A stretch of DNA of 64,000 nucleotides from an uncultured Candidatus Bathyarchaeia archaeon (GTDB taxonomy: Archaea; Thermoproteota; Bathyarchaeia; Bathyarchaeales; Bathycorpusculaceae). The translations under genes and the position numbers were made by a program. Below, piece after piece: positions 1-64,000 of the stretch (position 1 is its first letter; each line of letters starts with the position of its first letter). The stretch covers positions 3,189 through 67,188 of the forward strand of contig CAYHEV010000002.1 in the NCBI GenBank assembly GCA_964355725.1. Direction: 5' to 3'. Below the pieces are notes generated by a model. The model had not been told where the DNA came from. It was given only the letters and a program-made list of their open reading frames with translations, and did not search any database.

Positions 1-166
1 TGTGAGTGAAAACTTGCCACATTACATAGCCAGTTTTCAGCCGTGTCTACGTTACTCTCCTATCTCAACTTCTGATCATAGAGTAAAGGTTAAACATGGA
101 CACAAAAGAATCACTTCATTCCCCCTTTAGAGCTTAAGATATCGGTAGTAAGTCGACGGTGAAAGA

Positions 167-1006
167 GTGTTCAAAAGCGTTGGGTTGGTCGCTCGTTACG
201 ACAAAAAGAAAGCTGTAAAACTCGCAGAAGATTTGGCTGTACATTTGAAAGCAAAAGGATTACAGGTATTAATAGAAGACACACTGGCTGAGAAGACAGG
301 CATGAGAGAAAAACCAGTTCCGCTGGAACACATGAAAACCGACTTCATAATCACAATAGGCGGAGACGGCACAATTCTAAGAACTTGTGTGTCGCTTCCG
401 AAACCTGAACCGCCAATATTGGCAGTAAACATGGGCATCCGAGGCTTCCTCACGGAAGTAGAACCAAAACAAGCGCTAGAAGCTGTGGACAAATGCCTAA
501 GAAACGAGTTTAAAATTGAAAAATGCATGAAACTCTCAATAACTGCAAATGGCATTGTCTTTCCAGACGCTTTAAATGAAGTAGTGATGACAGCTGACGA
601 ACCGACGAAAATACTCTACACTCAAATACTGAGAGACAAAGAGCTAATTCTGAACTGCCAAGCAGATGGACTAATGATATCCACGCCAACAGGCTCCACT
701 GGATACTCGCTCTCCGCTGGCGGACCAGTTCTTGCACCAGGCGTAAATGCCTTTGTGCTAACACCGATATGCCCCTTGAGTGTGTTTCATCCTATGGTTT
801 TCCCTGCAGACGCGCAAATCACCGTTCAAATCGCGAGACCTAGAAAAACACTGGTGTTAATTGATGGAAAATACCGCAGAATCATAAGTTCCAAACTGCC
901 AAGCCTAACTGTCACCCGCTCCAAGAACGAAACACGTTTTATAAGGTTCAAAGAAGACTTCTATTATCGTCTAAAGAACAGATTGCTTTTCAAGGGGACG
1001 GAGTGA
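167..1006 (+). CDS. nadK: NAD kinase
   Basis: 279-aa ORF with a GTG start. Contains GGDGTILR and DGLMISTPTGSTGYSLSAGGP motifs typical of NAD kinases. Confidence 0.85.
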   Translation: MFKSVGLVARYDKKKAVKLAEDLAVHLKAKGLQVLIEDTLAEKTGMREKPVPLEHMKTDFIITIGGDGTILRTCVSLPKPEPPILAVNMGIRGFLTEVEPKQALEAVDKCLRNEFKIEKCMKLSITANGIVFPDALNEVVMTADEPTKILYTQILRDKELILNCQADGLMISTPTGSTGYSLSAGGPVLAPGVNAFVLTPICPLSVFHPMVFPADAQITVQIARPRKTLVLIDGKYRRIISSKLPSLTVTRSKNETRFIRFKEDFYYRLKNRLLFKGTE

Positions 1007-1557
1007 AAAATCTGACTGAGAACTCAACGGCAAAGAGAGTCGTAATCCTAGACACGTCCGCTTTTGTCGCAGGCTTCGATCCGTTCTCAATAAGTGAGGA
1101 ACAATACACTGTACCAATGGTCAAAGAGGAAATAATGGAAAATTCGATGGCTTCAGTCAGATTCAGAACAGCTTTGGAAAACGGCAGACTGAAGATCAAA
1201 ACACCAGACCCAGCCTTCGAGAACCAAGTGAAAACCTCTGCCATCCTTATCGGTGACAAATTCTTCCTATCAGAAACAGATCAGCAGGTCTTGGCATTAG
1301 CATTAGGATTCAAAACGCAGAGTACCCGCGCATTAATCATCACTGATGACTATTCCATCCAAAATGTGGCAAATCAGCTAGGAGTAGAGTTTGCTTCTCT
1401 CGCCACCTTCGGCATCCGCTTCCGCCTGCAGTGGATAAGATATTGCCCAGCATGCCACAGAAAATATCCAGCAGACTCCAAATCCCGAACTTGCGAAGTA
1501 TGCGGCACACAACTAAAGAGAAAACCAGTAAGAAAAACCCACTTAAACCAAACATAA
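1003..1557 (+). CDS. Nob1-like PIN-domain endonuclease with C-terminal zinc ribbon
   Basis: N-terminal PIN signature (VVILDTSAFV ... ITDDYSIQNVA) followed by CPAC...CEVCG. GTGA overlap with the nadK stop. Confidence 0.7.
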   Translation: MKNLTENSTAKRVVILDTSAFVAGFDPFSISEEQYTVPMVKEEIMENSMASVRFRTALENGRLKIKTPDPAFENQVKTSAILIGDKFFLSETDQQVLALALGFKTQSTRALIITDDYSIQNVANQLGVEFASLATFGIRFRLQWIRYCPACHRKYPADSKSRTCEVCGTQLKRKPVRKTHLNQT

Positions 1558-1586
1558 TGAACTAATGATAAGGGAGAACAAAACGA

Positions 1587-2162
1587 ATGAGCCTAGTTGA
1601 AAAGAAAACTGTCTATTTTGAAAAACCAGGCAAACAAAACACAGAAACCCTCTTGAAACACGTCAAAGAATATGCCGAAAAGGAAAAAATAGAAGACATA
1701 GTAGTCGCATCAACAACCGGCGAAACAGGAGCCAAAGCAGCTAAGATACTCAAAGGACACAACGTCGTAATAGTAACACACAGCTTTGGCTTCCAAGAGC
1801 CTGGAAAGAACGAGCTACAAGACGATTTCAAGAAGAAGATTTTAACCAATAAAGCAAAGATTTTCTCAGGCACTCACGCGCTAAGCAGCGCCGAACGAGC
1901 CATACGCAAAGATTTTGGCACGATCCAACCCTTGGAACTAATAGCCAACGTATTAAGGCTCTTCGGAGAAGGAACAAAAGTATGCGTGGAAATCACCTTG
2001 ATGGCCGCAGACGCCGGCTTAATTCCAGTCGACAAAGACATCGTTGCCATAGGCGGCTCAGGGAGAGGCTCAGATACTGCACTCCTAGTACATCCGACAC
2101 ACTCAGCAAAATTCTTCAATCTGCGAATAAAAGAAATAATAGCAAAACCGCGCGACTTCTAA
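1587..2162 (+). CDS. Stand-alone pyruvate kinase C-terminal (alpha/beta) domain-like protein
   Basis: 191 aa. VVASTTGETG, LRLFGEGTKVCVEI, MAADAGLIP and AIGGSGRGSDTALLV match the conserved archaeal PK_C-like family as I remember it. SD-like GGGAG lies upstream. Confidence 0.6.
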   Translation: MSLVEKKTVYFEKPGKQNTETLLKHVKEYAEKEKIEDIVVASTTGETGAKAAKILKGHNVVIVTHSFGFQEPGKNELQDDFKKKILTNKAKIFSGTHALSSAERAIRKDFGTIQPLELIANVLRLFGEGTKVCVEITLMAADAGLIPVDKDIVAIGGSGRGSDTALLVHPTHSAKFFNLRIKEIIAKPRDF

Positions 2163-2188
2163 AAGAATAACTGAAACCAGAAGCTGAG

Positions 2189-2632
2189 CTAGACCTCATC
2201 ATTGTCGCGTTTGCTGAAGTACTTTATATCATCGTGTTCAACGTAGCCACATTCGTTAAACAGTTTCTTGGACCCTTCATTGTCATCCTCGATCAAAGCA
2301 CAGAAAAGTCTGACCCCACGTTTCCTAAATATTCGTTCAGAAGCACCGATCAAGGCTTTAGCAACACCGTGACGCCTGAAGTGAGGATCAACTGCCAGTC
2401 GATTTATCCAGCCTTTCCGCAGATCACAAGTCAAGATGACAATGCCGACGAGGCGGTTTTCTTCGAAGGCTCCGAGGAAAAAATCGGGATCAGCTTCCAT
2501 TTCGGCTGCGACTGCTTCTTTGCTATCTCTTCCTTTGGGCTTAAATGGTAAACCTGCTCTAGACCAAAGCCTCACCATTTCGTCGTAGTCGCTTGCTGTT
2601 AATCTTCTAATCTCCATGCTAACACATGGCAA
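2189..2632 (-). CDS. GNAT family N-acetyltransferase
   Basis: 147 aa. Acetyl-CoA binding motif RRHGVAKALI. Starts 3 nt downstream of the aminotransferase. Confidence 0.75.
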   Translation of the reverse strand: MPCVSMEIRRLTASDYDEMVRLWSRAGLPFKPKGRDSKEAVAAEMEADPDFFLGAFEENRLVGIVILTCDLRKGWINRLAVDPHFRRHGVAKALIGASERIFRKRGVRLFCALIEDDNEGSKKLFNECGYVEHDDIKYFSKRDNDEV

Positions 2633-2634
2633 GT

Positions 2635-3972
2635 TTAGTTCTCTTTTTCAACTTCTTTTGTAACGTCTTCAATTATGTCTAATGAAGCATCGATGAGCTC
2701 TTTATTGATTATCAGTGGCGGTGCAATTCTCACGGTTGAAGCCCCGCAAGTGATCACGTTGACGCCTCGTTTCCACGATCTCATCATGATTTCGGTGACC
2801 TTTTGAGGCGCTGGTTTCTTGCTTTCTTTGTCTTCGACGATTTCCATGCCAATCATTAAGCCTTTTCCTCTTACATCGCCCACGATCTCGCTTCGGTCTT
2901 TGAATTCGCTAAGCCGCTTCATAATGTAGGCACCTTGTTTAGTCGCATTCTCCAGAAGCCTCTCTTCCTTTACGACTTCGATGACCGCGCTTGCCGCAAC
3001 ACATGACAGCGGGTTACCGCCAAAAGTGCTTGCATGAGAACCTGGAACCCAATCCATAACCTTTGCTTTGGCAATCGTTGCGCCTAGCGGCAAGCCAGAC
3101 GCCAAAGCTTTTGCAGTGCATAGAATATCAGGTTCAACACCCCAATGCTCAATTGCAAACCATTTTCCAGTCCTACCTGTACCACTCTGCACTTCGTCGT
3201 CTATGAGCAGTATGCCGTACTTGTCGGCTAACTTCTTTAATCGTTGGAAGTATTCCGGAGGTGGGACAACATAACCGCCTTCGCCTTGAATTGGCTCAAC
3301 GAGTATCCCAGCGACATCTTCGGGAGGAATATATTTCTGCAGAACATATTCGTCAATGAAGTCTACACACCAATAGTGACAGTCTGGATAAGTCAGTTTG
3401 TAGGGACAGCGGTAACAGTAGGCATAAGGCACGTGAGTGACACCGGGCATCAATGGGGAGAAATAGCGCCTTTGAGTGGGTTTGCTGGCAGTGAAAGATA
3501 AGGCTCCAATTGTACGTCCGTGAAAAGCGCTGATGAAACCAATAAACAGCTGTTTTCGACTGTGCCATTTTGCAAGCTTGACTGCTGCTTCAATTGCTTC
3601 GGCTCCGCTATTTCCAAAATACACTTTCTTCTCAAACTTCCCAGGCGAAATTTCAGTGAGCTGCTGCGCAAGATTGATAACTTCTTTATAGAAGAAGTCC
3701 GTGTTGGAATAATGCAGAAAACGGTCGCATTGGTTCTTTATTGCTGACACGACTTTAGGATGGCTGTGGCCAACATTCATGCACACCAAGCCGGAGTTAA
3801 AATCTATGAATTCATTTCCATCAACATCCTTCACTATGCAACCTTTGCCAGATTCGACAACAAGTGGATAAAACCGACCATAGGAAGGTGAAATATAGTT
3901 TTCGTCTTTTTTGACGTATTCTCTTGCTTTTGGTCCTGGTGGAGTGACAACTATTTTTGGATAATTGCTCAT
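2635..3972 (-). CDS. Class III PLP-dependent aminotransferase (GABA/acetylornithine aminotransferase family)
   Basis: 445 aa. GNSGAEA, DEVQSGTGRTG and TAKALASG (PLP-lysine region) motifs. Confidence 0.85.
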   Translation of the reverse strand: MSNYPKIVVTPPGPKAREYVKKDENYISPSYGRFYPLVVESGKGCIVKDVDGNEFIDFNSGLVCMNVGHSHPKVVSAIKNQCDRFLHYSNTDFFYKEVINLAQQLTEISPGKFEKKVYFGNSGAEAIEAAVKLAKWHSRKQLFIGFISAFHGRTIGALSFTASKPTQRRYFSPLMPGVTHVPYAYCYRCPYKLTYPDCHYWCVDFIDEYVLQKYIPPEDVAGILVEPIQGEGGYVVPPPEYFQRLKKLADKYGILLIDDEVQSGTGRTGKWFAIEHWGVEPDILCTAKALASGLPLGATIAKAKVMDWVPGSHASTFGGNPLSCVAASAVIEVVKEERLLENATKQGAYIMKRLSEFKDRSEIVGDVRGKGLMIGMEIVEDKESKKPAPQKVTEIMMRSWKRGVNVITCGASTVRIAPPLIINKELIDASLDIIEDVTKEVEKEN

Positions 3973-4122
3973 TTCACATCACCGATTGGAGCTTTAACGT
4001 TTAGAAATTACGGTTTTATATAGCTACCTATGGCTGTTGCTTGAAGAAGAACATGAAAAAGCTTAATGTCCAGCGTATCCAGTCTTTGTGTCAACTTGTA
4101 TTTTGGAGAAAAGAGAAGCAAT

Positions 4123-4464
4123 CTATGGTTTGGTCACTGTAATTTCAATGGCTGAGACTTTAGATGTGCGTCCTTCTGCTCTAGGGACTTCCTCTGTACC
4201 AAGATTTATTGTATCCAACTGCAAGCCCTTTGCGAAACTGCGTCTTAATACCTCAACTGTGTCAACTGCTCTCGGGATTGCTCGTCCTCTGGCTTTGATG
4301 GTAACTTTGTTTGAGCCTGAGTTGAGGTGTGTTAGGCAGGCAAGAACATAGTTCATCACTGGTTTATTGCCGATGAATACAGCTTTTTCATTAACTTCTG
4401 TGTTCTGCGGGGCTTTCGCGGCTTTCTCTTTTTTCGCTGTTTTTCTAGATCTTTCCTCTGTCAT
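4123..4464 (-). CDS. albA: Alba DNA/RNA-binding chromatin protein with a Lys-rich N-terminal extension
   Basis: 113 aa. Core IGNKPVMNYVLA...VTIKARGRAIPRAVDTVEVLRR...SAIEITV is Alba/Sso10b-like. Confidence 0.8.
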   Translation of the reverse strand: MTEERSRKTAKKEKAAKAPQNTEVNEKAVFIGNKPVMNYVLACLTHLNSGSNKVTIKARGRAIPRAVDTVEVLRRSFAKGLQLDTINLGTEEVPRAEGRTSKVSAIEITVTKP

Positions 4465-4558
4465 GTCATACCACTTTCTACTCTAGTTGATAGTAGTTGG
4501 TTTCGTGAAGAAGTTTATGTCTCAAGTTTCAGCTTATATTTTTCCGTGCGGGTAGAGG

Positions 4559-5452
4559 TCAGACACACTGTTTGCGATATTGCTCCCAGTCCTCATCTGT
4601 CCACTTCTGGATTCTTTCAATGTCTTCTTCGCTCAAGTTGCGGAATCTACCTTGCAAGGCAAAATATTCCTTGATAGGCTTACGCTTAGCTTTATCAACC
4701 AGCCGGTCACTGGGAGAATTTAGTTTGAATTTCCCATTTTCAATCTCATAGAGACCCCATAAACCAGTTTGCACTGCAAGACGCCCCATCTCGATTGTTT
4801 TGCTAGGGTCATAACGCCATCCAGTTGGACAAGGTGACAAGAGATGAATGTACTTTGTTCCATGGATTTCCTTGGCTTTCCTGAGCTTGTTTATGAAGTC
4901 TAATGGATATGATGTGCAAGCAGTCGCCACATAGGGTATTCGGTGAGCAGCCATTATCATAGGCATGTCCTTCTTTCGTTCCTTTTTTCCGGAAGGTGTT
5001 GTTGTAGTCCACGCGCCATATGGTGTTGCGCCACTACGTTGCATTCCAGTGTTGCCATAAGCTTCGTTGTCATAGCAAATGTAAATGAAGTTGGTTCCCC
5101 TCTCGGCTGCTCCGGATAGTGCTTGAATGCCTATGTCGGCCGTTCCACCGTCTCCAGCCCAGCCGACAACCGTTAGATCGTCAATCAATTTTCTCTGGCG
5201 GAGAGCCGCTACTATCCCTGACGCCGCGGCACCTGTAGATTCGAACAATATGTTCTGCAGAGGAACATTGAATGAAGTGTAAGGATAAGGGCCTTGGATA
5301 ACGGTTGTGCAACATGCTGGAACAACAAGTATCACTTTGTTTCCTAATGCTTTGAAAAGTAGGCGAAGCGAAATTGCTGGAGCACAACCAGCACAAGCAG
5401 CATGTCCCTTAAGCAAGTATTCTTCTCTTGAAAGCTCTTTCATTGTCACCAT
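4559..5452 (-). CDS. porB: Pyruvate/2-oxoacid:ferredoxin oxidoreductase beta subunit (TPP-binding)
   Basis: 297 aa. GDGGTADIG TPP motif and an N-terminal Cys cluster. Last gene of a G-D-A-B gene order. Confidence 0.85.
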   Translation of the reverse strand: MVTMKELSREEYLLKGHAACAGCAPAISLRLLFKALGNKVILVVPACCTTVIQGPYPYTSFNVPLQNILFESTGAAASGIVAALRQRKLIDDLTVVGWAGDGGTADIGIQALSGAAERGTNFIYICYDNEAYGNTGMQRSGATPYGAWTTTTPSGKKERKKDMPMIMAAHRIPYVATACTSYPLDFINKLRKAKEIHGTKYIHLLSPCPTGWRYDPSKTIEMGRLAVQTGLWGLYEIENGKFKLNSPSDRLVDKAKRKPIKEYFALQGRFRNLSEEDIERIQKWTDEDWEQYRKQCV

Positions 5453-5456
5453 TTTT

Positions 5457-6635
5457 TCACTCCCTCAAATCAACCCACTCAGTTTCCCTCTCCACTTTAC
5501 CTACACTCAGCCACTTCAACGACTTCTTAGCAATTTTCTCGATTGTTCCAGAAGTCACATCTCTTCCTCCCAAACCTGCAATGAAACCAGCGATTAATGG
5601 CCGATCTTTCTGGCTGAAAAGAGACGCCTTTGTTTCTGAGGCGAGAAAACCTTCCATTCCGAAAGATATATGACGGTCTATCGTCGCAAATATCTGTGCA
5701 TTTTCCGCAAGCTTCACTAGATCTTCCACAGGATATGGTCGATAAACTCGAACTCTCGCTGATCCCACTTTCAATCCTTCCTTACGCAACTTGTCGACAG
5801 CTAGTTTCGCATCGCTGCCCATTGTTCCCATTGTCAACATAACCAGATCAGCATCTTCGCACTTATACTTCTCAATCAATCCGCCATACTCTTTACCAAA
5901 ATGTTTGCCATACTCCTTGTCGATTTGCGGAATCAACTTCTTTGCGTTTTCCATGGATTCCTGGATCATGTAACGAAACTCCATGAACCATTCTGGCGTA
6001 ACCAAGTTCGCGTGAGAGTATGGATGATTAACGTCCAATACCCACCCGGACTTGTATGGCGGCAGAAAATCATCGATCTTCTCTTGATCCGGAATTCTTG
6101 CCGGAGCATATGTGTGCGATAGGATGAACCCTTCAAGGCAAACCATTGCTGGTATGAACACTTTTTCGTTTTCGCAAAGTTTATAGGCTTGAATGATTGT
6201 GTCAAAGACTTCCTGATTGTCCGCACAATAGAACTGAATCCACCCAGTATCCCGTTGTGAGAGCGAATCGCTGAAGTCAGGCCATATGCTCCAAGGAGCC
6301 CCCATGGCACGGTTGACAACAACCATAACAATCGGTAAGCGAGAACCGGAAGCCCAGTGTAAAGCTTCATGCATAAGTGCCAAGCCATGGGCAGATGTCG
6401 CCGTAAACGTTCGAACCCCAGCTGCAGCGGCTCCTATACACGCTACCATAGCACTATGTTCAGATTCGACACTAATGTATTCGGTGTCCATCTCTCCGCT
6501 CTCAACAAACTCCGCTATCTTCTCAACCACTGTTGTTTGAGGGGTTATTGGATAAGCTGCAACGACCTTAACTCGCGCTAATTTGGCGGCGTATCCAGCA
6601 ATATGATTGGCTGTATCAATGATCATCTGTGCCAC
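5457..6635 (-). CDS. porA: Pyruvate/2-oxoacid:ferredoxin oxidoreductase alpha subunit
   Basis: 392 aa. AYPITPQT motif. Lies in the operon with the beta, delta and gamma subunits. Confidence 0.85.
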   Translation of the reverse strand: MAQMIIDTANHIAGYAAKLARVKVVAAYPITPQTTVVEKIAEFVESGEMDTEYISVESEHSAMVACIGAAAAGVRTFTATSAHGLALMHEALHWASGSRLPIVMVVVNRAMGAPWSIWPDFSDSLSQRDTGWIQFYCADNQEVFDTIIQAYKLCENEKVFIPAMVCLEGFILSHTYAPARIPDQEKIDDFLPPYKSGWVLDVNHPYSHANLVTPEWFMEFRYMIQESMENAKKLIPQIDKEYGKHFGKEYGGLIEKYKCEDADLVMLTMGTMGSDAKLAVDKLRKEGLKVGSARVRVYRPYPVEDLVKLAENAQIFATIDRHISFGMEGFLASETKASLFSQKDRPLIAGFIAGLGGRDVTSGTIEKIAKKSLKWLSVGKVERETEWVDLRE

Positions 6636-6923
6636 TTAGCCTTCCTCCCGCTTCATCAATATCGCCTTAGCTGGACATTCGTTAGCACATATTCCGCAGC
6701 CCTTGCAGTAATCATAGTCTATCTTTGGAGAATCATCATCTTGCCGTGTTATTGCTGCATCGGGGCAGTAGATCCAGCAAAGAGTACACTTTGTGCATCT
6801 GGAATAATCAACTTCTGGGCGGAAGGTTCTCCAAGATCCCGTTTTCCCCATGCTGCCAACCGTTGGATTGGATAGAGCCGTCAATGGCATTTCCCTGCAG
6901 AACTTCTTAACATCATCCATCAA
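6636..6923 (-). CDS. porD: Pyruvate/2-oxoacid:ferredoxin oxidoreductase delta subunit (2x[4Fe-4S] ferredoxin)
   Basis: 95 aa. CTKCTLCWIYCP and CKGCGICANECP cluster motifs. Confidence 0.8.
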   Translation of the reverse strand: MMDDVKKFCREMPLTALSNPTVGSMGKTGSWRTFRPEVDYSRCTKCTLCWIYCPDAAITRQDDDSPKIDYDYCKGCGICANECPAKAILMKREEG

Positions 6924-7489
6924 ACTTCACCACCAACTCCGATTACTAAACGCTCATATGCTAACTCTGCTGCCCTTGCGTTCTTCTCACCTGCACTACC
7001 CTTCCAAGTTTCTTTGATGACTTTCGTGACACTTTCTAGTTTGATTTCGCCAGTGGCTTTGGCAAACGCTCCTACGATAGATGTGTTGACGATAGGTTGG
7101 CCAGCTACAAGCAAGTTCAGTTCTAAAGCAATTTCAGTTGCATCAACGGCCGCAATTCGCTGGCCTTTGAGCATTATTTCTTCAGGTTTTTTCGGTGTAT
7201 TCATTGTTATTATCCCATTTGTTTTCAAACCCTCAGTTACATCAACGACCCGATGAATGATAGGATCAAGCACTATCTCATAATCAGGATTGTAGACTTG
7301 ACTGTGCACGAGTATGGGTTCATCACTTAATCTTGCAAAAGCTTTCACAGGGGCTCCTCGCCGTTCTGCACCAAAGTATGGAAATGCTTGAACCCATTTG
7401 CCTTCAACGAACGCGGCGTGAGCCAACAATTCCGCAGCAGTGACACTTCCTTGTCCACCGCGGCCATGAATTCTAATCTCTTTCAACAC
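6920..7489 (-). CDS. porG: Pyruvate/2-oxoacid:ferredoxin oxidoreductase gamma subunit
   Basis: 189 aa. RIHGRGGQG motif. 4-nt overlap with the delta subunit. Confidence 0.85.
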   Translation of the reverse strand: MLKEIRIHGRGGQGSVTAAELLAHAAFVEGKWVQAFPYFGAERRGAPVKAFARLSDEPILVHSQVYNPDYEIVLDPIIHRVVDVTEGLKTNGIITMNTPKKPEEIMLKGQRIAAVDATEIALELNLLVAGQPIVNTSIVGAFAKATGEIKLESVTKVIKETWKGSAGEKNARAAELAYERLVIGVGGEV

Positions 7490-7542
7490 CGCCTTCCCTT
7501 CTAAATTGAAAGTGGGAACATTTCGGCTTTATTAGTGTTAGC

Positions 7543-9372
7543 TTACAAAAACATCAGAAACAACGTCAAAAGCAGACCAGCGATCCCCAAGATTGGAATA
7601 ATAGTCTTCTTGGCTTTTTGAAGACTCTTCTCTATCAGGAGACAAAGCGTTTCCAGCCTCTTCTCTCCGATGACTTTGACGCCAGAAACAGTTATGCCAC
7701 GACACGCAACCTTAACACGCTCCATACCAGACAAGCCAGCGTTCGTTGTCTTTATGACGTAGTCAATTAGTCTTTGATGATCTATCGCTTCACCTACTGG
7801 GTGATATCCACGATCGCCCAGAATCACGCCACTTACTGAGTGCGTGTCAGTCGTAAAGACTTCGCCCCCGGTGATGCCTATGGAGCGAAGAGCCAAACGG
7901 ATTTTCTCGCGTAGCCCAGAAACCATGTTGTTTCCATCGATAGTTACATAGGCGGTTTTCTGCTCGCCGACTTTGATCACAATGACGGTGATACCGCCGG
8001 CACCCATACCATCTTTCAGAGTGAACTCTTGCGGGGAGATAGTAGCGGCTCCAACCTCAAAATATGACTGCGCCAAATCAGCGGCTTCACCTAAACATTT
8101 AGCAGCAACATCTTTTAACGATTTCAGGGTTTCTTCGTCATTTACTGATCCGTCGAGGCTATTATGAGCGTTAACGATCACACTGCAGATCAACCCATGC
8201 TTTTCTGCTTCTTGACGAACGAACGTGCCTAACTCTTGCGGTAAGTCTTCAATCGTTTTCGGTGCAAGAGTGAAAGAGATTAATACTGATTTACCGAAAA
8301 TCTGGCAGCAGGCTGTAGCCAAACCGTTACTGACTTCGACACAGGGAGACGCCTTTGACTCAGATGCTTCAAAACTAATCGATCCAATAACGTCTTTAAT
8401 GATTTTTTGATTCTGAAGTTGAGAAGGCAGGTCAAATTCGTGACTAAGCAAACCATGAGGCACGCAAGCTTCACAGCCAAACTCGGTTTCTAAAGCATTC
8501 TTGAGCAGAGAAGGCAAGATGCTACTTCCAATGTCTTTGAAAGGCCCAGGATGAACGGAAGGAACCACAACAGCGGCTTTGAGTTTGGAAGTGCCAAACT
8601 GCACAATGGAAACTTCGATGTTTTGCTCTTCACTCAATTTTTCAAGAAGCTCTTCAAAAGGAGCATTCAAATCTACTATCCAGTTAAGCAAAAAAGCCTT
8701 GAAGAGAGCCATGGAGGGCACACCAAGCAGCTTCTCTCCCAAACGGTTCAAGGCAACAATTAATAAGGAGCTCGCAGCAAGACCCACAGTCAAAGAGAAA
8801 ATGAAGAACAAGAAAGTGTAGATCGTGATTGGGTAGCCCATTGACGCCCAGAGTATCAGAAAAGGAATTATGCAAAGAAAGGGTTGAAGAGCAGAGGCAG
8901 CGACGTGTCTTTTATGGCTCATAAAGGATGTTGAGCTGAACACTATCAAACGTAGAATAAGCACTGCTGAAAATCCTAAAAGGCACAATCTCACCCACCA
9001 AGCTAAACCAAATGGCATCGCAACCGCAACGCCTATGAAAATGAAAAAGAGCCATAGGCCCCAGCAGAAAACGGACAGCCCGGTGGTTCTTTTCAAATCA
9101 TAGATTGGATCCTCCTTCAAAATCAACTTACTCATAACATAATCAAGAATCAAATTAATGAGAAACAAGGAAACTCCGAGAAGCAAACCGTGAACAAGGC
9201 CTTCAAATGAAGAGAAAAGCACAATAGTGGGAAACAATCCGCCGCTTACAGAGAATAACGCAAGAAGAGTAACTGCTTTTCTGTAGGATGGAAGTTTAAA
9301 TAGCAACGAATAACGTTTGACTGCGTTATCCATCGAAGCATTCAAAGAATTTTCAGCTGCCACTCCCATCAA
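7543..9372 (-). CDS. Large archaeal membrane protein, probably DUF2070 family
   Basis: 609 aa. About 6 or more N-terminal TM helices, a soluble domain (HPGPFKD, TTDTHSV) and a C-terminal TM. The family name is from memory only. Confidence 0.45.
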   Translation of the reverse strand: MMGVAAENSLNASMDNAVKRYSLLFKLPSYRKAVTLLALFSVSGGLFPTIVLFSSFEGLVHGLLLGVSLFLINLILDYVMSKLILKEDPIYDLKRTTGLSVFCWGLWLFFIFIGVAVAMPFGLAWWVRLCLLGFSAVLILRLIVFSSTSFMSHKRHVAASALQPFLCIIPFLILWASMGYPITIYTFLFFIFSLTVGLAASSLLIVALNRLGEKLLGVPSMALFKAFLLNWIVDLNAPFEELLEKLSEEQNIEVSIVQFGTSKLKAAVVVPSVHPGPFKDIGSSILPSLLKNALETEFGCEACVPHGLLSHEFDLPSQLQNQKIIKDVIGSISFEASESKASPCVEVSNGLATACCQIFGKSVLISFTLAPKTIEDLPQELGTFVRQEAEKHGLICSVIVNAHNSLDGSVNDEETLKSLKDVAAKCLGEAADLAQSYFEVGAATISPQEFTLKDGMGAGGITVIVIKVGEQKTAYVTIDGNNMVSGLREKIRLALRSIGITGGEVFTTDTHSVSGVILGDRGYHPVGEAIDHQRLIDYVIKTTNAGLSGMERVKVACRGITVSGVKVIGEKRLETLCLLIEKSLQKAKKTIIPILGIAGLLLTLFLMFL

Positions 9373-9625
9373 CTCGCGTGAGTTTTCTATGAAAGAAGCT
9401 CAGGCATATTAAAGTGTCGTGAAATAGCGCATGATCGCATCCGTAAGATTAAGACATCTGTTAACATTTACTTTGCAGTAGACATTGAGCGATTTTGACA
9501 TGAAAATTGAAAGATTGGGAACAATAGAAAGCTAAACAAACGCCATGGTGATATCCACACTATGTACTCTTAAAAGAGTAATAGTTTTATCCTTAAAACA
9601 TTAATTATAGGATTTTGCGAACACT

Positions 9626-9913
9626 ATGCCTGAACAAGGTATACCGCTCACCATATTTCACATGCTTGAGAAGAACGTGGGTAAGAAGATACGGGTGATT
9701 TTAGATCCGTCCTACGGTTTTGAGGGAACGTTGATAGCTGTGACTTCTGAGCCTTCAGGGATATGGCTGTCAGACGCTGAAGCACTTATATTGCGTGCAA
9801 CTATCGCTCAGCCTATACCGCAGGTTGCAAGCAGGGAAGAAAGAAGTGAGATATTTGTACATCTTAACTCTGTCCAGCGGATAGAAGTGTTGCATCCGCC
9901 TTCTCGCCACTAG
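9626..9913 (+). CDS. Small protein, possibly Sm-like (LSm) fold
   Basis: 95 aa. LEKNVGKKIRVIL..GFEGTLIAV....IWLSDAE ... IFVHLNSVQRIEVL resembles Sm1/Sm2 spacing. Weak call. Confidence 0.35.
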   Translation: MPEQGIPLTIFHMLEKNVGKKIRVILDPSYGFEGTLIAVTSEPSGIWLSDAEALILRATIAQPIPQVASREERSEIFVHLNSVQRIEVLHPPSRH

Positions 9914-9916
9914 ACA

Positions 9917-10087
9917 CTACTTAAAGAAAATATGCGCCAGAACACAGATTATTATTAATGCTATTGATGCAACCACAAGCAGTTCAGGTCTGACCTTAAC
10001 GCCTTCGGTTTCCTCCTCGAAAAATCTAAGAAGCCCTGCACTAGCAGCGGGCATTGGCGATGATTTCTCTTTCTTTTTCTTGCTCAA
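9917..10087 (-). CDS. secG: Preprotein translocase subunit Sec61-beta (SecG)
   Basis: Hand-translated 56-aa ORF below the track cutoff: (TTG)SKKKKEKSSPMPAASAGLLRFFEEETEGVKVRPELLVVASIALIIICVLAHIFFK. It has a K-rich N-terminus, the SAGLxRFF motif and a single C-terminal TM. An alternative ATG start is at 10054. Confidence 0.65.
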   Translation of the reverse strand: MSKKKKEKSSPMPAASAGLLRFFEEETEGVKVRPELLVVASIALIIICVLAHIFFK

Positions 10088-10176
10088 TCAACAGTCTCCT
10101 GTTTCCAAGGCAAATAGTTCCTACCATTTTCTCCATTATTAATGTTATGTTATTTTGAAAGAGTTTTTATTTCTGA

Positions 10177-11526
10177 GTGGATGATAGTGTGATGCGAGAA
10201 GTGCTTGTAATGTTGAGTCCTCGAGTTGAATATGATCATGTGTTTGATTTGCTTCAACAGCATCATAAGTGGTTCCAAGAAAGTATCCCGCTAATAGCTA
10301 GTGAAAACGTTCCAAGTCCAGCGGTACGCGAAGCCATAATAACAGATTTTGGGAACCGTTACGCTGAAGGATGGCCTGGAGAGCGCGTCTATGCAGGCTG
10401 TAAGTTTATTGACCAAGTAGAGTTCAAATGTATTGAATTTATGAAGAAATTGTTCAACACAGAATTCGTCGATGTCAGACCTATTTCAGGTGTTGTAGCA
10501 AACCTTGCCGTTTACACAGCCTTCACCGAACCTGGCGACACTTTAATGGCGTTGTCAATTCCATGTGGAGGGCATATAACATCTGGCAAGAAGGAACTCG
10601 GTGGCACAGCAGGCGCTGTCAAAGGTCTAATCGTTGAATACTTACCCTTGGACTATAAGGAACTGAACATTGATGTTGATAAAGCGAAAGTCAAGATGCA
10701 AGAACTTGCCGCAAAAGACAAGCCGCCGAAATTTATTATGTTCGGCGCAAGTGTTTTTCCTTTTCCACATCCAGTTAAAGAATTAGTTGAGACCGCTCAT
10801 TCGGTTGGGGCAATCGCAGGATACGATGCGGCACATGTGGCTGGGTTGATTGCTGGAGGACAATTCCAAGATCCACTCAGGGAAGGAGCAGATGTCGTAA
10901 GCTTAAGCACACACAAAACGTTCTTTGGGCCTCAACATGGCGGGATATTGTCGTGGGAGAAGAATGCTGAAAGAATAAAAAAGGCGACTTTTCCTGGAAT
11001 GGTGAGTAACCATCATTTGCATTCGGTTGCAGGTCTTACAATCGCATGTACGGAAATGCTTGAGTTCGGAAAGGAATACGCAAGTCAAGTAGTGAAGAAT
11101 GCCAAGGCCCTGGCTCAAGCCCTATATGAGAGAGGATTCAACGTTCTAGCCGAACATAAGGGTTTCACGCAGTCTCACGTAATTCTGATAGACATAACAA
11201 AACATGGTGACGGCGGCACTATTGAGGAAACATTGGAAAGGGCTAACATAATCATTAACAGAAACTTACTGCCGTGGGATATCAAAGAAGGAAGACACTT
11301 TATGCATCCCGGCGGCATAAGGATGGGTGTTTCAGAAGTTACGAGAATGGGAATGAAAGAACCTGAAATGACTGAAATAGCAGAATTTGTCAAGCATGTG
11401 ATAATAGACAAAAAACCCTTAGAAGAAACAAGATCAGATGTAGCAGAGTTCAGAAAAGACTACCAGAAAGTGCATTACTGCTTCGAAAATGCAACAGAAG
11501 CTTACAAGTACATAAGGATTCGTTAA
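10177..11526 (+). CDS. glyA: Serine hydroxymethyltransferase
   Basis: 449 aa. SLSTHKTFFGPQHGG PLP-lysine motif and ASENV motif. Confidence 0.9.
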   Translation: MDDSVMREVLVMLSPRVEYDHVFDLLQQHHKWFQESIPLIASENVPSPAVREAIITDFGNRYAEGWPGERVYAGCKFIDQVEFKCIEFMKKLFNTEFVDVRPISGVVANLAVYTAFTEPGDTLMALSIPCGGHITSGKKELGGTAGAVKGLIVEYLPLDYKELNIDVDKAKVKMQELAAKDKPPKFIMFGASVFPFPHPVKELVETAHSVGAIAGYDAAHVAGLIAGGQFQDPLREGADVVSLSTHKTFFGPQHGGILSWEKNAERIKKATFPGMVSNHHLHSVAGLTIACTEMLEFGKEYASQVVKNAKALAQALYERGFNVLAEHKGFTQSHVILIDITKHGDGGTIEETLERANIIINRNLLPWDIKEGRHFMHPGGIRMGVSEVTRMGMKEPEMTEIAEFVKHVIIDKKPLEETRSDVAEFRKDYQKVHYCFENATEAYKYIRIR

Positions 11527-11545
11527 TCCTAACTTTCTCATTTAG

Positions 11546-12046
11546 TTAGGAGCCAAATTCGTATTCATGAAACTCAAGCTTTGGTTTCCATGCATCGTTA
11601 AAAAAGTCAGTGAATAGTTCCGCATGTCTAAGGTTTCCAAACCTAATCGTATGTAAGAACTGTGCAGTCTGTGCGATCCTTGCAGCTGGTGCTACACTAA
11701 GAAACTCACTCCCATATTGCGTGCTTCAGAAACAACAGTTTCAACCAATTGTTTCCCTTTTCCCCGGCAGCGATACACTCTGCTGACTACTAGGGACTCT
11801 GTTTTAGCTTGTCTTCGTCAACGATCAGTCAGACGAATCCAACAAATCTGGAACCATTCACAGCAACCCAGATTTTCTCAGGTCGAATCCTAGCCAAATG
11901 CTTGTCAAAGCAATCCTCTGGATGTTTCTGCCAATCGTTGGATCTGGATAGATTCCGCGGTGCCACCCGGTCAGCTCCATTCATAAAGAACGGGAATCCT
12001 CCCTGTTATCGTCCTAGCGCTTTCTAATGGCGAAGACCACTGTCAT
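11546..12046 (-). pseudogene. Decayed GNAT acetyltransferase gene
   Basis: Hand translation of the minus strand gives GNAT-like segments split across frames: MTVVFAIRKR*DDNREDSRSL*..., IWVAVNGSRFVGFV*LIVDEDKL, YRCRGKGKQLVETVVSEARNMGVSFLV*, and LSVAPAARIAQTAQFLHTIRFGNL...EFGS*. There are several in-frame stops and at least 3 frame changes. The total span of 501 nt equals the expected GNAT size. Confidence 0.55.
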
Positions 12047-12126
12047 TCATCCCACCTGTAATATGGGTTTAGACGCCCAGCATCTTATATTGCTGATTAT
12101 TTAAACAATAGGCGTGAGGTGAAAGC

Positions 12127-12414
12127 ATGCATATCCGCGAGTTTCAGGAAATGATGCAACGCTTATATTTTCATAGGGATTCTGAACGTGACATAGCCGG
12201 AACATACAATTGGCTTGTGGAGGAAGTTAAAGAGTTGGGCGAGGCATTAAACGTGGATGATAAAGAAGCATTGGAAAAGGAGTTTGCCGATGTAATCGCA
12301 TGGATAGCCTCACTTGCAAATGTGACCAACACAGATCTCGAAAAGGCGGCACTTAACAAGTACGATAATAGATGCCCAAAATGCAGGCATTCTCCCTGCG
12401 AGTGTTCCTTCTAG
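12127..12414 (+). CDS. MazG-like nucleotide pyrophosphohydrolase (small single-domain type)
   Basis: 95 aa. EEVKELGEAL ... EKEFADVIAWIASLAN motifs. Perfect SD GAGGTGA upstream. Confidence 0.7.
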   Translation: MHIREFQEMMQRLYFHRDSERDIAGTYNWLVEEVKELGEALNVDDKEALEKEFADVIAWIASLANVTNTDLEKAALNKYDNRCPKCRHSPCECSF

Positions 12415-12683
12415 CCAGAGTTTACCAAACGTTTCTGCCCTAACCCGGTAACTACCCAAACATGAGGCTTGCTGCCTTTTCTCTCAACTATCTCCTCTGC
12501 CCTCAAAAGTTTTAGATGATGCATAACAACTCCGCAAGACATCTCAGATTCTTTGGCAACACTCTTAACGTCGCCGGATCGTTTCTCCAATACCGCCAAT
12601 ATTCTGGTCCGAGCTTGGAGACCGCGTCCAACATTTCTTATATTTGACAGATAAGCGTTAGGATGATAGATTCCTTTAACCAT
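12411..12683 (-). CDS. ArsR-family winged-helix transcriptional regulator
   Basis: 90 aa. RILAVLEKRSGDVKSVAKESEMSCGVVMHHLKLLRAEEIV is an ArsR-type HTH. Confidence 0.7.
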   Translation of the reverse strand: MVKGIYHPNAYLSNIRNVGRGLQARTRILAVLEKRSGDVKSVAKESEMSCGVVMHHLKLLRAEEIVERKGSKPHVWVVTGLGQKRLVNSG

Positions 12684-12727
12684 GTTACTCTAAAGCTACT
12701 TATGGCGGTTTATATAGAAAAGTTTTG

Positions 12728-15700
12728 TCAGGCAAAGTCCATGAGACTTACCTGTTTTGGTTTCTTGCTGTCAAATAAGGCGGTAATCTCTTCTTTCACA
12801 AGAGAAATCCTTTGTGAATAATACTTGGGCAACGCATATTTCTCAACCAAGCTTTGCGCTACCTCCAGATATTTCTCGATGCCTCCGCGGTAAACAGTTA
12901 AGGTCAAGGCTCCACCACAGGACGGACATCTACCGCGAAGAGGTAGACGGCGGAAGCGTCTGTTGCATGATTTGCATCTGAAACCCTGAGTTGAGAATGC
13001 TCTCAAGTTACCCGCAATATCGCGCATAAAGTGTTTGGCTAAGACTTTCAAAGCCACTTTTCTTGCATCTACAGCCTCAATTTTCTCAGCTAATGCAAGT
13101 TGACCGTCCAATTTTTCAATCATGGTCTTGAGCCGTTTGTATGCACTTTTAGGATTCCCGATATTAACGTCTGAGACAGGTGTTGTATAATGGAATCCTT
13201 CAAACTGCGCTTCCGTGCCAAGTCGACATCCCACAAGGTCTATGATGGAGCTAACCTGTTTTGCTTCAATTTTCTCCAATGTTTTCTCGTAGAACTCAAG
13301 CGGATAGTTGGCAGCAACATCAAAATCATGCGCTTGCCTCTGCACCTCCTTAGTGTTCACTACGGAAATCAGAAGCAATGGAGCATCCATTATTCCGCCT
13401 ATTTGTGCAGGCAAGTATTCACGGGAAAAGTTTAGCAAAGTATCCAACGCAAGCATCAACGTGTCCTCGTCGCCATCGCAGTCTCTTCGCTTGGCTGAAT
13501 GCCAAATTGGATGAGCATAACAAACGTTTAGCTTTGTGAAACCTACAATGCGGCCCAAAATGCCTACACATGTGTGGGGAGCTAAACCGACAACCAAATG
13601 CCCGACAAGATCCTCGAAAAGTTTGACATCATAATACGGTGGAACCCCGTAGACCTTTGCCAGCAGCTCGTCTGTAAAGTTTGCGACATGTAGGAAGTAT
13701 TCTGCGCTTTCTACAGGGATGACAACATCTTGGATCCTGAGCTCGCAAACTTGGCTTGCGTCAGTCAAGGGTGCGCCATAGATGTCACAAATATAGCCTA
13801 GTTGTTTGAGCTTTTCGATGGAAATTCCTATTTCAGCAGGTTTGAAATGCGTTAAAGGTGCGTTTGTAGCGTCGAAGCGAATGGTTCCATCTTTGTACAC
13901 TGATAAATCATATTTTGCACGCAGAACGCCCTTCTCCAGAATTTCAGGAGTCTTAGTCTCATTTGTTAAACCTTTAACGCCTTTCAATGCTTTGGGAATG
14001 GAAACGCCCAATTTGTTGCATATACTCTCGAGGGATTCCTTAAAGTTAACAATCTGTTTTTGATATTGTTTAGCTGGTACCTTGCAGACAGGGCATTCAG
14101 TTTCCTTCAAGCTCTTTCCACATCTGGGGCAGCTTTTCTCAAGAACGGTTTCGCAACCACAAGCAGGGCACTTGACCCTAGTAGTGAAGGTCTTACAATT
14201 GGGACATTTGCGTTTAACAACTTCCACAAATGTTGGTTCCTTCCTTGCAGCATCAACAATATCTCTGTGGGATCCCCCCGCCAACCCCACTGGGAAAAGA
14301 ACGTGGACAAGCGGTTTCATCTCACGCCTCTTTGCCTTTTCAGGTCTTCCCATCCGCGCACCAACAAAAGTTGGAGTTTTATCTCTAATCTGTATACTCG
14401 CCAGCAACCCAATTGCATCTAAAATTGATTTGGCTGAAGCGAAATCCATGTCACAAGAATCACCGTGATTCAGGCAAAACGCAAGCGCACCTGCATCTTC
14501 ATCTTCGATGAAAATTTTGCCGTCCGAAACCCTGTGTGGCAAACATATCAATTCCAAAGCGTGTTTGACCTTCGCATCAATTTCCCCAACAATTTTACAC
14601 ACAAAGTTGTCTTCGGTCTGTATTTTGGAGTTTTGAAGCCACTGTTTCATCAGTTTGAGTTCTTCGATCGAAGAGAGATTTGACCAGAAATACGTGAAAG
14701 CAGGATGTAAAGGCACACGCAACAGCGTTGAAATAGCCATAGCTTCCTTGACGCTGGGTTTGTTGTTGAAAGGATCTTCTAAGAAATTCTTCAGTCTTTC
14801 CTCCGGAATCTTGACTGTGTCTGCAGCATTCTGAAGGCTTCCGCTGAAGTTGTCAATAATAGTTCTTTGCAGATCTTGAGCCCACCATTCTTCAACATAG
14901 CCTGAAGGCACCAAGATTTTGCTATTGTACAAAAAGTCCCCAAAACTGATCAAAATGTCTCCTAAAAACAAGATTTTCTCAACCCTGCTCTTTATCAATT
15001 CGAAATTCGCAGTTGTGGCTTTGATAACCGAGCCATCATTTAGGCAAACTATTGGTGGTTCTAGGAAATCAACCGGAACTGAGATTCCGCCCTTTCCTGG
15101 AAGTTCCAAGCGCATCTGGGTTCCACCAGCCAAGAATCCTTGAAGCACAAGCATCGTTACAGGATGAATACCAACTGCAGATAAACCGGTATTCCGTGCT
15201 CTGCCGTATCGTAAGCGAAATCCCCCACGTCTAGATGGAAAGGAAAATACGGGGCGCCCAGCGATGACATCGTCCATAAATCCTGCCGATTTATTCTCTG
15301 ATTTTTTACGAAACTCCTTAAGCCAATCCCAACCTTGAAAACCAAGTTTTTCGATTATTGTTGAAACTTTCAAAGCTCGCCCAACGATACCGTCATTCAT
15401 AACTCTGAGGGCTCCGCCTCTCACACGGTTAGTCTCTATGCGGGCAAGGTTGCGAAAAGAAGAAACCTCAACAGGATCAGACTCTGTACCAGTCACTTCC
15501 ACAGGAACCCACTGAAGCGCCTTTCTCAACTCTTCATCAGGAATGTGATATTGGAAACGAGTCACGGAACGTTCGTAAATTCTCAATTCCTCAATAAATC
15601 GTGAAATCTCTTCTTCAGTAGGCTTGTAACGATCAAGTCCAAGGAGCCGCCGCACGAAATCCCCTACGACCAATGTTAAAGCCTGATCCGTTCCACCTGC

Positions 15701-16144
15701 AGACCGTATGGGACCCGCAAAGTAGATAGCAAGATAGCGCGTTCTGTCGACGTTTGTTTTGATTTTGGCTTGAGCCACGCCTTGTATGGGAGCAGCCGTC
15801 AATCCTTCGGTGAATATGGCAAGGGCTGTTCGTATAGCCTGTTCAGCAGCAATTTCAGGTTCCATATGCCCAAATTTGCCGTAAACGATCTCTTCCGTAA
15901 CTTTGAAGGCCAGTTCTTCTCTTGGAAGCCTTAAGCTCAGTTCTCTGATGCTTGCAGCAACACCTTTTGGTCCTACAAGTCCTTCCACGAGATCAGCTAA
16001 GTCCTTGGCGATTATGCATTCTGTCTTCAACGATGGATCAAATCCCTTTACTCTAGCCCTTTCGCTGATAGCGTATAGTCGTTCAAGATCTTTTTCCAGA
16101 CTCTCAGCGTATTGTCTATATGCTTCGCTCATGTAACTGCTCAA
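12728..16144 (-). CDS. polC: DNA polymerase II (PolD) large subunit DP2
   Basis: 1138 aa. Central Cys4 zinc-finger cluster (CPNC..CPAC..CPRC..CPVC) and C-terminal CKSC...CPSCGG, with DP2 length and N-terminus. No intein-sized insertion. Confidence 0.95.
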   Translation of the reverse strand: MSSYMSEAYRQYAESLEKDLERLYAISERARVKGFDPSLKTECIIAKDLADLVEGLVGPKGVAASIRELSLRLPREELAFKVTEEIVYGKFGHMEPEIAAEQAIRTALAIFTEGLTAAPIQGVAQAKIKTNVDRTRYLAIYFAGPIRSAGGTDQALTLVVGDFVRRLLGLDRYKPTEEEISRFIEELRIYERSVTRFQYHIPDEELRKALQWVPVEVTGTESDPVEVSSFRNLARIETNRVRGGALRVMNDGIVGRALKVSTIIEKLGFQGWDWLKEFRKKSENKSAGFMDDVIAGRPVFSFPSRRGGFRLRYGRARNTGLSAVGIHPVTMLVLQGFLAGGTQMRLELPGKGGISVPVDFLEPPIVCLNDGSVIKATTANFELIKSRVEKILFLGDILISFGDFLYNSKILVPSGYVEEWWAQDLQRTIIDNFSGSLQNAADTVKIPEERLKNFLEDPFNNKPSVKEAMAISTLLRVPLHPAFTYFWSNLSSIEELKLMKQWLQNSKIQTEDNFVCKIVGEIDAKVKHALELICLPHRVSDGKIFIEDEDAGALAFCLNHGDSCDMDFASAKSILDAIGLLASIQIRDKTPTFVGARMGRPEKAKRREMKPLVHVLFPVGLAGGSHRDIVDAARKEPTFVEVVKRKCPNCKTFTTRVKCPACGCETVLEKSCPRCGKSLKETECPVCKVPAKQYQKQIVNFKESLESICNKLGVSIPKALKGVKGLTNETKTPEILEKGVLRAKYDLSVYKDGTIRFDATNAPLTHFKPAEIGISIEKLKQLGYICDIYGAPLTDASQVCELRIQDVVIPVESAEYFLHVANFTDELLAKVYGVPPYYDVKLFEDLVGHLVVGLAPHTCVGILGRIVGFTKLNVCYAHPIWHSAKRRDCDGDEDTLMLALDTLLNFSREYLPAQIGGIMDAPLLLISVVNTKEVQRQAHDFDVAANYPLEFYEKTLEKIEAKQVSSIIDLVGCRLGTEAQFEGFHYTTPVSDVNIGNPKSAYKRLKTMIEKLDGQLALAEKIEAVDARKVALKVLAKHFMRDIAGNLRAFSTQGFRCKSCNRRFRRLPLRGRCPSCGGALTLTVYRGGIEKYLEVAQSLVEKYALPKYYSQRISLVKEEITALFDSKKPKQVSLMDFA

Positions 16145-16285
16145 GGTTGTCCCTTCTCAAACTCTTGTGCTTAAACCGCTTTATTTCTGTTCTGTGACAT
16201 GAAGGACTCAAAAAGGGTTGTTACTAGAATTGCCATTCAATATCATTTAACACTTGAATTATGCTTTCCTTTTGTGAGAAACGCT

Positions 16286-17038
16286 CTACACTTTGCCGCG
16301 TCGTATGCCCTCAATAATTTCAGAAACTCGTCGCTTGACCCCAGTGTTTTCGACGAGATTACCTGTAACGATTATGTTTGCGCCCGCAGATGCAGCGGCC
16401 AAGGCTTGTTCTCTAGATCTTATGCCGCCTCCGACGATTAGAGGAACTTCGGTATAATGTTTGACGGCCCGAATCATTTCAGGCGGAACAGGATTTTTGG
16501 CTCCTGATCCGCCTTCCAGGTAGATGAAACGCATACCCAAGTATTGCCCTGCCAGCGCATGCGCGGCAGCAAGTTCAGGTTTGTTATAGGGAACGGGAAT
16601 TGCTTTACCAACTACCCCTGCGGTTCCGCCTTCGCCGACAATTATATATCCAAGGGGAATTGGCTCCAAACCATACTTCTTGACTAGTGGAGCCCCCAAT
16701 ATTTGAACTCCAATCAAGAAGTATGGATCAACAGAATTCAGCAGCGACATAAACCATATAGCGTCAGCATAGCGGCTTATGCCACTCACGTTGTTTGGGA
16801 AGAGAATTATTGGTATGTCTACAGTGCGTTTGACCGCCTTAACAACATAGTCGAGATGAACGGCAGAAACAAATGTTGAACCGCCAATCATTATAGCGGA
16901 AGTTTCACTCATTTTAGCCCTGCTCGCGATCCTAGAAGCTTGAGGGGGCGTTACTTTTTCAGGATCCACTAAAGTTATGTGGATAGAACCTTCAGACCTA
17001 ATCCTCTCAAGGAGATAGTTCTCAACATTTCCTAACAT
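16286..17038 (-). CDS. Geranylgeranylglyceryl phosphate synthase (PcrB/GGGPS family)
   Basis: 250 aa. IMIGGS, FIYLEGGSGA and PLIVGGGIRS motifs. Confidence 0.85.
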   Translation of the reverse strand: MLGNVENYLLERIRSEGSIHITLVDPEKVTPPQASRIASRAKMSETSAIMIGGSTFVSAVHLDYVVKAVKRTVDIPIILFPNNVSGISRYADAIWFMSLLNSVDPYFLIGVQILGAPLVKKYGLEPIPLGYIIVGEGGTAGVVGKAIPVPYNKPELAAAHALAGQYLGMRFIYLEGGSGAKNPVPPEMIRAVKHYTEVPLIVGGGIRSREQALAAASAGANIIVTGNLVENTGVKRRVSEIIEGIRRGKV

Positions 17039-17052
17039 AGAAACCTACCCAA

Positions 17053-17319
17053 TCACAAACCCTCAATCTTTGGTGTAGAGGCTTTCCTAGAACCTCCATA
17101 TGTTTTGTCGGTAAACATACAGTAGACATCAATTTCGCCTTGGGCAGGTTTAATTGGAAATTCCTCTTTCAAATTGCAGCTACCGCAACCCACGATGGCG
17201 CGGTCTTCTTCACGAAGGATTTCAACCCTAACTGTCTCTTTACCGCATTTAGGGCAAGCGAAGAGTTTGGGCAAACGTTTCTTAGGAATACGGACAACTT
17301 TCCTCCTTCTCCGCCCCAT
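17053..17319 (-). CDS. Transcription elongation factor Elf1-like zinc-ribbon protein
   Basis: 88 aa. [26 protein letters not shown]...CGSCNL...EIDVYCMF gives a basic N-terminus, a C4 ribbon and the IDVY motif. Confidence 0.7.
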
Positions 17320-17507
17320 GTGTGTATCCTTCTATGTCTTAGAGTTTCGTTCTTTCATATTTATGTTTGCCCCTAAAAAGGGTGAGAATAGGGAACGATT
17401 TGGCAACGTTACCCTAACTGTTTCAGGTGAAACATTGCTCAAGTATTCATAACCCTCTGAACAGACCTATAATTTGTCCTTAAATAGTTGCCTACAACCA
17501 TAAAGCA

Positions 17508-18362
17508 TTGAGGCGTGCAAGCTTGAAGCTGATCCCGTCAGTTTTGAATTTGGACTGGACCGAAGTTGAGGCAAGAATAAAACGATTCGTTAAAGATTAC
17601 GTGGAAAGATCTGAGGCAAAAGGCGTTGTTCTGGGGCTATCAGGTGGTATAGACAGCGCCACTACAGCAGCACTCTCAGCCCTAGCTATAGGCGGAAGTG
17701 AAGTCTTAGGGTTAATGCTACCAGAAAGTGAAACCCGGAACGAGAAAGACATCAGACACGCGAAACTTATTGTTGAAAAATTCAATCTAAAATCACAGAT
17801 GTGTGACATCACACCAGTTTTACAAGCATTCTACAAGTCAATGCCAATTTTCGATCTCAGGGAAAGAATTTGTAAAGGCAATGTGAAAGCAAGAACACGC
17901 ATGATCTACATTTACTACTACGCTAATAAGCGCAACTTAATTGTTTGCGGAAGCTCAGACAAATCGGAAACGATGATGGGTTACTTTACAAAATGGGGAG
18001 ACGTTGCAGCCGACATATACCCAATAATGGACTTGTATAAGTCACAGGTCCGAAAACTTGCGCATCATTTGGGTATTCCAAAAGAGATTGTGACTAAGCC
18101 AGCTTCACCCACCTTGTGGCCAGGTCAACTTGCAGAAGATGAACTAGGTATAGACTATGAACAACTTGACCTTGTACTTTATGGTTTAGAACACTTCATG
18201 ACATCTGAGGAAGTCTCAGCTGAGCTAAACGTAAGGAAGGAACTGGTTGGCAGAATAAAACGCAGATGGCTCTCAGCAGAGCATAAAAGGCGAATGTTAC
18301 TAACAGCAAAGCTTGAGTACCGAACAATAGGAGATGACTTCAGACTTCAACGCAATCCCTGA
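17508..18362 (+). CDS. nadE: NAD+ synthetase, single-domain (NH3-type architecture)
   Basis: 284 aa. PP-loop GLSGGIDSA. No fused nitrilase domain. Confidence 0.85.
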   Translation: MRRASLKLIPSVLNLDWTEVEARIKRFVKDYVERSEAKGVVLGLSGGIDSATTAALSALAIGGSEVLGLMLPESETRNEKDIRHAKLIVEKFNLKSQMCDITPVLQAFYKSMPIFDLRERICKGNVKARTRMIYIYYYANKRNLIVCGSSDKSETMMGYFTKWGDVAADIYPIMDLYKSQVRKLAHHLGIPKEIVTKPASPTLWPGQLAEDELGIDYEQLDLVLYGLEHFMTSEEVSAELNVRKELVGRIKRRWLSAEHKRRMLLTAKLEYRTIGDDFRLQRNP

Positions 18363-18387
18363 AGAGAAGAGCAGACGAGGTTAAGAA

Positions 18388-19221
18388 ATGAAAAACAAGT
18401 TCAGAATTGCACTTGCACAGATGAGATGCAGCCAAGGAGACAAAAGAGAGAACCTAAAGAAAATTGAGACAAATGTGGCACTTGCAAAAAAACACAATGC
18501 AGAGCTTGTAATCTTCCCGGAACTATCTTTGACCGGTTATGTTATCAGAGATCAAATCTACGAGCTAGCAGAGAAAATCCCAGGACAATCAACAAAGACC
18601 ATCGAAAAAATTGCCAAAAACGCTGGAATGTACATTGTTTTTGGAATGCCAGAATTGAGCGGAAAGGCACAAGCCACTCTTTACAACACCGCCACTCTCG
18701 TGGGCCCGGAAGGCTTCATCGGCAAGTACCGTAAAATGTATCTTCCAACACACAGTGTTTTTGAGGAGAAAAGATATTTCCGCGCAGGATATCAAACCGC
18801 AGTATTTGACACGAAGCTCGGCAAAATAGGCCTTATCATATGCTACGACATTTTCTTCCCAGAAGTAACCCGCCTAACACGTTTACATGGAGCCCAACTG
18901 ATTATCTGTATTTCCGCTTCACCAGGAGTTCGGCGAACGTTTTTTGAAACACTAACGGCGGCTAGAGCGATAGAGAACACGGCTTTCTTGGCTTATGTAA
19001 ATTTGGTAGGTATAGAAGATGGATTGCAGTTTTGGGGAGGAAGCAGACTTATTGGACCAAATGGAAAGATACTTGTTCAGGCAAAATACGACGAAGAGGA
19101 TTTTGTAGTGGGCGAGGTTAATTACACTGACATAAGACCTGTTGAGACCTTTGTCCCAGTACTAAAGGATTTGAGACCAGAACTGTTTGATAAACTAAAG
19201 GAAAGTGCAGAAGAATTATAG
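18388..19221 (+). CDS. Carbon-nitrogen hydrolase (nitrilase superfamily)
   Basis: 277 aa. E-K-C triad contexts FPELSLTGY, YRKMYLP and LIICYDIFFPE. Starts 25 nt downstream of nadE. Confidence 0.8.
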   Translation: MKNKFRIALAQMRCSQGDKRENLKKIETNVALAKKHNAELVIFPELSLTGYVIRDQIYELAEKIPGQSTKTIEKIAKNAGMYIVFGMPELSGKAQATLYNTATLVGPEGFIGKYRKMYLPTHSVFEEKRYFRAGYQTAVFDTKLGKIGLIICYDIFFPEVTRLTRLHGAQLIICISASPGVRRTFFETLTAARAIENTAFLAYVNLVGIEDGLQFWGGSRLIGPNGKILVQAKYDEEDFVVGEVNYTDIRPVETFVPVLKDLRPELFDKLKESAEEL

Positions 19222-19227
19222 ATAGGT

Positions 19228-20421
19228 CTATCTGAGTCTTGTAACCGCTCTTTCTATACGGTCCAATGCTTCTTCCAACTGCTCATATGCAGCAGCGTAA
19301 GAGATTCGGATATATCCTTCACCGTGACTACCGAACGCCGAACCAGGAACCACAATAACATGAGCTTCTTCGGCAAGAAACTCTGCAAATTTCTCCGAAG
19401 ACAATCCGAAATCCCTAATGTTTGGGAAAGCATAGAAAGCACCTTTAGGAAGTGAGCACCTGAAACCTTCAATTTCATTGAGTCTATCGTAAACAAGACG
19501 CCGTCGCTTGTCGAACTCCGTAAGCATATCATTCACGAAGCTCTGCGGTCCCTTTAACGCGGCAACTGCAATGTATTGTGATAGACTGTTTACGCATGCG
19601 ACAGCATATTGATGCACAAGCCAGAGAGGGGCGATAAGCTCCTTCGGTCCATATACGTAACCGACACGGAGGCCGGTCATGGCATAGGTTTTAGAGAAAG
19701 AGTTGACAGTCAGCGTACGTCCGTGCATTCCGGGAAAGGTTGCAAGACAATAGTGTTTGGCACCGTCGTAGACTATTTTCTCATAGACTTCGTCAGAAAT
19801 CACAATCATGTCACGCTCAACAGCAACTTTCGCAAGAGCAACAACTTCATCGTGGGAAAGAACCGCACCCGTGGGGTTATTTGGATAATTAAGGATAATT
19901 ACACGTGATTTATCTGTGACGAGTGACATCACATCATCAATAGACGGTTTAAACTCATTCCTCTCATACAAAGGGACATATACGGGAACCCCGCCTGCGA
20001 GCAGTACACTAGGTTCATAAAGCACAAATCCAGGATTAGGAATCAACACGTTATCGCCAGGATTGAGTAAGCCCATTAACGCCGCAAAAATTGCTTCAGT
20101 TCCACCGACGGTAATTAAGATCTCAGAATTCAGATCATAACTGAGCCCACAATCATGGTGGATTTTCTGCGCCAACGCCTCACGCAATTGAGAAATGCCA
20201 TTCGTCGGCGCATAATGCGTTTTACCTTCTTTCCCTGCCTTCCAACCAGCGTCTAAAGTGTGCTTTGGAGGAGAAAAATCTGGCTCACCTACGCTTAAAT
20301 TAATAGCATCATGTATTTCCCGGGCTAAAGCAAAAAATCGGCGTATCCCAGAGGGCTTTATAAGTTTAAGGCGATCTGCGGGCTTGAAGCTCGAATCCAA
20401 GTGATCTTCCTCACTAGCCAT
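19228..20421 (-). CDS. Class I/II PLP-dependent aminotransferase (aspartate aminotransferase-like)
   Basis: 397 aa. NSFSKTYAMTGLRVGY lysine motif and NPNNPTG-like YPNNPTGA. Confidence 0.85.
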   Translation of the reverse strand: MASEEDHLDSSFKPADRLKLIKPSGIRRFFALAREIHDAINLSVGEPDFSPPKHTLDAGWKAGKEGKTHYAPTNGISQLREALAQKIHHDCGLSYDLNSEILITVGGTEAIFAALMGLLNPGDNVLIPNPGFVLYEPSVLLAGGVPVYVPLYERNEFKPSIDDVMSLVTDKSRVIILNYPNNPTGAVLSHDEVVALAKVAVERDMIVISDEVYEKIVYDGAKHYCLATFPGMHGRTLTVNSFSKTYAMTGLRVGYVYGPKELIAPLWLVHQYAVACVNSLSQYIAVAALKGPQSFVNDMLTEFDKRRRLVYDRLNEIEGFRCSLPKGAFYAFPNIRDFGLSSEKFAEFLAEEAHVIVVPGSAFGSHGEGYIRISYAAAYEQLEEALDRIERAVTRLR

Positions 20422-20547
20422 TGTCTACTTCAGCATAAAATCCTTGTGTTTACAAATCAGAGATGACTCATAAGATCGCGATAGTTTTAAAAGCCTAGCC
20501 CGTCTACAAAACTGTATCCATTCCAAAGTACCTGAGAGGAGAGCATT

Positions 20548-21027
20548 TTGAAGCTGAAGGAGGGCGTCCAGACGTGGTTAATGGGTTCGTTGAACGACCC
20601 CATTGTAAAAATTATCGCCAATAACAGTCATTTATCACCAACGCAACTCGAAACATTGTTAATCGACGTTTTATCAGAAAATATCGCTGGCAAACAACTA
20701 AAATACGATGAAAAGGCCAGATTAAGACTAACAAAGGCAAAAATAAGCCGTGGATCGTTCAATAGGACTCTAAAACAGGCAAAAGAAAACGTAATAAAAT
20801 CCATCTATACTGTGCTACTCCTAGGGTACTTAGGAATCTTTGAGAACACAACTCTTGACCCCTACCTCGAAATCGCGAACAAACTGCACGATTACTTGGA
20901 GGCCTATAAAGATATTCCCAACAAAGGCGCAGAACTAAATGACCACATAAAAGTAATAGAAATGATACGGGAAGAGCTTGAAACAAGCCTAAAACATCTA
21001 TCAAATCCGTCAGAAAACCTATTGTGA
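20548..21027 (+). CDS. Hypothetical protein, possible HTH
   Basis: 159 aa. TTG start preceded by GAGGAGAG. ISRGSFNRTLKQAKENVIKSIY looks HTH-like. No family recognised. Confidence 0.4.
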   Translation: MKLKEGVQTWLMGSLNDPIVKIIANNSHLSPTQLETLLIDVLSENIAGKQLKYDEKARLRLTKAKISRGSFNRTLKQAKENVIKSIYTVLLLGYLGIFENTTLDPYLEIANKLHDYLEAYKDIPNKGAELNDHIKVIEMIREELETSLKHLSNPSENLL

Positions 21028-21308
21028 TATCACAAATCACGCCAAAAAGCTCTCTGCTCTAGAAGTAATAAATTACATGTGAATAGAACCTCATAAATGC
21101 CAGAAAATCGGAAATAGCCCAAGATACTGGCTTTCTGCAGGTGCCTTTGCAGCTCTGCTACAGGCATCATCTGTTTGATTAGGCTGTGATGTGTGACATC
21201 ATACGTTGTTATTCTACGGTAAACACCATAAGGTTTAAATGTGTTGTAGGGAAACTGTGATGTGTGATGCAACATATACGAGTCACATGTAATCACAAGT
21301 GAATCACA
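21023..21308. repeat. Array of TGTGA/TCACA (mostly TGTGAT/ATCACA) short repeats
   Basis: About 10 copies in 286 bp. These include the 12-bp perfect palindrome TGTGATATCACA (21023-21034) and a 13-bp direct repeat CTGTGATGTGTGA at 21184-21196 and 21255-21267. Rough chance expectation is under 1 copy. Confidence 0.6.
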
Positions 21309-21320
21309 GAGGAGTGAGGT

Positions 21321-22034
21321 TTGCCAGACGTTTTACTCGGTCTAGTTGGAATTCTGGTTGCTGTAACTATTGGCGCTGCAATTGAGTATTACAGACAACT
21401 TCGAAGAGCTCAGAAAGAGTATGAGAAAGCTAGAGGAGCTATTGAAGACATCATCCTTAGTTTCAATAGGCAGTTCAAGAGTGAGAGTGGGAAGCTCGAA
21501 GTAATTGCATATAAAGTCGAGGCAGTGGATGCGAAGACTGGAGGGTTTTCGAATAGAGTAGGAGAGATTGAGAAGAAAGTGATCGCTCTAGAAGCTAATA
21601 GTGCGACTAATTCGGGAGATAAACAAAAGATGAGGACTCTGTTGGATGAAGTTGACCAGAAAATACGCGGTGCTGTTGCATCACAAGAGATGCTTAACGC
21701 AAAAATCACAAACCTAGAAAACCAAATCACACAGTTCGCGATAACTCCTGAAGCAAAGATTGAGGCAGCCATACCTATAAAAAGAGAGAAGGCTCTAGCC
21801 CATTTGACTGAAACCGAGGTGGCGGTGCTAGAACTATTGGTTTCAGAAGGCCCCAAGACGGCACCTGAGATTAAAGAAAAGGTTGGACTGAGCCGAGAAC
21901 ATACTGCTAGATTGATGAAGAATCTCTATGAGGAAGGATATCTGGAAAGAGAGACAGGTAAGATTCCGTTTAAGTATAGTGTCAAGAAAGAAATGGAGAA
22001 ACTATTGAAGAAGACGGAGAGCATGGCAACTTAG
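21321..22034 (+). CDS. Membrane-anchored coiled-coil protein with C-terminal MarR-like winged helix
   Basis: 237 aa. TTG start after GGAGTGAGGT. N-terminal TM (LLGLVGILVAVTIGAAI), a long heptad-like middle, and C-terminal LTETEVAVLELLVSEGPKTAPEIKEKVGLSREHTARLMKNLYEEGYLER. Confidence 0.55.
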   Translation: MPDVLLGLVGILVAVTIGAAIEYYRQLRRAQKEYEKARGAIEDIILSFNRQFKSESGKLEVIAYKVEAVDAKTGGFSNRVGEIEKKVIALEANSATNSGDKQKMRTLLDEVDQKIRGAVASQEMLNAKITNLENQITQFAITPEAKIEAAIPIKREKALAHLTETEVAVLELLVSEGPKTAPEIKEKVGLSREHTARLMKNLYEEGYLERETGKIPFKYSVKKEMEKLLKKTESMAT

Positions 22035-22137
22035 TTCAACTTGGAAAGATAGCTTTGACTGCTTCCTATTTAAGGCGTTTCTTCATGTCTAAGACTAAAC
22101 TCTGATTGAACCTGTAAACGCCTTATAATGATACCCG

Positions 22138-22557
22138 TCACTTGGAAGTGGCTTGTGGTAAATCCGTCACCAATTTGTACTTCAAACTATTTGAAGCCCC
22201 CGCCTTCAAAAGGACTTCCTTCACCGTCATCCTTGCCAGATAGGTAGCCACAGTGCTGAGGCTTATAGGCTCTTTAAACTCCTGTTCATACATGAGCTGA
22301 GCCTCCCGCGAAGAAAACCAAACAACCGGAAAATGTTTCTGGATTAATGCACGAACCTTGTTATATTTTGAAGTTTCGTTGTCTGTAGTTGGGATTTCCA
22401 TATTAGGATTATGTGCTTCACTCGGCATTCCACCCAGTAATTCCACTAAATCCAAAAGCCGAAGAGCCTTATCCCTGGTTATCTGCCCTTCAAAGGTTAT
22501 GGTGTATCGATTACCGTCACTATCGAACAGTTCGACGCGCATTCTCTTCGCAGGCAT
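22138..22557 (-). CDS. Hypothetical protein with possible C-terminal winged helix
   Basis: 139 aa. GGTG SD upstream. ISLSTVATYLARMTVKEVLLKAG..LKYKL is wHTH-like. Faces away from the origin gap. Confidence 0.5.
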   Translation of the reverse strand: MPAKRMRVELFDSDGNRYTITFEGQITRDKALRLLDLVELLGGMPSEAHNPNMEIPTTDNETSKYNKVRALIQKHFPVVWFSSREAQLMYEQEFKEPISLSTVATYLARMTVKEVLLKAGASNSLKYKLVTDLPQATSK

Positions 22558-22581
22558 CTGTGGTGTACACCTTTGGTGGTG

Positions 22582-22882
22582 TTCACAACTTTACAATTCA
22601 CAAGTTATAAGTGTTATAGTGAAAACATTATTTAGAAAACGACAGGGAATGGAAGGAAAACAGATAAACGCCCAAAATTGCAGTGTTCTCCCAGTTACAG
22701 ACTTCACAGACCACTCAAAGTGAAAAACACTGATAGAGAACCGGTAAAAAGAGTTCTCCAGTAGAAACGGAGGGGTGGTTTTTTCACAGTGAAGTGACAT
22801 AAAAAGAGCAAGAAAATGGAAAAGGAGACTTATTAAGAAACATTGTTAAATCAATTTCACAATGTTTTCACAAAAATGTGAA
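22582..22882. repeat. TTCACA/TGTGAA hexamer array
   Basis: 7 copies in about 300 bp. These include the palindromes TTCACAGTGAA (22783-22793) and TTCACAAAAATGTGAA (22867-22882). Rough chance expectation is about 0.2. Confidence 0.6.
22753..22778 (+). promoter_or_regulatory. Origin recognition box ORB-a
   Basis: GTTCTCCAGTAGAAACGGAGGGGTGG has a dyad core plus a G-string. A degenerate half copy GTTCTCCCAGTTACAG lies at 22685-22700. Confidence 0.7.
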
Positions 22883-23014
22883 CTTGGAAGTCGGCACCCC
22901 CCGTCGGTCACTTGAGAGACTATAATTGATAATGGCTACAGGATTAGGGAAGAGGTAAGTGTATAATGTATAAGACATTGGAGTAAGTACGCCTATTATC
23001 AGCGAGATAGAGTG

Positions 23015-23040
23015 CCACCCCTACTGTTCCAGTGGAAAAG
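23015..23040 (-). promoter_or_regulatory. Origin recognition box ORB-b (inverted)
   Basis: The plus strand reads CCACCCCTACTGTTCCAGTGGAAAAG. Its reverse complement CTTTTCCACTGGAACAGTAGGGGTGG matches ORB-a at 19 of 26 positions and contains the canonical TTCCAGTGGAA core. Confidence 0.8.
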
Positions 23041-23196
23041 AAAGCGGAAAAGCTAAATGATTTCTGCGGAAAGATTTTTACGGTATATCGAAAATATTGA
23101 ACTTAAACAGTTATAACGTAGCACTTGACTCTTATCATTCAGAGTATTATTTCTTCATAAGAAAGAAATCAACATTATCAATTGGTTAATATAGAA
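23041..23196. other. AT-rich candidate duplex-unwinding element between inverted ORB-b and ORB-c
   Basis: 156 bp. My hand count gives about 44 G+C (about 28%), visibly below the flanking coding sequence. Confidence 0.55.
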
Positions 23197-23220
23197 TTCC
23201 ACAAGAAACACAGGGGTGTG
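23197..23220 (+). promoter_or_regulatory. Origin recognition box ORB-c
   Basis: TTCCACAAGAAACACAGGGGTGTG has an ORB-like core with a GGGGTG string, in the opposite orientation to ORB-b. Confidence 0.6.
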
Positions 23221-23312
23221 TCTTATATTCTTGACATTTGATTATCTTACAATTACTTCCATTTTAGAATTGTAATGCTAGCGGTTTAGATTTCTGTACG
23301 GGACAACTTATG

Positions 23313-23334
23313 TTTTCCAGAAGAAATAGAGGCG
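23313..23334 (+). promoter_or_regulatory. ORB-like box ORB-d (weak G-string), 29 nt before the orc1/cdc6 ATG
   Basis: TTTTCCAGAAGAAATAGAGGCG matches ORB-a at 17 of 22 positions. Its position suggests autoregulation. Confidence 0.5.
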
Positions 23335-23362
23335 TTACCTTTGAATCTTCGGTGGAGAGATC

Positions 23363-24613
23363 ATGAGCGACGCTAGCATATTGGATGATGTGTTCGACAA
23401 GTTCGTTAGTAACACACGAATTTTTAGGGATAGAGAAGTATTACGCCATGATTACTTGCCTGATAGACTACCGCATAGGGAAGAACAGATTAGACATTTA
23501 GGAGAAACAGTGTCTCCAGTTCTTAAGGGTGCCCGAAGTTCTAACATTTTTGTTTATGGGAAAACTGGCACAGGTAAAACAGCAGTTGCAAAGTATGTAC
23601 TAAGTCATCTTGAGTTTAAGGCAAAGGAGTTCCATGCTCCTGTTAGGTTCTGTTTTGTGAATTGCCACATGGCAGGTTCTGAATATCGTGTTTTTGCTAG
23701 TTTATGCCAGAGTATGGGCCTATCTGTTCCGTTTACTGGGTTGTCAGTTGGCGAAGTCTTTGACCGATTTAGCGCTGGTGTGGACAGCTCCAAGATTATT
23801 CTTATGGTGGTTTTGGATGAAGTTGATGCATTGATCAAAACACGAGGTGATGGTCTTCTCTACGAGCTGACGAGAATAAATGAAATTCTCCGGAAAAGCA
23901 AGGTGACTCTAATTTGCATATCTAACGACTTGCGACTGAAAGAGTTTCTTGATCCCCGTGTTCTTAGTTCATTGAGTGAGGAAGAGATTGTTTTTAGACC
24001 TTATGACGCGGATGAGTTGAGGAATATCCTTTTTGAACGTACTAACTCAGCTTTCTGTGAGAATGCCTTATCTGATGCGGCTCTTGGACTTTGTGCGGCT
24101 CTGGCTGCAGCGGAACATGGCGATGCCAGACGCGCGTTGGATTTGTTACGTGTTGCAGGCGAAATGGCTGAACGGAAGGGTGTGAATGTCGTGACTGAGG
24201 AACATGTCCGAGAGGCTGAAAAGCACATTGAACACAATCGCGTTGTTGAGGCTCTCCAGAATTTGACTCTTCATGCCAAACTAGTTGTTCTGAGCATCTA
24301 CCACTTGAATAGAGTGAGTGCTCACAGTGCTGTCACGGGTGAAATCTATGAGGTTTATAGTGAACTTGGCGGAGAGGTAGGCGTTACTCCTTTAACGCAG
24401 CGACGCTTCAGCTCGTTGGTTAATGAACTTGATGCTATGGGGTTGCTGAACGCGAAGGTTATCAGTATGGGGAGATATGGGCGAACTAAGAAAATTAGGT
24501 TGGATATTTCACGGGGTCTTATTAGGGATGTTTTTGCAGGAGATAGCCGATTTGGTCGTTTGGTTGATTATGACCCTGCGTGTTTCTCAAAAGGTACACC
24601 TAATGAAAGATAA
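23363..24613 (+). CDS. cdc6: Orc1/Cdc6 replication initiator
   Basis: 416 aa. Walker A GKTGTGKT, Walker B VLDEVD, C-terminal winged helix. SD GGTGGAG upstream. Confidence 0.95.
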   Translation: MSDASILDDVFDKFVSNTRIFRDREVLRHDYLPDRLPHREEQIRHLGETVSPVLKGARSSNIFVYGKTGTGKTAVAKYVLSHLEFKAKEFHAPVRFCFVNCHMAGSEYRVFASLCQSMGLSVPFTGLSVGEVFDRFSAGVDSSKIILMVVLDEVDALIKTRGDGLLYELTRINEILRKSKVTLICISNDLRLKEFLDPRVLSSLSEEEIVFRPYDADELRNILFERTNSAFCENALSDAALGLCAALAAAEHGDARRALDLLRVAGEMAERKGVNVVTEEHVREAEKHIEHNRVVEALQNLTLHAKLVVLSIYHLNRVSAHSAVTGEIYEVYSELGGEVGVTPLTQRRFSSLVNELDAMGLLNAKVISMGRYGRTKKIRLDISRGLIRDVFAGDSRFGRLVDYDPACFSKGTPNER

Positions 24614-24667
24614 GAGCGAAGTAGAGTTTGATAATTCCATGTAGTCCACAGAATCGGTGAGCGCTCT

Positions 24668-26233
24668 TCAGTCGAATTGCACTACAGTGACTTCCAACGT
24701 CTGAAGGTTCACTACCGGAACCTTCGCTGGTGTTGGGGTAAAACCGTTTCTTCGCATGTAGTCAGTTTGTTCTTGCCAGCATCCAGAATTTACGACTAAA
24801 ACTCCCCGGTAATTTCCATATTCCAGTGCATGCACATGCCCAGCATGGAAAATATCTGGAATTCGCTCAATGACTAAGAAGTCTCTGCTCTCAGGTGACA
24901 AAGGTGTTTTTCCGCCGTAAACTGGTGCTAGGTGGCGACTCTGTAACAGTAACCGCATTGCTTTCTCTGGGTGGCTGTGAGTCATCCCCGGGACTGTCGA
25001 GACAATGTCATCCAAGCTGCGGCCATGATATTCTAATAGTTCTACACCGTGTAGACTGAGAAGGCATGGGCTCCCGAGGGAATGCACCTTTCTTGATTCT
25101 TGCAGAGTCTCCAAGAAGGCTTTTGCTATAGCTGGTTGAGGCAAGGCTTTTCTTGGGGCGTCATGATTCCCAGGTGTAATGATGACTTCTACGTAGTCGG
25201 GAATTTGTTCGATGTATTTTGAGGCAAGTCTGTATTGTTTGTGCACGTCTTTGACTGTCAATTCTTTTATCTGATTGGGATAGACTCCTACTCCGTCAAC
25301 GATGTCACCTGCTACTAGAACATATTTGACGTGGCCGGCAATTTCTCTCATTCTCTCGTTGCCATATTTGCCGTTGAGCCAGAGTATAAAACGGTTGAAG
25401 GCTTCTCTGGTGAATTTTGCGCTGCCTACATGCATGTCTGACGTAAGAACCGCACAGACTGGAACAGGAGCCTTGTGCTGTAATCTCTGCGCTACGTCGG
25501 GCAGAATGATGTCTTCCGCGATTAGAAGGCTGCTTCTTGTTTTCATGACGCTTAGACATATGACTTGGTCAAGGAGAAGAAACCGGGCTTTTTTCTGAAG
25601 CTCTGTCGGGGCGTTCTGTGGTACAAGCACTGTGGCATGGGCCTTTAGATCTTCGATGGTGAGTATGGTTCGCTGTTTCGATTCACGTTTTTCTGTTATC
25701 ATGCCTATTACTTTAAGCCTGGTGTTTGGTTGTGCTCTCAGAGCGTCTAGAATCGAAGTAGCACTCTTAACGTCTATTCTTTGTCGCAGCAGTTTTTCTG
25801 TTCTGTTGAACCTGTCTTGGAAGTATTCTAGGAAGTCTTCGATTGTTCCGTTTGTGCTTATCTTAGTAGTTGGGTCTTCGATTATGTTTATGTTTGCTTC
25901 AATCTCTCTTGCATAGGGGTGAAAGGGCGTTTTCGATTCTGTCATCTGCGTTGCCTGCGTTGTAGAATGAGTTTGAAGAGTGGACTCTGACGGTTGCATA
26001 ATTATTTCTTTTGCTGAATCTAGAGGTTCTAAAAGTTGTTCCAGAACACTTCTTTCGATAAAGAATGGTTTTTCTTTTAATTTTCCTATTTGCCGTATTG
26101 CCTTGCTCACGAGTTCAGCTGGATCTTCTGTTGCGGCTATTAGGTTTAGGAACTCAAAAGCTTCTTTGTTAAGTTGGTATCCTGCTGCAATTGTTTGTTC
26201 TACAGCTTTCTGCAGTTTTTGTGCTTCACTCAT
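24668..26233 (-). CDS. polB: DNA polymerase II (PolD) small subunit DP1 (3'-5' exonuclease)
   Basis: 521 aa. Calcineurin-like phosphoesterase motifs VAGDIVDGVG, PGNHD and HAGHVH. Confidence 0.9.
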   Translation of the reverse strand: MSEAQKLQKAVEQTIAAGYQLNKEAFEFLNLIAATEDPAELVSKAIRQIGKLKEKPFFIERSVLEQLLEPLDSAKEIIMQPSESTLQTHSTTQATQMTESKTPFHPYAREIEANINIIEDPTTKISTNGTIEDFLEYFQDRFNRTEKLLRQRIDVKSATSILDALRAQPNTRLKVIGMITEKRESKQRTILTIEDLKAHATVLVPQNAPTELQKKARFLLLDQVICLSVMKTRSSLLIAEDIILPDVAQRLQHKAPVPVCAVLTSDMHVGSAKFTREAFNRFILWLNGKYGNERMREIAGHVKYVLVAGDIVDGVGVYPNQIKELTVKDVHKQYRLASKYIEQIPDYVEVIITPGNHDAPRKALPQPAIAKAFLETLQESRKVHSLGSPCLLSLHGVELLEYHGRSLDDIVSTVPGMTHSHPEKAMRLLLQSRHLAPVYGGKTPLSPESRDFLVIERIPDIFHAGHVHALEYGNYRGVLVVNSGCWQEQTDYMRRNGFTPTPAKVPVVNLQTLEVTVVQFD

Positions 26234-26460
26234 ATTTTGAGGGTTCTCCAGTCTTGCTCTTTTGGACTTGTTATGTAACTTTCTTCGTCTTTTATGGGTT
26301 CCATTTGGTTCTACCCGTAAAGATGCGTTGTCAAAGCAGCCACTGCTACGCCGATTTCATGGCGTGTCAAACTGCGCGCTTCTGTATCTCCTTTTATTCC
26401 CATTCTTGCTAGACTTACTTGAATCTCGCTCCAGCTCCTCAATGCTATTCATGATGCTTT

Positions 26461-26742
26461 TCATGTTGATGTAGGGTCAACTTCCATTATTCTGTATCCT
26501 TTTTCTGTTATTAACGTGTTTAGTTTAGTTGCGCGCATTGCAATTTCTCTCATTGATGAAAGATTTGACGGCAAGACTCTATAGCTTCTCTTTGCCGTTT
26601 CTTTGTTGGCTTTTCTAACGATCCCCTGTTTCGAGAGGTTGAAGGAAGCATCAATTGCACTGATTAGACTGCTCTGAGTGACTCTTTTCAAAATGGTATT
26701 ATTCGTGGAGGCTATTGTTGCTTCTAGTATATTGCCTTTCAA
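26461..26742 (-). CDS. Hypothetical ORF upstream of DP1 (coding status uncertain)
   Basis: 93 aa with a TTG start. No recognisable family. Its TGA overlaps the ATG of a 35-aa ORF (26357-26464) in an ATGA junction. Confidence 0.25.
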   Translation of the reverse strand: MKGNILEATIASTNNTILKRVTQSSLISAIDASFNLSKQGIVRKANKETAKRSYRVLPSNLSSMREIAMRATKLNTLITEKGYRIMEVDPTST

Positions 26743-26906
26743 CGTGGTTAACTCCGTCGGATTTCTGGTTTTGCGGCTAGGTCTATTCCGACTATAACCT
26801 CGCTTTTCAATTCTAGCATCTCACATTCGAGTTAATAATTTGGTTTTTCTGCCCTGACGTATTAATATTCCAGTTCCAAATATTGACTACTCGCTTGGTG
26901 GTATGA

Positions 26907-27905
26907 ATGAGTGAATTGCGTAAAGTGCAACGCACTTCAACTGGCACGTTTTTTGTTTGTCTGCCCAGGTCTTGGGCTGTTCGTTACGGTCTGCAGCGGG
27001 GAGCGGTTGTGGCTCTCGGCGAAACTGGTGATGGTAAGCTTCTAGTTGATGCTAAATATGGTATTGAGTCTTCTCCTCGAACGGTTATGTTGAAGCCAGG
27101 ACCCTTTCTGGGTCGTGAGATCATGGGGAAATACTTGCTTGGTTTTGATATTATTCGCATTGAAGCGAAAGAGCATATTAGTTTTGAGGTTCGGGATACT
27201 GTGAAAAAGACCGTTAGTCACTTGATTGGCCTAGAAATTGTTGAGGAGAACTACTCGTGTATTGTTTTGCAGTGCTTGCTTGAGCCATCCGGGTTTCTGC
27301 CTGAAAAGATTCTGCGCCGCAGCTATGCCATTGCTGCGGGCATGCACCGCGATGTTGCAAATTCCTTCGTTGATGGCGATATTCAGCTGGCGAAGAGTGT
27401 CATGGCCCGTGATGACGAAGGCAATAGGCTCTATTTCCTTCTGGTTCGTATCTTGCGAACGATAATTCAAAATCCACGCTTAAGCGAGAAGCTGGGCGTC
27501 AGCCCGATCGAGTGCCTTGATTATCGTTTGGCCGCAAGTCTAGTAGAAGCAATCGGCGATGATTGTGTTCGAGTAGCACAAAAAACCTCTGAATTAAAAG
27601 GTGGGAAGTTGGACAAGGAGCTAGGGAAGCTATTCCTAAGCTTTCATTTGATTTGTTTTGAAGCTCACGAAAACGCCTTGACAGCTTTTCTAACAGGTGA
27701 CATGATATTGGCAGAGAAGGTGCGAGATATAAGGAGCAAAATTGAAGAAACCTTTGCTGATATTGAAGAAGTCGCTAGGGCTCAGTCGCTTGATATTGTG
27801 CCTCAGATCCTTGCAGTGGCTTCGTTTTTGGGGCAAATCTACGAGCACAGCGTGGACATAGCTGACTTGGCGGTACCTAAGAAAATCGTGACTTATTCTG
27901 TTTAG
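26907..27905 (+). CDS. AbrB/SpoVT-domain plus PhoU-repeat regulator (archaeal PhoU-like)
   Basis: 332 aa. N-terminal KVQRTSTGTFFVCLPRSWAVRYGLQRG swapped-hairpin motif followed by two PhoU-like helical repeats. Confidence 0.75.
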   Translation: MSELRKVQRTSTGTFFVCLPRSWAVRYGLQRGAVVALGETGDGKLLVDAKYGIESSPRTVMLKPGPFLGREIMGKYLLGFDIIRIEAKEHISFEVRDTVKKTVSHLIGLEIVEENYSCIVLQCLLEPSGFLPEKILRRSYAIAAGMHRDVANSFVDGDIQLAKSVMARDDEGNRLYFLLVRILRTIIQNPRLSEKLGVSPIECLDYRLAASLVEAIGDDCVRVAQKTSELKGGKLDKELGKLFLSFHLICFEAHENALTAFLTGDMILAEKVRDIRSKIEETFADIEEVARAQSLDIVPQILAVASFLGQIYEHSVDIADLAVPKKIVTYSV

Positions 27906-29122
27906 AAGGAGAGTTTATCCACTTTCTGCGGTGCCCTAACTAGTGAAACATGCTCGCCCAGTCTTAATTCGTTGGTATATTGTACTTCGCCGTTTATCTG
28001 ACAATGTGCTTCGATTGTAATGTTTTCGCCGAAGACGTTGTCCACTTGTGCTCCGCTTCTCAGCAGAATTCTTTTTCCATAAATACTTTCTGCGTGGGCA
28101 TCTCTGCCAATTATTATCTCATTTGCCTTCAGACATCCGTGAACCTCGCTTCTTTTACCTGTTTCAACAAAATGTGCGATCAAGCCTTCACGTGTATCTA
28201 TCGCGCCGCCAACTTCAACACGATTTTCGGCGTTGGCCCTTTTTGAAGACAATTTGCCGCCGACTTCGATATTTCTGGCTGAAACTTCCTCTCCAACTTC
28301 AATTTTACCACCCACTTCCAAGTCTTCAGTAAGCTTCAGTGAGCCGCCGACTTGTGCTTTGCCTCCAATTTCCATCATGTTACCCTGTCCTGAACCTGTT
28401 ATTTCGACTTTACCACCCACGTCGATGTCCTCGAATTCCAGGTCTCCATCAACCCTGAGCAAGCCGCCAACTTCTATTTGTCCGCCTTTGTTCTTGCCAG
28501 CGAGCTTCACGATTCCACCTACGTCTATGCTTTCATATTCTAGTGATTCATTTGATTCGAAGCTTCCACCAACGTCTACTTCAAGTATTTTTCCGCCATG
28601 GACAGTCGCTGTGCCGCCCACTTCCAATGATTCAATGTCCCCTTTGGACTGGATTGAAAGGCTTCCGCCAACGTCGATATCTTTTGCTTTCACAGTTCCC
28701 TTAGCCGTAAAGTTTCCGCCGACTTCAATGTTGTTGGTCTTCACATTTCCGCCGACTTCTAGACTTCCGCCAACGTCAACTTTGTCAGCTGTTAGATCTT
28801 TGCTCGTGTATAATGCTTCGCCTATGTCAACTTGCTGTGCTGTAGTGTTACCGTAAACTTCTAAGCGTCCATCTTCAACCTCAATATAGTCTCTTATCTC
28901 CAAATCTCCGCGCAGGGTTACATTGTCTTCTGCTTCCAAATTCTCTGCTAACAGGTTACACTCGAAAGTGTTGTGGCCTTCACAGTAGACTGTGCCGCGA
29001 ACTTTTACTGTCGGCGGGGTTCCTGTTCCTTTTACAACAGTATGCCGGCCTACGACAAGGTCTCCGTCAATCGAATCCAGTGATATTGTACTTCTTGAAG
29101 GGACAGATGTTCTACCGTTCAT
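27902..29122 (-). CDS. Bactofilin-like (polymer-forming cytoskeletal, beta-helix) repeat protein
   Basis: 406 aa. About 17 tandem units of the type (I/V)(D/E)VGG-x-(L/V/F), for example DVGGSLEVGGNVKTNNIEVGGNFTAKGTVKAKDIDVGGSL. Confidence 0.65.
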   Translation of the reverse strand: MNGRTSVPSRSTISLDSIDGDLVVGRHTVVKGTGTPPTVKVRGTVYCEGHNTFECNLLAENLEAEDNVTLRGDLEIRDYIEVEDGRLEVYGNTTAQQVDIGEALYTSKDLTADKVDVGGSLEVGGNVKTNNIEVGGNFTAKGTVKAKDIDVGGSLSIQSKGDIESLEVGGTATVHGGKILEVDVGGSFESNESLEYESIDVGGIVKLAGKNKGGQIEVGGLLRVDGDLEFEDIDVGGKVEITGSGQGNMMEIGGKAQVGGSLKLTEDLEVGGKIEVGEEVSARNIEVGGKLSSKRANAENRVEVGGAIDTREGLIAHFVETGKRSEVHGCLKANEIIIGRDAHAESIYGKRILLRSGAQVDNVFGENITIEAHCQINGEVQYTNELRLGEHVSLVRAPQKVDKLSF

Positions 29123-29423
29123 TTCTCGCGCCTTCTAATTTTACTCATCTATTTGTGACTTTAAAAGGGGGACTCACATTAAGTGACTGTTGTTGCATTA
29201 TTGTAGTATCCATGTTGTTCTGAATGAAGCTGCTGATGCTTTGGCTCTTTCCTGTTGAGCGTTTGCCTCACGATTCTCGACAATTTCTCTCAATTCGCCC
29301 TTAATTTGGTGTGCCATCTTTACCATCTCATTTGTTTCTTGAGAAGAAGTGAGTCCGTGGAACCCTTAAAAGGCGACGCACATAATGAAAACACCATTAG
29401 CCGTCACAAATTGTTACTAATAT

Positions 29424-29798
29424 CTACTCCTCAAGTGCTGCGAAGAACTTTCGCATACGCTTGAACGTTTCCAAGAACTCCAAACCCCACTTTGTTGTTC
29501 TATATTTCTTCGAGTTATCCATGTTCACTTCGTTGATAAAACCGTGCGCAACCAGAAAATTTAGTTCCTTTTTCGTTCGATCGACAGGCATGTTGGCTCC
29601 GTAGGAAACTCTCGTCAACGAGCAAAGACCCTTTCTAGCCACTATCTCTATTATATCGGCGTAAACGTCATATTTTGTTCGTCTTCGTTCACTCGGCAAT
29701 ATGCAGTTTCTCCGATTTCCACTACCTATTGAATGGTATACATTTAATCTTAATTGTGGTGAGCTGGAACGCACCGAACAGTTTCTCATGGGAAACAA
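29424..29798 (-). CDS. Small winged-helix DNA-binding protein (COG3432-like)
   Basis: The core RRRTKYDVYADIIEIVARKGLCSLTRVSYGANMPVDRTKKELNFLVAHGFINEV is wHTH-like. The N-terminal 33 aa look non-protein-like, and an in-frame TTG at 29699 would give 91 aa. Confidence 0.5.
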   Translation of the reverse strand: MFPMRNCSVRSSSPQLRLNVYHSIGSGNRRNCILPSERRRTKYDVYADIIEIVARKGLCSLTRVSYGANMPVDRTKKELNFLVAHGFINEVNMDNSKKYRTTKWGLEFLETFKRMRKFFAALEE

Positions 29799-30113
29799 TA
29801 TCGCATTACTTGTGGGAAAGGGGATTTGGCTTGATATTTGCTTGTGCCAGGTGATCCGGATCGTGTTCCAAAAATCGCAAAATCATGGGGATTCAGTCAA
29901 AGAAGTAGGTTCTCACCGTGAATTCCGAAGTTCCACGGTGAATGCGAGAGGCTTTCAACTTCTGCTTATCCGATGGTATTGGTTCAGTTCTATGGTAATT
30001 ATCGCTGTGACGTTCAAACACATCGTTAACACTTTTGCTGTTGAATTAGCGGACAGATTGTAGGACTCCCAGATAAAGCTAAAAGCACGTATAGGAACTT
30101 TCATGCGGACAGT

Positions 30114-30240
30114 GCCGGGGTGGCGGAGTGGTTATCGCGCTGGCCTCGAGATCTTGAAACGAAAAGGGGCTTGTAATAAGAGGACAAGTAAGCCAGTGGG
30201 CCTTTGGCTCGCAGGGGTTCGAGTCCCTTCCCCGGCGCCA
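30114..30240 (+). tRNA. tRNA-Ser(CGA) with an anticodon-loop intron and encoded CCA
   Basis: Hand fold. Acceptor GCCGGGG/CCCCGGC, D arm GCGG-AGTGGTTA-TCGC, anticodon stem CTGGC/GCCAG. The loop is CTCGAG^A with anticodon CGA at 30147-30149. An insert of about 40 nt (30151-30190) sits at the canonical 37/38 site. The long variable arm is GGGCC-TTT-GGCTC, the T arm is AGGGG-TTCGAGT-CCCTT, and the discriminator is G followed by CCA. Confidence 0.85.
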
Positions 30241-30289
30241 TTTGTTTCTGTCAGTTTTGTTAAAAAGCATCCAACTCGTAAGATGTTGA

Positions 30290-30472
30290 CTATTCTCTTA
30301 TCGTCACCATTGCTTTCATTTGTTTTCCTTTTTCTGGTATTGTCACGATTTTCATCTGTATACTGTTCAGGAAGTCTTCTGCTGCTTTTTTGGCTTCTCT
30401 TCTTGTTTGGTAAGATCCTTCCACTTCAATCCATGGCAAGGTTTTGTCAATCTTTATCCATACGGTATACAA
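30290..30472 (-). CDS. Small hypothetical protein
   Basis: 60 aa with balanced, protein-like composition (MYTVWIKIDKTLPWIEVEGSYQTRREAKKAAEDF...). No family recognised. Confidence 0.3.
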   Translation of the reverse strand: MYTVWIKIDKTLPWIEVEGSYQTRREAKKAAEDFLNSIQMKIVTIPEKGKQMKAMVTIRE

Positions 30473-30679
30473 GTTCTTTCACCGTTCTCAGATGAGAAAG
30501 AGGTTGATGTCTGTGTGATTAAAACGCTTATGAATTCCGAATATGGATTCTTGTTAAACTCAGTTCTGACAAATGCCAACTTGGTTGGTAGCCATTAGTC
30601 TTTGCTGGTATGCGATATTCTTAAATCACGCGTCAAAGTGATCGTGTTTTGTGCTTGGAGCTAAGCTGGCGAATGAAGT

Positions 30680-32344
30680 TTGAGGAGATACTTGGTCAGT
30701 TTCATCGGTGGACTAGCCATTCTTTGCGTTATGACCTGGCTAATCATGACTTTTCTGCCGTATCCCGAGATAAAGAACCTTCCGCTGTTCACTCTTAGCA
30801 CAGTTTCTAGAATTGTAATTACTCTATTGATTTCCGTTGTTTGGGGCGTCTCTTTCGGTATATTCGCCGCCACAAACAAGGTGGCGTCATTAATTCTCAC
30901 ACCCTTTATTGACCTTCTGCAATCCATCCCAATACTTGGATACTTCCCAATAGTAATTGGTTTCCTATTTGCGTTAGGCCCATTGGGCGTTGAGCTTTCC
31001 GTCGTGATCTTGCTTTTCACATCGATGGCTTGGGCAATCTTTTTTGGAGTGATTGGAGCCATCCGCGGTATTCCAACAAACGTTGCAGAATCCTCCCGAA
31101 GCTTCGGTCTGACGGGATGGAGATATATTCGGCATGTAATCTTGCCTGCGATCACTCCAGCAGTGGTTTCAGGAGCAAATCTTGCATGGTGCGACGGCTG
31201 GTTTTTTATGATCGCTGCAGAGTACATACAGTATCAAGGCAGTGTCGTGACGCCCCCTTCTGGGGGATTAGGCTACCTCCTTGCGAAGGCTGCTTACGAA
31301 TATAAAGACATGAATTTTGCAATGATACTGCTAGTATTCATAACTTTCATCGTAGTATATTTTAACAGTCTGACTTGGCACAAGCTAGTGGAACGAGCGA
31401 GTACAGGAACTTACAAACCAGTCTTCAAGATGGATCTTTCGGGAGTTGGGAAACTTGGAGTGGCAAGGGCAACTAACTGGCTACATTTTGGAAGACTGCA
31501 CTGGCCGAAATCCTTTTCCATAGCTTCTCAGCGCTTGCGGAAATATACGCGCATCGAGAAAATCATCGCTGCTGTTTTGGCTCTTTCGGCAATTTTCTTT
31601 TTGTCGTACGTCGTATTCGGCCAATTCCCCACGTTGGCACTGATTCATGAGGGGTTTAGTCAGGCGCCCGCAGGAGAACTGGTCAATCTGCCCGTGTTAA
31701 TTCTCTTGACAATGGGGCGTCTTGCAATAGCCTATGGCATCTCTCTTGTTGCCGCGATCGGTATGGGAGTCTTGGCTGCAGAACACAAAAAATTCGCGAC
31801 TGTTTTTTTTCCCCTTTATGATATTGGACAGGGAGTGCCAATCTTAGCTTTGTTTCCAGTCATTTTTCTTGGTTTGAACACACTCATTGGGATGCCAAGA
31901 ATCGCCCTTGAGGTTACCTGTATCATAATGTTGATTCTTGATATGATATGGTACATGTTTCTCAACGTCGTAAGCGCAGTGAAAAACATTCCCACTGAAA
32001 TAAATGAAGTCGGTCACCTTTTTGGATTTAAAGGATTAAAAAGAATAACTCATATAGTGATCCCATCAATACTGCCTGCCATAGTTACTGGCAGCATCCT
32101 TTCATGGGGTACTGGCTGGAACACCATAATTTTTGCTGAATATCTACCTTCCACTCAGGCGAAAGTCCCGCCACTTTCAATACCAGGAATAGGTTCATTG
32201 CTTGACAAAGCAGGTTATGAATATGGAAACACGATCGTGCTCATTCTTATGCTGGGGATAATCGCAATAATAGTTCTTCTGATGGAAGGGCTTGTTTGGC
32301 GGCGTTTGCTCAGGAAATTTGAGAAATACCACGTGGAAGTGTAA
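30680..32344 (+). CDS. ABC transporter permease with two fused transmembrane domains (nitrate/sulfonate/taurine-type)
   Basis: 554 aa with a TTG start. Two repeats of the binding-protein-dependent permease fold (RGIPTNVAESSRSFG and KNIPTEINEVGHLFG EAA-like loops). Confidence 0.85.
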   Translation: MRRYLVSFIGGLAILCVMTWLIMTFLPYPEIKNLPLFTLSTVSRIVITLLISVVWGVSFGIFAATNKVASLILTPFIDLLQSIPILGYFPIVIGFLFALGPLGVELSVVILLFTSMAWAIFFGVIGAIRGIPTNVAESSRSFGLTGWRYIRHVILPAITPAVVSGANLAWCDGWFFMIAAEYIQYQGSVVTPPSGGLGYLLAKAAYEYKDMNFAMILLVFITFIVVYFNSLTWHKLVERASTGTYKPVFKMDLSGVGKLGVARATNWLHFGRLHWPKSFSIASQRLRKYTRIEKIIAAVLALSAIFFLSYVVFGQFPTLALIHEGFSQAPAGELVNLPVLILLTMGRLAIAYGISLVAAIGMGVLAAEHKKFATVFFPLYDIGQGVPILALFPVIFLGLNTLIGMPRIALEVTCIIMLILDMIWYMFLNVVSAVKNIPTEINEVGHLFGFKGLKRITHIVIPSILPAIVTGSILSWGTGWNTIIFAEYLPSTQAKVPPLSIPGIGSLLDKAGYEYGNTIVLILMLGIIAIIVLLMEGLVWRRLLRKFEKYHVEV

Positions 32345-32347
32345 ACT

Positions 32348-33175
32348 GTGTCTTTGCTTGAAATAGAAAACGTGACCAAAACCTTTGTGACTGACCATTC
32401 CAGAATGTTGGTTCTGGAAAATGTGAGTTTCTCCGCTGGAGAGAGCGAGTTTGTTTGCTTGGTCGGTCCCTCTGGCTGCGGAAAATCTACTTTGCTTAGA
32501 ATTATTGCAGGCTTGGAGAAAGCTGATACAGGTAGAATCATGTTTCAAAAACAGCCTATCGTGCAGCCTACCCCGAAAATTGCCATGGTGTTTCAGCTTT
32601 TCGGTCTTTTGCCTTGGAAGACAGCGTTGGAAAACGTTGAAGTGCCCTTGGAAGTGCTTGGCGTAGCTAAACAAAACCGGTTGCACATTGCTCAAGAATA
32701 CTTGCAGATGGTCGGACTAGAAGGTTTTGAAAACTGTTACCCTCATGATCTTTCAGGCGGAATGAAGCAACGCGTTGGAATTGCGAGGGCACTAGCCCTA
32801 AAACCCGAAGTTTTGCTGATGGACGAGCCGTTTTCTTCGTTGGATGAACTTACGGCAAAAACTCTCCGTGAACTAGTGCTAAACATTTGGCGAAACCCTG
32901 CCTTGCCAACAAACACCTTCATAATGGTTAGTCATAATGTCGAGGAAGCGGTGTTTATGGCAGACAGAGTAATAGTGATGTCACCGCGTCCAGGGAAAAT
33001 CATTGGAGAAATAATGGTTGACATACCTAGGCCCCGCTCCCAGTATTTGAGGGAAAAGGAATACTTCCGATACGTAGACGAGGTAGTAGGATTGCTAGAA
33101 AAAGGCAAAACTATAACAAAGGACAAGAGCCCTCTGTCTCTGACTGCAGGACGAACAAACAAGCTTGAGCAATAA
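32348..33175 (+). CDS. ABC transporter ATP-binding protein
   Basis: 275 aa. Walker A GPSGCGKST, signature LSGGMKQR, Walker B LLMDEPFSSLD. Confidence 0.9.
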   Translation: MSLLEIENVTKTFVTDHSRMLVLENVSFSAGESEFVCLVGPSGCGKSTLLRIIAGLEKADTGRIMFQKQPIVQPTPKIAMVFQLFGLLPWKTALENVEVPLEVLGVAKQNRLHIAQEYLQMVGLEGFENCYPHDLSGGMKQRVGIARALALKPEVLLMDEPFSSLDELTAKTLRELVLNIWRNPALPTNTFIMVSHNVEEAVFMADRVIVMSPRPGKIIGEIMVDIPRPRSQYLREKEYFRYVDEVVGLLEKGKTITKDKSPLSLTAGRTNKLEQ

Positions 33176-33359
33176 AGTAGTCTAACTACCTTGAAATACA
33201 GAGACTAATCAGTCCAAATGCATGTCAGATCCTCGTATCAATTGCATTGGTCCTGTCGATGTTTTAGATTTGTGTGAATCCAAGTAGTTTGGATACTTAT
33301 TTTGGCTTCATTAATACTATAAACTCAAAGTCCGATTCTATCTTAAAGGAGGGTAATCT

Positions 33360-33758
33360 ATCGTAAAAAAGAAAGAGTCGGTAAGAGATAGCCCCAGCTT
33401 TACATGCTCAAACCCTTCATGTAGAAGAACTTTTACTAATCCTTTAAAGACCGAAATTCTGGGGTCAAAAGACGTTGAACCTTTTGACGCATGCCCGTAT
33501 TGTTTGGCGGAAATAACTGTGACGAAAAACAGGGAAACGCTTGAAGAAGAACTAGAGCCAGAGGCAAAGCGGGTTCAAATTAGAAAAGCAATCGAACAGA
33601 TAGCTATAGAGACGCCAACTCAATCTGAGCCCAAAGCCAAGGAATGTGCGAGGCACTTTGGATATCTAAGCAAACGTGCACCGAACGAAGAAATACCTGA
33701 AGATTGCATGGTCTGTGAAAACATAGTGCAATGCATGCTCAAGAATGTGACAGGATAA
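33360..33758 (+). CDS. Cys-rich zinc-ribbon protein (start codon uncertain)
   Basis: The frame is open from 33357 and encodes CSNPSC...CPYC then C..HFGYL...CMVCENIVQC. There is no in-frame ATG or GTG before the C-terminus. A strong SD AAGGAGG lies 7 nt before ATC at 33360. The ORF track start is TTG at 33504, which would drop the first ribbon. Confidence 0.4.
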   Translation: MVKKKESVRDSPSFTCSNPSCRRTFTNPLKTEILGSKDVEPFDACPYCLAEITVTKNRETLEEELEPEAKRVQIRKAIEQIAIETPTQSEPKAKECARHFGYLSKRAPNEEIPEDCMVCENIVQCMLKNVTG

Positions 33759-33835
33759 GTTGGTTACCAATGACAAGTAGATGTGTCTCAAATCCTCAAA
33801 GAATTCCAATAAAGGTGGATAGGAGACACTACTAA

Positions 33836-34210
33836 TTGTCGGCGACTTTGCAGCGTAAGGCTCCTGGGGCGTTTATGTCAGTGGTTCCACAAAATAAAGA
33901 ATTGAACGCTGAGTCTGTCACGGCAATCGCTACAGGCTTCCTTAAGCGGATTGGGCATAAGGGCGGTCTAAAGCCTAAGCGGGTTACGCTGGAAGAGGAA
34001 GTTTACACTGTTGAAGTGGAGATGAAAAAACTTACTGCCCTCGTTCGTGTTGACTCTAAGACGCATGAAATTAGGGAGTATGAAATACAGGCCAAAAACG
34101 AGGAGACTCCTTTCATATCGATCTCGCCCAAAGTCATATTGATTATTTTCGGCGTTTCGGCCCTTGTTCATGTCATATTGTATTTTGCGCTAAAAACATT
34201 CGGGTTATAG
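33836..34210 (+). CDS. Hypothetical protein with C-terminal membrane anchor
   Basis: 124 aa. Soluble beta-rich N-domain and C-terminal TM VILIIFGVSALVHVILYFAL. Confidence 0.4.
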   Translation: MSATLQRKAPGAFMSVVPQNKELNAESVTAIATGFLKRIGHKGGLKPKRVTLEEEVYTVEVEMKKLTALVRVDSKTHEIREYEIQAKNEETPFISISPKVILIIFGVSALVHVILYFALKTFGL

Positions 34211-34295
34211 TCTTCATTGAGTTATCGGAATTAGACGTAGAATATGAACGAAAATAGGTTTGTGTCAGTTTATAGTGTTGTGAAGAAAAGAGGTT

Positions 34296-34667
34296 CTATT
34301 TTTCGCCCTTTTTTCTCTTCTCGGGCTTTTTCTCTTCCACTGGAGGTTCTTCAGTTGTTTTCGGTTCTTCCTTTGGCTCTTCTACAGTCACTTTCTCTTC
34401 TTCGATTTCAGTTGTGATTTCTTCTATTGGCTTCGGCGGCGGCGTTGTAGCCATGGTCCAACCTATCCATGCGCCTATACCCATTATGGCAACAAATGCA
34501 ATAAAGACAGGTACAGCTATGATCCAAAATCTAACGTCAGCCGCGTCTGGATTGTATCCTATTATTGAAAACCAACTTGGATAGAAGAGAGTAACGACGT
34601 ATAAGAGTGCGACTGCTACGCAGACTATGAAGATTACTCCACCGATTGTTTGATCTTTGCTAACCAT
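34296..34667 (-). CDS. Small two-TM membrane protein with Glu/Lys-rich tail
   Basis: 123 aa. Two clear TM helices and a charged EEPKEEPKTTEEPPVEEKKPEKRKK tail. Confidence 0.5.
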   Translation of the reverse strand: MVSKDQTIGGVIFIVCVAVALLYVVTLFYPSWFSIIGYNPDAADVRFWIIAVPVFIAFVAIMGIGAWIGWTMATTPPPKPIEEITTEIEEEKVTVEEPKEEPKTTEEPPVEEKKPEKRKKGEK

Positions 34668-34741
34668 CTATATATCACCGTATGTTAGCCATCTTTACTT
34701 CTTTATGCCTTTTAAAGTTTACCGTGACTTTCTGTGGAGTG

Positions 34742-36022
34742 CTAGGTTGTTCCCATTTCCCATGTTGTCAAGTATTTTCTCTGTTCATCCGTCAACTTGT
34801 CTATTTCTATTTTCATTGCGTCTAGTTTTAGCTGTGCTACTTTGTCATCTATCTCTTTTGGCACTGCGTAGACTTTTGGGAGTTTCTTTTCTGTCTTAGC
34901 CAAAAATTCTACACATAGGGCTTGATTGGCAAAGGACATGTCCATAACTTCTGACGGATGGCCTTCTGCTGCTGCCAAATTTACGAGTCTTCCTTCTGCC
35001 AAGAGATACAGTCTTCTTCCATCTATAAGTGTGTACTCGTCTAGATTAGGTCTTATGTTTCTCTTTGAAGTTGTGATTTCTTCCAGGTCTTTGGGGTCTA
35101 TTTCTACGTTGAAGTGTCCACTGTTGGCGAGTATGGCGCCGTCTTTCATTCTCTGCATATGCTCTTTCCTTATGACACTTGTATTGCCGGTTGCCGTTAC
35201 AAATAGGTCGCCTATCGTGGCTGCTCCGGCTACTGACATTACGCGAAATCCGTTCATCGTAGCTTCAAGCGCTCTAACCGGATCAGTTTCTGTAACTATG
35301 ACGTTTGCCCCCATTCCTTGAGCTCTCATGGCTATTCCTCGCCCGCACCAGCCATAACCGCACACAACGAAGTTCTTGCCTGCCAAGAGGATGTTTGTGG
35401 CCCTTATGACTCCGTCTATTGTGCTTTGTCCTGTCCCGTAACGGTTGTCAAACAAGTATTTCGTGTAAGCATCGTTAACGGCCATTATCGCATACTTGAG
35501 CGTTCCAGACTTCTCCATGGCCCGTAGTCTCAAGACGCCAGTCGTTGTTTCTTCTGTTCCACCCTTGATTTTTGGCAAGATCTCTGTTCTTTTGCTGTGG
35601 AGGGTGCCTACAAGGTCGGCGCCGTCATCAAGTGTTATGATGGGTTCATAGTCTAGTACGTTTTCAACACATCTGTAATATTCCTCTGTCGTTTGTTCTC
35701 GCCATGCAAATACGTGTGTGTCCTTTTCCACCAAGGCCGCTGCCACATCATCCTGTGTGGATAACGGGTTGGAACCGCATAATGCAACGGTGGCTCCGCC
35801 AGCTATGAATGTGTCGATAAGCACTCCGGTTTCTTTTGTTACGTGCAGACATGCGCCCAGTGTCAAGTTCTCAAAAGGTTTCTCTTCGCTGAATCTTTTC
35901 CTTATTTGGTTTAATACTGGCATGTGTTTTGAGGCCCATTCTATCTGTAGATGGCCTTTAGACGCCAGAGTAATGTCTTTGATTCTGCATTTTTCCATTG
36001 GTTTTCCTTCTTTTATGCTCAT
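34742..36022 (-). CDS. ahcY: Adenosylhomocysteinase
   Basis: 426 aa. [10 protein letters not shown]...EWA..HMPVL N-terminus and [11 protein letters not shown]-binding motif. Confidence 0.92.
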
Positions 36023-36343
36023 TTACCTATTAACTATTTAACATTGATGTTCGGCTTATTGAGAAGTGTGTCTTTGGTCTTTTCAGTCGTTTCCACGAGG
36101 CCTTCAGATTCAAATGTTGTCGAGTTTATATCCTTCCATTATCAAGTTGACTTCCTTTTAGTTTGGTTGTTCCTCAAACGTCTACTATGATTTTGTCCTC
36201 TATGGTTTTGCGCCTTGGTGAATGATTCTGTGATCGCGTGACATGACAATTGTGCTGTCGCAAACTAATAGGTTCATTCTAGTCCTTCTCTGGGTTAGTG
36301 TTAGGTTGTATCGCTATATTTTTAACTTCTACTTGAATACACT

Positions 36344-37447
36344 TTGATTCTGAGGCAATGCTTTATGCCGGAATTAAAAGTTGCAAGTTTGCAGGAGTAT
36401 CTTTCAAGCGTTTACAAAAAACCCGTGACTGTTGTGCGCGCTTTTCCTATGGGCGGCGGTGATCCTGACCTGAAGGGTTTCGGTTATGGTGTACCTTGTT
36501 TTATTGAGTTCAGTGTTGGCAAAGAGACTAAGTGTGTTGTTTTGGAGACTATGCGTACAGGGGGTTTTGGGCATGATCATTTTTCAGACAGGGCTGCTGC
36601 TTTATTGTGGCAACATTCCGCCTTTAGCAATTTGCCTAAACATGTGCACTCTGTTGATGTAGGCTCATTCGTGAATGATGGTGAATCTTTAAAATCTCTG
36701 GGTAACTGCGGTGAATTTTTCATATTGACAGAGTTTGTTGACGGTGCACTATATCATTCTGATCTGGATCGTATGAGAGCATCTGGAAACTTGTTCGATT
36801 TGGATGAAGAACGGTGCATAGCTTTAGCGGATTATCTTGCGGGAATTCACTCCGTGAAGAAGAATTCGCCAGAGCTTTATGTTAGGCGAGTTCGTGATTT
36901 GGTTGGGCATGGTGAATGTATTTTTGGACTGACTGATAGCTATCCACGCAACCAAAAATATGTTGATCCGAAGTTTTTCATCGAGTTTGAGAAGGCATGC
37001 GTGGAATGGCGTTGGCGGCTTAAGAACAAAGTGCACAGACTGTCGCAAGTGCATGGGGACTTTCACCCTTGGAACATCATGTTCAGGCAAGGGACAGATT
37101 TCACGGTTCTGGATCGTAGTAGAGGTGAGTGGGGTGAGCCAGCTGATGATGTGACGGCAATGACAGTGAACTACATATTCTATTCTCTGCAAGAGTTCGG
37201 CAAACTGGCTGAGGGTTTCGAGAGGTTGTTCATGCTTTTCTGGAAGAACTATTTGGACAAGACTAGTGATGAGGAGATTCTGAGTGTTGTGCAGCCTTTT
37301 TATGCTTGGCGTAGTCTCGTTGTCGCTTCGCCTTTGTGGTATCCAAATCTGTCTTTGGATGTGCGTAGGAAGCTCTTCCGTTTCGCCCGCAATGTGCTTA
37401 AAGCTAAGAAGTTTGACTTTGAGACTGTTGAATCCTATTTAAAATGA
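36344..37447 (+). CDS. APH/choline-kinase-like phosphotransferase family protein
   Basis: 367 aa. Catalytic-loop motif VHGDFHPWNIMF followed by VLDRSRGEWGEPADDV. Confidence 0.65.
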   Translation: MILRQCFMPELKVASLQEYLSSVYKKPVTVVRAFPMGGGDPDLKGFGYGVPCFIEFSVGKETKCVVLETMRTGGFGHDHFSDRAAALLWQHSAFSNLPKHVHSVDVGSFVNDGESLKSLGNCGEFFILTEFVDGALYHSDLDRMRASGNLFDLDEERCIALADYLAGIHSVKKNSPELYVRRVRDLVGHGECIFGLTDSYPRNQKYVDPKFFIEFEKACVEWRWRLKNKVHRLSQVHGDFHPWNIMFRQGTDFTVLDRSRGEWGEPADDVTAMTVNYIFYSLQEFGKLAEGFERLFMLFWKNYLDKTSDEEILSVVQPFYAWRSLVVASPLWYPNLSLDVRRKLFRFARNVLKAKKFDFETVESYLK

Positions 37448-37543
37448 CTTTGTGTGAGTAAACCTATTCGATTTCTGAAATGTATATCAGCGGTGGGATT
37501 AAAGGATAAATAGGATCTGGGTTCAATCTATGTGTTGTAGCTG

Positions 37544-37675
37544 GTGTCCGATTTGGGTGTCAAATCCTTAGATGATTTGGAGAGGATGCTTAAGGAGATA
37601 GGCTATTCTGACAGTGCTGTCAGCGAAATTCTGAAGTGGTATAAGCAGGAGAATTCTGGTATAAGGGCGTCATGA
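37544..37675 (+). CDS. Small ORF translationally coupled to the DUF123 gene
   Basis: Hand-translated 43 aa (GTG)SDLGVKSLDDLERMLKEIGYSDSAVSEILKWYKQENSGIRAS. Its TGA overlaps the next ATG (ATGA). It is below the track cutoff. Confidence 0.3.
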   Translation: MSDLGVKSLDDLERMLKEIGYSDSAVSEILKWYKQENSGIRAS

Positions 37676-38070
37676 AAGGCATCTATGTACTGGTAATTTC
37701 AGTCAACAGAAATATTGGCGTAAACATTGGTGCACTAGGCACTGTAAGTTTTGATAAAGGTTTATACGTCTACGTGGGTTCTGCTCAAAATAATCTTGAG
37801 AAACGGATAGCGCGTTATCACAGAAAAGTGAAGAAGAAGTTTTGGCATATTGATCACCTGCTCAGTAACAGATTTGCAGAAGTCGTGACAGAGTCTTACA
37901 TGGAGACAGACAAATCTGCAGAATGCAGGATTGCCAGGAGGCTGAGCCAGAAAGGTATTGCTGTCAAACACTTTGGGTGTTCTGATTGCAATTGTATTAG
38001 CCATCTGTTCAAAGTGGAAGATTTTGGCTCTCTGAGCGATTTCATGTCTGAGGAGACTAAGGAAGGATGA
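37672..38070 (+). CDS. GIY-YIG superfamily protein, DUF123-like
   Basis: 132 aa. GIYVLVI ... GLYVYVGSAQNNLEKRIARYHRK...FWHIDHL matches the DUF123/Uri-type pattern as I remember it. Confidence 0.6.
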   Translation: MKGIYVLVISVNRNIGVNIGALGTVSFDKGLYVYVGSAQNNLEKRIARYHRKVKKKFWHIDHLLSNRFAEVVTESYMETDKSAECRIARRLSQKGIAVKHFGCSDCNCISHLFKVEDFGSLSDFMSEETKEG

Positions 38071-38271
38071 CTCTAATAGATCCTAGATGGGGGAACTGGG
38101 GCACATGGAGCCAGCTTGTGCAAACGCCTATGGCGACATAAAAGTCGACATGAGAGATATAGGCTTTGCATACGCCCATTTCAGCAACACAGCGGAACCA
38201 CAAATAATTCTCTTCTTTTTTTCTTAAAACATGGTGCGGGTTCCCAAGTCTTATCAACAACCTGTCCTATT

Positions 38272-38862
38272 TTGCTCGTTCAAGGAGAGTGCGTAACTGT
38301 CCCCTCTGATGGCTGGTGCGTTTGGATTACTGGTCTGCCCGGCAGCGGAAAATCAGTAGTCTCTGAAGCCTTGCTGATACTTCTTGAGAAAGAAGATATT
38401 CATGCGCAGCTATTATCATCGGATGCTTTGCGCAAAGTTCTTACACCAAAACCTACTTACTCCCTTGAAGAACGCAACATAGTCTACGCTACACTTGTTT
38501 ACATTGCAAAGCTGTTGACACAAAACGGCGTGAACGTCATAATAGATTCCACTGGAAACTTGAGATGTTACCGAGAAAGCGTCAGAAAACAAATCCCCAA
38601 CTTCATGGAAGCTTACTTGAATTGCCCACTTACAATCTGCATGGAACGCGAAGCTAGACGCAGAGAAACCTACAACGCACCAAAACTAATCTACGCAAAA
38701 GCTATGAAAAGCAAATCCTCCACGGTGCCCGGCGTGGGGCAGTCTTACGAATCTCCTATCAACCCAGAAATAGCAATCGATACTACGCGATACACTCCGG
38801 AACAAGTTGCCCAGAAAATCTTCCAAAGATTGTTGGAGAAGTTCCAGCAACCAGAAAGTTAG
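38272..38862 (+). CDS. Adenylylsulfate-kinase-like P-loop kinase
   Basis: WITGLPGSGKSVVSEAL P-loop and APS-kinase-like layout (SSDALRK, IIDSTGN, YESPINPEIAIDT). The track ORF starts at 38116, but that N-terminal extension looks non-coding. I placed the start at the in-frame TTG at 38272; this is uncertain. Confidence 0.55.
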   Translation: MLVQGECVTVPSDGWCVWITGLPGSGKSVVSEALLILLEKEDIHAQLLSSDALRKVLTPKPTYSLEERNIVYATLVYIAKLLTQNGVNVIIDSTGNLRCYRESVRKQIPNFMEAYLNCPLTICMEREARRRETYNAPKLIYAKAMKSKSSTVPGVGQSYESPINPEIAIDTTRYTPEQVAQKIFQRLLEKFQQPES

Positions 38863-38956
38863 TTCCGACATAACTCTGAAAATCCAAGGATAAGGCTCGC
38901 AACGTAATCTCTAACTCGTAACCCCTTGCAGAATAATTAGGCTGTGGCTTGGTATA

Positions 38957-39571
38957 TTAGGATCTTTTGATATAGTTCAGAACAGCATCTGCCTGATCTT
39001 TTGAAACATGTTTGGATTCAAGGAGACTGGTGACTAGATTGGAAATCTTCGCCAAAGCATGGACTTTGTAGCCTAACTTTTCTAGATTTTCTCTGCCACC
39101 TTGTTCTCTATCGACTACAACCATCACGTTCCTAACGTGGGCTCCTAACTCTTCTAGAGGTTTTATTCCTTCAACTTTGGACAAGCCTTCACTGACAACG
39201 TCATCAAAAAACAATATGTGGTCGCCTTTGGTGACTTCCGCCCCGGCGATTCTTCCAGTCACACCGTATGCCTTCTCTTCTTTCCTAACGATGACGCATG
39301 GCAGATTGACTTCACATGCTATATTTGGTAAGATCAACGCACCTTTCAGTTCGATAGATGCCAATTTGTCTATTTGCTCAATAGCCATCAGGTTCTTAAT
39401 TTCGCATGCCGCGATCTCCGCAATATTGCACAGATCTTTTGGAGAGGAAAGCAAACGCGCAAGATCAATGTAGTAGGGGCTTAGAGCCCCTGACTTTATC
39501 TTGAAAGTGCCGAACTTTAGGCACCCAGAGCGATAAAGTGCACCGGCGATGCTGGCTGCATTTTCAGTCAT
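38957..39571 (-). CDS. pyrE: Orotate phosphoribosyltransferase-like protein
   Basis: 204 aa. PRPP-binding motif ILFFDDVVSEGLS and FKIKSGALSPYYIDL. Confidence 0.75.
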   Translation of the reverse strand: MTENAASIAGALYRSGCLKFGTFKIKSGALSPYYIDLARLLSSPKDLCNIAEIAACEIKNLMAIEQIDKLASIELKGALILPNIACEVNLPCVIVRKEEKAYGVTGRIAGAEVTKGDHILFFDDVVSEGLSKVEGIKPLEELGAHVRNVMVVVDREQGGRENLEKLGYKVHALAKISNLVTSLLESKHVSKDQADAVLNYIKRS

Positions 39572-39664
39572 GTTCTAGTCTCTCCCGAAATGATTAGACC
39601 GTTTCGAATTTAACACTTATTCAACCGCGTTTCAATGATCAACATATTTGGATCTCATTGAGAT

Positions 39665-39913
39665 TTATTTCATTTTCTCTGTTGTTTGAATCGTTTTCTC
39701 TGCTGTTGCAGTGCAGAAAAGTAGGTCATCAATAGTTGCGATAAACGTCTGAAGCTTCTCTTCGCACGCTATTCTTGTGATGATTTTGTTTTGTTTGCAG
39801 ACTGTCTTAATCTTCAAACCCTTTGGCTTTTCAAAATTATCCGGTGAAACTGCTTTCGTAACCGCTTCCGCTATTTGCCCATCATCATATTCAAGGATTA
39901 TTTCCGCTTCCAA
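39665..39913 (-). CDS. pcc1: KEOPS subunit Pcc1-like
   Basis: 82 aa. The pattern EIILEYDDGQIAEAVTKAVSPDN...IITRIACEEKLQTFIATIDDLL resembles archaeal Pcc1. Confidence 0.55.
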   Translation of the reverse strand: MEAEIILEYDDGQIAEAVTKAVSPDNFEKPKGLKIKTVCKQNKIITRIACEEKLQTFIATIDDLLFCTATAEKTIQTTEKMK

Positions 39914-41408
39914 TTTTCTCCCTCTTCAGCTGTTGCCCAACCAACTCGTTAACAGCTTCTATAAACTCGGTGATCCTGCTCAAGGGAACTTGTGCTCCTG
40001 CCGCTACGTTGTGTCCGCCGCCCTTTCCCTCTAGCTTTCCAGCGACAACCTCCATAATCTTTGCCAAGTCAACGCCCTTGCTTGTCATAGTATCTGTAGT
40101 TCGTGCAGAGATTTTCGCTAGGCCTTCCTCTTCAACATTGGCGTAGGCAATTAAAGGTTTTTCAGGGTTCGGGAGACTTGATGAAAGAATAGATGAAATT
40201 GCGCCTACAATTTTGTCATTGATGAAATCTTCACCATAAACAACATAGATATTTTCCAGTTCTCGCATTCTTTCAGGTTTCTCCATAACCCAGCCCAAGT
40301 ACTTCGTAATCGTCCTTCTGTAATTCTCCAATACCTTGTTCGCTTCTTCAAGAGCTGAACCGCGGTCACCCATGCACACAGCCGTTCCAAGGCTCGGTCT
40401 ATCCATGCGACCAGTGGCATTCAGCAAAACTGCAAACTCTCTGGCGTCTCTAAGCGGAGTCCAGATTTCTTCTCTGTTCAAAGTATAAACATGTCCAATA
40501 AGGTTTGTCACTTCATAACGCAAACCTTTAGAAAGTAAATAGTCGGCAAGTGCAGAACATAGTCGCTTCTTCTCTTCGTCTGAAAGGTCTCTCAAAGCCC
40601 GCCACTTTTCACCGTTTCGAGGTTTAATGTCTAAACTTGCCAGAAAAGCTAGACTCTTATCTTCTTCTCCGCTTATGCCGGGAATGAACGGGTTAGTCGT
40701 AGACGCCAAAGCCCTGTGAATGGGGCGCGTTTCTCTGCCGAAGAACGTCAAATCTTTCTCAACTGTCAACAAACCTGCACGTGTGGCATCTTCAACTATC
40801 TTCTCGTTCAGCCCGCCCAACTGTTTCTGGTCATATTTGTCTTGTAAATCACCCAAGGCACCGACCACGGCGACTGGCGCCAGATCTACGTTGACCTTGT
40901 CTACGGCTCTAGCTACAAAATATGCAACGCCTGAGCCGCTCACGTCGCGTGCGCCATCTATTCCGTGCAGATGCGGATTCACATGTACAACATTGTTTGG
41001 TTCTTCGCCGACAATTTGGTGATGATCTAGGACTACTATTTTGAGGTCGGTCAGTTTCTCGTTTACGAAATCCATGTAGCCGCTTCCCAAATCAGTGAAA
41101 ATAATTAGTTGAGGCTTTTCTGAAATAACTTCGTTTGCGATTTTTTCGTTGATCCACTGGGTTACTTTGATTCGGAATCTTGCGTCAAGCCTGAACAACG
41201 TCTTCCCAACGATGCCAGCTGCAGCAACTCCGTCAGCGTCTAAATGGGAGAAAACTTGGATGGGCCCATCTTCTTTGACGGTTTCTGAAATTAGTTTGGC
41301 TGCTTGCTCGGCTGAATTTAAGAAATTTGTGACTTTGGTTTCGTCTAAGGGCACTGCCATCACACTGGAGTAGGTGTTCTGGGTATTATTAGAATCTGTG
41401 TTATTCAT
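39891..41408 (-). CDS. DHH-family RecJ-like nuclease (archaeal Cdc45/GAN homologue)
   Basis: 505 aa. DHH motifs SHLDADGVAAAG, FTDLGSG and VVLDHHQ, plus DHHA1 GGGHNVAAGAQ. Confidence 0.8.
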   Translation of the reverse strand: MNNTDSNNTQNTYSSVMAVPLDETKVTNFLNSAEQAAKLISETVKEDGPIQVFSHLDADGVAAAGIVGKTLFRLDARFRIKVTQWINEKIANEVISEKPQLIIFTDLGSGYMDFVNEKLTDLKIVVLDHHQIVGEEPNNVVHVNPHLHGIDGARDVSGSGVAYFVARAVDKVNVDLAPVAVVGALGDLQDKYDQKQLGGLNEKIVEDATRAGLLTVEKDLTFFGRETRPIHRALASTTNPFIPGISGEEDKSLAFLASLDIKPRNGEKWRALRDLSDEEKKRLCSALADYLLSKGLRYEVTNLIGHVYTLNREEIWTPLRDAREFAVLLNATGRMDRPSLGTAVCMGDRGSALEEANKVLENYRRTITKYLGWVMEKPERMRELENIYVVYGEDFINDKIVGAISSILSSSLPNPEKPLIAYANVEEEGLAKISARTTDTMTSKGVDLAKIMEVVAGKLEGKGGGHNVAAGAQVPLSRITEFIEAVNELVGQQLKREKIGSGNNP

Positions 41409-41463
41409 GTGTTTTGCTTGTCGAGAAAAGTTTCACAGTGAAAATGTCTAAGGTGCAGAGTGC

Positions 41464-41904
41464 TTAGGCTACGGAAGCAATTTTCGGCTCGTACCTCCAG
41501 TTTGGCGGCAAGACGCCTTCACGTTTGTAGTATCTTGAGAGTTTGTGGATTTTTGCTTCAATGACCTGCATTGACCTCTTGTTCACCAGGTCTGTCTTGT
41601 TCTTTTCTAAGTGAACGGCGAGACTTTGCGCTTTCTTGAGTAGGCTTGCCAAGTCTTCAGGCACGGTTGGTGCAAGCTCAGCATCTTTGAGTATTTTCGT
41701 CACTGTTCTTCCAGTTATCGGTTTTGCCAACGGAATCGAATGCTGATCTCGCAGGATAGTTCCGATACGGCTTGGCGAGTTTCCTGCTTTAGCTAATTTT
41801 ATGACTAAGGATTCAACCTCTTCTGCTTGGTATTTGCACCAGTTTGGAGGGCGCTTGCTGACTGGGCGTACTTGGTGTGATTTTCCTCTTTCCTGTTTCG
41901 GCAT
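41464..41904 (-). CDS. rps15: 30S ribosomal protein S15 (uS15)
   Basis: 146 aa. N-terminal S13e-type domain (SPSRIGTILRDQHSIP) and C-terminal S15 domain. Confidence 0.9.
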   Translation of the reverse strand: MPKQERGKSHQVRPVSKRPPNWCKYQAEEVESLVIKLAKAGNSPSRIGTILRDQHSIPLAKPITGRTVTKILKDAELAPTVPEDLASLLKKAQSLAVHLEKNKTDLVNKRSMQVIEAKIHKLSRYYKREGVLPPNWRYEPKIASVA

Positions 41905-41989
41905 CTGTCATCCCTTAAACTCTGTATGAGCGAGGTTACACGCATATTTAAAAATATTGATAGCTTTCAGATGCCGGGTGTAGGTTCTA

Positions 41990-42580
41990 TCATTTCTTGC
42001 TCTTGTACCATTCTGCAAATTTAGAGATAGCTTTTGCACGGTGCGAATATCTATTTTTTTCCATCACGTTCATTTCTGCAAATGTTCTACCGCTTCTAGC
42101 TGGTTTGAAAACTGGGTCAAAACCAAACCCAGACTGTTCGCTAATTCTCCTTCTTTCCTCCGTAATTTCTCCCAAGACTTCACCGTCAAAACACACTGGT
42201 GACTTAACCTTAACCGAGTGATATGCGATAATTGACCGAAACCTTGCTTTCCTGTTTTCAACGTTTTCCATGAGTTGCAACAAGCCCTTGTTACCTATTG
42301 TCTTGTAAACGTAAGCCGCATAAGGACCGGGAAAACCGTTTAACGCATCTATGAATAATCCGGCATCTTCAATTATTATTGGCAAGTGGCATTTTTCATA
42401 AGCTTCTATTACGCTGGATTTCGCAATTTCTTCCAAACTGTCGCTTTGGATTTCCAAGGTCTTGACTCTAAGCATGCCCACCGCTATTTTATATTCACCT
42501 AATACTCTGCGGGCTTCGTTAAACTTGTTAACGTTGTTCGTTGCAAAGAATATTATTCTGCCTTCCAACTGAAAATCCAT
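41990..42580 (-). CDS. Non-canonical purine NTP pyrophosphatase (Ham1/RdgB family)
   Basis: 196 aa. FATNNVNKFNEA, EDAGLFIDALNGFPGPY and FGFDPVF motifs. Confidence 0.85.
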   Translation of the reverse strand: MDFQLEGRIIFFATNNVNKFNEARRVLGEYKIAVGMLRVKTLEIQSDSLEEIAKSSVIEAYEKCHLPIIIEDAGLFIDALNGFPGPYAAYVYKTIGNKGLLQLMENVENRKARFRSIIAYHSVKVKSPVCFDGEVLGEITEERRRISEQSGFGFDPVFKPARSGRTFAEMNVMEKNRYSHRAKAISKFAEWYKSKK

Positions 42581-42586
42581 TTTATC

Positions 42587-42988
42587 TCACAGCGCTTTCT
42601 TGGCACCTTTTGCTGATACATTCAAGTATTTTTCCCAGTTTATCTGCACAAGTTCCAAAATGTTGCCGTCAGGATCCATAAACGTTGCTTGTCTTCCACC
42701 CCAAGTCTCATCATGCACTTCTTTGATAAATCTAACTCCCTTCCGCTTCAGTCGGTTATACTCGCCATCCACATCATCCACAAGAAAGTCCACAGAAGGC
42801 GCTGACAGATCTGCTGTTTGTTTTCCTTTCAGACTGGGACTTAACCCAATTTCCACGCCACCGCACTCGAACCCAACGTAACCAGAGAATTCATACTTCT
42901 TTTCCAAACCCAATGTTTCCTCATAAAATTTCGCCGCCTTCTTCAGGTCTGAGACATAGAAAGTCACACACCAAACAGTCTTAATCAT
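42587..42988 (-). CDS. VOC/glyoxalase family protein
   Basis: 133 aa. FYEETLGL...DPDGNILEL is the typical VOC fold signature. Confidence 0.75.
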   Translation of the reverse strand: MIKTVWCVTFYVSDLKKAAKFYEETLGLEKKYEFSGYVGFECGGVEIGLSPSLKGKQTADLSAPSVDFLVDDVDGEYNRLKRKGVRFIKEVHDETWGGRQATFMDPDGNILELVQINWEKYLNVSAKGAKKAL

Positions 42989-43650
42989 TCTTTCTCCTTC
43001 CTTTCAGTAACATAACGTCCTCTCTTCTCTATTTCCTTGATTTTGCCTAAAACATTTCTCACGGCATTTTCTTCTAGAATCTCAGAATACCCCTTGACCA
43101 CAGCATCAAAACATTCTTCTGCAAACTGGAAATGAACACTCTGCAAGGCTCTTTTCATGAGATGCAAATCAACTCCTCTGGCTTCTAACTCGTTTGTCTT
43201 CTCGCCAAGTCCGAAGTCAACAAAAAAAATCTTCTCCATCCTGCTAAGAATTATGTTTGAAGTGGTTAAATCGCCGTGAACTATCCCCAGTCTATGAAGT
43301 CTGCCTATCAATTCGCCAATCTTAACGCACAGACGTTCTCTTTCGCCTTTAGAAACTTCACTCAACAATTGCTTAACTTGTTTACCCTCTATGAACTCCA
43401 TCACTATCGTAGAATCTTTCAAGTCAACCAAAAATATGATCGGTGTCGGCACACCAGCTTTCTTCGCTTCATGCATCAATTGCGGTTCATGAATCGTTCG
43501 ATAAGTTCGAATCTGTTCATCCAACTTCGACGGACGGTATTTCTTCGGTAGACGTTTTTTCAATATCACCTTTCTTCTATGCCAATCCGCCAAGTAAAGA
43601 CTAGCCTCGGCCCCCTTCTTGATCAACCTTGGCGAACTCACTTCATCCAA
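42985..43650 (-). CDS. bud32: KEOPS Bud32 kinase
   Basis: 221 aa. Small RIO-like kinase with IVHGDLTTSNIIL and FVDFGL. Overlaps the kae1 end by 13 nt. Confidence 0.8.
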   Translation of the reverse strand: MDEVSSPRLIKKGAEASLYLADWHRRKVILKKRLPKKYRPSKLDEQIRTYRTIHEPQLMHEAKKAGVPTPIIFLVDLKDSTIVMEFIEGKQVKQLLSEVSKGERERLCVKIGELIGRLHRLGIVHGDLTTSNIILSRMEKIFFVDFGLGEKTNELEARGVDLHLMKRALQSVHFQFAEECFDAVVKGYSEILEENAVRNVLGKIKEIEKRGRYVTERKEKE

Positions 43651-44678
43651 GGGGCCTCAACCTCTTCAAGCCGCCACCTCGGCTTCACAAAGCTCTTATC
43701 AAGCGGCGTAACAACGCCATGCTTGTAAGCCAGCGCTCCTGTCCAAGCAACCATAGCTCCATTATCAACTGCAAACTCGCTTGGAACCACGAAAAACCTG
43801 GCATCGTGTTCATCCGCTATAAATTCGATCATCGACTGTAATCTTTTATTGACCGCCACTCCACCTGTAAGTAGAACCTCTTTCTTCTCCGTGTGCGCTA
43901 AACCTCTTTCTGTGACTTCTGTGACCATGGAAAACGCAGTCTCTTGAAGACTGTAACATAAATCTTCAAGTTTGTACCCTTTCTTTTTCACCAGAGTCGT
44001 TGCAGCTGTTAACAGGCCGCTAAAGGAAGTATCCATGCCCTTAACCGTGTATGGCAAAGGAACAAGTGCACTCCCTTTCAGGGCAAGTTTTTCAATAACA
44101 GCCCCAAAAGGTAAACCCGCCTTCTGACGCAGACCAGCTTCTCTCGCAAAAACATCTAAGCAATTCCCAAGAGCAATGTCTAATGTTTCGCCAAAAATCC
44201 TGTAACGCCCCGAGTCAAAAGCCGAAACTAACGTGTTTCCACCAGAAACGTACAACGTAATAGGATCTCTGACACCCGTTTTCAGCCTGCCTATTTCAAT
44301 ATGAGCAACGCAATGGTTGATGCCCACAAGCGGCACATCAAGATAAGAAGCTAGAGCACGAGCCACAGTCGCTCCCGTACGAAGACACGGACCTAAACCT
44401 GGACCCTGAGAAAACGCGATAATCGTAAGTTTCTGCGGTTTGATACCTGCCTTCGCAAAAGCTTCTTCCAGAACTTTGCTTGCCACTTCTGCATGGTGCC
44501 TAGCGGCTTCTCTCGGGTGAATACCTCCTTCCTCAGGCACATAGGCACTTACGATGTTCGCTAATGTTTCACCGTTGAACCTTGATATTCCAACACTGAA
44601 GTCGTCTGCCGTTGATTCAATACCCAAACAGTAGCATTCATCAGCTTTGTTCTTCATTTTACTCATATCTTCCAGCAT
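43638..44678 (-). CDS. kae1: tRNA N6-adenosine threonylcarbamoyltransferase Kae1
   Basis: 346 aa. LGIESTADD, NHCVAHIE and ASKHA-fold motifs. Not fused to bud32. Confidence 0.9.
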   Translation of the reverse strand: MLEDMSKMKNKADECYCLGIESTADDFSVGISRFNGETLANIVSAYVPEEGGIHPREAARHHAEVASKVLEEAFAKAGIKPQKLTIIAFSQGPGLGPCLRTGATVARALASYLDVPLVGINHCVAHIEIGRLKTGVRDPITLYVSGGNTLVSAFDSGRYRIFGETLDIALGNCLDVFAREAGLRQKAGLPFGAVIEKLALKGSALVPLPYTVKGMDTSFSGLLTAATTLVKKKGYKLEDLCYSLQETAFSMVTEVTERGLAHTEKKEVLLTGGVAVNKRLQSMIEFIADEHDARFFVVPSEFAVDNGAMVAWTGALAYKHGVVTPLDKSFVKPRWRLEEVEAPWMK

Positions 44679-44748
44679 TCAATTTTCCAAATTTAAACAT
44701 ACACTTTTTATCTTAAATCTCGCCTATATTACTGTGAAATAACTGGAC

Positions 44749-45135
44749 ATGATAAAGATGCCTAAACACAACGACCTAGAACAGAAGGCTCTCCAATCTG
44801 TAATGAACACGGGGTTCGAAGGCGTACTTCAATCCGAACTTTGGCGTCAGCTAGGAGCAAGTAGCAGAGAAGGATCCAGGATAGCGTTGAAGCTTGAAGA
44901 AAAAGGACTGATACGACGAGACAAGGAACTTCGTGACGGGAGATGGACGTATAGGCTTTATCCGAAGCGGTTGCCCGCATCAATAGACTCTATAGCAGAT
45001 TGCCCATGCTTAATGTGCCAAGACAATCCTCGATGTGATCCGTCAAGTGTAATATCGCCACAAAACTGCGAAAGGCTCACAGACTGGCTTGTCTCCATAT
45101 CCCAAGATCGCCCGACTACCATGGGTGACAGCTAG
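44749..45135 (+). CDS. Winged-helix protein with C-terminal Cys cluster, TFE-beta/RPC34-like candidate
   Basis: 128 aa. wHTH (SELWRQLGASSREGSRIALKLEEKGLIRR) then CPCLMCQDNPRCDPSSVISPQNCERLTDWL. This resembles the FeS-domain pattern (PC..C....C....ISP.NC.....WL) I recall for RPC34/TFE-beta. Confidence 0.5.
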   Translation: MIKMPKHNDLEQKALQSVMNTGFEGVLQSELWRQLGASSREGSRIALKLEEKGLIRRDKELRDGRWTYRLYPKRLPASIDSIADCPCLMCQDNPRCDPSSVISPQNCERLTDWLVSISQDRPTTMGDS

Positions 45136-45137
45136 CT

Positions 45138-45755
45138 TTGCCCAAAGCATGGATACAAGACAGAAAGAAGGATTACTATTATAGGAAAGCCAAAGAAGAA
45201 AAGTATCGTTCTAGAGCTGCTTACAAACTGTTCCAAGTCGTTGAAAAATATCATTTCATAAAGAACGGCAACTGCGTTGTTGATTTGGGCGCCGCGCCTG
45301 GAGGCTGGGTTCAAGCCGCGAAGAAACTCGTCGGAACCAAAGGCTTCGTTTTAGGAGTGGACTTGAAGCCAGTTGAGCCCTTTCCATATCGTAACATCGT
45401 AACAGTGATAGGCGACATATCCAAGCCAGAAACGCTACAACAAATCGGCAAGTTTCTTCCAAGGAAAGCTGACGCGGTCATCTCCGATGTTTCACCAAAT
45501 ATTTCTGGGATATGGGAAGTTGATCATGCATCACAAACAGATTTGGCACAACATGCATTAGGAATAGCTTTGGAGGCACTCAAACCCTCCGGCGCGTTCT
45601 TTGTAAAGATTTTTCAAGGAGACTTGCTTAGCGATTTCATTGAAAAGGTAAAGAAACATTTTGAAGTAGTAAGAATAATAAAACCTAAAGCAAGTCGAGC
45701 CAAGAGTTCAGAACTGTTCATTCTGGGGATGCGGCTCAAACAAACACCGGATTAG
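45138..45755 (+). CDS. rlmE: 23S rRNA 2'-O-ribose methyltransferase RlmE/FtsJ
   Basis: 205 aa. YRSRAAYKL, VVDLGAAPGGW, DVSPNISG and VKIFQG motifs. Confidence 0.85.
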   Translation: MPKAWIQDRKKDYYYRKAKEEKYRSRAAYKLFQVVEKYHFIKNGNCVVDLGAAPGGWVQAAKKLVGTKGFVLGVDLKPVEPFPYRNIVTVIGDISKPETLQQIGKFLPRKADAVISDVSPNISGIWEVDHASQTDLAQHALGIALEALKPSGAFFVKIFQGDLLSDFIEKVKKHFEVVRIIKPKASRAKSSELFILGMRLKQTPD

Positions 45756-45805
45756 CAACAAACATAAATCACATCGCCTTCTCTATTATGCTCAGGGTGA
45801 AGTAA

Positions 45806-46498
45806 TTGAAAATTATCGCAGCAGATTCCTCTGCTGCCACACTGAATGAAAAGTTTGAACCGTTGTCTATTGTTGCAACAGTGTCTGTTTTGGTCAATCC
45901 GCCTTATAGAGAGCCTAGCGAGTTTATTGCTGAACCCGTTTTCGCAGATGCTCAGGACGGGCATGAAGTCATAGTGCATGAAGCAGAGCTTTGCAGGGAA
46001 TTGATTGGAAAGGTGAAAGCTGATGTTATACATCTAGACATGTCCTTAAACGCTGTTCCACTTGAACAATTATCGCCCATCGAATTTGCGAATATGAACC
46101 TTTCACGTACAGCAAGACGACATCTTCTCAGGATTCTGCCTAAGTTGAGGAAAATTGCTGGCGAGATCACACGAAAACATGGAGTTGAGGTTTTAGCCAT
46201 AGGGAAAGAAAGTATTCCTGTACGAATTGCAGAACTAGCGGGTGGAGCTCACGCAATTCTGTATACCTGCGAAAAAGCCGTCAATGAGGAACAACCGGTT
46301 CTTTTGGGTCTGCCTTCCAGATGTCAGCCTCGGATATCTGGAAACAGTGTGTACATTTACTCTCTTATGCCCGCAGAACATGATATCAGAGGTTACGCAG
46401 AAGATGCGAAAGGAATTTTGGAAAAAGTAAACATTTCAGAACTGCTAAACCCGGTGGCACGAGGTTTCCGAACCCTTAAAATAACCCCAAAAACGTAA
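45806..46498 (+). CDS. Conserved-looking hypothetical protein
   Basis: 230 aa with protein-like composition. Acidic motifs IIAADSS and VIHLDMSL hint at a nuclease-like fold. No family confidently recognised. Confidence 0.45.
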   Translation: MKIIAADSSAATLNEKFEPLSIVATVSVLVNPPYREPSEFIAEPVFADAQDGHEVIVHEAELCRELIGKVKADVIHLDMSLNAVPLEQLSPIEFANMNLSRTARRHLLRILPKLRKIAGEITRKHGVEVLAIGKESIPVRIAELAGGAHAILYTCEKAVNEEQPVLLGLPSRCQPRISGNSVYIYSLMPAEHDIRGYAEDAKGILEKVNISELLNPVARGFRTLKITPKT

Positions 46499-46519
46499 GA
46501 AACTCTAGGAGCTGCGAAA

Positions 46520-47050
46520 TTGGCACTCGACTATTGGCACAAGCTTTCCACAAGAAGAAAGAGAGTTTTTGCGATCTTGTCCTTTTTCCTTCTTTCAGTA
46601 ATCATAACCATTGCAGGAGTGTTAACTCCACTTACTGCCTCTGAAGTAACCACAAGAGAAGAAGATCTCAAGCAGCTTCGAGAAAATGTTAGCCTGCAAT
46701 ACATTTTCGGCAATAATCTAGTGATATGCCTAGTAATGTTCGTACCTGTGATAGGGCCCATTTTGGGGCTTTTCATACTGTATAACACAGGCGTTTATGT
46801 TGCTGCAGATAGCAATGCGAACAATGTGTCGCCTCTTTTGGTTTTTGCCTTTTTGTTTATCTTCCCATTTACGTGGTTGGAGTTTCTAGCATATTCAATC
46901 GCATTTGCTGAAAGTGTTTGGCTAACTTGGCGCGTAATACAACGTAAAGGCAAAAGCGAATTGATGGCTGCATCTAAGTTTGTATTAATCGTCAACGTAG
47001 CGCTGTTGCTGGCCGCAATAATAGAAACTGCTATAATTGCGTCGATTTAG
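46520..47050 (+). CDS. Four-TM membrane protein, SpoIIM-like
   Basis: 176 aa with a TTG start. IFGNNLVICLVMFVPVIGPILGLFILYNTG and WLEFLAYSIAFAES resemble the SpoIIM/DUF95 family. Confidence 0.45.
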   Translation: MALDYWHKLSTRRKRVFAILSFFLLSVIITIAGVLTPLTASEVTTREEDLKQLRENVSLQYIFGNNLVICLVMFVPVIGPILGLFILYNTGVYVAADSNANNVSPLLVFAFLFIFPFTWLEFLAYSIAFAESVWLTWRVIQRKGKSELMAASKFVLIVNVALLLAAIIETAIIASI

Positions 47051-47068
47051 TACGGTCAACAAAAAACT

Positions 47069-47929
47069 CTACGCACTGATTCTTGTAATTTCCAAACCTA
47101 TATCCAATGCCTTTGTGCTGTCTGTTATCTCGCCTAGACTTACGATGTCAACTCCAGTTGAGGCGAACGTTAAAATGTTTTCCGCTGTGATTCCGCCACT
47201 GGCTTCCAGTAGAATCTTCCCCAGACAATTTGCCTCTTCTAGTAGATTGATTGCTTTTGCTATTTGCTTTGGTGAGAAGTTGTCCAGCATGATTATGTCT
47301 GCTCCTGCTCGCACCGCTGCCAAAATGTCGTCAACTTTTGAGATTTCAACTTCAATTTTCTTACTGAATGATGAATTCTTGGCTTTCTTAATGGCTTTTT
47401 CAACGTTTCCCGCTATCGCAATGTGGTTGTCTTTAATCAAAACCATGTCATCCAAGTGTAATCTATGTGTTTCGCCTCCTCCTATGAGAACAGCTTTTTT
47501 GTCAAAATAAAGTAGCCCCGGTGCTGTTTTTCGTGTACAGGCAACCTTTGTTTTGAGTTCAGCTTTCTGAAGTCTCTCTACGAGGCTTCTTGTGTTTGTC
47601 GCAATACCGCTCATTCGTGAAAGGATGTTTAGGAGTGTGCGTTCAACTGAAAGAATCGTTCGTGCATTCCCCTGAATTTTCATCAAAATCTGTTTGGCCT
47701 TCATTTTTTCTCCGTCAGTAACCAAAGTTTCAACCTTTAGTCCCACGCTTTCCAGAAGGATTTTTGATTCTTCGATTCCTGCGGGAACTCCTGACTCTTT
47801 AGCTATTACTTTAGCTTCAGCAGTGCATTCTGCCGGAACAATCAGCGCGGTGGTTATGTCTCCTTGCCCCAAGTCTTCCACGAGCATTCTTTGAAGTTTT
47901 TCTTTCAAGATTTCGTTTGGCAGAAACAT
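47069..47929 (-). CDS. nadC: Nicotinate-nucleotide pyrophosphorylase (quinolinate phosphoribosyltransferase)
   Basis: 286 aa. CTRKTAPGL, GGGETHRLHLDDMVLIKDNH and IMLDNF motifs. Confidence 0.9.
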   Translation of the reverse strand: MFLPNEILKEKLQRMLVEDLGQGDITTALIVPAECTAEAKVIAKESGVPAGIEESKILLESVGLKVETLVTDGEKMKAKQILMKIQGNARTILSVERTLLNILSRMSGIATNTRSLVERLQKAELKTKVACTRKTAPGLLYFDKKAVLIGGGETHRLHLDDMVLIKDNHIAIAGNVEKAIKKAKNSSFSKKIEVEISKVDDILAAVRAGADIIMLDNFSPKQIAKAINLLEEANCLGKILLEASGGITAENILTFASTGVDIVSLGEITDSTKALDIGLEITRISA

Positions 47930-47965
47930 ATCTATTCCTCTTGATGTTTACCTTAAAATATTTGT

Positions 47966-49141
47966 TTATTTCTTTGCGTTTTCGACTATGCTTTTGACGG
48001 CATTTTCCAGGCCGTCATATGATGATACTTTTTCCTGAACATCTCTAGCCTTTTCAGGCGTACCATTTTCCAAGATTTGTTTGACATTTGCTAGGAGTAT
48101 TTCCTTGGTTAGGTCTTTTTGGAGGATGATTTTCGCGATACCAAAGTCTCTGGCCTGTTTTGCATTGTTGAGCTGCTCCGTGTGATTTGATGTTGGTATA
48201 AGTATAATTGGTTTACCATAGCACATACACTGCGTTAATGTTCCATGTCCGGCACGCCCTATTACCAAATCACAAGCTTTTAAATATTCAAAACGATTTG
48301 GAATCCAATCATAAATTGTCACGTTACCGCGGCGTTTTGGTTTGTTCTTGGCTTTTGGAAAGCCTAAAGAAGCCACAACCTCATAGTCTTCTGGAAATTG
48401 CAGCAAAATCTTGCTCAAGATCTCTGTTAAGAAAGCTTTTTCGTTGGTTGGACCGCTTATAGCGGCAAGAATGACTGGCTTGTCCGTTGGCAACTTTAGT
48501 TTATTGCGTAGTTCTTTTTCGGCGGGTAGATCTTTTGAATGCACAGACAATATCGGTCCTATCAGCCTCACATTTTTTCTATAGGATTTTGGAATGCTCA
48601 GATTGCCCGCGCTTATCGTGTATGGTTGGGGAAAATCTGGTATCAGAACAGTATTTCCACTAGTCCACACCTTACCTACAAGTGTGAGGGTTATGTAGTC
48701 TGCAAGTCTTGCCAACCGCAAAAATCGCTTTCTTCTGGGAATCATTACTTGAAATTGGTTCAAAATACATATTCTCGGCATCCCCAAGATTCTCGCTGCC
48801 ACTAGCGGAGAGGCGCGAGAGTCCGCCACAACAATGTCCGGCTTGAAACTCTGGATAGCTTTCAGTTCAGCGGTAACTTGTCTTAGAAAAGTAAAATATG
48901 AAAGGAATGGACCTGGATTGACTGCCGTTTGTCTAAAGTCCACTGACCCGTCTGGCTTGACTTGAAATCCAATGGAAGGAGCCTTTATTAGTGGAAGTTT
49001 TTCGTGTTCTATGTAGCCTATACCGTCGCTATATGTGGAAAACATTACCTTCGCGTTTCTTTCTAGGAGTTTCCTTGCTATTGGAACGCTTCTTCCAACG
49101 TGGCCTAAACCGATGCCGCAGGGAGCAAAATAAACCCGCAT
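47966..49141 (-). CDS. GT-B glycosyltransferase (MurG/UDP-glycosyltransferase-like)
   Basis: The protein begins MRVYFAPCGIGLGHVGR at the internal ATG at 49141, which removes the overlap with AMMECR1. C-terminal GRAGHGTLTQCMCYGKP nucleotide-sugar motif. Confidence 0.7.
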   Translation of the reverse strand: MRVYFAPCGIGLGHVGRSVPIARKLLERNAKVMFSTYSDGIGYIEHEKLPLIKAPSIGFQVKPDGSVDFRQTAVNPGPFLSYFTFLRQVTAELKAIQSFKPDIVVADSRASPLVAARILGMPRICILNQFQVMIPRRKRFLRLARLADYITLTLVGKVWTSGNTVLIPDFPQPYTISAGNLSIPKSYRKNVRLIGPILSVHSKDLPAEKELRNKLKLPTDKPVILAAISGPTNEKAFLTEILSKILLQFPEDYEVVASLGFPKAKNKPKRRGNVTIYDWIPNRFEYLKACDLVIGRAGHGTLTQCMCYGKPIILIPTSNHTEQLNNAKQARDFGIAKIILQKDLTKEILLANVKQILENGTPEKARDVQEKVSSYDGLENAVKSIVENAKK

Positions 49142-49145
49142 GAGG

Positions 49146-49772
49146 TTATTTCCCGCCAATGGTCTTACGTCTGATTTCTCCCTTTGGTTTCTCCTCTTCA
49201 AAGATTATGGCGTGAAACTTTTGAATCTTGGTTCCTGCAAGCAACCAGCAGTCTGCAGGCAATCCTGCCTTGACACTACATTCACATAAAAATTCTTCTT
49301 CATCCCATCCCAATTCAACAGGTACTTGTGGCAAAAGCAAGCCTTTGAACATGCCTTTTTCAACGATCAATCCATCTTCGCCAACCTTTATTTTTGAAGG
49401 ATACTCGGTTGGCTTGTTTACTTCCACCTTTTCCGGAGGAGTAAGAACACTCAACTCAAAAACTACCTTGTCAAGATCGCTTGATGAAAGCGGTTGGAAG
49501 CGTGGGTCTTGCGTTGCCGAGCTTATGGCTGCTTCAATAACTGCCTGGGCCAGTGGAGTGGTTGGGTATGGAAGACCGATGCATCCTCTGAGGCTTTCAT
49601 GTCCGTTTTTCATGCTGTTTATTGTTACAAATACTCCGCAGAGTTGTAGCAGTTTCTTGGGCGTATCTTCTGGCACGTTGATGGTTTTCCTAATTTTCAC
49701 GTATTCTTCTGCGGCTCCACGTGCAAGCTTGACTAGGAACTCACCTTCTTGTTGGTTCAGTTCAAACGCCAA
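49146..49772 (-). CDS. AMMECR1 domain protein
   Basis: 208 aa. LRGCIG motif and DPRF. Confidence 0.85.
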   Translation of the reverse strand: MAFELNQQEGEFLVKLARGAAEEYVKIRKTINVPEDTPKKLLQLCGVFVTINSMKNGHESLRGCIGLPYPTTPLAQAVIEAAISSATQDPRFQPLSSSDLDKVVFELSVLTPPEKVEVNKPTEYPSKIKVGEDGLIVEKGMFKGLLLPQVPVELGWDEEEFLCECSVKAGLPADCWLLAGTKIQKFHAIIFEEEKPKGEIRRKTIGGK

Positions 49773-49851
49773 TCCGGGCTCCCCCGTTCGATGGTCATAA
49801 CTTGTTGTGCAGAGGTTAAGGTTTAAACCTTTGGAAAAGTAAGGATAAATT

Positions 49852-50472
49852 CTAGAACTTTACAGTTTCTTCCTGTGTTCCTTCCTTGGTTATTAGTAGG
49901 ATGTCTATACCGTCGCCACTCATGATGTCTCTGCTTATGGCTGATTTTATTGATCTGACGACGAGGTCTTTGGCTTCATCCATGGTCATGTCTTCCTTAT
50001 AGCCTTCTTCAAGCACTCCTATGGCGATTTCTGTTCCAGAACCTACGACCGTATACTTGTCTGGTATTAATGAGCCCAAAACGTCCAGTACGTAGATGGT
50101 TGCTCCTTCGTCGTCGACGCCGCCGATGATTGTCTGCGTGATCAATGGTGCGTAACGAGTGTTAAACAGCAGATTTGACATGAGTTTGGCTGTAGCTCTA
50201 ACGGAGATTGATCTGCCAACATCCAAACCGAACAGGTTCACGTATGCCTCAACCTGTCTTACGAGGATCTGCATGTCTGAAACGAGCCCTGCGCACGCAG
50301 CGCCTATGCTGCCTGTTATTTTGAAGACTTTCTTGCCACCTTTGCTGACAATAAGATAACCGTATGAAACACGTTTCTCAGAAGCCAATATGACGCCGTC
50401 TTTACATACCACACCGATGGTAGTTGCGCCGGGAATCCAAGCGTACCCGCCTTGTTGCGCTTGTTTTTCCAT
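49852..50472 (-). CDS. psmB: Proteasome subunit beta
   Basis: 206 aa. Propeptide followed by the GATTIGVVCKDGVILA active-site Thr context. Confidence 0.9.
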   Translation of the reverse strand: MEKQAQQGGYAWIPGATTIGVVCKDGVILASEKRVSYGYLIVSKGGKKVFKITGSIGAACAGLVSDMQILVRQVEAYVNLFGLDVGRSISVRATAKLMSNLLFNTRYAPLITQTIIGGVDDEGATIYVLDVLGSLIPDKYTVVGSGTEIAIGVLEEGYKEDMTMDEAKDLVVRSIKSAISRDIMSGDGIDILLITKEGTQEETVKF

Positions 50473-50552
50473 GATAATTCACCTTTGCCGTTTTTATACA
50501 CGGACAACCTATTAAACTTAATGTCCTATAATACGTTAGAAGGCGACGTGAA

Positions 50553-51143
50553 ATGCAGGGAATTTACACTAAAGAACTTGGCAGTGTCTGGTTTGGCGTT
50601 GCATGCGATGAAAAGCAAGTTTACGCTACAACGTTTACTTTCGATGAGAAAGTTGCTCTGAAAAGCCTTCTGGGCAGTATACCCTCTTATATTCACTTCC
50701 AACATTCAAAGCAAGTTTCTGGTTTCGCTGAACAAGTCATAGCAGTGTTGAAGGAGTTTTATGATGGAAATGGAGAGTCTTTCCGCTTTTCTTTGGCCAT
50801 GGAGCATCTGCCAAATTACACGAGAAGTGTCCTTGAGGCTACCTCTCTTATTCCCTTAGGCTATGCGGCGTCTTATGGTTCAATTGCTGAGGCTACTGGT
50901 GGGGGTGCTAGGGCAGTAGGCAATATTATGGCTTCGAATCCTTTTCCACCGATTGTTCCGTGTCATAGAGTAGTCAGATCAGATTTGACATTGGGCGGAT
51001 ATGGAGGCGGTTTGGATTTGAAGCTTCAAATTCTAGAGCGTGAAAAGAGAGGGTTTGATTCCAAGCTGGAGATTCCAGTTAAAGACAAAAAATTGTCAGT
51101 TTTCCCGATAGAGTTTGTGTTAAAAAGATTGAAAAAGGGTTAG
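50553..51143 (+). CDS. ogt: Methylated-DNA-protein-cysteine methyltransferase
   Basis: 196 aa. VPCHRVV active-site motif and YGSIAEATG. Confidence 0.8.
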   Translation: MQGIYTKELGSVWFGVACDEKQVYATTFTFDEKVALKSLLGSIPSYIHFQHSKQVSGFAEQVIAVLKEFYDGNGESFRFSLAMEHLPNYTRSVLEATSLIPLGYAASYGSIAEATGGGARAVGNIMASNPFPPIVPCHRVVRSDLTLGGYGGGLDLKLQILEREKRGFDSKLEIPVKDKKLSVFPIEFVLKRLKKG

Positions 51144-51373
51144 CTGCTGATTCCTTGACTCGTGAAAAATGAGATTTCAGTGGATGAAACTTTCTTGACA
51201 ACATGCACATGAAAAATGAAATTGCAATTAACAATGCTAGAAAGAACTGTTTGTTGGGTATTCTGGAATTATGTCTGGTGAAATACGCATTACTGTGAGT
51301 GCTGCGACTTTTAAGTGGTCTGCAATATCAAACCCAGCTTATAAGGCAGTTCAAACAAAACAGTATACTTGGG

Positions 51374-51907
51374 ATGGTCTCTTTGGTCAAACGTGGACTT
51401 TATGTTGGCAGATTCCAGCCTTTTCATCTTGGTCATCTAAACGTGGTGAAAGGCATTCTTGAAGAGGTTGACGAACTGGTAGTAGTTGTCGGCAGCGCTC
51501 AGTATAGTCACAAGCTTGATAATCCGTTTACGGCAGGCGAAAGGTTGACAATGATTCGGAACGCCTTAAATGGAGCGGAGATAGATTATGGACGTGTCTG
51601 GGTTGTGCCTGTGCCTGACATGCACTTACACATGATGTGGGTTTCCGCTGTGAAGGGCTACACTCCACATTTTGACGTTGTCTATTCCAATGAACCGCTA
51701 ACGAGGAGACTGTTCACAGAGGCTGGATATGACGTCAAAGCTGTGCGTTTTTATGATAGGAAATTGTATGCGTCGACCCAAATTAGGGAGAAGATGCTTA
51801 AGGGCGAAAGCTGGGAAAAGTTTGTGCCTAAAAATGTGGCTGCCTTCATAAAAGACATAGACGGCGTTAATAGACTTCGGGACCTCAACAAGAGCGACAA
51901 GATGTGA
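51374..51907 (+). CDS. Nicotinamide-nucleotide adenylyltransferase (archaeal type)
   Basis: GLYVGRFQPFHLGHL motif right after the internal ATG at 51374. The track start at 51299 adds an implausible leader. Confidence 0.85.
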   Translation: MVSLVKRGLYVGRFQPFHLGHLNVVKGILEEVDELVVVVGSAQYSHKLDNPFTAGERLTMIRNALNGAEIDYGRVWVVPVPDMHLHMMWVSAVKGYTPHFDVVYSNEPLTRRLFTEAGYDVKAVRFYDRKLYASTQIREKMLKGESWEKFVPKNVAAFIKDIDGVNRLRDLNKSDKM

Positions 51908-52067
51908 CTTTTGGCACTATTTGATTGTAATCTACAACATTCTGATAGAAAAAGCTGCTAATCACAGCTTCGTCGAATGGTTGCTCTCATCGTAAGGTTA
52001 AATAGCCTATTTTAGGCTAAGCTTAGAAGACTAAAACCGAATTCGTGTAGTACTGTAAGTGAGTAGT

Positions 52068-53357
52068 ATGCTTGACATTAGACTCATCCGCGAAAATCCG
52101 GATCTAATAAGACACAACTTGCTGAAGAGAGCAGACCCTAGAAATCTGAAAATGCTTGATGAACTTATCGCTTGTGACCAGAAATGGCGCGAGGGTCTGA
52201 CGAAACTGAATAATCTCCGTCATGAGAGAAGAACAATAACTGCAGAAATTGCAGCGTTGAAAAAGACCCAAAAAGATGCGACTAAGGAGCTTGTGAAAGC
52301 GAAAATGGTTGACGAGGGGCTTACTACGCTCGAAAGGCAAGTCAGCGAGTATGAAGCGAAAGCGCATGGCTACCTCTTGCGACTGCCCAACCTTTTACAT
52401 GAAACTGTTCCACAGGGTAAAGATGAAACCGACAACGCCCAAATAAGAACATGGGGTAAGATACCAAAATTCAACTTTACACCTAAAGACCACATAGACT
52501 TGGCCCTAGGCTTAGACATAGTTGACATTGAAAGGGCCGGAAAAATCGCTGGAGCCAGATTCTTCTATCTGAAAAATGAAGGCGTACTCCTCGACATGGC
52601 CATATTATGCTTCGCATTAGACGAAATAGCCCAGAAAGGCTACAAACCCATCGAACCGCCATACTTAATGAGACGAGAACCTTACGAAGGCGTCGTAGCC
52701 TTAAGCGACTTCGAAGATGTACTGTATAAGGTTGAAAACGAGGACCTTTACCTAATCGCAACCTCGGAACATCCGATGGCTGCCATGTTTATGAACGAAA
52801 CCCTAAAAGCCGAAAACCTACCGCTCAAGTTCGCTGGTTTAAGTACAAACTTCAGAAAAGAGGCAGGCGCTCATGGTAAGGACACGCGCGGAATCTTCCG
52901 AACACACCAGTTCAACAAAATTGAACAGTTCGTTTTCTGCAAACCCGAAAACTCATGGAAAATCCACGAAGAACTGATAGACAACGCTGAGGAACTTGCC
53001 AGAAAACTCGGGCTACCATACCGCGTCGTGAACGTTTGCACAGGCGACATTGGAACAGTTGCAGCGAAGAAATACGATATAGAAGCATGGATGCCCGCGC
53101 AAAATGCTTATCGCGAACTAGGCTCATGCAGCAACTGTACAGACTATCAAGCCAGACGTCTAAACATAAAATACCGCGAAAAAGAAGGCGAAGCACCCAA
53201 AGGATTGGTGCACACTTTGAATTCGACCGCCTTAGCAACAGGCAGAACAATCGTAGCTATACTAGAAAATTATCAGCAAAAAGACGGTTCAGTAATCATA
53301 CCGGAAGTTTTAAGAAAATACATGGGCGGCATAGAGAAAATAGAACCCGAACGGTAA
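52068..53357 (+). CDS. serS: Seryl-tRNA synthetase
   Basis: MLDIRLIRENPD N-terminus at ATG 52068. Class II motifs FRKEAGAHGKDTRGIFRTHQFNKIEQF and GRTIVAILENYQ. Confidence 0.92.
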   Translation: MLDIRLIRENPDLIRHNLLKRADPRNLKMLDELIACDQKWREGLTKLNNLRHERRTITAEIAALKKTQKDATKELVKAKMVDEGLTTLERQVSEYEAKAHGYLLRLPNLLHETVPQGKDETDNAQIRTWGKIPKFNFTPKDHIDLALGLDIVDIERAGKIAGARFFYLKNEGVLLDMAILCFALDEIAQKGYKPIEPPYLMRREPYEGVVALSDFEDVLYKVENEDLYLIATSEHPMAAMFMNETLKAENLPLKFAGLSTNFRKEAGAHGKDTRGIFRTHQFNKIEQFVFCKPENSWKIHEELIDNAEELARKLGLPYRVVNVCTGDIGTVAAKKYDIEAWMPAQNAYRELGSCSNCTDYQARRLNIKYREKEGEAPKGLVHTLNSTALATGRTIVAILENYQQKDGSVIIPEVLRKYMGGIEKIEPER

Positions 53358-53408
53358 AACTTTTAATACTCTGATGTGAATTCTCAAGCTGCATTTCGGA
53401 GGATAAAA

Positions 53409-54005
53409 GTGTCTTCAAAAACTAAGAAAGTACGGGATAAATGGCGAAGCAAAACATGGTACATGGTAATGGCCCCACCGTACTTCGGAAACATCGAGTT
53501 GGGAGCAGTGCCAGCCGACGAACCAGAGAAACTGATTGGAAGAGTAATTGACTCAACCCTCTACGATATTACAAACGATTTCAGTCATCAATATTTGAAG
53601 ATGTATTTCCAAGTAACCGAAATCGACGGCAAAACCGCCAAAACCCTCTTTAAAGGACATGAATATTCACGAGATTATCTGCGAAGCCTCGTCAGAAGGA
53701 GGACCACAAAAGTCGACGGCATATTTACAATCATCACAAAGGACGGATACAAACTTCAAATCGCCGTCTCCGCTTTCACTCTCTCACGGATCAAGACGTC
53801 ACAAGAGAAAGACATACGCGTCATAATGGAAAAAATAATTAAAGACAAAGCCACCACACTAACGATGGATCAATTTGCACAAGAAATAGTTCTTGGAAAA
53901 ATAGCCTCAGACATATACAACACCGCAAAGAAAATAGCACCACTAAGACACGTAGGCATTAGAAAATCAAAGCTCGTAATGAAACTGGAACAGTTACAAG
54001 CCTAG
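53409..54005 (+). CDS. rps3ae: 30S ribosomal protein S3Ae (eS1)
   Basis: KKVRDKWRSKTWYMVMAPPYF motif. I prefer the GTG at 53409, preceded by GGAGG, over the track start at 53376. Confidence 0.85.
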   Translation: MSSKTKKVRDKWRSKTWYMVMAPPYFGNIELGAVPADEPEKLIGRVIDSTLYDITNDFSHQYLKMYFQVTEIDGKTAKTLFKGHEYSRDYLRSLVRRRTTKVDGIFTIITKDGYKLQIAVSAFTLSRIKTSQEKDIRVIMEKIIKDKATTLTMDQFAQEIVLGKIASDIYNTAKKIAPLRHVGIRKSKLVMKLEQLQA

Positions 54006-54547
54006 GTTTTCAGAAGATTTTTGCCACATTCATAACCTTTTTCAAAAGCTTTCAGGTTTAGTTCTTCTGTACCTTTAGGTATATTCTCTTTAATTGACTC
54101 CTTGATGACCTCTCCATTCAACAAGTTTGTTATTGCCGTAAATGCGCCTAGCATAACGATGTTTGCAACTATTTTCTTGCCTAGTTCGTCTGCAAATCTC
54201 GTGGCAGGAATTCGAAAGACTTTCACGTTCGCAATTTCTTTTTCATGCGGGATCATATCAGGATCAATAATTATTGTTCCGCCAAGCTTCACGTCTCCGA
54301 CATAATCATTGTAGGCATGTTGAGACATTACAACCAACACGTCAGGCTCAACAACTTTGGGGAAATCAATTTCCTCCTCTGATATGACAACTTCAGACTT
54401 GCACGCTCCGCCTCTTGACTCCGGACCATAAGATTGTGTTTGAACTGCATTCTTCCCTCCATGAATAGATGCAGCTGCAGCCACAATTATTCCAGATTTA
54501 ATTATGCCTTGACCGCCAAACCCTGCAAATCTAACTTCTATTCGCAT
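54002..54547 (-). CDS. korG: 2-oxoacid:ferredoxin oxidoreductase gamma subunit
   Basis: 181 aa. GFGGQGI motif. Last gene of a D-A-B-G gene order. Confidence 0.8.
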   Translation of the reverse strand: MRIEVRFAGFGGQGIIKSGIIVAAAASIHGGKNAVQTQSYGPESRGGACKSEVVISEEEIDFPKVVEPDVLVVMSQHAYNDYVGDVKLGGTIIIDPDMIPHEKEIANVKVFRIPATRFADELGKKIVANIVMLGAFTAITNLLNGEVIKESIKENIPKGTEELNLKAFEKGYECGKNLLKT

Positions 54548-54553
54548 GTCGCC

Positions 54554-55393
54554 TCACCATTCCATAGTTTTCTCGTTTATGTGAGCTATTTTCTCGTGGA
54601 GTAACTTTTCATAGCTCACTTTTTCTATGTTCGAAAATTCGCCCACAACTATCTTGTCTGGTGTAATATCCGCTTTCGATGGGTCAGAAAAGTTTTCAAC
54701 TACAGAAGCCCTTCTGAACCACTCCATCATCTCAAGCGGTGAACGCATCTTGTTGCGACGGCCAAAAATCTCCGGACAAGGTGAAACAACTTCAATGAAA
54801 CCAAACCCTTCCTTCTGTAGCAACTTCTTGATAGACTGTGTCAGTCTCCGCACGTGCAGTGTTGTCCATCTGGCCACATATGTTGCGCCGGACGCAGCCG
54901 CCAAATGAACAAGGTTGAACGGGTGTTCAATGTTCCCATAAGGCGTGGTCGCTGTCAATCCCCCAATCGGTGTCGTTGGGCCTTGCTGGCCCCCAGTCAT
55001 TCCGTAGTTGAAGTTGTTCGCACAGATCACTTTTATTCCTATGTTCCTGCGTGCTGCATGAATAAAGTGGTTTCCTCCTATTGCAAAGAGGTCGCCGTCC
55101 CCGCTTATGATCACAACTTCCAATTCCGGATTCGCCAGCTTCACACCTGTTGCAAAGGCTATTGCGCGTCCATGTGTGGTGTGGAAAGAATCTGCGTTAG
55201 TGTATCCAGCTGCGCGTCCAATGCAACCGATACCTGAGACAACCACTAATTTATCTAAATCTTCTTGCAACTCGTCTAGTGCGTGAACGAAACAATTGAG
55301 TACAATGCCGTTGCCACAACCTGGACACCAGATGTGAGGCATCATTGCTTGTCTTAGATACTTTGAAAAAGGGTGCACTGTTTCCTGAACCAT
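54554..55393 (-). CDS. korB: 2-oxoacid:ferredoxin oxidoreductase beta subunit (TPP)
   Basis: 279 aa. WCPGCGNG and GDGDLFAIGGNH TPP motifs. Confidence 0.85.
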   Translation of the reverse strand: MVQETVHPFSKYLRQAMMPHIWCPGCGNGIVLNCFVHALDELQEDLDKLVVVSGIGCIGRAAGYTNADSFHTTHGRAIAFATGVKLANPELEVVIISGDGDLFAIGGNHFIHAARRNIGIKVICANNFNYGMTGGQQGPTTPIGGLTATTPYGNIEHPFNLVHLAAASGATYVARWTTLHVRRLTQSIKKLLQKEGFGFIEVVSPCPEIFGRRNKMRSPLEMMEWFRRASVVENFSDPSKADITPDKIVVGEFSNIEKVSYEKLLHEKIAHINEKTMEW

Positions 55394-56553
55394 TAAGTAC
55401 TCCTCCTTATCACTTCAAGGATCTCTCCGGGTGTATGTGGGTCTTCACCCAATTTCGATAGAAAGGCTACGGGGGTTTCTTTAGCAGTTCTCTCGACTTC
55501 CCGCACCAGTTGTCCACAATTCATTTCTGGCATAACAATTGCCTTAGCTTGTGCAGCTATCTTTGCAACTTGCTTTTCTGGGAAAGGCCAAAGCGTAACC
55601 AAACGTAGAAGTCCAGCTTTTATTCCAGCGGTTCTCGCTTTTCTCACAGCGCTCAAAGCGGCTCTTGCAACTATTCCATAAGCGACGACAACTACGTCGG
55701 CATCTTCAAGCATTGTTTCTTCAGTCTTTATTATTTTGTCAGCGTTTCTGCTTATCTTTTCACAGAGTCTCTTTACAAGCGCAGATTGAACGTCTGAACT
55801 TTGCGTCTTTGGATAACCATATTCATCATGTGTTAAACCTGTAGCGTGAAAACGGTACCCTTCTCCGAAACAAGCCATGGGCGGAACCAAATTGTCGTCC
55901 GGCATAAACGGTCCATACTTATCTGGTGAAACATGCGGCTTTTTTCGAGTCAGTATCTTCATTTCAGACGCGGAAGGTATTACAACTTTTTCCCACATGT
56001 GCGCCACGATCTCATCCCCCATCAGAAGGGTCGGAACTCTGTAGGTTTCAGACAGGTTGAACGCTTCAAGAGTTAAATCAAACATTTCCTGAACAGAAGA
56101 AGGTGACAAGGCAATGATTCCATAATCTCCATGAGAACCCCACTTCGCCTGCATCACATCTTGCTGACCTGGCAAAGTGGGTTGTCCAGTGCTCGGTCCG
56201 CCACGCATGATATCCACTATCACACAGGGAGTTTCGGTCATAACAGCCAATCCTATGTTTTCCTGCATCAAACTGAAACCTGGCCCAGAGGTGGCGGTCA
56301 TCGCTTTCAAGCCAGCATAGGAAGCACCAATTACAGCCGCTATGGAGGCGATTTCATCTTCCATTTGTATGTAGATTCCGCCGAATTCCGGCATTCTTTC
56401 CGACAAGTGTTCAGCAATCTCTGTCGCTGGCGTAATCGGATAACCTGCAAAAAATCTGCAGCCAGCCGCTATTGCTCCTTCTGCGCATGCAACATCGCCA
56501 TTCATGAAGTGAGCGCCTGTTAATAACGTTCTTTTTCCAGTCATTCTCAACAT
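55393..56553 (-). CDS. korA: 2-oxoacid:ferredoxin oxidoreductase alpha subunit
   Basis: 386 aa. GYPITPATE motif. Its stop overlaps the korB ATG by 1 nt. Confidence 0.85.
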   Translation of the reverse strand: MLRMTGKRTLLTGAHFMNGDVACAEGAIAAGCRFFAGYPITPATEIAEHLSERMPEFGGIYIQMEDEIASIAAVIGASYAGLKAMTATSGPGFSLMQENIGLAVMTETPCVIVDIMRGGPSTGQPTLPGQQDVMQAKWGSHGDYGIIALSPSSVQEMFDLTLEAFNLSETYRVPTLLMGDEIVAHMWEKVVIPSASEMKILTRKKPHVSPDKYGPFMPDDNLVPPMACFGEGYRFHATGLTHDEYGYPKTQSSDVQSALVKRLCEKISRNADKIIKTEETMLEDADVVVVAYGIVARAALSAVRKARTAGIKAGLLRLVTLWPFPEKQVAKIAAQAKAIVMPEMNCGQLVREVERTAKETPVAFLSKLGEDPHTPGEILEVIRRST

Positions 56554-56825
56554 CCCTCCTCACATGGTTTTTCAACAACGAAAATTGCAAAATCTGGACA
56601 AACCGCAGTGCAAAAGCTGCATACGATACATTTACTCTCGTCAACAATTCTAGGCGGATTAACTCCTCTTGCATTGATTTCTTGCGATTCTTCTAGAACC
56701 TTTTTCGGACAGAATTTGATGCAATAACCACATCCTTTGCACTGATCCTTGATTAAGTGGATCTCTGCTTTTGGTTGCTTCACGTTTTTGCTGTCAAGTG
56801 GTGGGTGCTTAATTCTTTCCGGCAT
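56547..56825 (-). CDS. korD: 2-oxoacid:ferredoxin oxidoreductase delta subunit (ferredoxin)
   Basis: 92 aa. CKGCGYCIKFCP and CIVCSFCTAVCP motifs. 7-nt overlap with korA. Confidence 0.8.
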   Translation of the reverse strand: MPERIKHPPLDSKNVKQPKAEIHLIKDQCKGCGYCIKFCPKKVLEESQEINARGVNPPRIVDESKCIVCSFCTAVCPDFAIFVVEKPCEEGC

Positions 56826-56827
56826 AA

Positions 56828-59266
56828 TTAACCATCCGATAGTGCCTTTTCAAAAACCTTTCTAGCGTTTTCTATCTCTTCTGATGTAACGTTCTCAACT
56901 ATCGCTTTCATTTCTCTCACTTTATTAGCGAATCTTTCTCCTTCTGCTGCTGACGCCCAAAGTAACTGCAGTCTCTCTTTGTTCAATCCGTTTTGTTCCA
57001 TCTTCTTCCATAAACGCTCCACACGTTTCTGAGTTTGGTAGTTGGCGTTGATGTAGTGGCAATCCCCTAGATGACAGCCAGTAACCATTACGGCTGCTGC
57101 TCCTCTCGCAAACGCCCTTTCAACGAATTTCGGCGACACACGCCCGGAACACATAGTTCTGATTATACGAACATTAGGCGGATACTGCATTCTGCTGACT
57201 CCTGCAAAGTCTGCACCTGCATACGAGCACCAATTACAGCAAAAGGCCACAATCTTCTTGTCAGCATCATGTTCTGTCATGGCGTCTATTTGTGCAATGA
57301 TCTGTTCATCAGTAAAGTGGCTCTGGGTCAAAGCGCCAAAAGGACATTCTGCTGAACACGTCCCACATCCGCCGCACGCTGCCTCTATGATATTGATCTG
57401 CTTTGCCCCCTTGTTGAGGGTTATGGCATTGTACGGACAAACCTTGGTGCATAGTCCGCAAGCTTTGCATTTCTCAGGAAAAGCAATAGGCGTAATAGCT
57501 TCCACGGTCACCTTTCCCTTTGCCATCAGGATGCCTGCACGTGCTGCGGCAGCACTAGCTTGCGTCACGCTATCTTTGATGTCTTTCGGGGATTCGGCGC
57601 AACCTGCAAAGAACACGCCGCCTGTAGCAGCATCCACTGGTCTCAGTTTCGGATGGGCTTCCATGAAAAATCCATCTTGGTTTCTTGAAAGCGTCAGCAA
57701 GCGTTGGATGCTTTCGCTGTCCTTTCTTGCCTCTAGACCTACCGAAAGGATCGCCATGTCAACGCTTATCTTATAAAGTTCCTTCTGCAACGTATTTTCG
57801 CCGATGAGCCACAGATTGCGGGTTTTTCTGTCTTCCATTATTTCAGCTGTGAGTCCTCGAATGAATATGACGCCCGCTTTTCTTGCCCGTTTATAGAGAT
57901 CTTCGAAACCTTTTCCATACGCGCGTATGTCAACGTAGAACACGTAGATCTCAGTTTCAGGCCAATGTTCCTTGATAAGTAGGCTATCTTTAATCGTATT
58001 CATGCAGCAGACATTGCTGCAATATAATTTTCCGTTTCTGTCAGAGCGAGAACCGACACATTGAATGAACGCTACACGTTTGGGAATCTGCTTGTCACTT
58101 GGTCGTATTAGGTGTCCCCCGGATGGGCCGCCAGCGTTAATCAGTCTTTCAAATTCGAGTGACGTGATAACGTTTGGAAATTTACCATATCCATAGTTAG
58201 GCAAAGTTGACGGATCGAACACGTCTGCACCAGTAGCCACTATCACAGTGCCTACTTCAAGATCTACAGTTTCGGGTTTCATTTCAAAATTCACGGCTTG
58301 TCTTTCGCAGGCTCTCATACACTTGTCGCAAACAACTACGCCGTCTTTGTTGAGGCATAAGTTCATGTCTATTATGTATGTGGCTGGAACAGCTTGTGCG
58401 AATGGAGTATAAATGCCGTGTCTTGTGGCTAGGCCGACATCAAATTCATTTGGAACTGCGATTGGGCAGACTTTGGTGCATTCTCCACAAGCGGAACAAT
58501 CTTTTGTAACATACCGCGGTTTTCTAAGCACTTTAATATGGAAATTGCCTATGTATCCTTTTACTTCAGTGACTTCACTATTAGCTAAGAGTTCGATGTT
58601 TGGATGGTGCCCAACATCGGACATCTTGGGTGCCAGAATGCAGATGGAGCAGTCCATTGTTGGGAAGGTTTTGTCTATTCGCGCCATCATGCCGCCGATA
58701 CTGGGTTCTTTCTCAACGAGGTACACTTTATACCCAGTATCTGCAAGGTCTAGGGCAGCTTGAATGCCTGCTACTCCGCCTCCTATGATTAAGGCTCTTC
58801 GCGTTATAGGCACTTCAATTTCTTCGGCAGGTTCAAGCAAGGCAGCTTTAGCTGCAGCCATTTTCACAAGGTCTTTAGCCTTTTCCGTGGCGGCATCTCG
58901 GTCATATAAATGGACCCAACTGCAGTGTTCTCGTATGTTAGCCATCTCGAAAAGATACTTGTTTAATCCGGCGTCCTCGCATGCTTTTCTAAATGTTGGT
59001 TCATGTAGACGCGGGGAGCACGAAGCTACAACAACCCGATTGAGCCTCTGCTCTTTGATGTCTTTCTTGATTCCTTCCTGTCCTTGGTCGGAACAGGTGT
59101 ATCTGTTGTCTTGAGCCAAAACAACGTGTGGAAGTGTACTAGCGAATTTTGCAACTTGGGCGCAGTCCACAGAGCCTGCTATGTTTAGGCCACAGTGGCA
59201 CACATACACTCCAATACGAGGTTCTTCGCCTGCCTGCTTACGTTCAGATCCTCTATTTTCCGCCAT
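56828..59266 (-). CDS. hdrA: HdrA-like flavoprotein fused to a C-terminal MvhD domain
   Basis: 812 aa. IGVYVCHCGLNIAG N-domain, FAD motif IIGGGVAGIQAALDLA, and inserted and C-terminal ferredoxin motifs (CSACGECTKVCP, CKACGLCTKVCP, CGGCGTCSAECP). These are followed by the MvhD-like KIVAFCCNWCSYAGAD...RTMCSGRV...GCHLGDCHY. Confidence 0.85.
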   Translation of the reverse strand: MAENRGSERKQAGEEPRIGVYVCHCGLNIAGSVDCAQVAKFASTLPHVVLAQDNRYTCSDQGQEGIKKDIKEQRLNRVVVASCSPRLHEPTFRKACEDAGLNKYLFEMANIREHCSWVHLYDRDAATEKAKDLVKMAAAKAALLEPAEEIEVPITRRALIIGGGVAGIQAALDLADTGYKVYLVEKEPSIGGMMARIDKTFPTMDCSICILAPKMSDVGHHPNIELLANSEVTEVKGYIGNFHIKVLRKPRYVTKDCSACGECTKVCPIAVPNEFDVGLATRHGIYTPFAQAVPATYIIDMNLCLNKDGVVVCDKCMRACERQAVNFEMKPETVDLEVGTVIVATGADVFDPSTLPNYGYGKFPNVITSLEFERLINAGGPSGGHLIRPSDKQIPKRVAFIQCVGSRSDRNGKLYCSNVCCMNTIKDSLLIKEHWPETEIYVFYVDIRAYGKGFEDLYKRARKAGVIFIRGLTAEIMEDRKTRNLWLIGENTLQKELYKISVDMAILSVGLEARKDSESIQRLLTLSRNQDGFFMEAHPKLRPVDAATGGVFFAGCAESPKDIKDSVTQASAAAARAGILMAKGKVTVEAITPIAFPEKCKACGLCTKVCPYNAITLNKGAKQINIIEAACGGCGTCSAECPFGALTQSHFTDEQIIAQIDAMTEHDADKKIVAFCCNWCSYAGADFAGVSRMQYPPNVRIIRTMCSGRVSPKFVERAFARGAAAVMVTGCHLGDCHYINANYQTQKRVERLWKKMEQNGLNKERLQLLWASAAEGERFANKVREMKAIVENVTSEEIENARKVFEKALSDG

Positions 59267-59267
59267 T

Positions 59268-60740
59268 TCATTGTCCTCCTAAAGATTCCAAGTGATTCTC
59301 GATCGACTCTGCGGCGCATTTTCCAGCTCGGATCGCTTCAATTACCGTTGCTGGGCCTGTCACTACATCGCCGCCGGCAAAAACTCCTTTAAGAGTGGTT
59401 TCCATGGTTATGGGATTAACCCAGATCGTTCCATCTTCATTCAACTCAATCTCCTTTGGCAAGAACTCCAAATCTGGAGCTTCACCTATAGCAAGAATAA
59501 CCCTGTCAGTTTCTCGTGTAAACTCCGACCCTTCTATTGGAATGGCTTTTCTTCTTCCAGTTTCGTCTGGTTCGTCCAGCTTCATACGCACACACTCGAT
59601 AGCGGAAATCTTCCCGTTTTCTTCAAGAAACTTTTTCGGCGAAACCAAAAACTCGATTTTCACACCTTCATTTTCAGCTTCTTTAACCTCCCACGGAATT
59701 GCAGGCATCTCATCTCTTGATCTTCGATACAGTATGGTCACTTTTTTTGCTCCAAGCTTCAAGGCGGTTTTTGCCGCATCCATAGCAACATTTCCGCCAC
59801 CAATTACGACAACATTTTTTCCAACGCCAACTTCTTCCCCGGAGTTGATACTCCACAAGAAGTCAAGAGCATGGATTACACCTTTCGATTCTCCGCCTTC
59901 AATCTTCAGTCTCTGGTTTTTATGTGCACCAACACCAACAAAAACAGCCTTATACCCTTCCCTCCAGAGATCTTTGAAATTGAGGTCTCTGCCAATTGTT
60001 ACACCAGTTTTTATTTCCACGCCTAAATCACTTAAGAGCTTGATTTCCTTGTCTAAAACTTCTCTTGACAAACGATAACTGGGTATGCATTTTCGCAGCA
60101 TCCCACCAGCCTCTGGCAAGTTTTCAAAAACAGTGACGCCATACCCTTTGCGGCTTAGCTCATATGCAACTGTCAGTCCGGCGGGACCAGCACCTATTAC
60201 GGCAATCTTTCCTTCAGGAACTTTTTGTGCTCGCTTAGTTTTTTCGTTTTTTAGATGTTCTTCATACATTTTTGTAAGTTTTTCCAAGACTTTGTCCTTG
60301 TCTTGTCCTGCACGTTCTGGATGAAAACAGACGATTGTTGTTGTAAGTGGCAGAGGAATGTTTTCTGCGATCTTCTGAAGGACACTTTCAAAAGACTTTG
60401 GATGGTCTCCTTCTGCGGCAATTGTTCGAACGAAAAGAAAAATTTCGGGCAACTTTAGAGCTTGGGGACAATGTTTTTGGCATCGATAGCACCATGCGCA
60501 GAGCCACAGTTCATCGGAAGTCAAGACGCTCTCGGAGTTTAGGAAGATTCTTTCAAGTAGGTTTCTTGGGTTGTAGTTGTTTTTCATCAGTTCTGACATG
60601 GGGCAGCTGGCTGTGCAGATTCCGCATTCAAAGCAGTATTTGAGTCGGTCAGCGTCCAAAAGTTTTTCAATGTCTTCCTTGGAGATTGTTGGTTTTGCTG
60701 TTCCCAAGTCTTCGGCCTCTTTAATATTGGGGTTTCCCAC
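59268..60740 (-). CDS. HdrC-like 2x[4Fe-4S] domain fused to a GltD/NfnB-like NAD(P)H:FAD oxidoreductase
   Basis: 490 aa. CFECGICTASCP and CAWCYRCQKHCP, then two dinucleotide folds IAVIGAGPAGLTVAYEL and VVVIGGGNVAMDAA. The GTG start at 60740 is uncertain. The stop lies 1 nt before the hdrA ATG. Confidence 0.75.
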   Translation of the reverse strand: MGNPNIKEAEDLGTAKPTISKEDIEKLLDADRLKYCFECGICTASCPMSELMKNNYNPRNLLERIFLNSESVLTSDELWLCAWCYRCQKHCPQALKLPEIFLFVRTIAAEGDHPKSFESVLQKIAENIPLPLTTTIVCFHPERAGQDKDKVLEKLTKMYEEHLKNEKTKRAQKVPEGKIAVIGAGPAGLTVAYELSRKGYGVTVFENLPEAGGMLRKCIPSYRLSREVLDKEIKLLSDLGVEIKTGVTIGRDLNFKDLWREGYKAVFVGVGAHKNQRLKIEGGESKGVIHALDFLWSINSGEEVGVGKNVVVIGGGNVAMDAAKTALKLGAKKVTILYRRSRDEMPAIPWEVKEAENEGVKIEFLVSPKKFLEENGKISAIECVRMKLDEPDETGRRKAIPIEGSEFTRETDRVILAIGEAPDLEFLPKEIELNEDGTIWVNPITMETTLKGVFAGGDVVTGPATVIEAIRAGKCAAESIENHLESLGGQ

Positions 60741-60852
60741 AAATATAAAAGTTTACAAACGTAAAGATTTTGAAGAGACAGACAAAAAAACAATGTTTTA
60801 ATTATAGTTTTTATAGATTCGAACGCAATAAAGCATGAGACAATAGGGATGA

Positions 60853-61899
60853 GTGGTTGTGGGAAAAGTGAAAGTTGTTTCCTATGGAGTCGGCGCTGTA
60901 GGAAGTATGATTGCAAGGTTTCTGCTTGAAAAAGAGGGCGTAGATTTGGTAGGTGCGATTGACATAGCGAAAGACAAAGTGGGCAAAGATCTTGGTGAAG
61001 TATTGGGTTTGGAGAAAAAGCTTGGAATAACGGTTTCAGGGGATGTGGGCTCTTTGCTTTCAGAAGAGCCTGATATTGTCATCCATGCAACTGCATCTTA
61101 CTTAAAAGACACGTTTCCACAGATTGCTTCAATCATAAAACATGGAATCAACGTAATATCCACATGCGAAGAATTGTCGTATCCCTATACCGCTGAGCCT
61201 AAACTTGCCGAGAAACTTGATTCACTGGCAAAAAAGCATGATGCAACAGTTTTGGGTACAGGCATAAACCCCGGTTTTCTTATGGACACCCTTGTAATAA
61301 CACTCACCGCTCCATGCCAGAAAATTGAGAGGATCCAAGCAGTCAGAATAATGAATGCCGCTACACGACGAGTGCCGTTCCAGAAAAAGATAGGCGCCGG
61401 TCTGTCAGTTGAAGAGTTTAAAGAGAAAATCGAAAAGAAACAGATCACTGGGCATGTGGGACTTGAACAATCAATCGCCATGATAGCGGGCGCTTTGGCG
61501 TGGAAACTTGACTGTATAATCACTGAACCAGTCGAACCAATAATAGCGAAAAGGCCGGTCAGAAGCAAAGATATAAGAGTCAAGGCAGGCCAAGCGGCTG
61601 GTCTGAGACAAAAGGCAAAAGGAATAATCAGGAACAAAACTGTCTTAAGCCTAGATTTTCAAGCATACATAGGTGCCGAGGAAGAATGTGATATCATAAC
61701 AATCGAAGGCGTTCCAAACATTAGACAGAAGATCCAGCCATGTGTCCATGGCGATGTAGGCACGGTTGCAATGGTTGTCAACTCGATTCCAAAGGTAATT
61801 AATGCACCACCGGGGTTACTTACAATGAAGGATTTGCCAGTACCATCCGCCGCTATAGTAGACATGCAAAAATATGTTTCAGAATGGGAAGATCATTGA
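60853..61899 (+). CDS. DapB-N-like NAD(P)-dependent dehydrogenase (2,4-diaminopentanoate/amine dehydrogenase-like)
   Basis: 348 aa. N-terminal Rossmann VVSYGVGAVGSMIARFLLEK. The overall layout resembles the dihydrodipicolinate-reductase-like amine dehydrogenase family. Specificity is unknown. Confidence 0.5.
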   Translation: MVVGKVKVVSYGVGAVGSMIARFLLEKEGVDLVGAIDIAKDKVGKDLGEVLGLEKKLGITVSGDVGSLLSEEPDIVIHATASYLKDTFPQIASIIKHGINVISTCEELSYPYTAEPKLAEKLDSLAKKHDATVLGTGINPGFLMDTLVITLTAPCQKIERIQAVRIMNAATRRVPFQKKIGAGLSVEEFKEKIEKKQITGHVGLEQSIAMIAGALAWKLDCIITEPVEPIIAKRPVRSKDIRVKAGQAAGLRQKAKGIIRNKTVLSLDFQAYIGAEEECDIITIEGVPNIRQKIQPCVHGDVGTVAMVVNSIPKVINAPPGLLTMKDLPVPSAAIVDMQKYVSEWEDH

Positions 61900-62374
61900 C
61901 TCAGTGATCAACGTGAAAGCCCAAGCTGGTGTTCACGAAAAAGGAACAATCTCCCTCATAGATATTATAGACAATGTGAAAAACAAGGAGAGTTTTCGAA
62001 AGGCTGGAGCCATTGCCACGTTCATTGGTGTAGTACGTGGTGAAACAGTGAAAGGTGAAAAGGTTCAGGCGCTGGAGTTGGAAGCGTACGAAGAGAAAGC
62101 AAATGATACACTTACAAAAATCTGTGGCGATCTAAAGAATAGACAAGGCATAGTTGATGTGCAGATTCATCATCTACTGGGCAATTTCAGAGTCGGCGAA
62201 GATTTGGTGTATGTTCTGGTTGCAGGTTCTCACCGCAAGGATGTTTTTCCAGTCTTGAAGGAAGCTGTAGAGAGGTACAAGAAAGAAGCGCCTATTTTCA
62301 AGAAAGAACAAATTACGTGTAAAAACGGAAGAACAAACGCCTATTGGATAGAAGAAGGCGGAAATGGCTTGTGA
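61874..62374 (+). CDS. moaE: Molybdopterin synthase catalytic subunit MoaE
   Basis: 166 aa. GAIATFIGVVRGE...LELEAYEE...IHHLLG.FRVGE...VAGSHRKD.F...KKEAPIFKKE pattern. Confidence 0.8.
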   Translation: MFQNGKIIDSVINVKAQAGVHEKGTISLIDIIDNVKNKESFRKAGAIATFIGVVRGETVKGEKVQALELEAYEEKANDTLTKICGDLKNRQGIVDVQIHHLLGNFRVGEDLVYVLVAGSHRKDVFPVLKEAVERYKKEAPIFKKEQITCKNGRTNAYWIEEGGNGL

Positions 62375-62383
62375 AGCGCCTTT

Positions 62384-63001
62384 TCACCATTTGTCGATAT
62401 GAATCTTCTCAGACGATGATACTGTTTTCTGTTCCACCTCGTAAGGTTTTGCGTAACCTATGGGAATGAGGACGGCTATTTCGTAGTCGCTTGGGACACG
62501 AAGTGTTTCCCTGAGAGATGATGTTTCAGATGGCACGTAGGTTACGCCATACAATCCTTCTGCAGCCATCGCAAGCAGTATGTTCTCAATGCAAGCCCAT
62601 GCAGAAGCAAAATTGTTCAAGTCATAGAGTGTTTGGCACTCTTTAAGCTGCTTTCTCATTCTGAAACATACCACAAGTAGTTCTGGCGAACTCAGTAACA
62701 TTCTTTTCTGAACAGGCAACGCCTTGAGATACATTTTTTTCTGCAGACTGTCCGATAAACTTCTAGTGGTCTCCTCGAGTTTCTTCTTCTCTGTTGTGTC
62801 CTCTGCTTTTGCTCCTGTTTCCACCACTCTTTTGCGCTGTTCGAGATCTCTTAACAGGATAAACTCCCATTCTCTAAGATGATTGTGGCTTGGTGCTTTC
62901 AATCCAGCGGTAAGAACTCGCAGGAGTTTCTCGTTTTCAACTGTTTTTGGTTCGAATTCTCTTACACTTCTTCTCCTACTGACGGCTTCATAGAAATCCA
63001 T
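62384..63001 (-). CDS. Nitroreductase family protein
   Basis: 205 aa. MDFYEAVSRRRSVREF N-terminus typical of the family. Confidence 0.8.
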   Translation of the reverse strand: MDFYEAVSRRRSVREFEPKTVENEKLLRVLTAGLKAPSHNHLREWEFILLRDLEQRKRVVETGAKAEDTTEKKKLEETTRSLSDSLQKKMYLKALPVQKRMLLSSPELLVVCFRMRKQLKECQTLYDLNNFASAWACIENILLAMAAEGLYGVTYVPSETSSLRETLRVPSDYEIAVLIPIGYAKPYEVEQKTVSSSEKIHIDKW

Positions 63002-63130
63002 CTATTGTACACTTCCGCGCGCAATACCGTTATTCAGCTATATAAATCACCTGCTGATTTAATGATCTGAAAGTTTGATCTTACGTGTAGTTTCAAATGC
63101 ATCTGAATGACTAGCATAGCGGAGGGCGGG

Positions 63131-63946
63131 TCAGATTTCAAACTTCTCCAATATTTTCCGCTCTTTTTCTCCAGTTATCTCGGCGACAACGTGAATGTAG
63201 TCCTTAAGCCCTGAATTCTCAATGCGAGGTTTCAGCAACTGGTCGATCTGAAAAATACCTGCGGGATTGGACATTGTGATATTCACTGTGACTGGTTTCT
63301 TGTCGCCTTCTTGGATGTTTACTTTCTCAATTGAAAGTGCGGAAACAGAATGAATATCTACTTTTCCAGTTTGGAAAGGTATTCGTGCTCTTCCTCTTTC
63401 CATGTCTAGGGCGTCTGCGATACGTACGATGCCTGCTTCTATGGTCAAGGGCTTGCGCGGTTCTTCATGAGAGACTATCGAATGTAGGGTTTCAGAAGAA
63501 ATTATCGTCCGCTCTTCCTCGGAGTAAATATCCCTCAGAAACTCTTCAATGAAACCCGAAGCTAGCAACGTGCTGTATAGCTCATGTCCATCTCTTGTTA
63601 CCGTCATTCCCAAATCATGAAAAATGGAGCCGAGCACTACGACAACTTCAGCGTCTTCGTTCTTCATTCTGTAGTTCTTAACGATGCTTGGGACAACATC
63701 TTTCTCAACTAGTAGTCTCAGCAGTTTTAGTGCAGAATTTGCCACGATTTTGACATGTGTAGGACCATGGTCGGTGTAGCCCATACGATCGATCGCCATT
63801 ATATTCGAACATTTCCACAGTGTCTTTAGCTTCACGTCTCTTTTGGCTCTGTTGATAACGTGCTCCAGCTTTTTGTTGCCTCGGAACGGTATGTTGAAAA
63901 CAAACGTTGCCATTTCAGCACACTTGCTAAAGATTCCTTGTGTCAA
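63131..63946 (-). CDS. HD-domain metal-dependent phosphohydrolase
   Basis: 271 aa. GPTHVKIVAN ... GSIFHDLGM provides the H...HD motif. Confidence 0.7.
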   Translation of the reverse strand: MTQGIFSKCAEMATFVFNIPFRGNKKLEHVINRAKRDVKLKTLWKCSNIMAIDRMGYTDHGPTHVKIVANSALKLLRLLVEKDVVPSIVKNYRMKNEDAEVVVVLGSIFHDLGMTVTRDGHELYSTLLASGFIEEFLRDIYSEEERTIISSETLHSIVSHEEPRKPLTIEAGIVRIADALDMERGRARIPFQTGKVDIHSVSALSIEKVNIQEGDKKPVTVNITMSNPAGIFQIDQLLKPRIENSGLKDYIHVVAEITGEKERKILEKFEI

Positions 63947-64000
63947 GATTTAAATCATTTGAGTCACGGCTACGATTACAAGGTCTCTATTACTTACCGC

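Follow-up and report, generated by a model that had tools for sequence, protein, structure and literature searches.

A probable oriC1-type, Orc1-dependent replication origin upstream of orc1/cdc6 in a Bathyarchaeia archaeon

In oriC1 of Sulfolobus (Saccharolobus; S. solfataricus and S. islandicus), the initiator gene adjoins the origin, and inverted ORBs with core-proximal dyads surround an AT-rich element (ORB3-DUE-ORB2), with a further ORB to one side. Mutating the S. islandicus ORB abolishes oriC1 firing, and the ucm motif bound by UBP provides a precedent for a conserved non-ORB motif, recognised by a small accessory protein, that is needed for firing (PMC12141716). In Pyrococcus and other Thermococcales, oriC lies upstream of cdc6/orc1 with PolD genes adjacent, and inverted long ORBs flank AT-rich DNA. 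The oriC of P. abyssi also lies at a peak of MK disparity (PMC4164010). Bathyarchaeia abound in sediments and soils and have been studied mainly through metagenome-assembled genomes (MAGs), and we found no description or entry of a Bathyarchaeia origin in the searchable literature, which does not cover DoriC itself.

In this study, we analysed a 64 kb stretch of a Bathyarchaeia contig (hereafter the window), in which an initial annotation had proposed a candidate oriC next to orc1/cdc6. The results supported this proposal, with an Orc1-1-type gene, matches to validated ORBs, an inverted box pair, conservation and a switch in strand composition, indicating that the gap is very probably an Orc1-dependent chromosomal replication origin of the oriC1 type. 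Every sequence-level hallmark of an archaeal Orc1-dependent origin that could be tested was found. The adjoining initiator gene and the arrangement of inverted ORBs, AT-rich element and lateral ORB are the same as in Sulfolobus oriC1; the position upstream of orc1 beside PolD genes, the inverted boxes flanking AT-rich DNA, the TTCCA..GGAA dyad core and the MK-disparity peak are common to this locus and Pyrococcus.

Anatomy of the gap upstream of orc1/cdc6

Table 1. Features of the candidate origin and its neighbourhood, in window positions
Feature	Position	Strand	Description
ORB-a	22753-22778	+	GTTCTCCAGTAGAAACGGAGGGGTGG; dyad TCCAGTAGAA, 4 nt, then GGGGTGG; distal box
ORB-b	23015-23040	-	reverse complement CTTTTCCACTGGAACAGTAGGGGTGG; left member of inverted pair
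ORB-c	23197-23220	+	TTCCACAAGAAACACAGGGGTGTG; right member of inverted pair, dyad adjoining AT-rich core
ORB-d	23313-23334	+	TTTTCCAGAAGAAATAGAGGCG; variant ORB with broken G-string
AT-rich core, candidate duplex unwinding element	23041-23196		156 bp, 28.2% G+C
Conserved block within AT-rich core	23131-23155		consensus cTTACCTtTCAGAGTATATTTCTT; alignment of 75 upstream regions
TTCACA box array, seven boxes	22582-22882		flanks ORB-a
orc1/cdc6	23363-24613	+	416 aa, Orc1-1 type; Pfam and NCBIfam
Divergent gene, 139 aa product	22138-22557	-	no family assignment; predicted C-terminal winged helix
PolD small subunit DP1	24668-26233	-	Pfam; convergent with orc1
PolD large subunit DP2	12728-16144	-	Pfam

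The gap measures 805 bp and lies, as first described, directly upstream of orc1/cdc6 between divergent genes. A check of the sequence found all four ORBs at the positions originally reported (Table 1). The proximity of ORB-d to the orc1 ATG was also correct, at a distance of 28 nt rather than 29 nt. The claim that this is the largest gene-free gap holds approximately: the interval 9373-10176 spans 804 bp if an unsupported 95 aa ORF is not counted as a gene, and the 1.2 kb stretch 11527-12727 is not gene-free, as it contains small real genes encoding MazG and an ArsR-type HTH protein. A repeat search recovered a direct family of ORB-a, ORB-c and ORB-d together with the inverted pairs a/b and b/c, confirming that ORB-b and ORB-c face each other across the core, with their dyads core-proximal and their G-strings pointing outward. 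ORB-a lies about 240 bp to the left of this pair. ORB-d is the weakest box, with the G-string GGCG here versus GGTGT in the clade consensus, and is located between conserved promoter-like blocks (23260-23304) and the orc1 Shine-Dalgarno sequence and ATG.

A non-coding RNA or structured leader was rejected on the empty Rfam and RNAalifold results: Rfam gave no match at E up to 1 across 22500-23420, and RNAalifold predicted no pairs, and thus no conserved structure, in the orc1 leader across 25 sequences. A bacterial promoter and terminator scan was not informative, the host being an archaeon.

We scanned the window with several ORB patterns. The pattern derived from the four boxes had four exact matches in 64 kb, all in the gap and none elsewhere. 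The published common ORB motif TCCA[CG]T[TG]GAAA[TC][GA]AAGGGGT (PMC4164010), with up to 3 mismatches allowed, had three matches in the window versus 0.02 expected, namely ORB-a (2 mismatches), ORB-b and ORB-c (3 mismatches); ORB-d, with 4 mismatches by hand alignment, fell outside this limit. With both patterns, ORB-like motifs did not recur at similar density elsewhere in the 64 kb. ORB-a and ORB-b were the two best window matches to the S. islandicus oriC1 ORB, each with 4 mismatches in 23 positions (19/23 identical), and shuffled sequence gave 0.005 matches at 5 or fewer mismatches. The boxes had been equated with both Pyrococcus and Sulfolobus ORBs. The Sulfolobus or 'common' type was borne out, including the 4 nt spacer from GAAA to the G-string; the Pyrococcus likeness was limited to the dyad core. 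The P. furiosus ORB1 27-mer had its best window matches at 9-10 mismatches, away from the boxes, and the Pyrococcus long ORB was rejected as a probe, with nothing matching beyond the dyad core.

The hand count of about 28% G+C for the core was correct, and its reading as a plausible unwinding element gained support: nowhere else in the window is G+C lower or the duplex less stable. Every 156 bp window with G+C at or below 28.2% fell within 23036-23298 (0.06% of windows in the 64 kb), and nearest-neighbour energies placed the least stable 100 bp at 23094-23193. Within the conserved core block, CAGAGTA was nearly invariant in the alignment of 75 upstream regions. The position of this block is reminiscent of Sulfolobus ucm, but the motif itself (ATTATACAAA[A/C], taken from the supplementary oligonucleotides of PMC12141716) was absent, neither strand of 23041-23196 containing ATTATACAAA, TTATACAA or TATACAA, and the block was rejected as a ucm.

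The orc1 product contains the Pfam domains Cdc6_C, Cdc6_lid and AAA, and matched NCBIfam TIGR02928 with 424 bits (cut-off 181). Its closest solved structures were S. solfataricus Orc1-1 (2QBY_A, E = 6.9e-107) and A. pernix ORC1 (2V1U_A, E = 1.8e-101), the pair of Orc1 proteins for which crystals with ORB DNA were obtained. By its sequence, the protein is of the Orc1-1 initiator type and not of the Orc1-2 type, and no Orc1 paralogue was found in the 64 kb window. The divergent 139 aa protein had no Pfam or NCBIfam match, and a PDB sequence search gave only spurious DARPin matches. None of its 3025 homologues is named, and the few that are labelled with an organism all come from Bathyarchaeia. 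A neighbouring gene at 21321-22034 encodes a TrmB/Lrs14-like protein. The AF2 model of the 139 aa protein had a mean pLDDT of 61 (70-77 in the C-terminal domain), and Foldseek ranked DNA-binding winged-helix proteins first for this model, with E near 1e-2.

Conservation, strand composition and alternative readings

We compared 80 Bathyarchaeia orc1 loci (9 kb each, Orc1 identity 71-82%). The results showed that 211/212 motif matches lay within 800 bp upstream of orc1, with position and strand fixed across relatives. Relative to orc1, boxes occurred at about -606(+), -350(-), -167(+) and, more weakly, -47(+), corresponding to ORB-a, ORB-b, ORB-c and the conserved variant ORB-d. The derived pattern was fitted perfectly by 61/76 ORB-a equivalents, and by hand comparison the consensus of the ORB-b equivalents, TCCAgTGGAAATgAAGGGGT, was an exact fit to the Ori-Finder 2 common motif. 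The interval between ORB-b and ORB-c was 146-188 bp in 77/77 loci, with a mean G+C of 26.7% versus 43.9% for the locus. Across these loci, strong purifying selection acts on where the boxes lie, how they are oriented and how they are spaced. The locus also occurs in complete or near-complete Bathyarchaeia assemblies, namely OY970176.1 (2.35 Mb, near 1,452,553-1,461,782), CAVTAO010000003.1 (2.0 Mb) and CAVVMH010000006.1 (1.14 Mb). The synteny up139-oriC-orc1-DP1-PhoU was kept in 73 to 78 of the 80 loci, where up139 is the gene of the 139 aa protein (present and divergent in 74/80) and DP1 was syntenic in 78/80. Two loci, L035 and L050, belonged to one MAG and were considered as a possible second origin in one genome. 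Both had full orthologous synteny and their Orc1 proteins were 78% identical, indicating a chimeric bin rather than two origins.

Strand composition was assessed below whole-chromosome scale, over the 64 kb of the window and over loci of 9 kb. A skew inflection had been named as a check, and within the window it was found for AT skew and MK disparity, whose cumulative maxima both lie at 23212, inside ORB-c; GC skew had no inflection at the locus. Third-codon-position AT skew changed sign at the gap (side coefficient -0.130, p = 1.9e-5, gene strand controlled), and this gap was the best split among the 51 gene boundaries tested (of 60). The side effect on GC3 was not significant in the window. 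Among relatives, the AT3 shift had the same sign in 59/60, a count in which the same syntenic genes recur at each locus, so that gene-specific composition is not fully separated. GC3 shifted in the complementary direction in 48/60, and T and G abound in the rightward leading strand. A composition switch centred on the gap in both the window and 59/60 relatives implies that bidirectional replication has started at this site over a long period.

By homology with Sulfolobus oriC1, we infer how Orc1 binding, MCM loading and melting would proceed. Orc1-1-type AAA+/winged-helix monomers would bind ORB-b and ORB-c with opposite polarity, and ATP-bound Orc1 would recruit MCM hexamers to the AT-rich core of about 156 bp, where the duplex would open and from which forks would depart both ways. 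ORB-a would serve as a third high-affinity site. Because ORB-d has the promoter-like blocks of orc1 on one side and the start codon on the other, this weaker variant probably lets Orc1 damp its own transcription; autoregulation, as originally suggested, is a reasonable reading of its position.

The locus might instead be a genuine ORB/Orc1 cluster that is dormant or dispensable, bound by Orc1 but with replication starting mostly elsewhere or depending on recombination, as reported for Thermococcus species. T. kodakarensis and T. barophilus are reported to tolerate the loss of origins that have canonical ORBs (PMC5663688, PMC11005403). The composition switch and the strong purifying selection on the boxes both argue against dormancy here, and we consider this reading improbable. 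It is very unlikely that the gap is a transcriptional control region only, its boxes being operators of orc1 and the divergent gene with no initiation. The gap does lie between two divergent promoters, with ORB-d and the first two TTCACA boxes in presumed promoter or leader regions, and Sulfolobus Orc1-2 acts as a transcription factor; Orc1 paralogues more generally can be regulators (PMC9738581). Such a role would explain neither the composition switch nor why two inverted ORBs surround the least stable stretch in the window, and the encoded protein is of the initiator type, not Orc1-2. The locus could fill both roles, and inside an origin ORB-d may well act as an operator.

Capture of an origin-initiator pair from an integrated plasmid or virus, in place of an ancestral chromosomal origin, would agree with the frequent descent of archaeal secondary origins from extrachromosomal elements (PMC4010727). 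We regard it as scarcely credible, given the core-gene synteny (PolD DP1, PhoU and up139) across relatives whose Orc1 identity ranges from 71 to 82%, and ORBs of the universally conserved oriC1 type. Viral contigs also speak against it, as they held isolated matches and no clusters: the ORB pattern matched once in each of 74 contigs, which we judged, rather than computed, to be what chance would yield in so large a collection when 15 bases are specified. An oriC1-type chromosomal origin is thus the reading that we retain.

TTCACA boxes and a possible accessory module

The survey of the gap in the initial annotation had covered the ORBs and left out the TTCACA repeats, the conserved core block and the conserved predicted winged-helix gene. 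TTCACA boxes lie at 22582, 22597, 22703, 22783, 22856 and 22867 on the + strand and at 22877 on the - strand, and the array reaches into the promoter region of the divergent gene. Seven of the 44 TTCACA copies in the window lie within 300 bp, and other clusters contain at most 3. In the relatives, TTCACA was enriched about 30-fold in the region from -800 to -400. The median locus had 6 boxes, their positions were conserved, and 380 copies were on the + strand versus 69 on the - strand. The sequence flanking the boxes was not conserved.

Two assignments of these boxes were rejected. The Methanobacteriaceae mini-ORB TT[TA]CACTTGAAAT, at up to 3 mismatches, had 62 matches versus 63 expected and no enrichment in the gap. 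The relaxed bacterial DnaA-box consensus is TTWTNCACA, and TTTTTCACA at 22780-22788 fits it. The DnaA-box reading was rejected because the flanks are not conserved, archaea are not known to have DnaA, and the publications that matched TTCACA dealt with bacterial DnaA boxes.

We tentatively propose, as an idea that is rather unlikely in itself, that Bathyarchaeia origins carry a lineage-specific accessory module, in which a small DNA-binding protein specific to the module would recognise about seven oriented TTCACA boxes, conserved in position, around ORB-a. For this part, the adjacent 139 aa predicted winged-helix protein is the most obvious choice; its gene has two TTCACA boxes in its promoter region. 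If true, the module could modulate origin firing or couple firing to transcription. It would resemble ucm-UBP in Sulfolobus, or IHF and Fis, which act at bacterial oriC. Unlike ucm, the TTCACA boxes are not within the main AT-rich core, and the 139 aa protein matches generic winged-helix proteins only, with no UBP-named entry among the PDB matches listed.

Comparison with Sulfolobus and Thermococcales origins

A conserved and recognisable oriC, in the order ORB-a, ORB-b, core, ORB-c, ORB-d and orc1, provides a landmark for orienting and checking MAGs. Among the relatives, this landmark revealed one chimeric bin and three probably mis-binned contigs. It would also support growth-rate estimates from origin-to-terminus coverage ratios, and shuttle vectors if cultures prove tractable. 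The TTCACA array and the predicted winged-helix neighbour offer a testable starting point in the search for a possible accessory factor of the origin. As such, the origin is textbook biology and would come as no surprise to a specialist; it is an ordinary type of element that is new for the lineage as far as we found.

Thermococcales origins differ from the locus in several respects. In the Pyrococcus long ORB, a 9 nt spacer precedes the G-run, and the boxes here match the mini-ORB core only and not the full 27-mer. Thermococcales carry clusters of 13 bp mini-ORBs, a second one inside dp1; the extra short repeats here are TTCACA, and a search for full-length boxes rather than 13 bp mini-ORBs, with up to 2 mismatches to the derived pattern, found none in dp1. 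By these features, the locus would not be assigned to the Thermococcales type of oriC. The Ori-Finder 2 / DoriC common ORB motif, which is a motif and not a system, was matched by ORB-a, ORB-b and ORB-c at 2-3 mismatches.

The closest counterpart is Sulfolobus oriC1, for which we reconstructed the S. islandicus ORB-DUE-ORB sequence from the oligonucleotides of PMC12141716. The ORB layout is the same, a dyad followed by 4 nt and GGGGT, with TCTCCAATGGAACCGAAGGGGTG in Sulfolobus versus TCTCCAGTAGAAACGGAGGGGTG here (19/23 identical), and S. solfataricus Orc1-1 (2QBY_A) is the solved structure most similar to the Orc1 encoded here. The ORB3-DUE-ORB2 region of about 130 bp compares with 146-188 bp between the boxes in Bathyarchaeia. 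Where Sulfolobus has ucm (ATTATACAAA), bound by UBP, the core here holds a different block, CAGAGTAT, and the fourth, variant ORB in the orc1 leader is a further difference from Sulfolobus. We know of no counterpart of the TTCACA array in Sulfolobus oriC1. The oriC1/Orc1-1 architecture, including the box polarity and the 4 nt spacing from dyad to G-string, is common to Sulfolobus and Bathyarchaeia.

Recognition boxes upstream of orc1

The initial annotation had proposed a replication origin in the gap upstream of orc1/cdc6, and on re-checking, its positions for the four origin recognition boxes (ORB-a to ORB-d, each a dyad followed by a G-string) were all exact. A pattern built from these boxes gave 4 exact matches in the window, every one inside the gap. 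Because this pattern is circular, two independent probes were applied. The Ori-Finder 2 'common' ORB motif TCCA[CG]T[TG]GAAA[TC][GA]AAGGGGT (PMC4164010), searched with ≤3 mismatches on both strands (128 kb), gave 3 matches against 0.02 expected, namely ORB-a, ORB-b and ORB-c. The second probe, the S. islandicus oriC1 ORB 23-mer, was rebuilt from the mutagenesis oligonucleotides of PMC12141716, a study in which mutation of either flanking ORB abolished oriC1 firing in marker-frequency assays. Its top two window matches were ORB-a and ORB-b, each 19/23 identical, and shuffled controls gave 0.005 matches at ≤5 mismatches. The Pyrococcus long ORB (PMC1904270), in contrast, matched the window boxes through the dyad core only, and this places the boxes, whose GAAA and GGGGT are 4 nt apart, in the Sulfolobus/'common' type. 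The correspondence first claimed for both genera thus holds for Sulfolobus, but for Pyrococcus not beyond the dyad core. TCTCTCAAGTGACCGACGGGGGG, a degenerate ORB-like sequence that differs from the Sulfolobus ORB at 7/23 positions, falls in the variable stretch separating ORB-a from ORB-b; relatives do not conserve it, and it probably has no function.

Features of the probable origin region and its neighbourhood
Feature	Position	Strand	Remark
PolD DP2 (large subunit)	12728-16144	-	~7 kb left of origin
orf159	20548-21027		no family; adjoins TrmB-like gene
TrmB-like gene	21321-22034	+	237 aa
up139	22138-22557	-	139 aa; left flank of gap
Intergenic gap	22558-23362		805 bp; divergent genes on either side
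TTCACA boxes (six)	22582, 22597, 22703, 22783, 22856, 22867	+	
TTCACA box (one)	22877	-	
ORB-a	22753-22778	+	
TCTCTCAAGTGACCGACGGGGGG	22897-22919	-	degenerate ORB-like
ORB-b	23015-23040	-	
AT-rich core	23041-23196		ORB-b/ORB-c interval
Conserved core blocks	23087-23103, 23108-23117, 23131-23155, 23162-23176		
CAGAGTAT	23140-23147		within core
ORB-c	23197-23220	+	
T/A-rich promoter-like blocks	23260-23277, 23284-23304		conserved; upstream of ORB-d
ORB-d	23313-23334	+	
orc1/cdc6	23363-24613	+	right flank of gap
PolD DP1 (small subunit)	24668-26233	-	directly downstream of orc1, convergent
tRNA	30114-30237	+	Rfam, 124 nt, 46 bits

One database entry is identical to the window's Orc1, and hundreds of relatives share 72-82% identity with it; those with an organism name come from Bathyarchaeota/Bathyarchaeia MAGs, and the genome of origin is Bathyarchaeia. 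We compared 80 Bathyarchaeia orc1 loci (Orc1 identity 71-82%). The results showed that 211/212 ORB motif matches (≤1 mismatch) lay ≤800 bp upstream of orc1, the remaining ~8 kb per locus holding a single match in total. The layout is fixed, with boxes at ~-606 (+), ~-350 (-), ~-167 (+) and, weaker, ~-47 (+) relative to orc1. Read by eye, the ORB-b clade consensus fits the pan-archaeal motif exactly, and ORB-d persists in variant form, retaining TCCA...GAAA, with GGTGT for the G-string. The order orf159, TrmB-like gene, up139, oriC, orc1, DP1, PhoU was retained in 45-78/80 loci.

Two complete orthologous oriC-orc1 loci with identical synteny occur in MAG HHBFW-2_201803_bins_186 (L035, L050); their Orc1 proteins are 78% identical and their box spacing differs, and this MAG is most likely a mix of two Bathyarchaeia genomes, not a genome with two origins. 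Three contigs of 3-5 kb (L004, L051, L020), labelled Candidatus Acidoferrum, Acidiferrales bacterium and Promethearchaeati, are probably mis-binned Bathyarchaeia contigs, since each has an orc1 of Bathyarchaeia type (76-78% identity) and the complete ORB architecture.

AT-rich core and strand composition

The G+C content between ORB-b and ORB-c, hand-counted earlier at about 28%, was computed as 28.2% over 156 bp. All 156 bp windows with G+C ≤28.2% in the 64 kb were confined to 23036-23298, and at window lengths of both 100 bp and 156 bp the minimum of duplex stability by nearest-neighbour energy fell in 23094-23280, overlapping this core. In relatives the interval measures 146-188 bp and is AT-rich in 77/77 (26.7% vs 43.9% G+C), and CAGAGTAT hardly varies within the clade.

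Cumulative AT skew and MK disparity reached their window-wide maximum at 23212, within ORB-c at the edge of the core. Gene orientation was controlled through third codon positions in 61 ORFs of ≥100 aa. Plus-strand AT3 skew was positive on both gene strands left of the gap (+0.27, +0.07) and negative on both to its right (-0.03, -0.17), with a side coefficient of -0.130 in a linear model (t = -4.7, p = 1.9e-5), and among the 51 of 60 gene boundaries tested, the best split fell exactly between up139 and orc1. The AT3 shift had the same sign in 59/60 relatives' loci and GC3 a complementary shift in 48/60, counts that are not fully independent because every locus contains the same syntenic genes. 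The rightward leading strand is T- and G-enriched, the usual polarity. The P. abyssi oriC likewise lies at an MK peak (PMC4164010). The initial annotation held that absence of a skew inflection would speak against an origin; an inflection is present, because AT skew, MK disparity and AT3 all switch at the gap, although GC skew showed none across the window.

TTCACA array and neighbouring genes

TTCACA boxes span 22582-22882 on either side of ORB-a, and other clusters in the window contain three copies at most. Across the 80 loci the box was ~30-fold enriched at -800 to -400 (median six per locus, positions conserved, 85% on one strand). Two boxes fall within the up139 promoter region. An identity as Methanobacteriaceae-type mini-ORBs was rejected on testing that motif, and the resemblance to DnaA boxes is superficial.

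The up139 family (139-145 aa) has 3025 homologues, none with an assigned name, and those with an organism given are all Bathyarchaeia; the gene occupies the same position, divergent to orc1, in 74/80 loci. The protein received no family assignment. Its N-terminus carries an invariant beta-hairpin/helix segment, FEGQ.TR...LLD.VELLGG. In the AF2 model, which is of moderate confidence (mean pLDDT 61), three helices and then two strands make up the C-terminal half (70-77), an order typical of winged helices, and Foldseek matched the winged-helix DNA binders STIV F93, Fur, RosR and BlaI/MecI at E ~1e-2. The C-terminus is thus predicted to be a winged helix, and adjacency makes the protein a candidate ligand of the TTCACA boxes. 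This array and the neighbouring predicted winged-helix gene are the only parts that might represent new biology.

The TrmB-like gene, beside the origin in 57/80 loci, encodes a C-terminal TrmB/Lrs14-like winged HTH (Pfam, NCBIfam); judged by eye, its N-terminus resembles a hydrophobic helix that leads into a long stretch, possibly a coiled coil. The adjoining orf159 was present in 45/80 loci. The length of the tRNA suggests an intron; ARAGORN reported zero tRNAs across the window.

Origin assignment and comparison with known origins

Taken as a whole, the gap is very probably a canonical oriC1-type archaeal origin. That it is dormant or dispensable is unlikely, as the composition switch points to long-term use. 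A purely regulatory region is very unlikely, since it would leave both the skew and the inverted ORB pair around the least stable DNA unexplained. Capture from a mobile element is hardly credible: clade-wide core-gene synteny contradicts it, and 74 IMG/VR contigs (L081-L154) each had a single copy of the ORB pattern TTCCANNNGAANNNNAGGGGTG, without clusters, matches that we take to be chance. These contigs gave no sign of viruses or plasmids bearing this ORB-cluster origin type. No published description of a Bathyarchaeia origin was found in the literature searched; automated databases may list predictions.

Full-length alignments of the window's Orc1 were obtained to S. solfataricus Orc1-1 (2QBY_A, E = 6.9e-107) and to A. 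pernix ORC1 (2V1U_A, E = 1.8e-101), two proteins with crystal structures in complex with ORB DNA; the 64 kb window contained no Orc1 paralogue. Orc1 on ORB-d would obstruct orc1 transcription, making autoregulation through this putative operator plausible. A Shine-Dalgarno-like GGTGGAG sits downstream of ORB-d, and the orc1 leader showed neither conserved RNA structure nor an Rfam match.

The Sulfolobus study (PMC12141716) describes one Orc1-1 monomer per ORB with defined polarity, an AT-rich unwinding element between inverted ORB2 and ORB3, and initiation at the junction of this element with an ORB. In its oligonucleotide sequences, both ORBs place the dyad beside the unwinding element and the G-string distally, a polarity identical to that of ORB-b and ORB-c. 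From this identity we infer the same mechanism, in which Orc1 monomers, one on ORB-b and one on ORB-c in opposite orientations, would load MCM onto the core, with ORB-a as a possible extra Orc1 site. The CAGAGTAT block is placed comparably to ucm, the conserved non-ORB motif inside the Sulfolobus unwinding element, but differs in sequence, ucm itself being absent from the core. Both PolD subunits near the window origin recall the Pyrococcus oriC-cdc6-dp1-dp2 cluster.

Follow-up and report, generated by a model that had tools for sequence, protein, structure and literature searches.

Six minus-strand genes of an uncultured Candidatus Bathyarchaeia archaeon form a conserved operon that places an HdrA-MvhD fusion (G2) between an HdrC-domain/NADPH flavoprotein (G1) and a 2-oxoacid:ferredoxin oxidoreductase (OFOR; G3 to G6). 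The operon product looks like an undescribed complex that would connect NADPH and ferredoxin with the carbon of amino acids. We infer that the complex connects 2-oxoacid, NADP(H) and ferredoxin, and the genomic predictions of this linkage passed. Within the known modular HdrA bifurcating complexes, the new element would be an NADPH flavoprotein in place of the usual disulfide-reducing partner. The whole stretch of DNA analysed, referred to as the window, comprised 64,000 nucleotides (GCA_964355725.1 CAYHEV010000002.1:3189-67188).

Structure and conservation of the operon

A preliminary description had proposed six minus-strand ORFs between 54002 and 60740. Their positions were exact to the base (Table 1). 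The junctions from G1 to G6 were a 1-nt gap, a 2-nt gap, a 7-nt overlap, a 1-nt overlap and a 6-nt gap, as claimed, and the domain contents given for all six proteins were recovered with Pfam and NCBIfam. A GGAGG-like motif closely precedes the start codon of each downstream gene. The operon is bounded by plus-strand genes at both ends. The divergent intergenic region is the sole promoter-sized space in the unit, all internal gaps being 6 nt or less. The TATA-like element TTTATATTT directly precedes the GTG of G1 at 60740. Because of this element, and because G1 homologues mostly have 478 aa, the true start is probably the TTG at 60707, yielding 479 aa.

Table 1. Coordinates of the operon genes, their domains and the bordering features in the window.
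Feature	Position	Strand	Description	Basis
G1	59268-60740	(-)	490 aa from GTG; HdrC-domain/GltD-NfnB-type flavoprotein fusion, predicted NADP(H) module	
G1 residues 32-116	60393-60647	(-)	HdrC-like two-[4Fe-4S] domain	Alignment to 5ODC_C
G1 residues 117-485	59286-60392	(-)	Linker and FAD- and NADPH-binding GltD/NfnB-type domains	PDB matches, AF2 model
G2	56828-59266	(-)	812 aa; HdrA-MvhD fusion, candidate bifurcating flavoprotein core	
G2 residues 14-664	57275-59227	(-)	HdrA proper	Collinear with 5ODC_A residues 2-650
G2 residues 669-792	56891-57262	(-)	Fused MvhD ([2Fe-2S]) adaptor domain	Pfam, MvhD alignment
G3	56547-56825	(-)	92 aa; KorD-like 2x[4Fe-4S] ferredoxin subunit, candidate OFOR-HdrA bridge	
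G4	55393-56553	(-)	386 aa; OFOR alpha subunit, Kor type	
G5	54554-55393	(-)	279 aa; OFOR beta subunit (TPP and [4Fe-4S])	
G6	54002-54547	(-)	181 aa; OFOR gamma subunit	
Divergent intergenic region	60741-60852	none	TATA-like elements	Read from sequence
Ribosomal S3Ae gene	53376-54005	(+)	Borders G6 end of operon	
DAP_DH-like dehydrogenase gene	60853-61899	(+)	Borders G1 end of operon	

Conservation of the gene order, which had been set as a check, was assessed in 80 species-representative genome loci. All six genes, in unchanged order and with equally tight junctions (about -26 to +25 nt), were present in 56 of them, a recurrence that places the arrangement far beyond chance. The carriers were nearly all Bathyarchaeia, together with two Asgard archaea. 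Both Asgard genomes held exactly these six genes with unrelated flanks, and these copies were apparently acquired by gene transfer. The remaining loci were mostly broken by contig ends and were consistent as far as readable, with two exceptions. Over the 56 species, HdrA-MvhD showed a median identity of 86%, the highest in the set, and KorB and KorA reached 83% and 82%. The flanking genes for S3Ae and SerRS showed 79% and 77%. At locus L075, the unit was split into two convergent transcription units, G1-G2-G3 and korD'ABG. The full G3 copy stayed beside G1-G2 and the kor operon carried a degenerate delta subunit; co-transcription of the six genes is therefore not obligatory. At locus L084, a polyferredoxin gene followed G1-G2 in the place of korD and no kor gene was present on the contig.

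The HdrC-domain/NADPH flavoprotein fusion

In Pfam searches, G1 matched a Fer4_8 dicluster domain and Pyr_redox_2/GltD-like domains (Pyr_redox_2 123 bits). Every NCBIfam model stayed below its cut-off, the best being NF009410 with 361 versus 516 bits. The N-terminal domain aligned with residues 30-113 of the HdrC structure 5ODC_C (68.6 bits). Both CxxCxxCxxxCP motifs were intact and all eight cysteines were invariant among 15 homologues. The HdrC-like part thus has a full cluster domain, but it is fused and the C-terminal part of HdrC is missing. The Fer4_20 domain, present in ordinary relatives, was not found in G1 with Pfam, and the stretch from the HdrC domain to the FAD fold has C138 as its sole cysteine.

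For the flavoprotein part, the top PDB sequence matches were 9BOV_A, 9N5U_A, 8OH5_C and 5JCA_L (5JCA_L 255 bits). In a Foldseek search, the AF2 model of G1 (pLDDT 77) had its best match in NfnI-L 5JCA_L (E 1e-36), and the fold was closest to the NADPH-binding NfnI-L, NfnABC and StnC. The assignment of a GltD/NfnB-type NAD(P)H subunit was thereby confirmed for the catalytic part, by sequence as well as by predicted fold. The LYRRSRxEMPA motif was retained; a motif is all that suggests a preference of G1 for NADP over NAD. By sequence, G1 is an HdrC two-cluster domain joined to an NfnB/GltD-type FAD/NADPH module without clusters of its own. With the HdrC domain in place of the GltD clusters, NADP(H) would be located on the arm that normally leads to HdrB.

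The HdrA-MvhD fusion and the search for its usual partners

G2 scored 1273.9 bits on the NCBIfam HdrA2 model NF040770 (cut-off 1100) and 845 bits over the full length of HdrA from M. wolfeii (5ODC_A). Its HdrA part comprised the N-terminal cluster domain, the TrxR-like FAD domain, the inserted ferredoxin domain and the C-terminal ferredoxin domain. In a comparison with the methanogen HdrA structure, all Fe-S cysteine motifs and all flavin-site residues examined were retained. The DCSICILAPKM motif, with the equivalents of C194 and C197, was identical in G2 and 5ODC_A, and K426 aligned with the flavin-site lysine K409 of 5ODC_A. The inserted ferredoxin domain carried a 6-residue insertion relative to 5ODC_A. 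The fused MvhD domain matched Pfam FlpD with 166 bits and MvhD 5ODC_D with 158 bits. G2 had been put forward as a bifurcating module and, by sequence alone, qualifies as a complete, bifurcation-competent HdrA. The HdrA flavin is the candidate bifurcating flavin, with the FAD of G1 as an alternative.

No CCG domain was detected with Pfam in the six operon proteins. The Pfam scan of the surroundings was limited to the larger ORFs flanking the operon and covered 39 of them, all but five. None of these 39 ORFs encoded a CCG/HdrB, [NiFe]-hydrogenase or formate dehydrogenase domain, in agreement with the expectation that the window holds no such partner. HdrB, hydrogenase and formate dehydrogenase were also absent within 10 kb on either side of the operon in locus L001, a 1.46-Mb Bathyarchaeia contig. 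The same method did detect a true CCG protein at locus L088.

The 2-oxoacid:ferredoxin oxidoreductase

The alpha, beta, gamma and delta subunits of the OFOR were all matched by Pfam, and alpha and gamma passed NCBIfam 2-oxoacid:acceptor models. G4 contained POR_N and PFOR_II and reached 582 bits on NF006412 (cut-off 411). Its best PDB match was 1YD7, followed by the 2-oxoglutarate:ferredoxin oxidoreductases (OGORs) 8YS5 and 6N2N. G6 matched POR (130 bits) and NF006323 (250 bits, cut-off 235). G5 contained TPP_enzyme_C, its best NCBIfam model being the 2-oxoglutarate:ferredoxin oxidoreductase beta subunit NF007207 (270 bits, below the cut-off of 364). G3 matched Fer4 families, with OGOR_delta NF042987 as the best NCBIfam model (63 bits; cut-off 125, not reached). 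Among named models and structures, those of the Kor/OGOR type were thus nearest, with KorB and KorD below the 2-oxoglutarate-specific cut-offs. KorABG and G3 are assigned on these matches as a complete four-subunit OFOR of the Kor (2-oxoglutarate-type) clade, with 2-oxoglutarate as the putative substrate. A separate porGDAB operon was present at 4559-7489 as described. Its reading as evidence for an additional copy was too loose, since the Por type is a different OFOR class and not a duplicate.

Proposed function and alternative readings

It is tentatively proposed that the six genes encode one soluble multi-subunit Kor-HdrA-NADPH oxidoreductase. This reading is supported by the conservation of the six genes in 56 species and their joint transfer into two Asgard genomes, and by the identities of G2, KorA and KorB above those of the flanking S3Ae and SerRS, which indicate selection. 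Further support comes from the completeness of HdrA in G2 together with its MvhD domain, and from the architecture of G1, with the HdrC clusters in, Fer4_20 out, an NfnI-L-like fold and the YRRS motif. The absence of alternative partners among the scanned window ORFs and in the L001 flanks points in the same direction, as does the pairing of the parts elsewhere, in GltD-in-HdrA fusions and OFOR-GltD loci.

In the proposed complex, G1 would dock on HdrA at the docking place of HdrC, and NADP+/NADPH would stand in for HdrB and the heterodisulfide as the terminus of the HdrA flavin's 'high-potential' arm. In the narrowly favoured wiring, the OFOR would replace the hydrogenase as electron-input module. 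This position on the MvhD arm has a precedent, as the H2-, formate- and NADH/Fd-fed HdrA-type complexes checked use an MvhD-type input adaptor. Attachment of KorD to the inserted ferredoxin domain of HdrA, the site of polyferredoxins in methanogen supercomplexes, would be just as compatible with the sequence. In the favoured wiring, a 2-oxoacid, probably 2-oxoglutarate, would supply the electrons through its TPP-dependent oxidative decarboxylation, and these would pass from the KorB cluster via the G3 clusters and the MvhD [2Fe-2S] cluster to the HdrA FAD. The flavin would split each pair. One electron would flow downhill via the HdrC-type clusters and the G1 FAD to NADP+. The second would exit via the inserted ferredoxin domain to ferredoxin, at a potential no higher than that of the substrate. 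The net reaction would be:

2 2-oxoacid + 2 CoA + NADP+ + 2 Fd(ox) -> 2 acyl-CoA + 2 CO2 + NADPH + 2 Fd(red)

The complex would thus be an energy-conserving upgrade of simple OFOR-GltD pairs that load both electrons onto NAD(P)+. The E0' of the oxidative decarboxylation of 2-oxoglutarate is about -500 mV and that of NADP+ is -320 mV. With ordinary ferredoxin as acceptor, both branches are downhill and energetic coupling is therefore not required. A new bifurcating class, with a 2-oxoacid (about -500 mV) as donor, NADP+ as downhill acceptor and electrons driven down to roughly -650 mV, well under the potentials usual for ferredoxin, is improbable. With such an enzyme, Bathyarchaeia, which are among the most abundant archaeal groups in sediments, would gain a soluble, ATP-independent source of 'super-reduced' ferredoxin. 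Its targets would be the reduction of CO2 to formyl-methanofuran or CO, of acids to aldehydes and of aromatic rings, and the activation of radical enzymes. Such a source would help to account for how Bathyarchaeia subsist on recalcitrant carbon when very little energy is supplied.

There is an appreciable, if minor, chance that the same complex is wired in the opposite direction. The OFOR would then be attached to the low-potential arm at the inserted ferredoxin domain of HdrA, like Fmd or MvhB polyferredoxins, and free ferredoxin would exchange electrons at the MvhD/C-terminal ferredoxin side. The Nfn-like reaction would be:

NADPH + 2-oxoacid + CoA + 4 Fd(ox) <-> NADP+ + acyl-CoA + CO2 + 4 Fd(red)

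In the catabolic direction, the surplus of the OFOR would lift NADPH electrons to the ferredoxin level. In the anabolic direction, ordinary ferredoxin would be boosted for reductive carboxylation (2-oxoglutarate synthesis) and NADPH would be made as well. The textbook potentials balance nearly perfectly, as (-320 + about -500 to -520)/2 gives about -410 to -420 mV, typical of ferredoxin, so operation would be near equilibrium, which fits energy-limited sediment archaea. The polyferredoxin gene of L084 in the korD position counts for this wiring and against the favoured one. The same holds for HdrA2 of Methanosarcina acetivorans, which takes electrons from free ferredoxin and works with F420 with no partner on MvhD (PMC5296606). 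For methanogens, it has been suggested that HdrA passes low-potential electrons directly to PFOR-type enzymes (PMC13580544), and a similar hand-over to OGOR has been suggested for tubeworm symbionts (PMC6315080). Bathy-6 genomes lack Rnf and Ech, and it is an open question how they obtain reduced ferredoxin (PMC7886697). However, under the opposite wiring the fused MvhD adaptor would have no protein to pair with, whereas such an adaptor has one in the checked HdrA complexes of the Mvh, Fdh and Bam types, and the simple OFOR-GltD clusters elsewhere point to 2-oxoacid to NAD(P)+ as the ancestral electron path, with NADPH not acting as a co-donor.

It is unlikely that OFOR and Hdr modules form no physical complex at all. 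G1-G2, perhaps with G3 as dedicated ferredoxin, would then be a stand-alone NADPH:ferredoxin oxidoreductase, which may bifurcate with a third partner encoded elsewhere, and kor would encode an ordinary KGOR, co-expressed in one operon for the shared ferredoxin pool. The separate convergent units of L075, with a degenerate delta in the kor operon, count against a complex, and L084 pairs G1-G2 with a polyferredoxin on a contig without kor. Enzymes that share a carrier are commonly co-transcribed, and HdrA2 by itself has ferredoxin:F420 oxidoreductase activity (PMC5296606). Separate enzymes are at odds, however, with the single delta-like ferredoxin available to both modules in the window operon, the gene for which overlaps korA by 7 nt. 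The six genes also travelled jointly into the Asgard genomes, and their tight junctions persist in 56 species. An HdrA flavin serving NADPH and ferredoxin alone would have no evident use for three arms and MvhD.

A genuine heterodisulfide or other disulfide reductase, with HdrBC from elsewhere binding to G2 and with G1 and Kor as alternative electron inputs, is very improbable. In its favour, G2 is labelled HdrA2 above the NCBIfam cut-off, HdrABC annotations are frequent in Bathyarchaeia and a complete Bathy-6 genome has HdrCB about 140 genes from its MvhD/HdrA gene (PMC11697101). Against it, the HdrC domain of G1 should occupy the docking site of HdrC and so keep HdrBC from binding, no CCG-domain gene was found among the scanned window ORFs or within 10 kb in L001, and the unit was transferred and conserved without hdrBC.

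Comparison with known systems

The preliminary description had not recognised a described enzyme system. No description of the proposed Kor-HdrA-NADPH oxidoreductase was found in the searchable literature, and relatives of the idea exist. MvhAGD-HdrABC (PDB 5ODC; related 7BKB, 8RVU, 9SW2) shares the full-length HdrA match of G2 and the MvhD and HdrC-type cluster domains. In contrast to it, the operon has neither HdrB with its CCG non-cubane clusters nor the MvhAG hydrogenase. Its MvhD forms one protein with HdrA, its HdrC is cut down to a cluster domain on the NADPH flavoprotein and the OFOR is the only other catalytic module. The HdrA-MvhD fusion architecture is that of HdrA2B2C2 from M. acetivorans, in agreement with the HdrA2 model passed by G2. 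With HdrB2C2 as partner, HdrA2 uses F420H2 and ferredoxin in the reduction of CoM-S-S-CoB; its homologues outside the methanogens have been pointed out, but no function was assigned to them (PMC5296606). The neighbours of G2 are instead the HdrC-GltD fusion and korDABG, and no hdrB2C2 was found among the scanned window ORFs. To our knowledge, Bathyarchaeia are not known to make CoM or CoB.

NfnAB/NfnI, NfnABC and StnABC (5JCA, 4YLF, 9BOV, 9N5U, 8OH5) show the greatest similarity, at the level of both sequence and predicted fold, to the FAD/NADPH-binding part of G1. As in Nfn, NADP(H) and ferredoxin would be linked by the system. Unlike NfnB/GltD, G1 has HdrC clusters instead of the Fer4_20 domain, and no NfnA or NuoEF-type partner accompanies it. 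Operons that combine OFOR subunits with a GltD-like flavoprotein are also a feature of NAD(P)+-linked OFORs. The phenylglyoxylate:NAD+ oxidoreductase PadEFGHI, whose family names are contained in NCBIfam, is reportedly such an enzyme. OFOR genes beside ordinary GltD-like genes without HdrA are frequent in metagenomes and were found here at the metagenome loci L093, L157, L127, L139, L141 and L131, and the GltD-like flavoprotein of L157 carries a korD-like dicluster domain. These clusters differ from the operon in having no HdrA/MvhD and in a flavoprotein that keeps its Fer4_20 clusters. In such systems both electrons should go to NAD(P)+, with no ferredoxin branch. The operon shares the OFOR-GltD pairing with Pad-type enzymes but departs from an arrangement with no intervening redox module, as the 812-aa HdrA-MvhD separates the GltD-like flavoprotein from the OFOR genes in all 56 complete loci.

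In tubeworm symbionts and Chromatiaceae, flxABCD-hdrABC is interspersed with korABCD/tfrAB and has been proposed, on genomic grounds, to feed OGOR directly (PMC6315080). Both there and in the operon, a predicted Hdr-type bifurcating complex would be wired directly to a 2-oxoglutarate:ferredoxin oxidoreductase. The symbiont system differs in being bacterial, with FlxABCD as NADH input, HdrBC present, a thiol:fumarate reductase as proposed high-potential sink and reductive carboxylation as the only proposed direction (PMC6315080). The class II benzoyl-CoA reductase BamB-I employs the HdrA-type BamE and the BamF/MvhD adaptor outside thiol chemistry (bioRxiv 10.64898/2026.04.10.717634), and likewise has an HdrA-type bifurcating module wired to non-Hdr catalytic modules. 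Its input is BamGHI (NADH plus Fd), its output the tungsten enzyme BamB and its HdrA a fused double one, whereas an OFOR served as external ferredoxin reducer in assays only. Type III HdrA/HdrA-NfnB fusions of ANME-1 and Bathyarchaeota have been described, as have large HdrL-like proteins (PMC9012536, PMC12054007). They also join a GltD/NfnB-type NAD(P)H module physically to HdrA. Their module is inserted in the HdrA ferredoxin domain, on the low-potential arm, and keeps Fer4_20, whereas that of the operon is a separate protein that would be attached via the HdrC domain on the high-potential arm, with an OFOR in addition.

Layout and borders of the operon

Six consecutive open reading frames were present on the minus strand at 54002-60740, and their junctions of +1, +2, -7, -1 and +6 nt matched the tightly coupled unit of the preliminary description. 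A GGAGG-like motif preceded each downstream start (G2-G6). The block was bounded by plus-strand genes. Those on the downstream side encode the ribosomal protein S3Ae and seryl-tRNA synthetase (SerRS), those on the upstream side a DAP_DH-like dehydrogenase and MoaE. The sole room for an operon promoter was at 60741-60852, in the divergent spacer of 112 nt. Since a TTTATATTT element directly precedes the GTG at 60740 and most G1 homologues comprise 478 aa, translation of G1 probably begins at the TTG at 60707. At the opposite border, the korG stop codon and the end of the convergent S3Ae gene overlapped by 4 nt (54002-54005), so that a terminator would find no space between these units. A promoter and terminator scan of 53800-61000 was uninformative; counts were below those in shuffled sequence and the consensus was bacterial, thus inapplicable to archaea.

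Genes of the operon (coordinates from the ORF listing) and its flanks, with median identity of their counterparts to the proteins of the window
Gene	Product	Coordinates	Strand	Length (aa)	Median identity
G1	HdrC-domain/GltD-NfnB-type flavoprotein	59268-60740	minus	490	66%
G2	HdrA-MvhD fusion	56828-59266	minus	812	86%
G3	korD	56547-56825	minus	92	78%
G4	korA	55393-56553	minus	386	82%
G5	korB	54554-55393	minus	279	83%
G6	korG	54002-54547	minus	181	78%
S3Ae	flank, downstream		plus		79%
SerRS	flank, downstream		plus		77%
DAP_DH-like	flank, upstream	60853-61899	plus		74%
MoaE	flank, upstream		plus		68%

Domain composition of the encoded proteins

Residues 32-116 of G1 aligned with the entire two-cluster region of HdrC, with both CxxCxxCxxxCP motifs intact, and residues 117-485 comprised a FAD/NAD(P)H module of the GltD/NfnB type. 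The closest solved relatives of this module were the NADPH-binding domains of NfnABC (9BOV, 9N5U), StnC (8OH5) and NfnI-L (5JCA), and structures of the same three proteins were the top matches of the AlphaFold2 model of G1 (pLDDT 77, pTM 0.80). The Fer4_20 cluster domain of ordinary GltD/NfnB proteins was detected by Pfam in relatives but not in G1, where a single cysteine (C138) was left in the corresponding segment. G1 retained the motif LYRRSRxEMPA, which we take to go with NADPH binding in the GltD/NfnB family; acidic residues were found there in some distant relatives. The cut-off of no NCBIfam model was reached by G1. An apparently longer G1 variant of 578 aa (P0002) turned out to be an assembly chimera containing an internal duplication.

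Judged by its alignments, G2 comprises a full HdrA that carries MvhD as a C-terminal fusion. It scored 1273.9 bits against the NCBIfam model HdrA2 (cut-off 1100) and was collinear with HdrA of Methanothermobacter wolfeii (5ODC_A, 845 bits), while its tail matched MvhD (5ODC_D, 158 bits). The flavin-adjacent lysine (K409 in 5ODC, here K426) and the motif DCSICILAPKM with the equivalents of C194/C197 were kept, as were all cysteine motifs in the ferredoxin domains (N-terminal, inserted and C-terminal). An insertion of 5-6 residues relative to M. wolfeii in the inserted ferredoxin domain was considered as a marker of KorD docking and discarded as non-discriminating, because it is common to HdrAs not linked to kor.

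G3-G6 were assigned by Pfam to the delta, alpha, beta and gamma subunits of a four-subunit 2-oxoacid:ferredoxin oxidoreductase (OFOR). The alpha and gamma subunits passed generic NCBIfam 2-oxoacid:acceptor models; the beta and delta subunits scored under the 2-oxoglutarate-specific cut-offs. The nearest solved alpha subunit was that of the 2-keto acid:ferredoxin oxidoreductase of P. furiosus (1YD7), followed by the 2-oxoglutarate enzymes 8YS5 and 6N2N. On these scores and structural neighbours the OFOR is of the Kor type, and its substrate is probably, if not demonstrably, 2-oxoglutarate.

Other genes of the window

The preliminary description had reported no HdrB or hydrogenase partner for HdrA. 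This held in a Pfam scan that covered 39 additional ORFs (almost every larger one outside the operon) and detected no CCG/HdrB, hydrogenase or formate dehydrogenase. These ORFs comprised housekeeping genes and the separate porGDAB operon at 4559-7489. In one 1.46-Mb Bathyarchaeia contig, none of the three partners was found within 10 kb on either side of the operon.

A candidate chromosomal replication origin was located at 22600-24613 (also 12728-16144 and 24668-26233). Ahead of the orc1/cdc6 gene (23363-24613) lay an AT-rich region (33-39% GC) that contained the inverted repeats AATGTTTTCAC/GTGAAAACATT, and both PolD subunit genes were nearby. The only Rfam match was a tRNA gene of 124 nt (30114-30237), which must contain an intron. 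Genes for NAD(P) cofactors were unusually numerous for 64 kb (167-1006, 17508-19221, 47069-47929 and 51299-51907), with an NAD kinase, an NAD synthase with CN-hydrolase, a quinolinate phosphoribosyltransferase and an NMNAT-type nucleotidyltransferase.

Conservation and transfer of the six-gene cluster

A scan of a GTDB-based collection with one genome per species returned 187 relatives of G1, and the six-frame ORFs of the best 80 loci of these 187 were searched with the window proteins. All six genes were present and collinear in 56 of the 80 loci, with matches covering at least 80% of every gene. Estimated junctions in the complete loci ranged from about -26 to +25 nt. Two loci (L036, L074) had the identical order with frameshifted ORFs, and about 20 were cut by contig ends and agreed as far as their sequence extended. 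The six-gene arrangement is far beyond chance.

The order was broken in two loci. On the Bathyarchaeota bin91 chromosome (L075, CP070640.1, 9800-16800), G1-G2-G3 converged on a more distant korD'ABG operon. The delta subunit encoded by korD' was degenerate, having lost two cysteine ligands and with them one whole cluster, and the full G3 copy stood beside HdrA. The other exception, a contig of 2.3 kb with a G2 fragment divergent from G1 (L083), represents either a rare rearrangement or a misassembly.

The closest homologues were labelled Bathyarchaeia; together with the intron-containing tRNA, this identifies the source of the window as a Bathyarchaeia-like archaeon. The flanks were syntenic across this class, which points to vertical inheritance. 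By median identity, HdrA is constrained more strongly than a ribosomal protein (G2, 86%, versus S3Ae, 79%). The divergent DapB_N/DAP_DH_C gene, resembling 2,4-diaminopentanoate dehydrogenase, was the conserved neighbour in Bathyarchaeia, at 49 of the 56 complete loci. It was considered as a functional partner and rejected as part of the unit because it was missing beside the Asgard copies. In one Bathyarchaeia genome, an extra HdrA-MvhD paralogue, 40% identical to G2, directly adjoined G1 on its upstream side (L041, 7511-9877).

Asgard archaea were represented by copies on the Atabeyarchaeia-1 chromosome (L042) and in LC30 (L045), each with exactly the six genes in unrelated surroundings. In LC30, a TnpB-like gene (Cas12f1-like_TNB) was located immediately upstream of the cluster. 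These surroundings and the adjoining TnpB-like gene point to horizontal transfer of the unit as a whole. DUF362 and UDG genes preceded both copies (L042, 7917-9695; L045, 859-3842). Among the Asgard flanking genes searched for functional hints, neither these two nor TldD/PmbA and the TnpB-like gene were informative. A contig binned as Anaerolineales (L081) showed Bathyarchaeia-type synteny (MoaE, DAP_DH-like, G1, G2) and was probably mis-binned. Inserts or fusions suggested by tblastn matches of about 2.1 kb (L042, L048, L052 and others) were dismissed, as the ORFs showed normal adjacent G1 and G2. The operon belongs to the core of the class Bathyarchaeia and is a mobile six-gene module.

Related architectures beyond the clade

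Among 1.84 billion cluster representatives, the HdrC+GltD architecture was restricted to a handful of clusters at 50% identity (P0121-P0126, P0164), whereas ordinary GltD-like proteins numbered thousands in the same search. Matches of 900-1500 aa were HdrA proteins with an inserted Fer4_20+GltD module; NADPH modules are therefore found fused into HdrA in other proteins.

Four kinds of loci were recovered when distant HdrC-GltD proteins served as seeds for a metagenome scan. The six-gene cluster was found again in two (L086, L087). The contig Ga0307433_1004030 (L084, 168-5962) encoded a Fer4_11 protein, a G1-like protein (54%), HdrA-MvhD (69%) and a polyferredoxin of 320 aa in the korD position, and kor genes were absent from it. 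An HdrA-GltD fusion occurred with an HdrBC fusion and EtfAB in L088. In L093, L157, L127, L139, L141 and L131, OFOR alpha, beta and gamma genes adjoined an ordinary GltD-like (Fer4_20) gene without HdrA; the L157 flavoprotein carried a C-terminal korD-like dicluster domain.

Proposed electron flow

The operon proteins are best classed as a variant within the modular HdrA-type bifurcating complexes. The coupling of an OFOR to a bifurcating HdrA-MvhD and an NAD(P)H flavoprotein, as first proposed, stood at the genomic level through conservation, missing partners and domain content. It was sharpened by the HdrC-NADPH fusion G1, which at this level is supported as the replacement of HdrBC.

In solved complexes (5ODC and related), the HdrA flavin is served by three arms. 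Electrons enter from the donor module through the MvhD arm and reach the high-potential acceptor along the HdrC arm, and the inserted ferredoxin domain of HdrA leads to ferredoxin or polyferredoxin. The best-supported step is the placement of NADP(H) (-320 mV), which would sit on the HdrC arm because G1 carries the HdrC clusters. The OFOR would therefore occupy one of the two remaining arms.

A position of the OFOR on the MvhD arm, as electron donor, is narrowly favoured. The reaction would be 2 2-oxoacid + NADP+ + 2 Fd(ox) -> NADPH + 2 Fd(red) (Fd, ferredoxin), in which HdrA would save about 180 mV otherwise lost, lifting the second electron to ferredoxin. In its favour, MvhD would continue to connect HdrA with a multi-subunit Fe-S enzyme, the role that it has in HdrA-type complexes fed by H2, formate or NADH/Fd. 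A second point is that this placement would build most simply on the widespread OFOR-GltD pairs, in which the flow must be from 2-oxoacid to NAD(P)+.

Placing the OFOR on the low-potential arm, with free ferredoxin on the MvhD side, is possible but doubtful. The reaction, NADPH + 2-oxoacid <-> 4 Fd(red), would be near equilibrium and reversible. It would re-oxidise NADPH during the fermentation of amino acids, or act anabolically in reductive carboxylation. This placement is favoured by the polyferredoxin variant L084, by published suggestions that HdrA may pass low-potential electrons directly to PFOR/OGOR (PMC13580544, PMC6315080) and by the finding that Bathy-6 has neither Rnf nor Ech (PMC7886697). 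That the OFOR and G1-G2 form no physical complex at all is improbable; it is supported by the bin91 chromosome, which keeps G1-G2-G3 and the kor operon with the degenerate delta subunit as separate units. Binding of HdrA by an HdrBC encoded elsewhere is unlikely because the HdrC site should be taken by G1.

Significance and comparison with known systems

Bathyarchaeia are among the most abundant archaea of anoxic sediments, and this ecological weight adds to the interest of the operon. To our knowledge, their energy metabolism is known from genomes only. A standing question is how these archaea keep ferredoxin and NAD(P)H in balance when Rnf, Ech and Nfn are all lacking (PMC7886697). Automatic annotation labels the parts of the operon 'heterodisulfide reductase A2', 'glutamate synthase small subunit' and 'Kor'.

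No description of the cluster was found in the open-access literature searched on Bathyarchaeia, HdrA/MvhD, Kor/OFOR, NADPH and bifurcation, although an earlier mention is possible. Genome papers give its parts separately. The complete-genome paper on Bathy-6 (PMC11697101) lists 'MvhD/hdrA' beside 'MvhB' as hydrogenase-Hdr components, and the Atabeyarchaeia paper records a highly expressed HdrA and, with no link drawn between them, a transcribed 2-oxoacid oxidoreductase. HdrA-MvhD fusions in non-methanogens were noted by Yan et al. 2017 (PMC5296606), with their roles left open.

Should the six proteins assemble into a single complex, this would be the first system of the HdrA type in which a pyridine nucleotide replaces the disulfide of HdrB and a TPP enzyme is the partner, and a new donor/acceptor combination for flavin-based bifurcation. 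Models that count these genes as evidence of H2 or heterodisulfide metabolism in Bathyarchaeia and some Asgard archaea would then have to be revised. Six genes and simple spectrophotometric measurements would be enough to test the hypothesis directly.

The HdrA proteins of 900-1500 aa with an inserted Fer4_20+GltD module are those published as 'type III HdrA' or HdrA-NfnB from ANME-1 and Bathyarchaeota (PMC9012536, PMC12054007). Their NADPH module is joined to HdrA on the ferredoxin arm and not, as proposed for the operon, on the HdrC arm. The many HdrA-free loci make the pairing of OFOR with GltD-type NAD(P)H flavoproteins a recurrent theme, and such pairs form a widespread and apparently little-studied class of NAD(P)-linked OFORs. 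A characterised example is the phenylglyoxylate:NAD+ oxidoreductase PadEFGHI. Compared with these pairs and with PadEFGHI, the Bathyarchaeia unit has HdrA-MvhD placed between the OFOR and the flavoprotein, and HdrC clusters on the flavoprotein.
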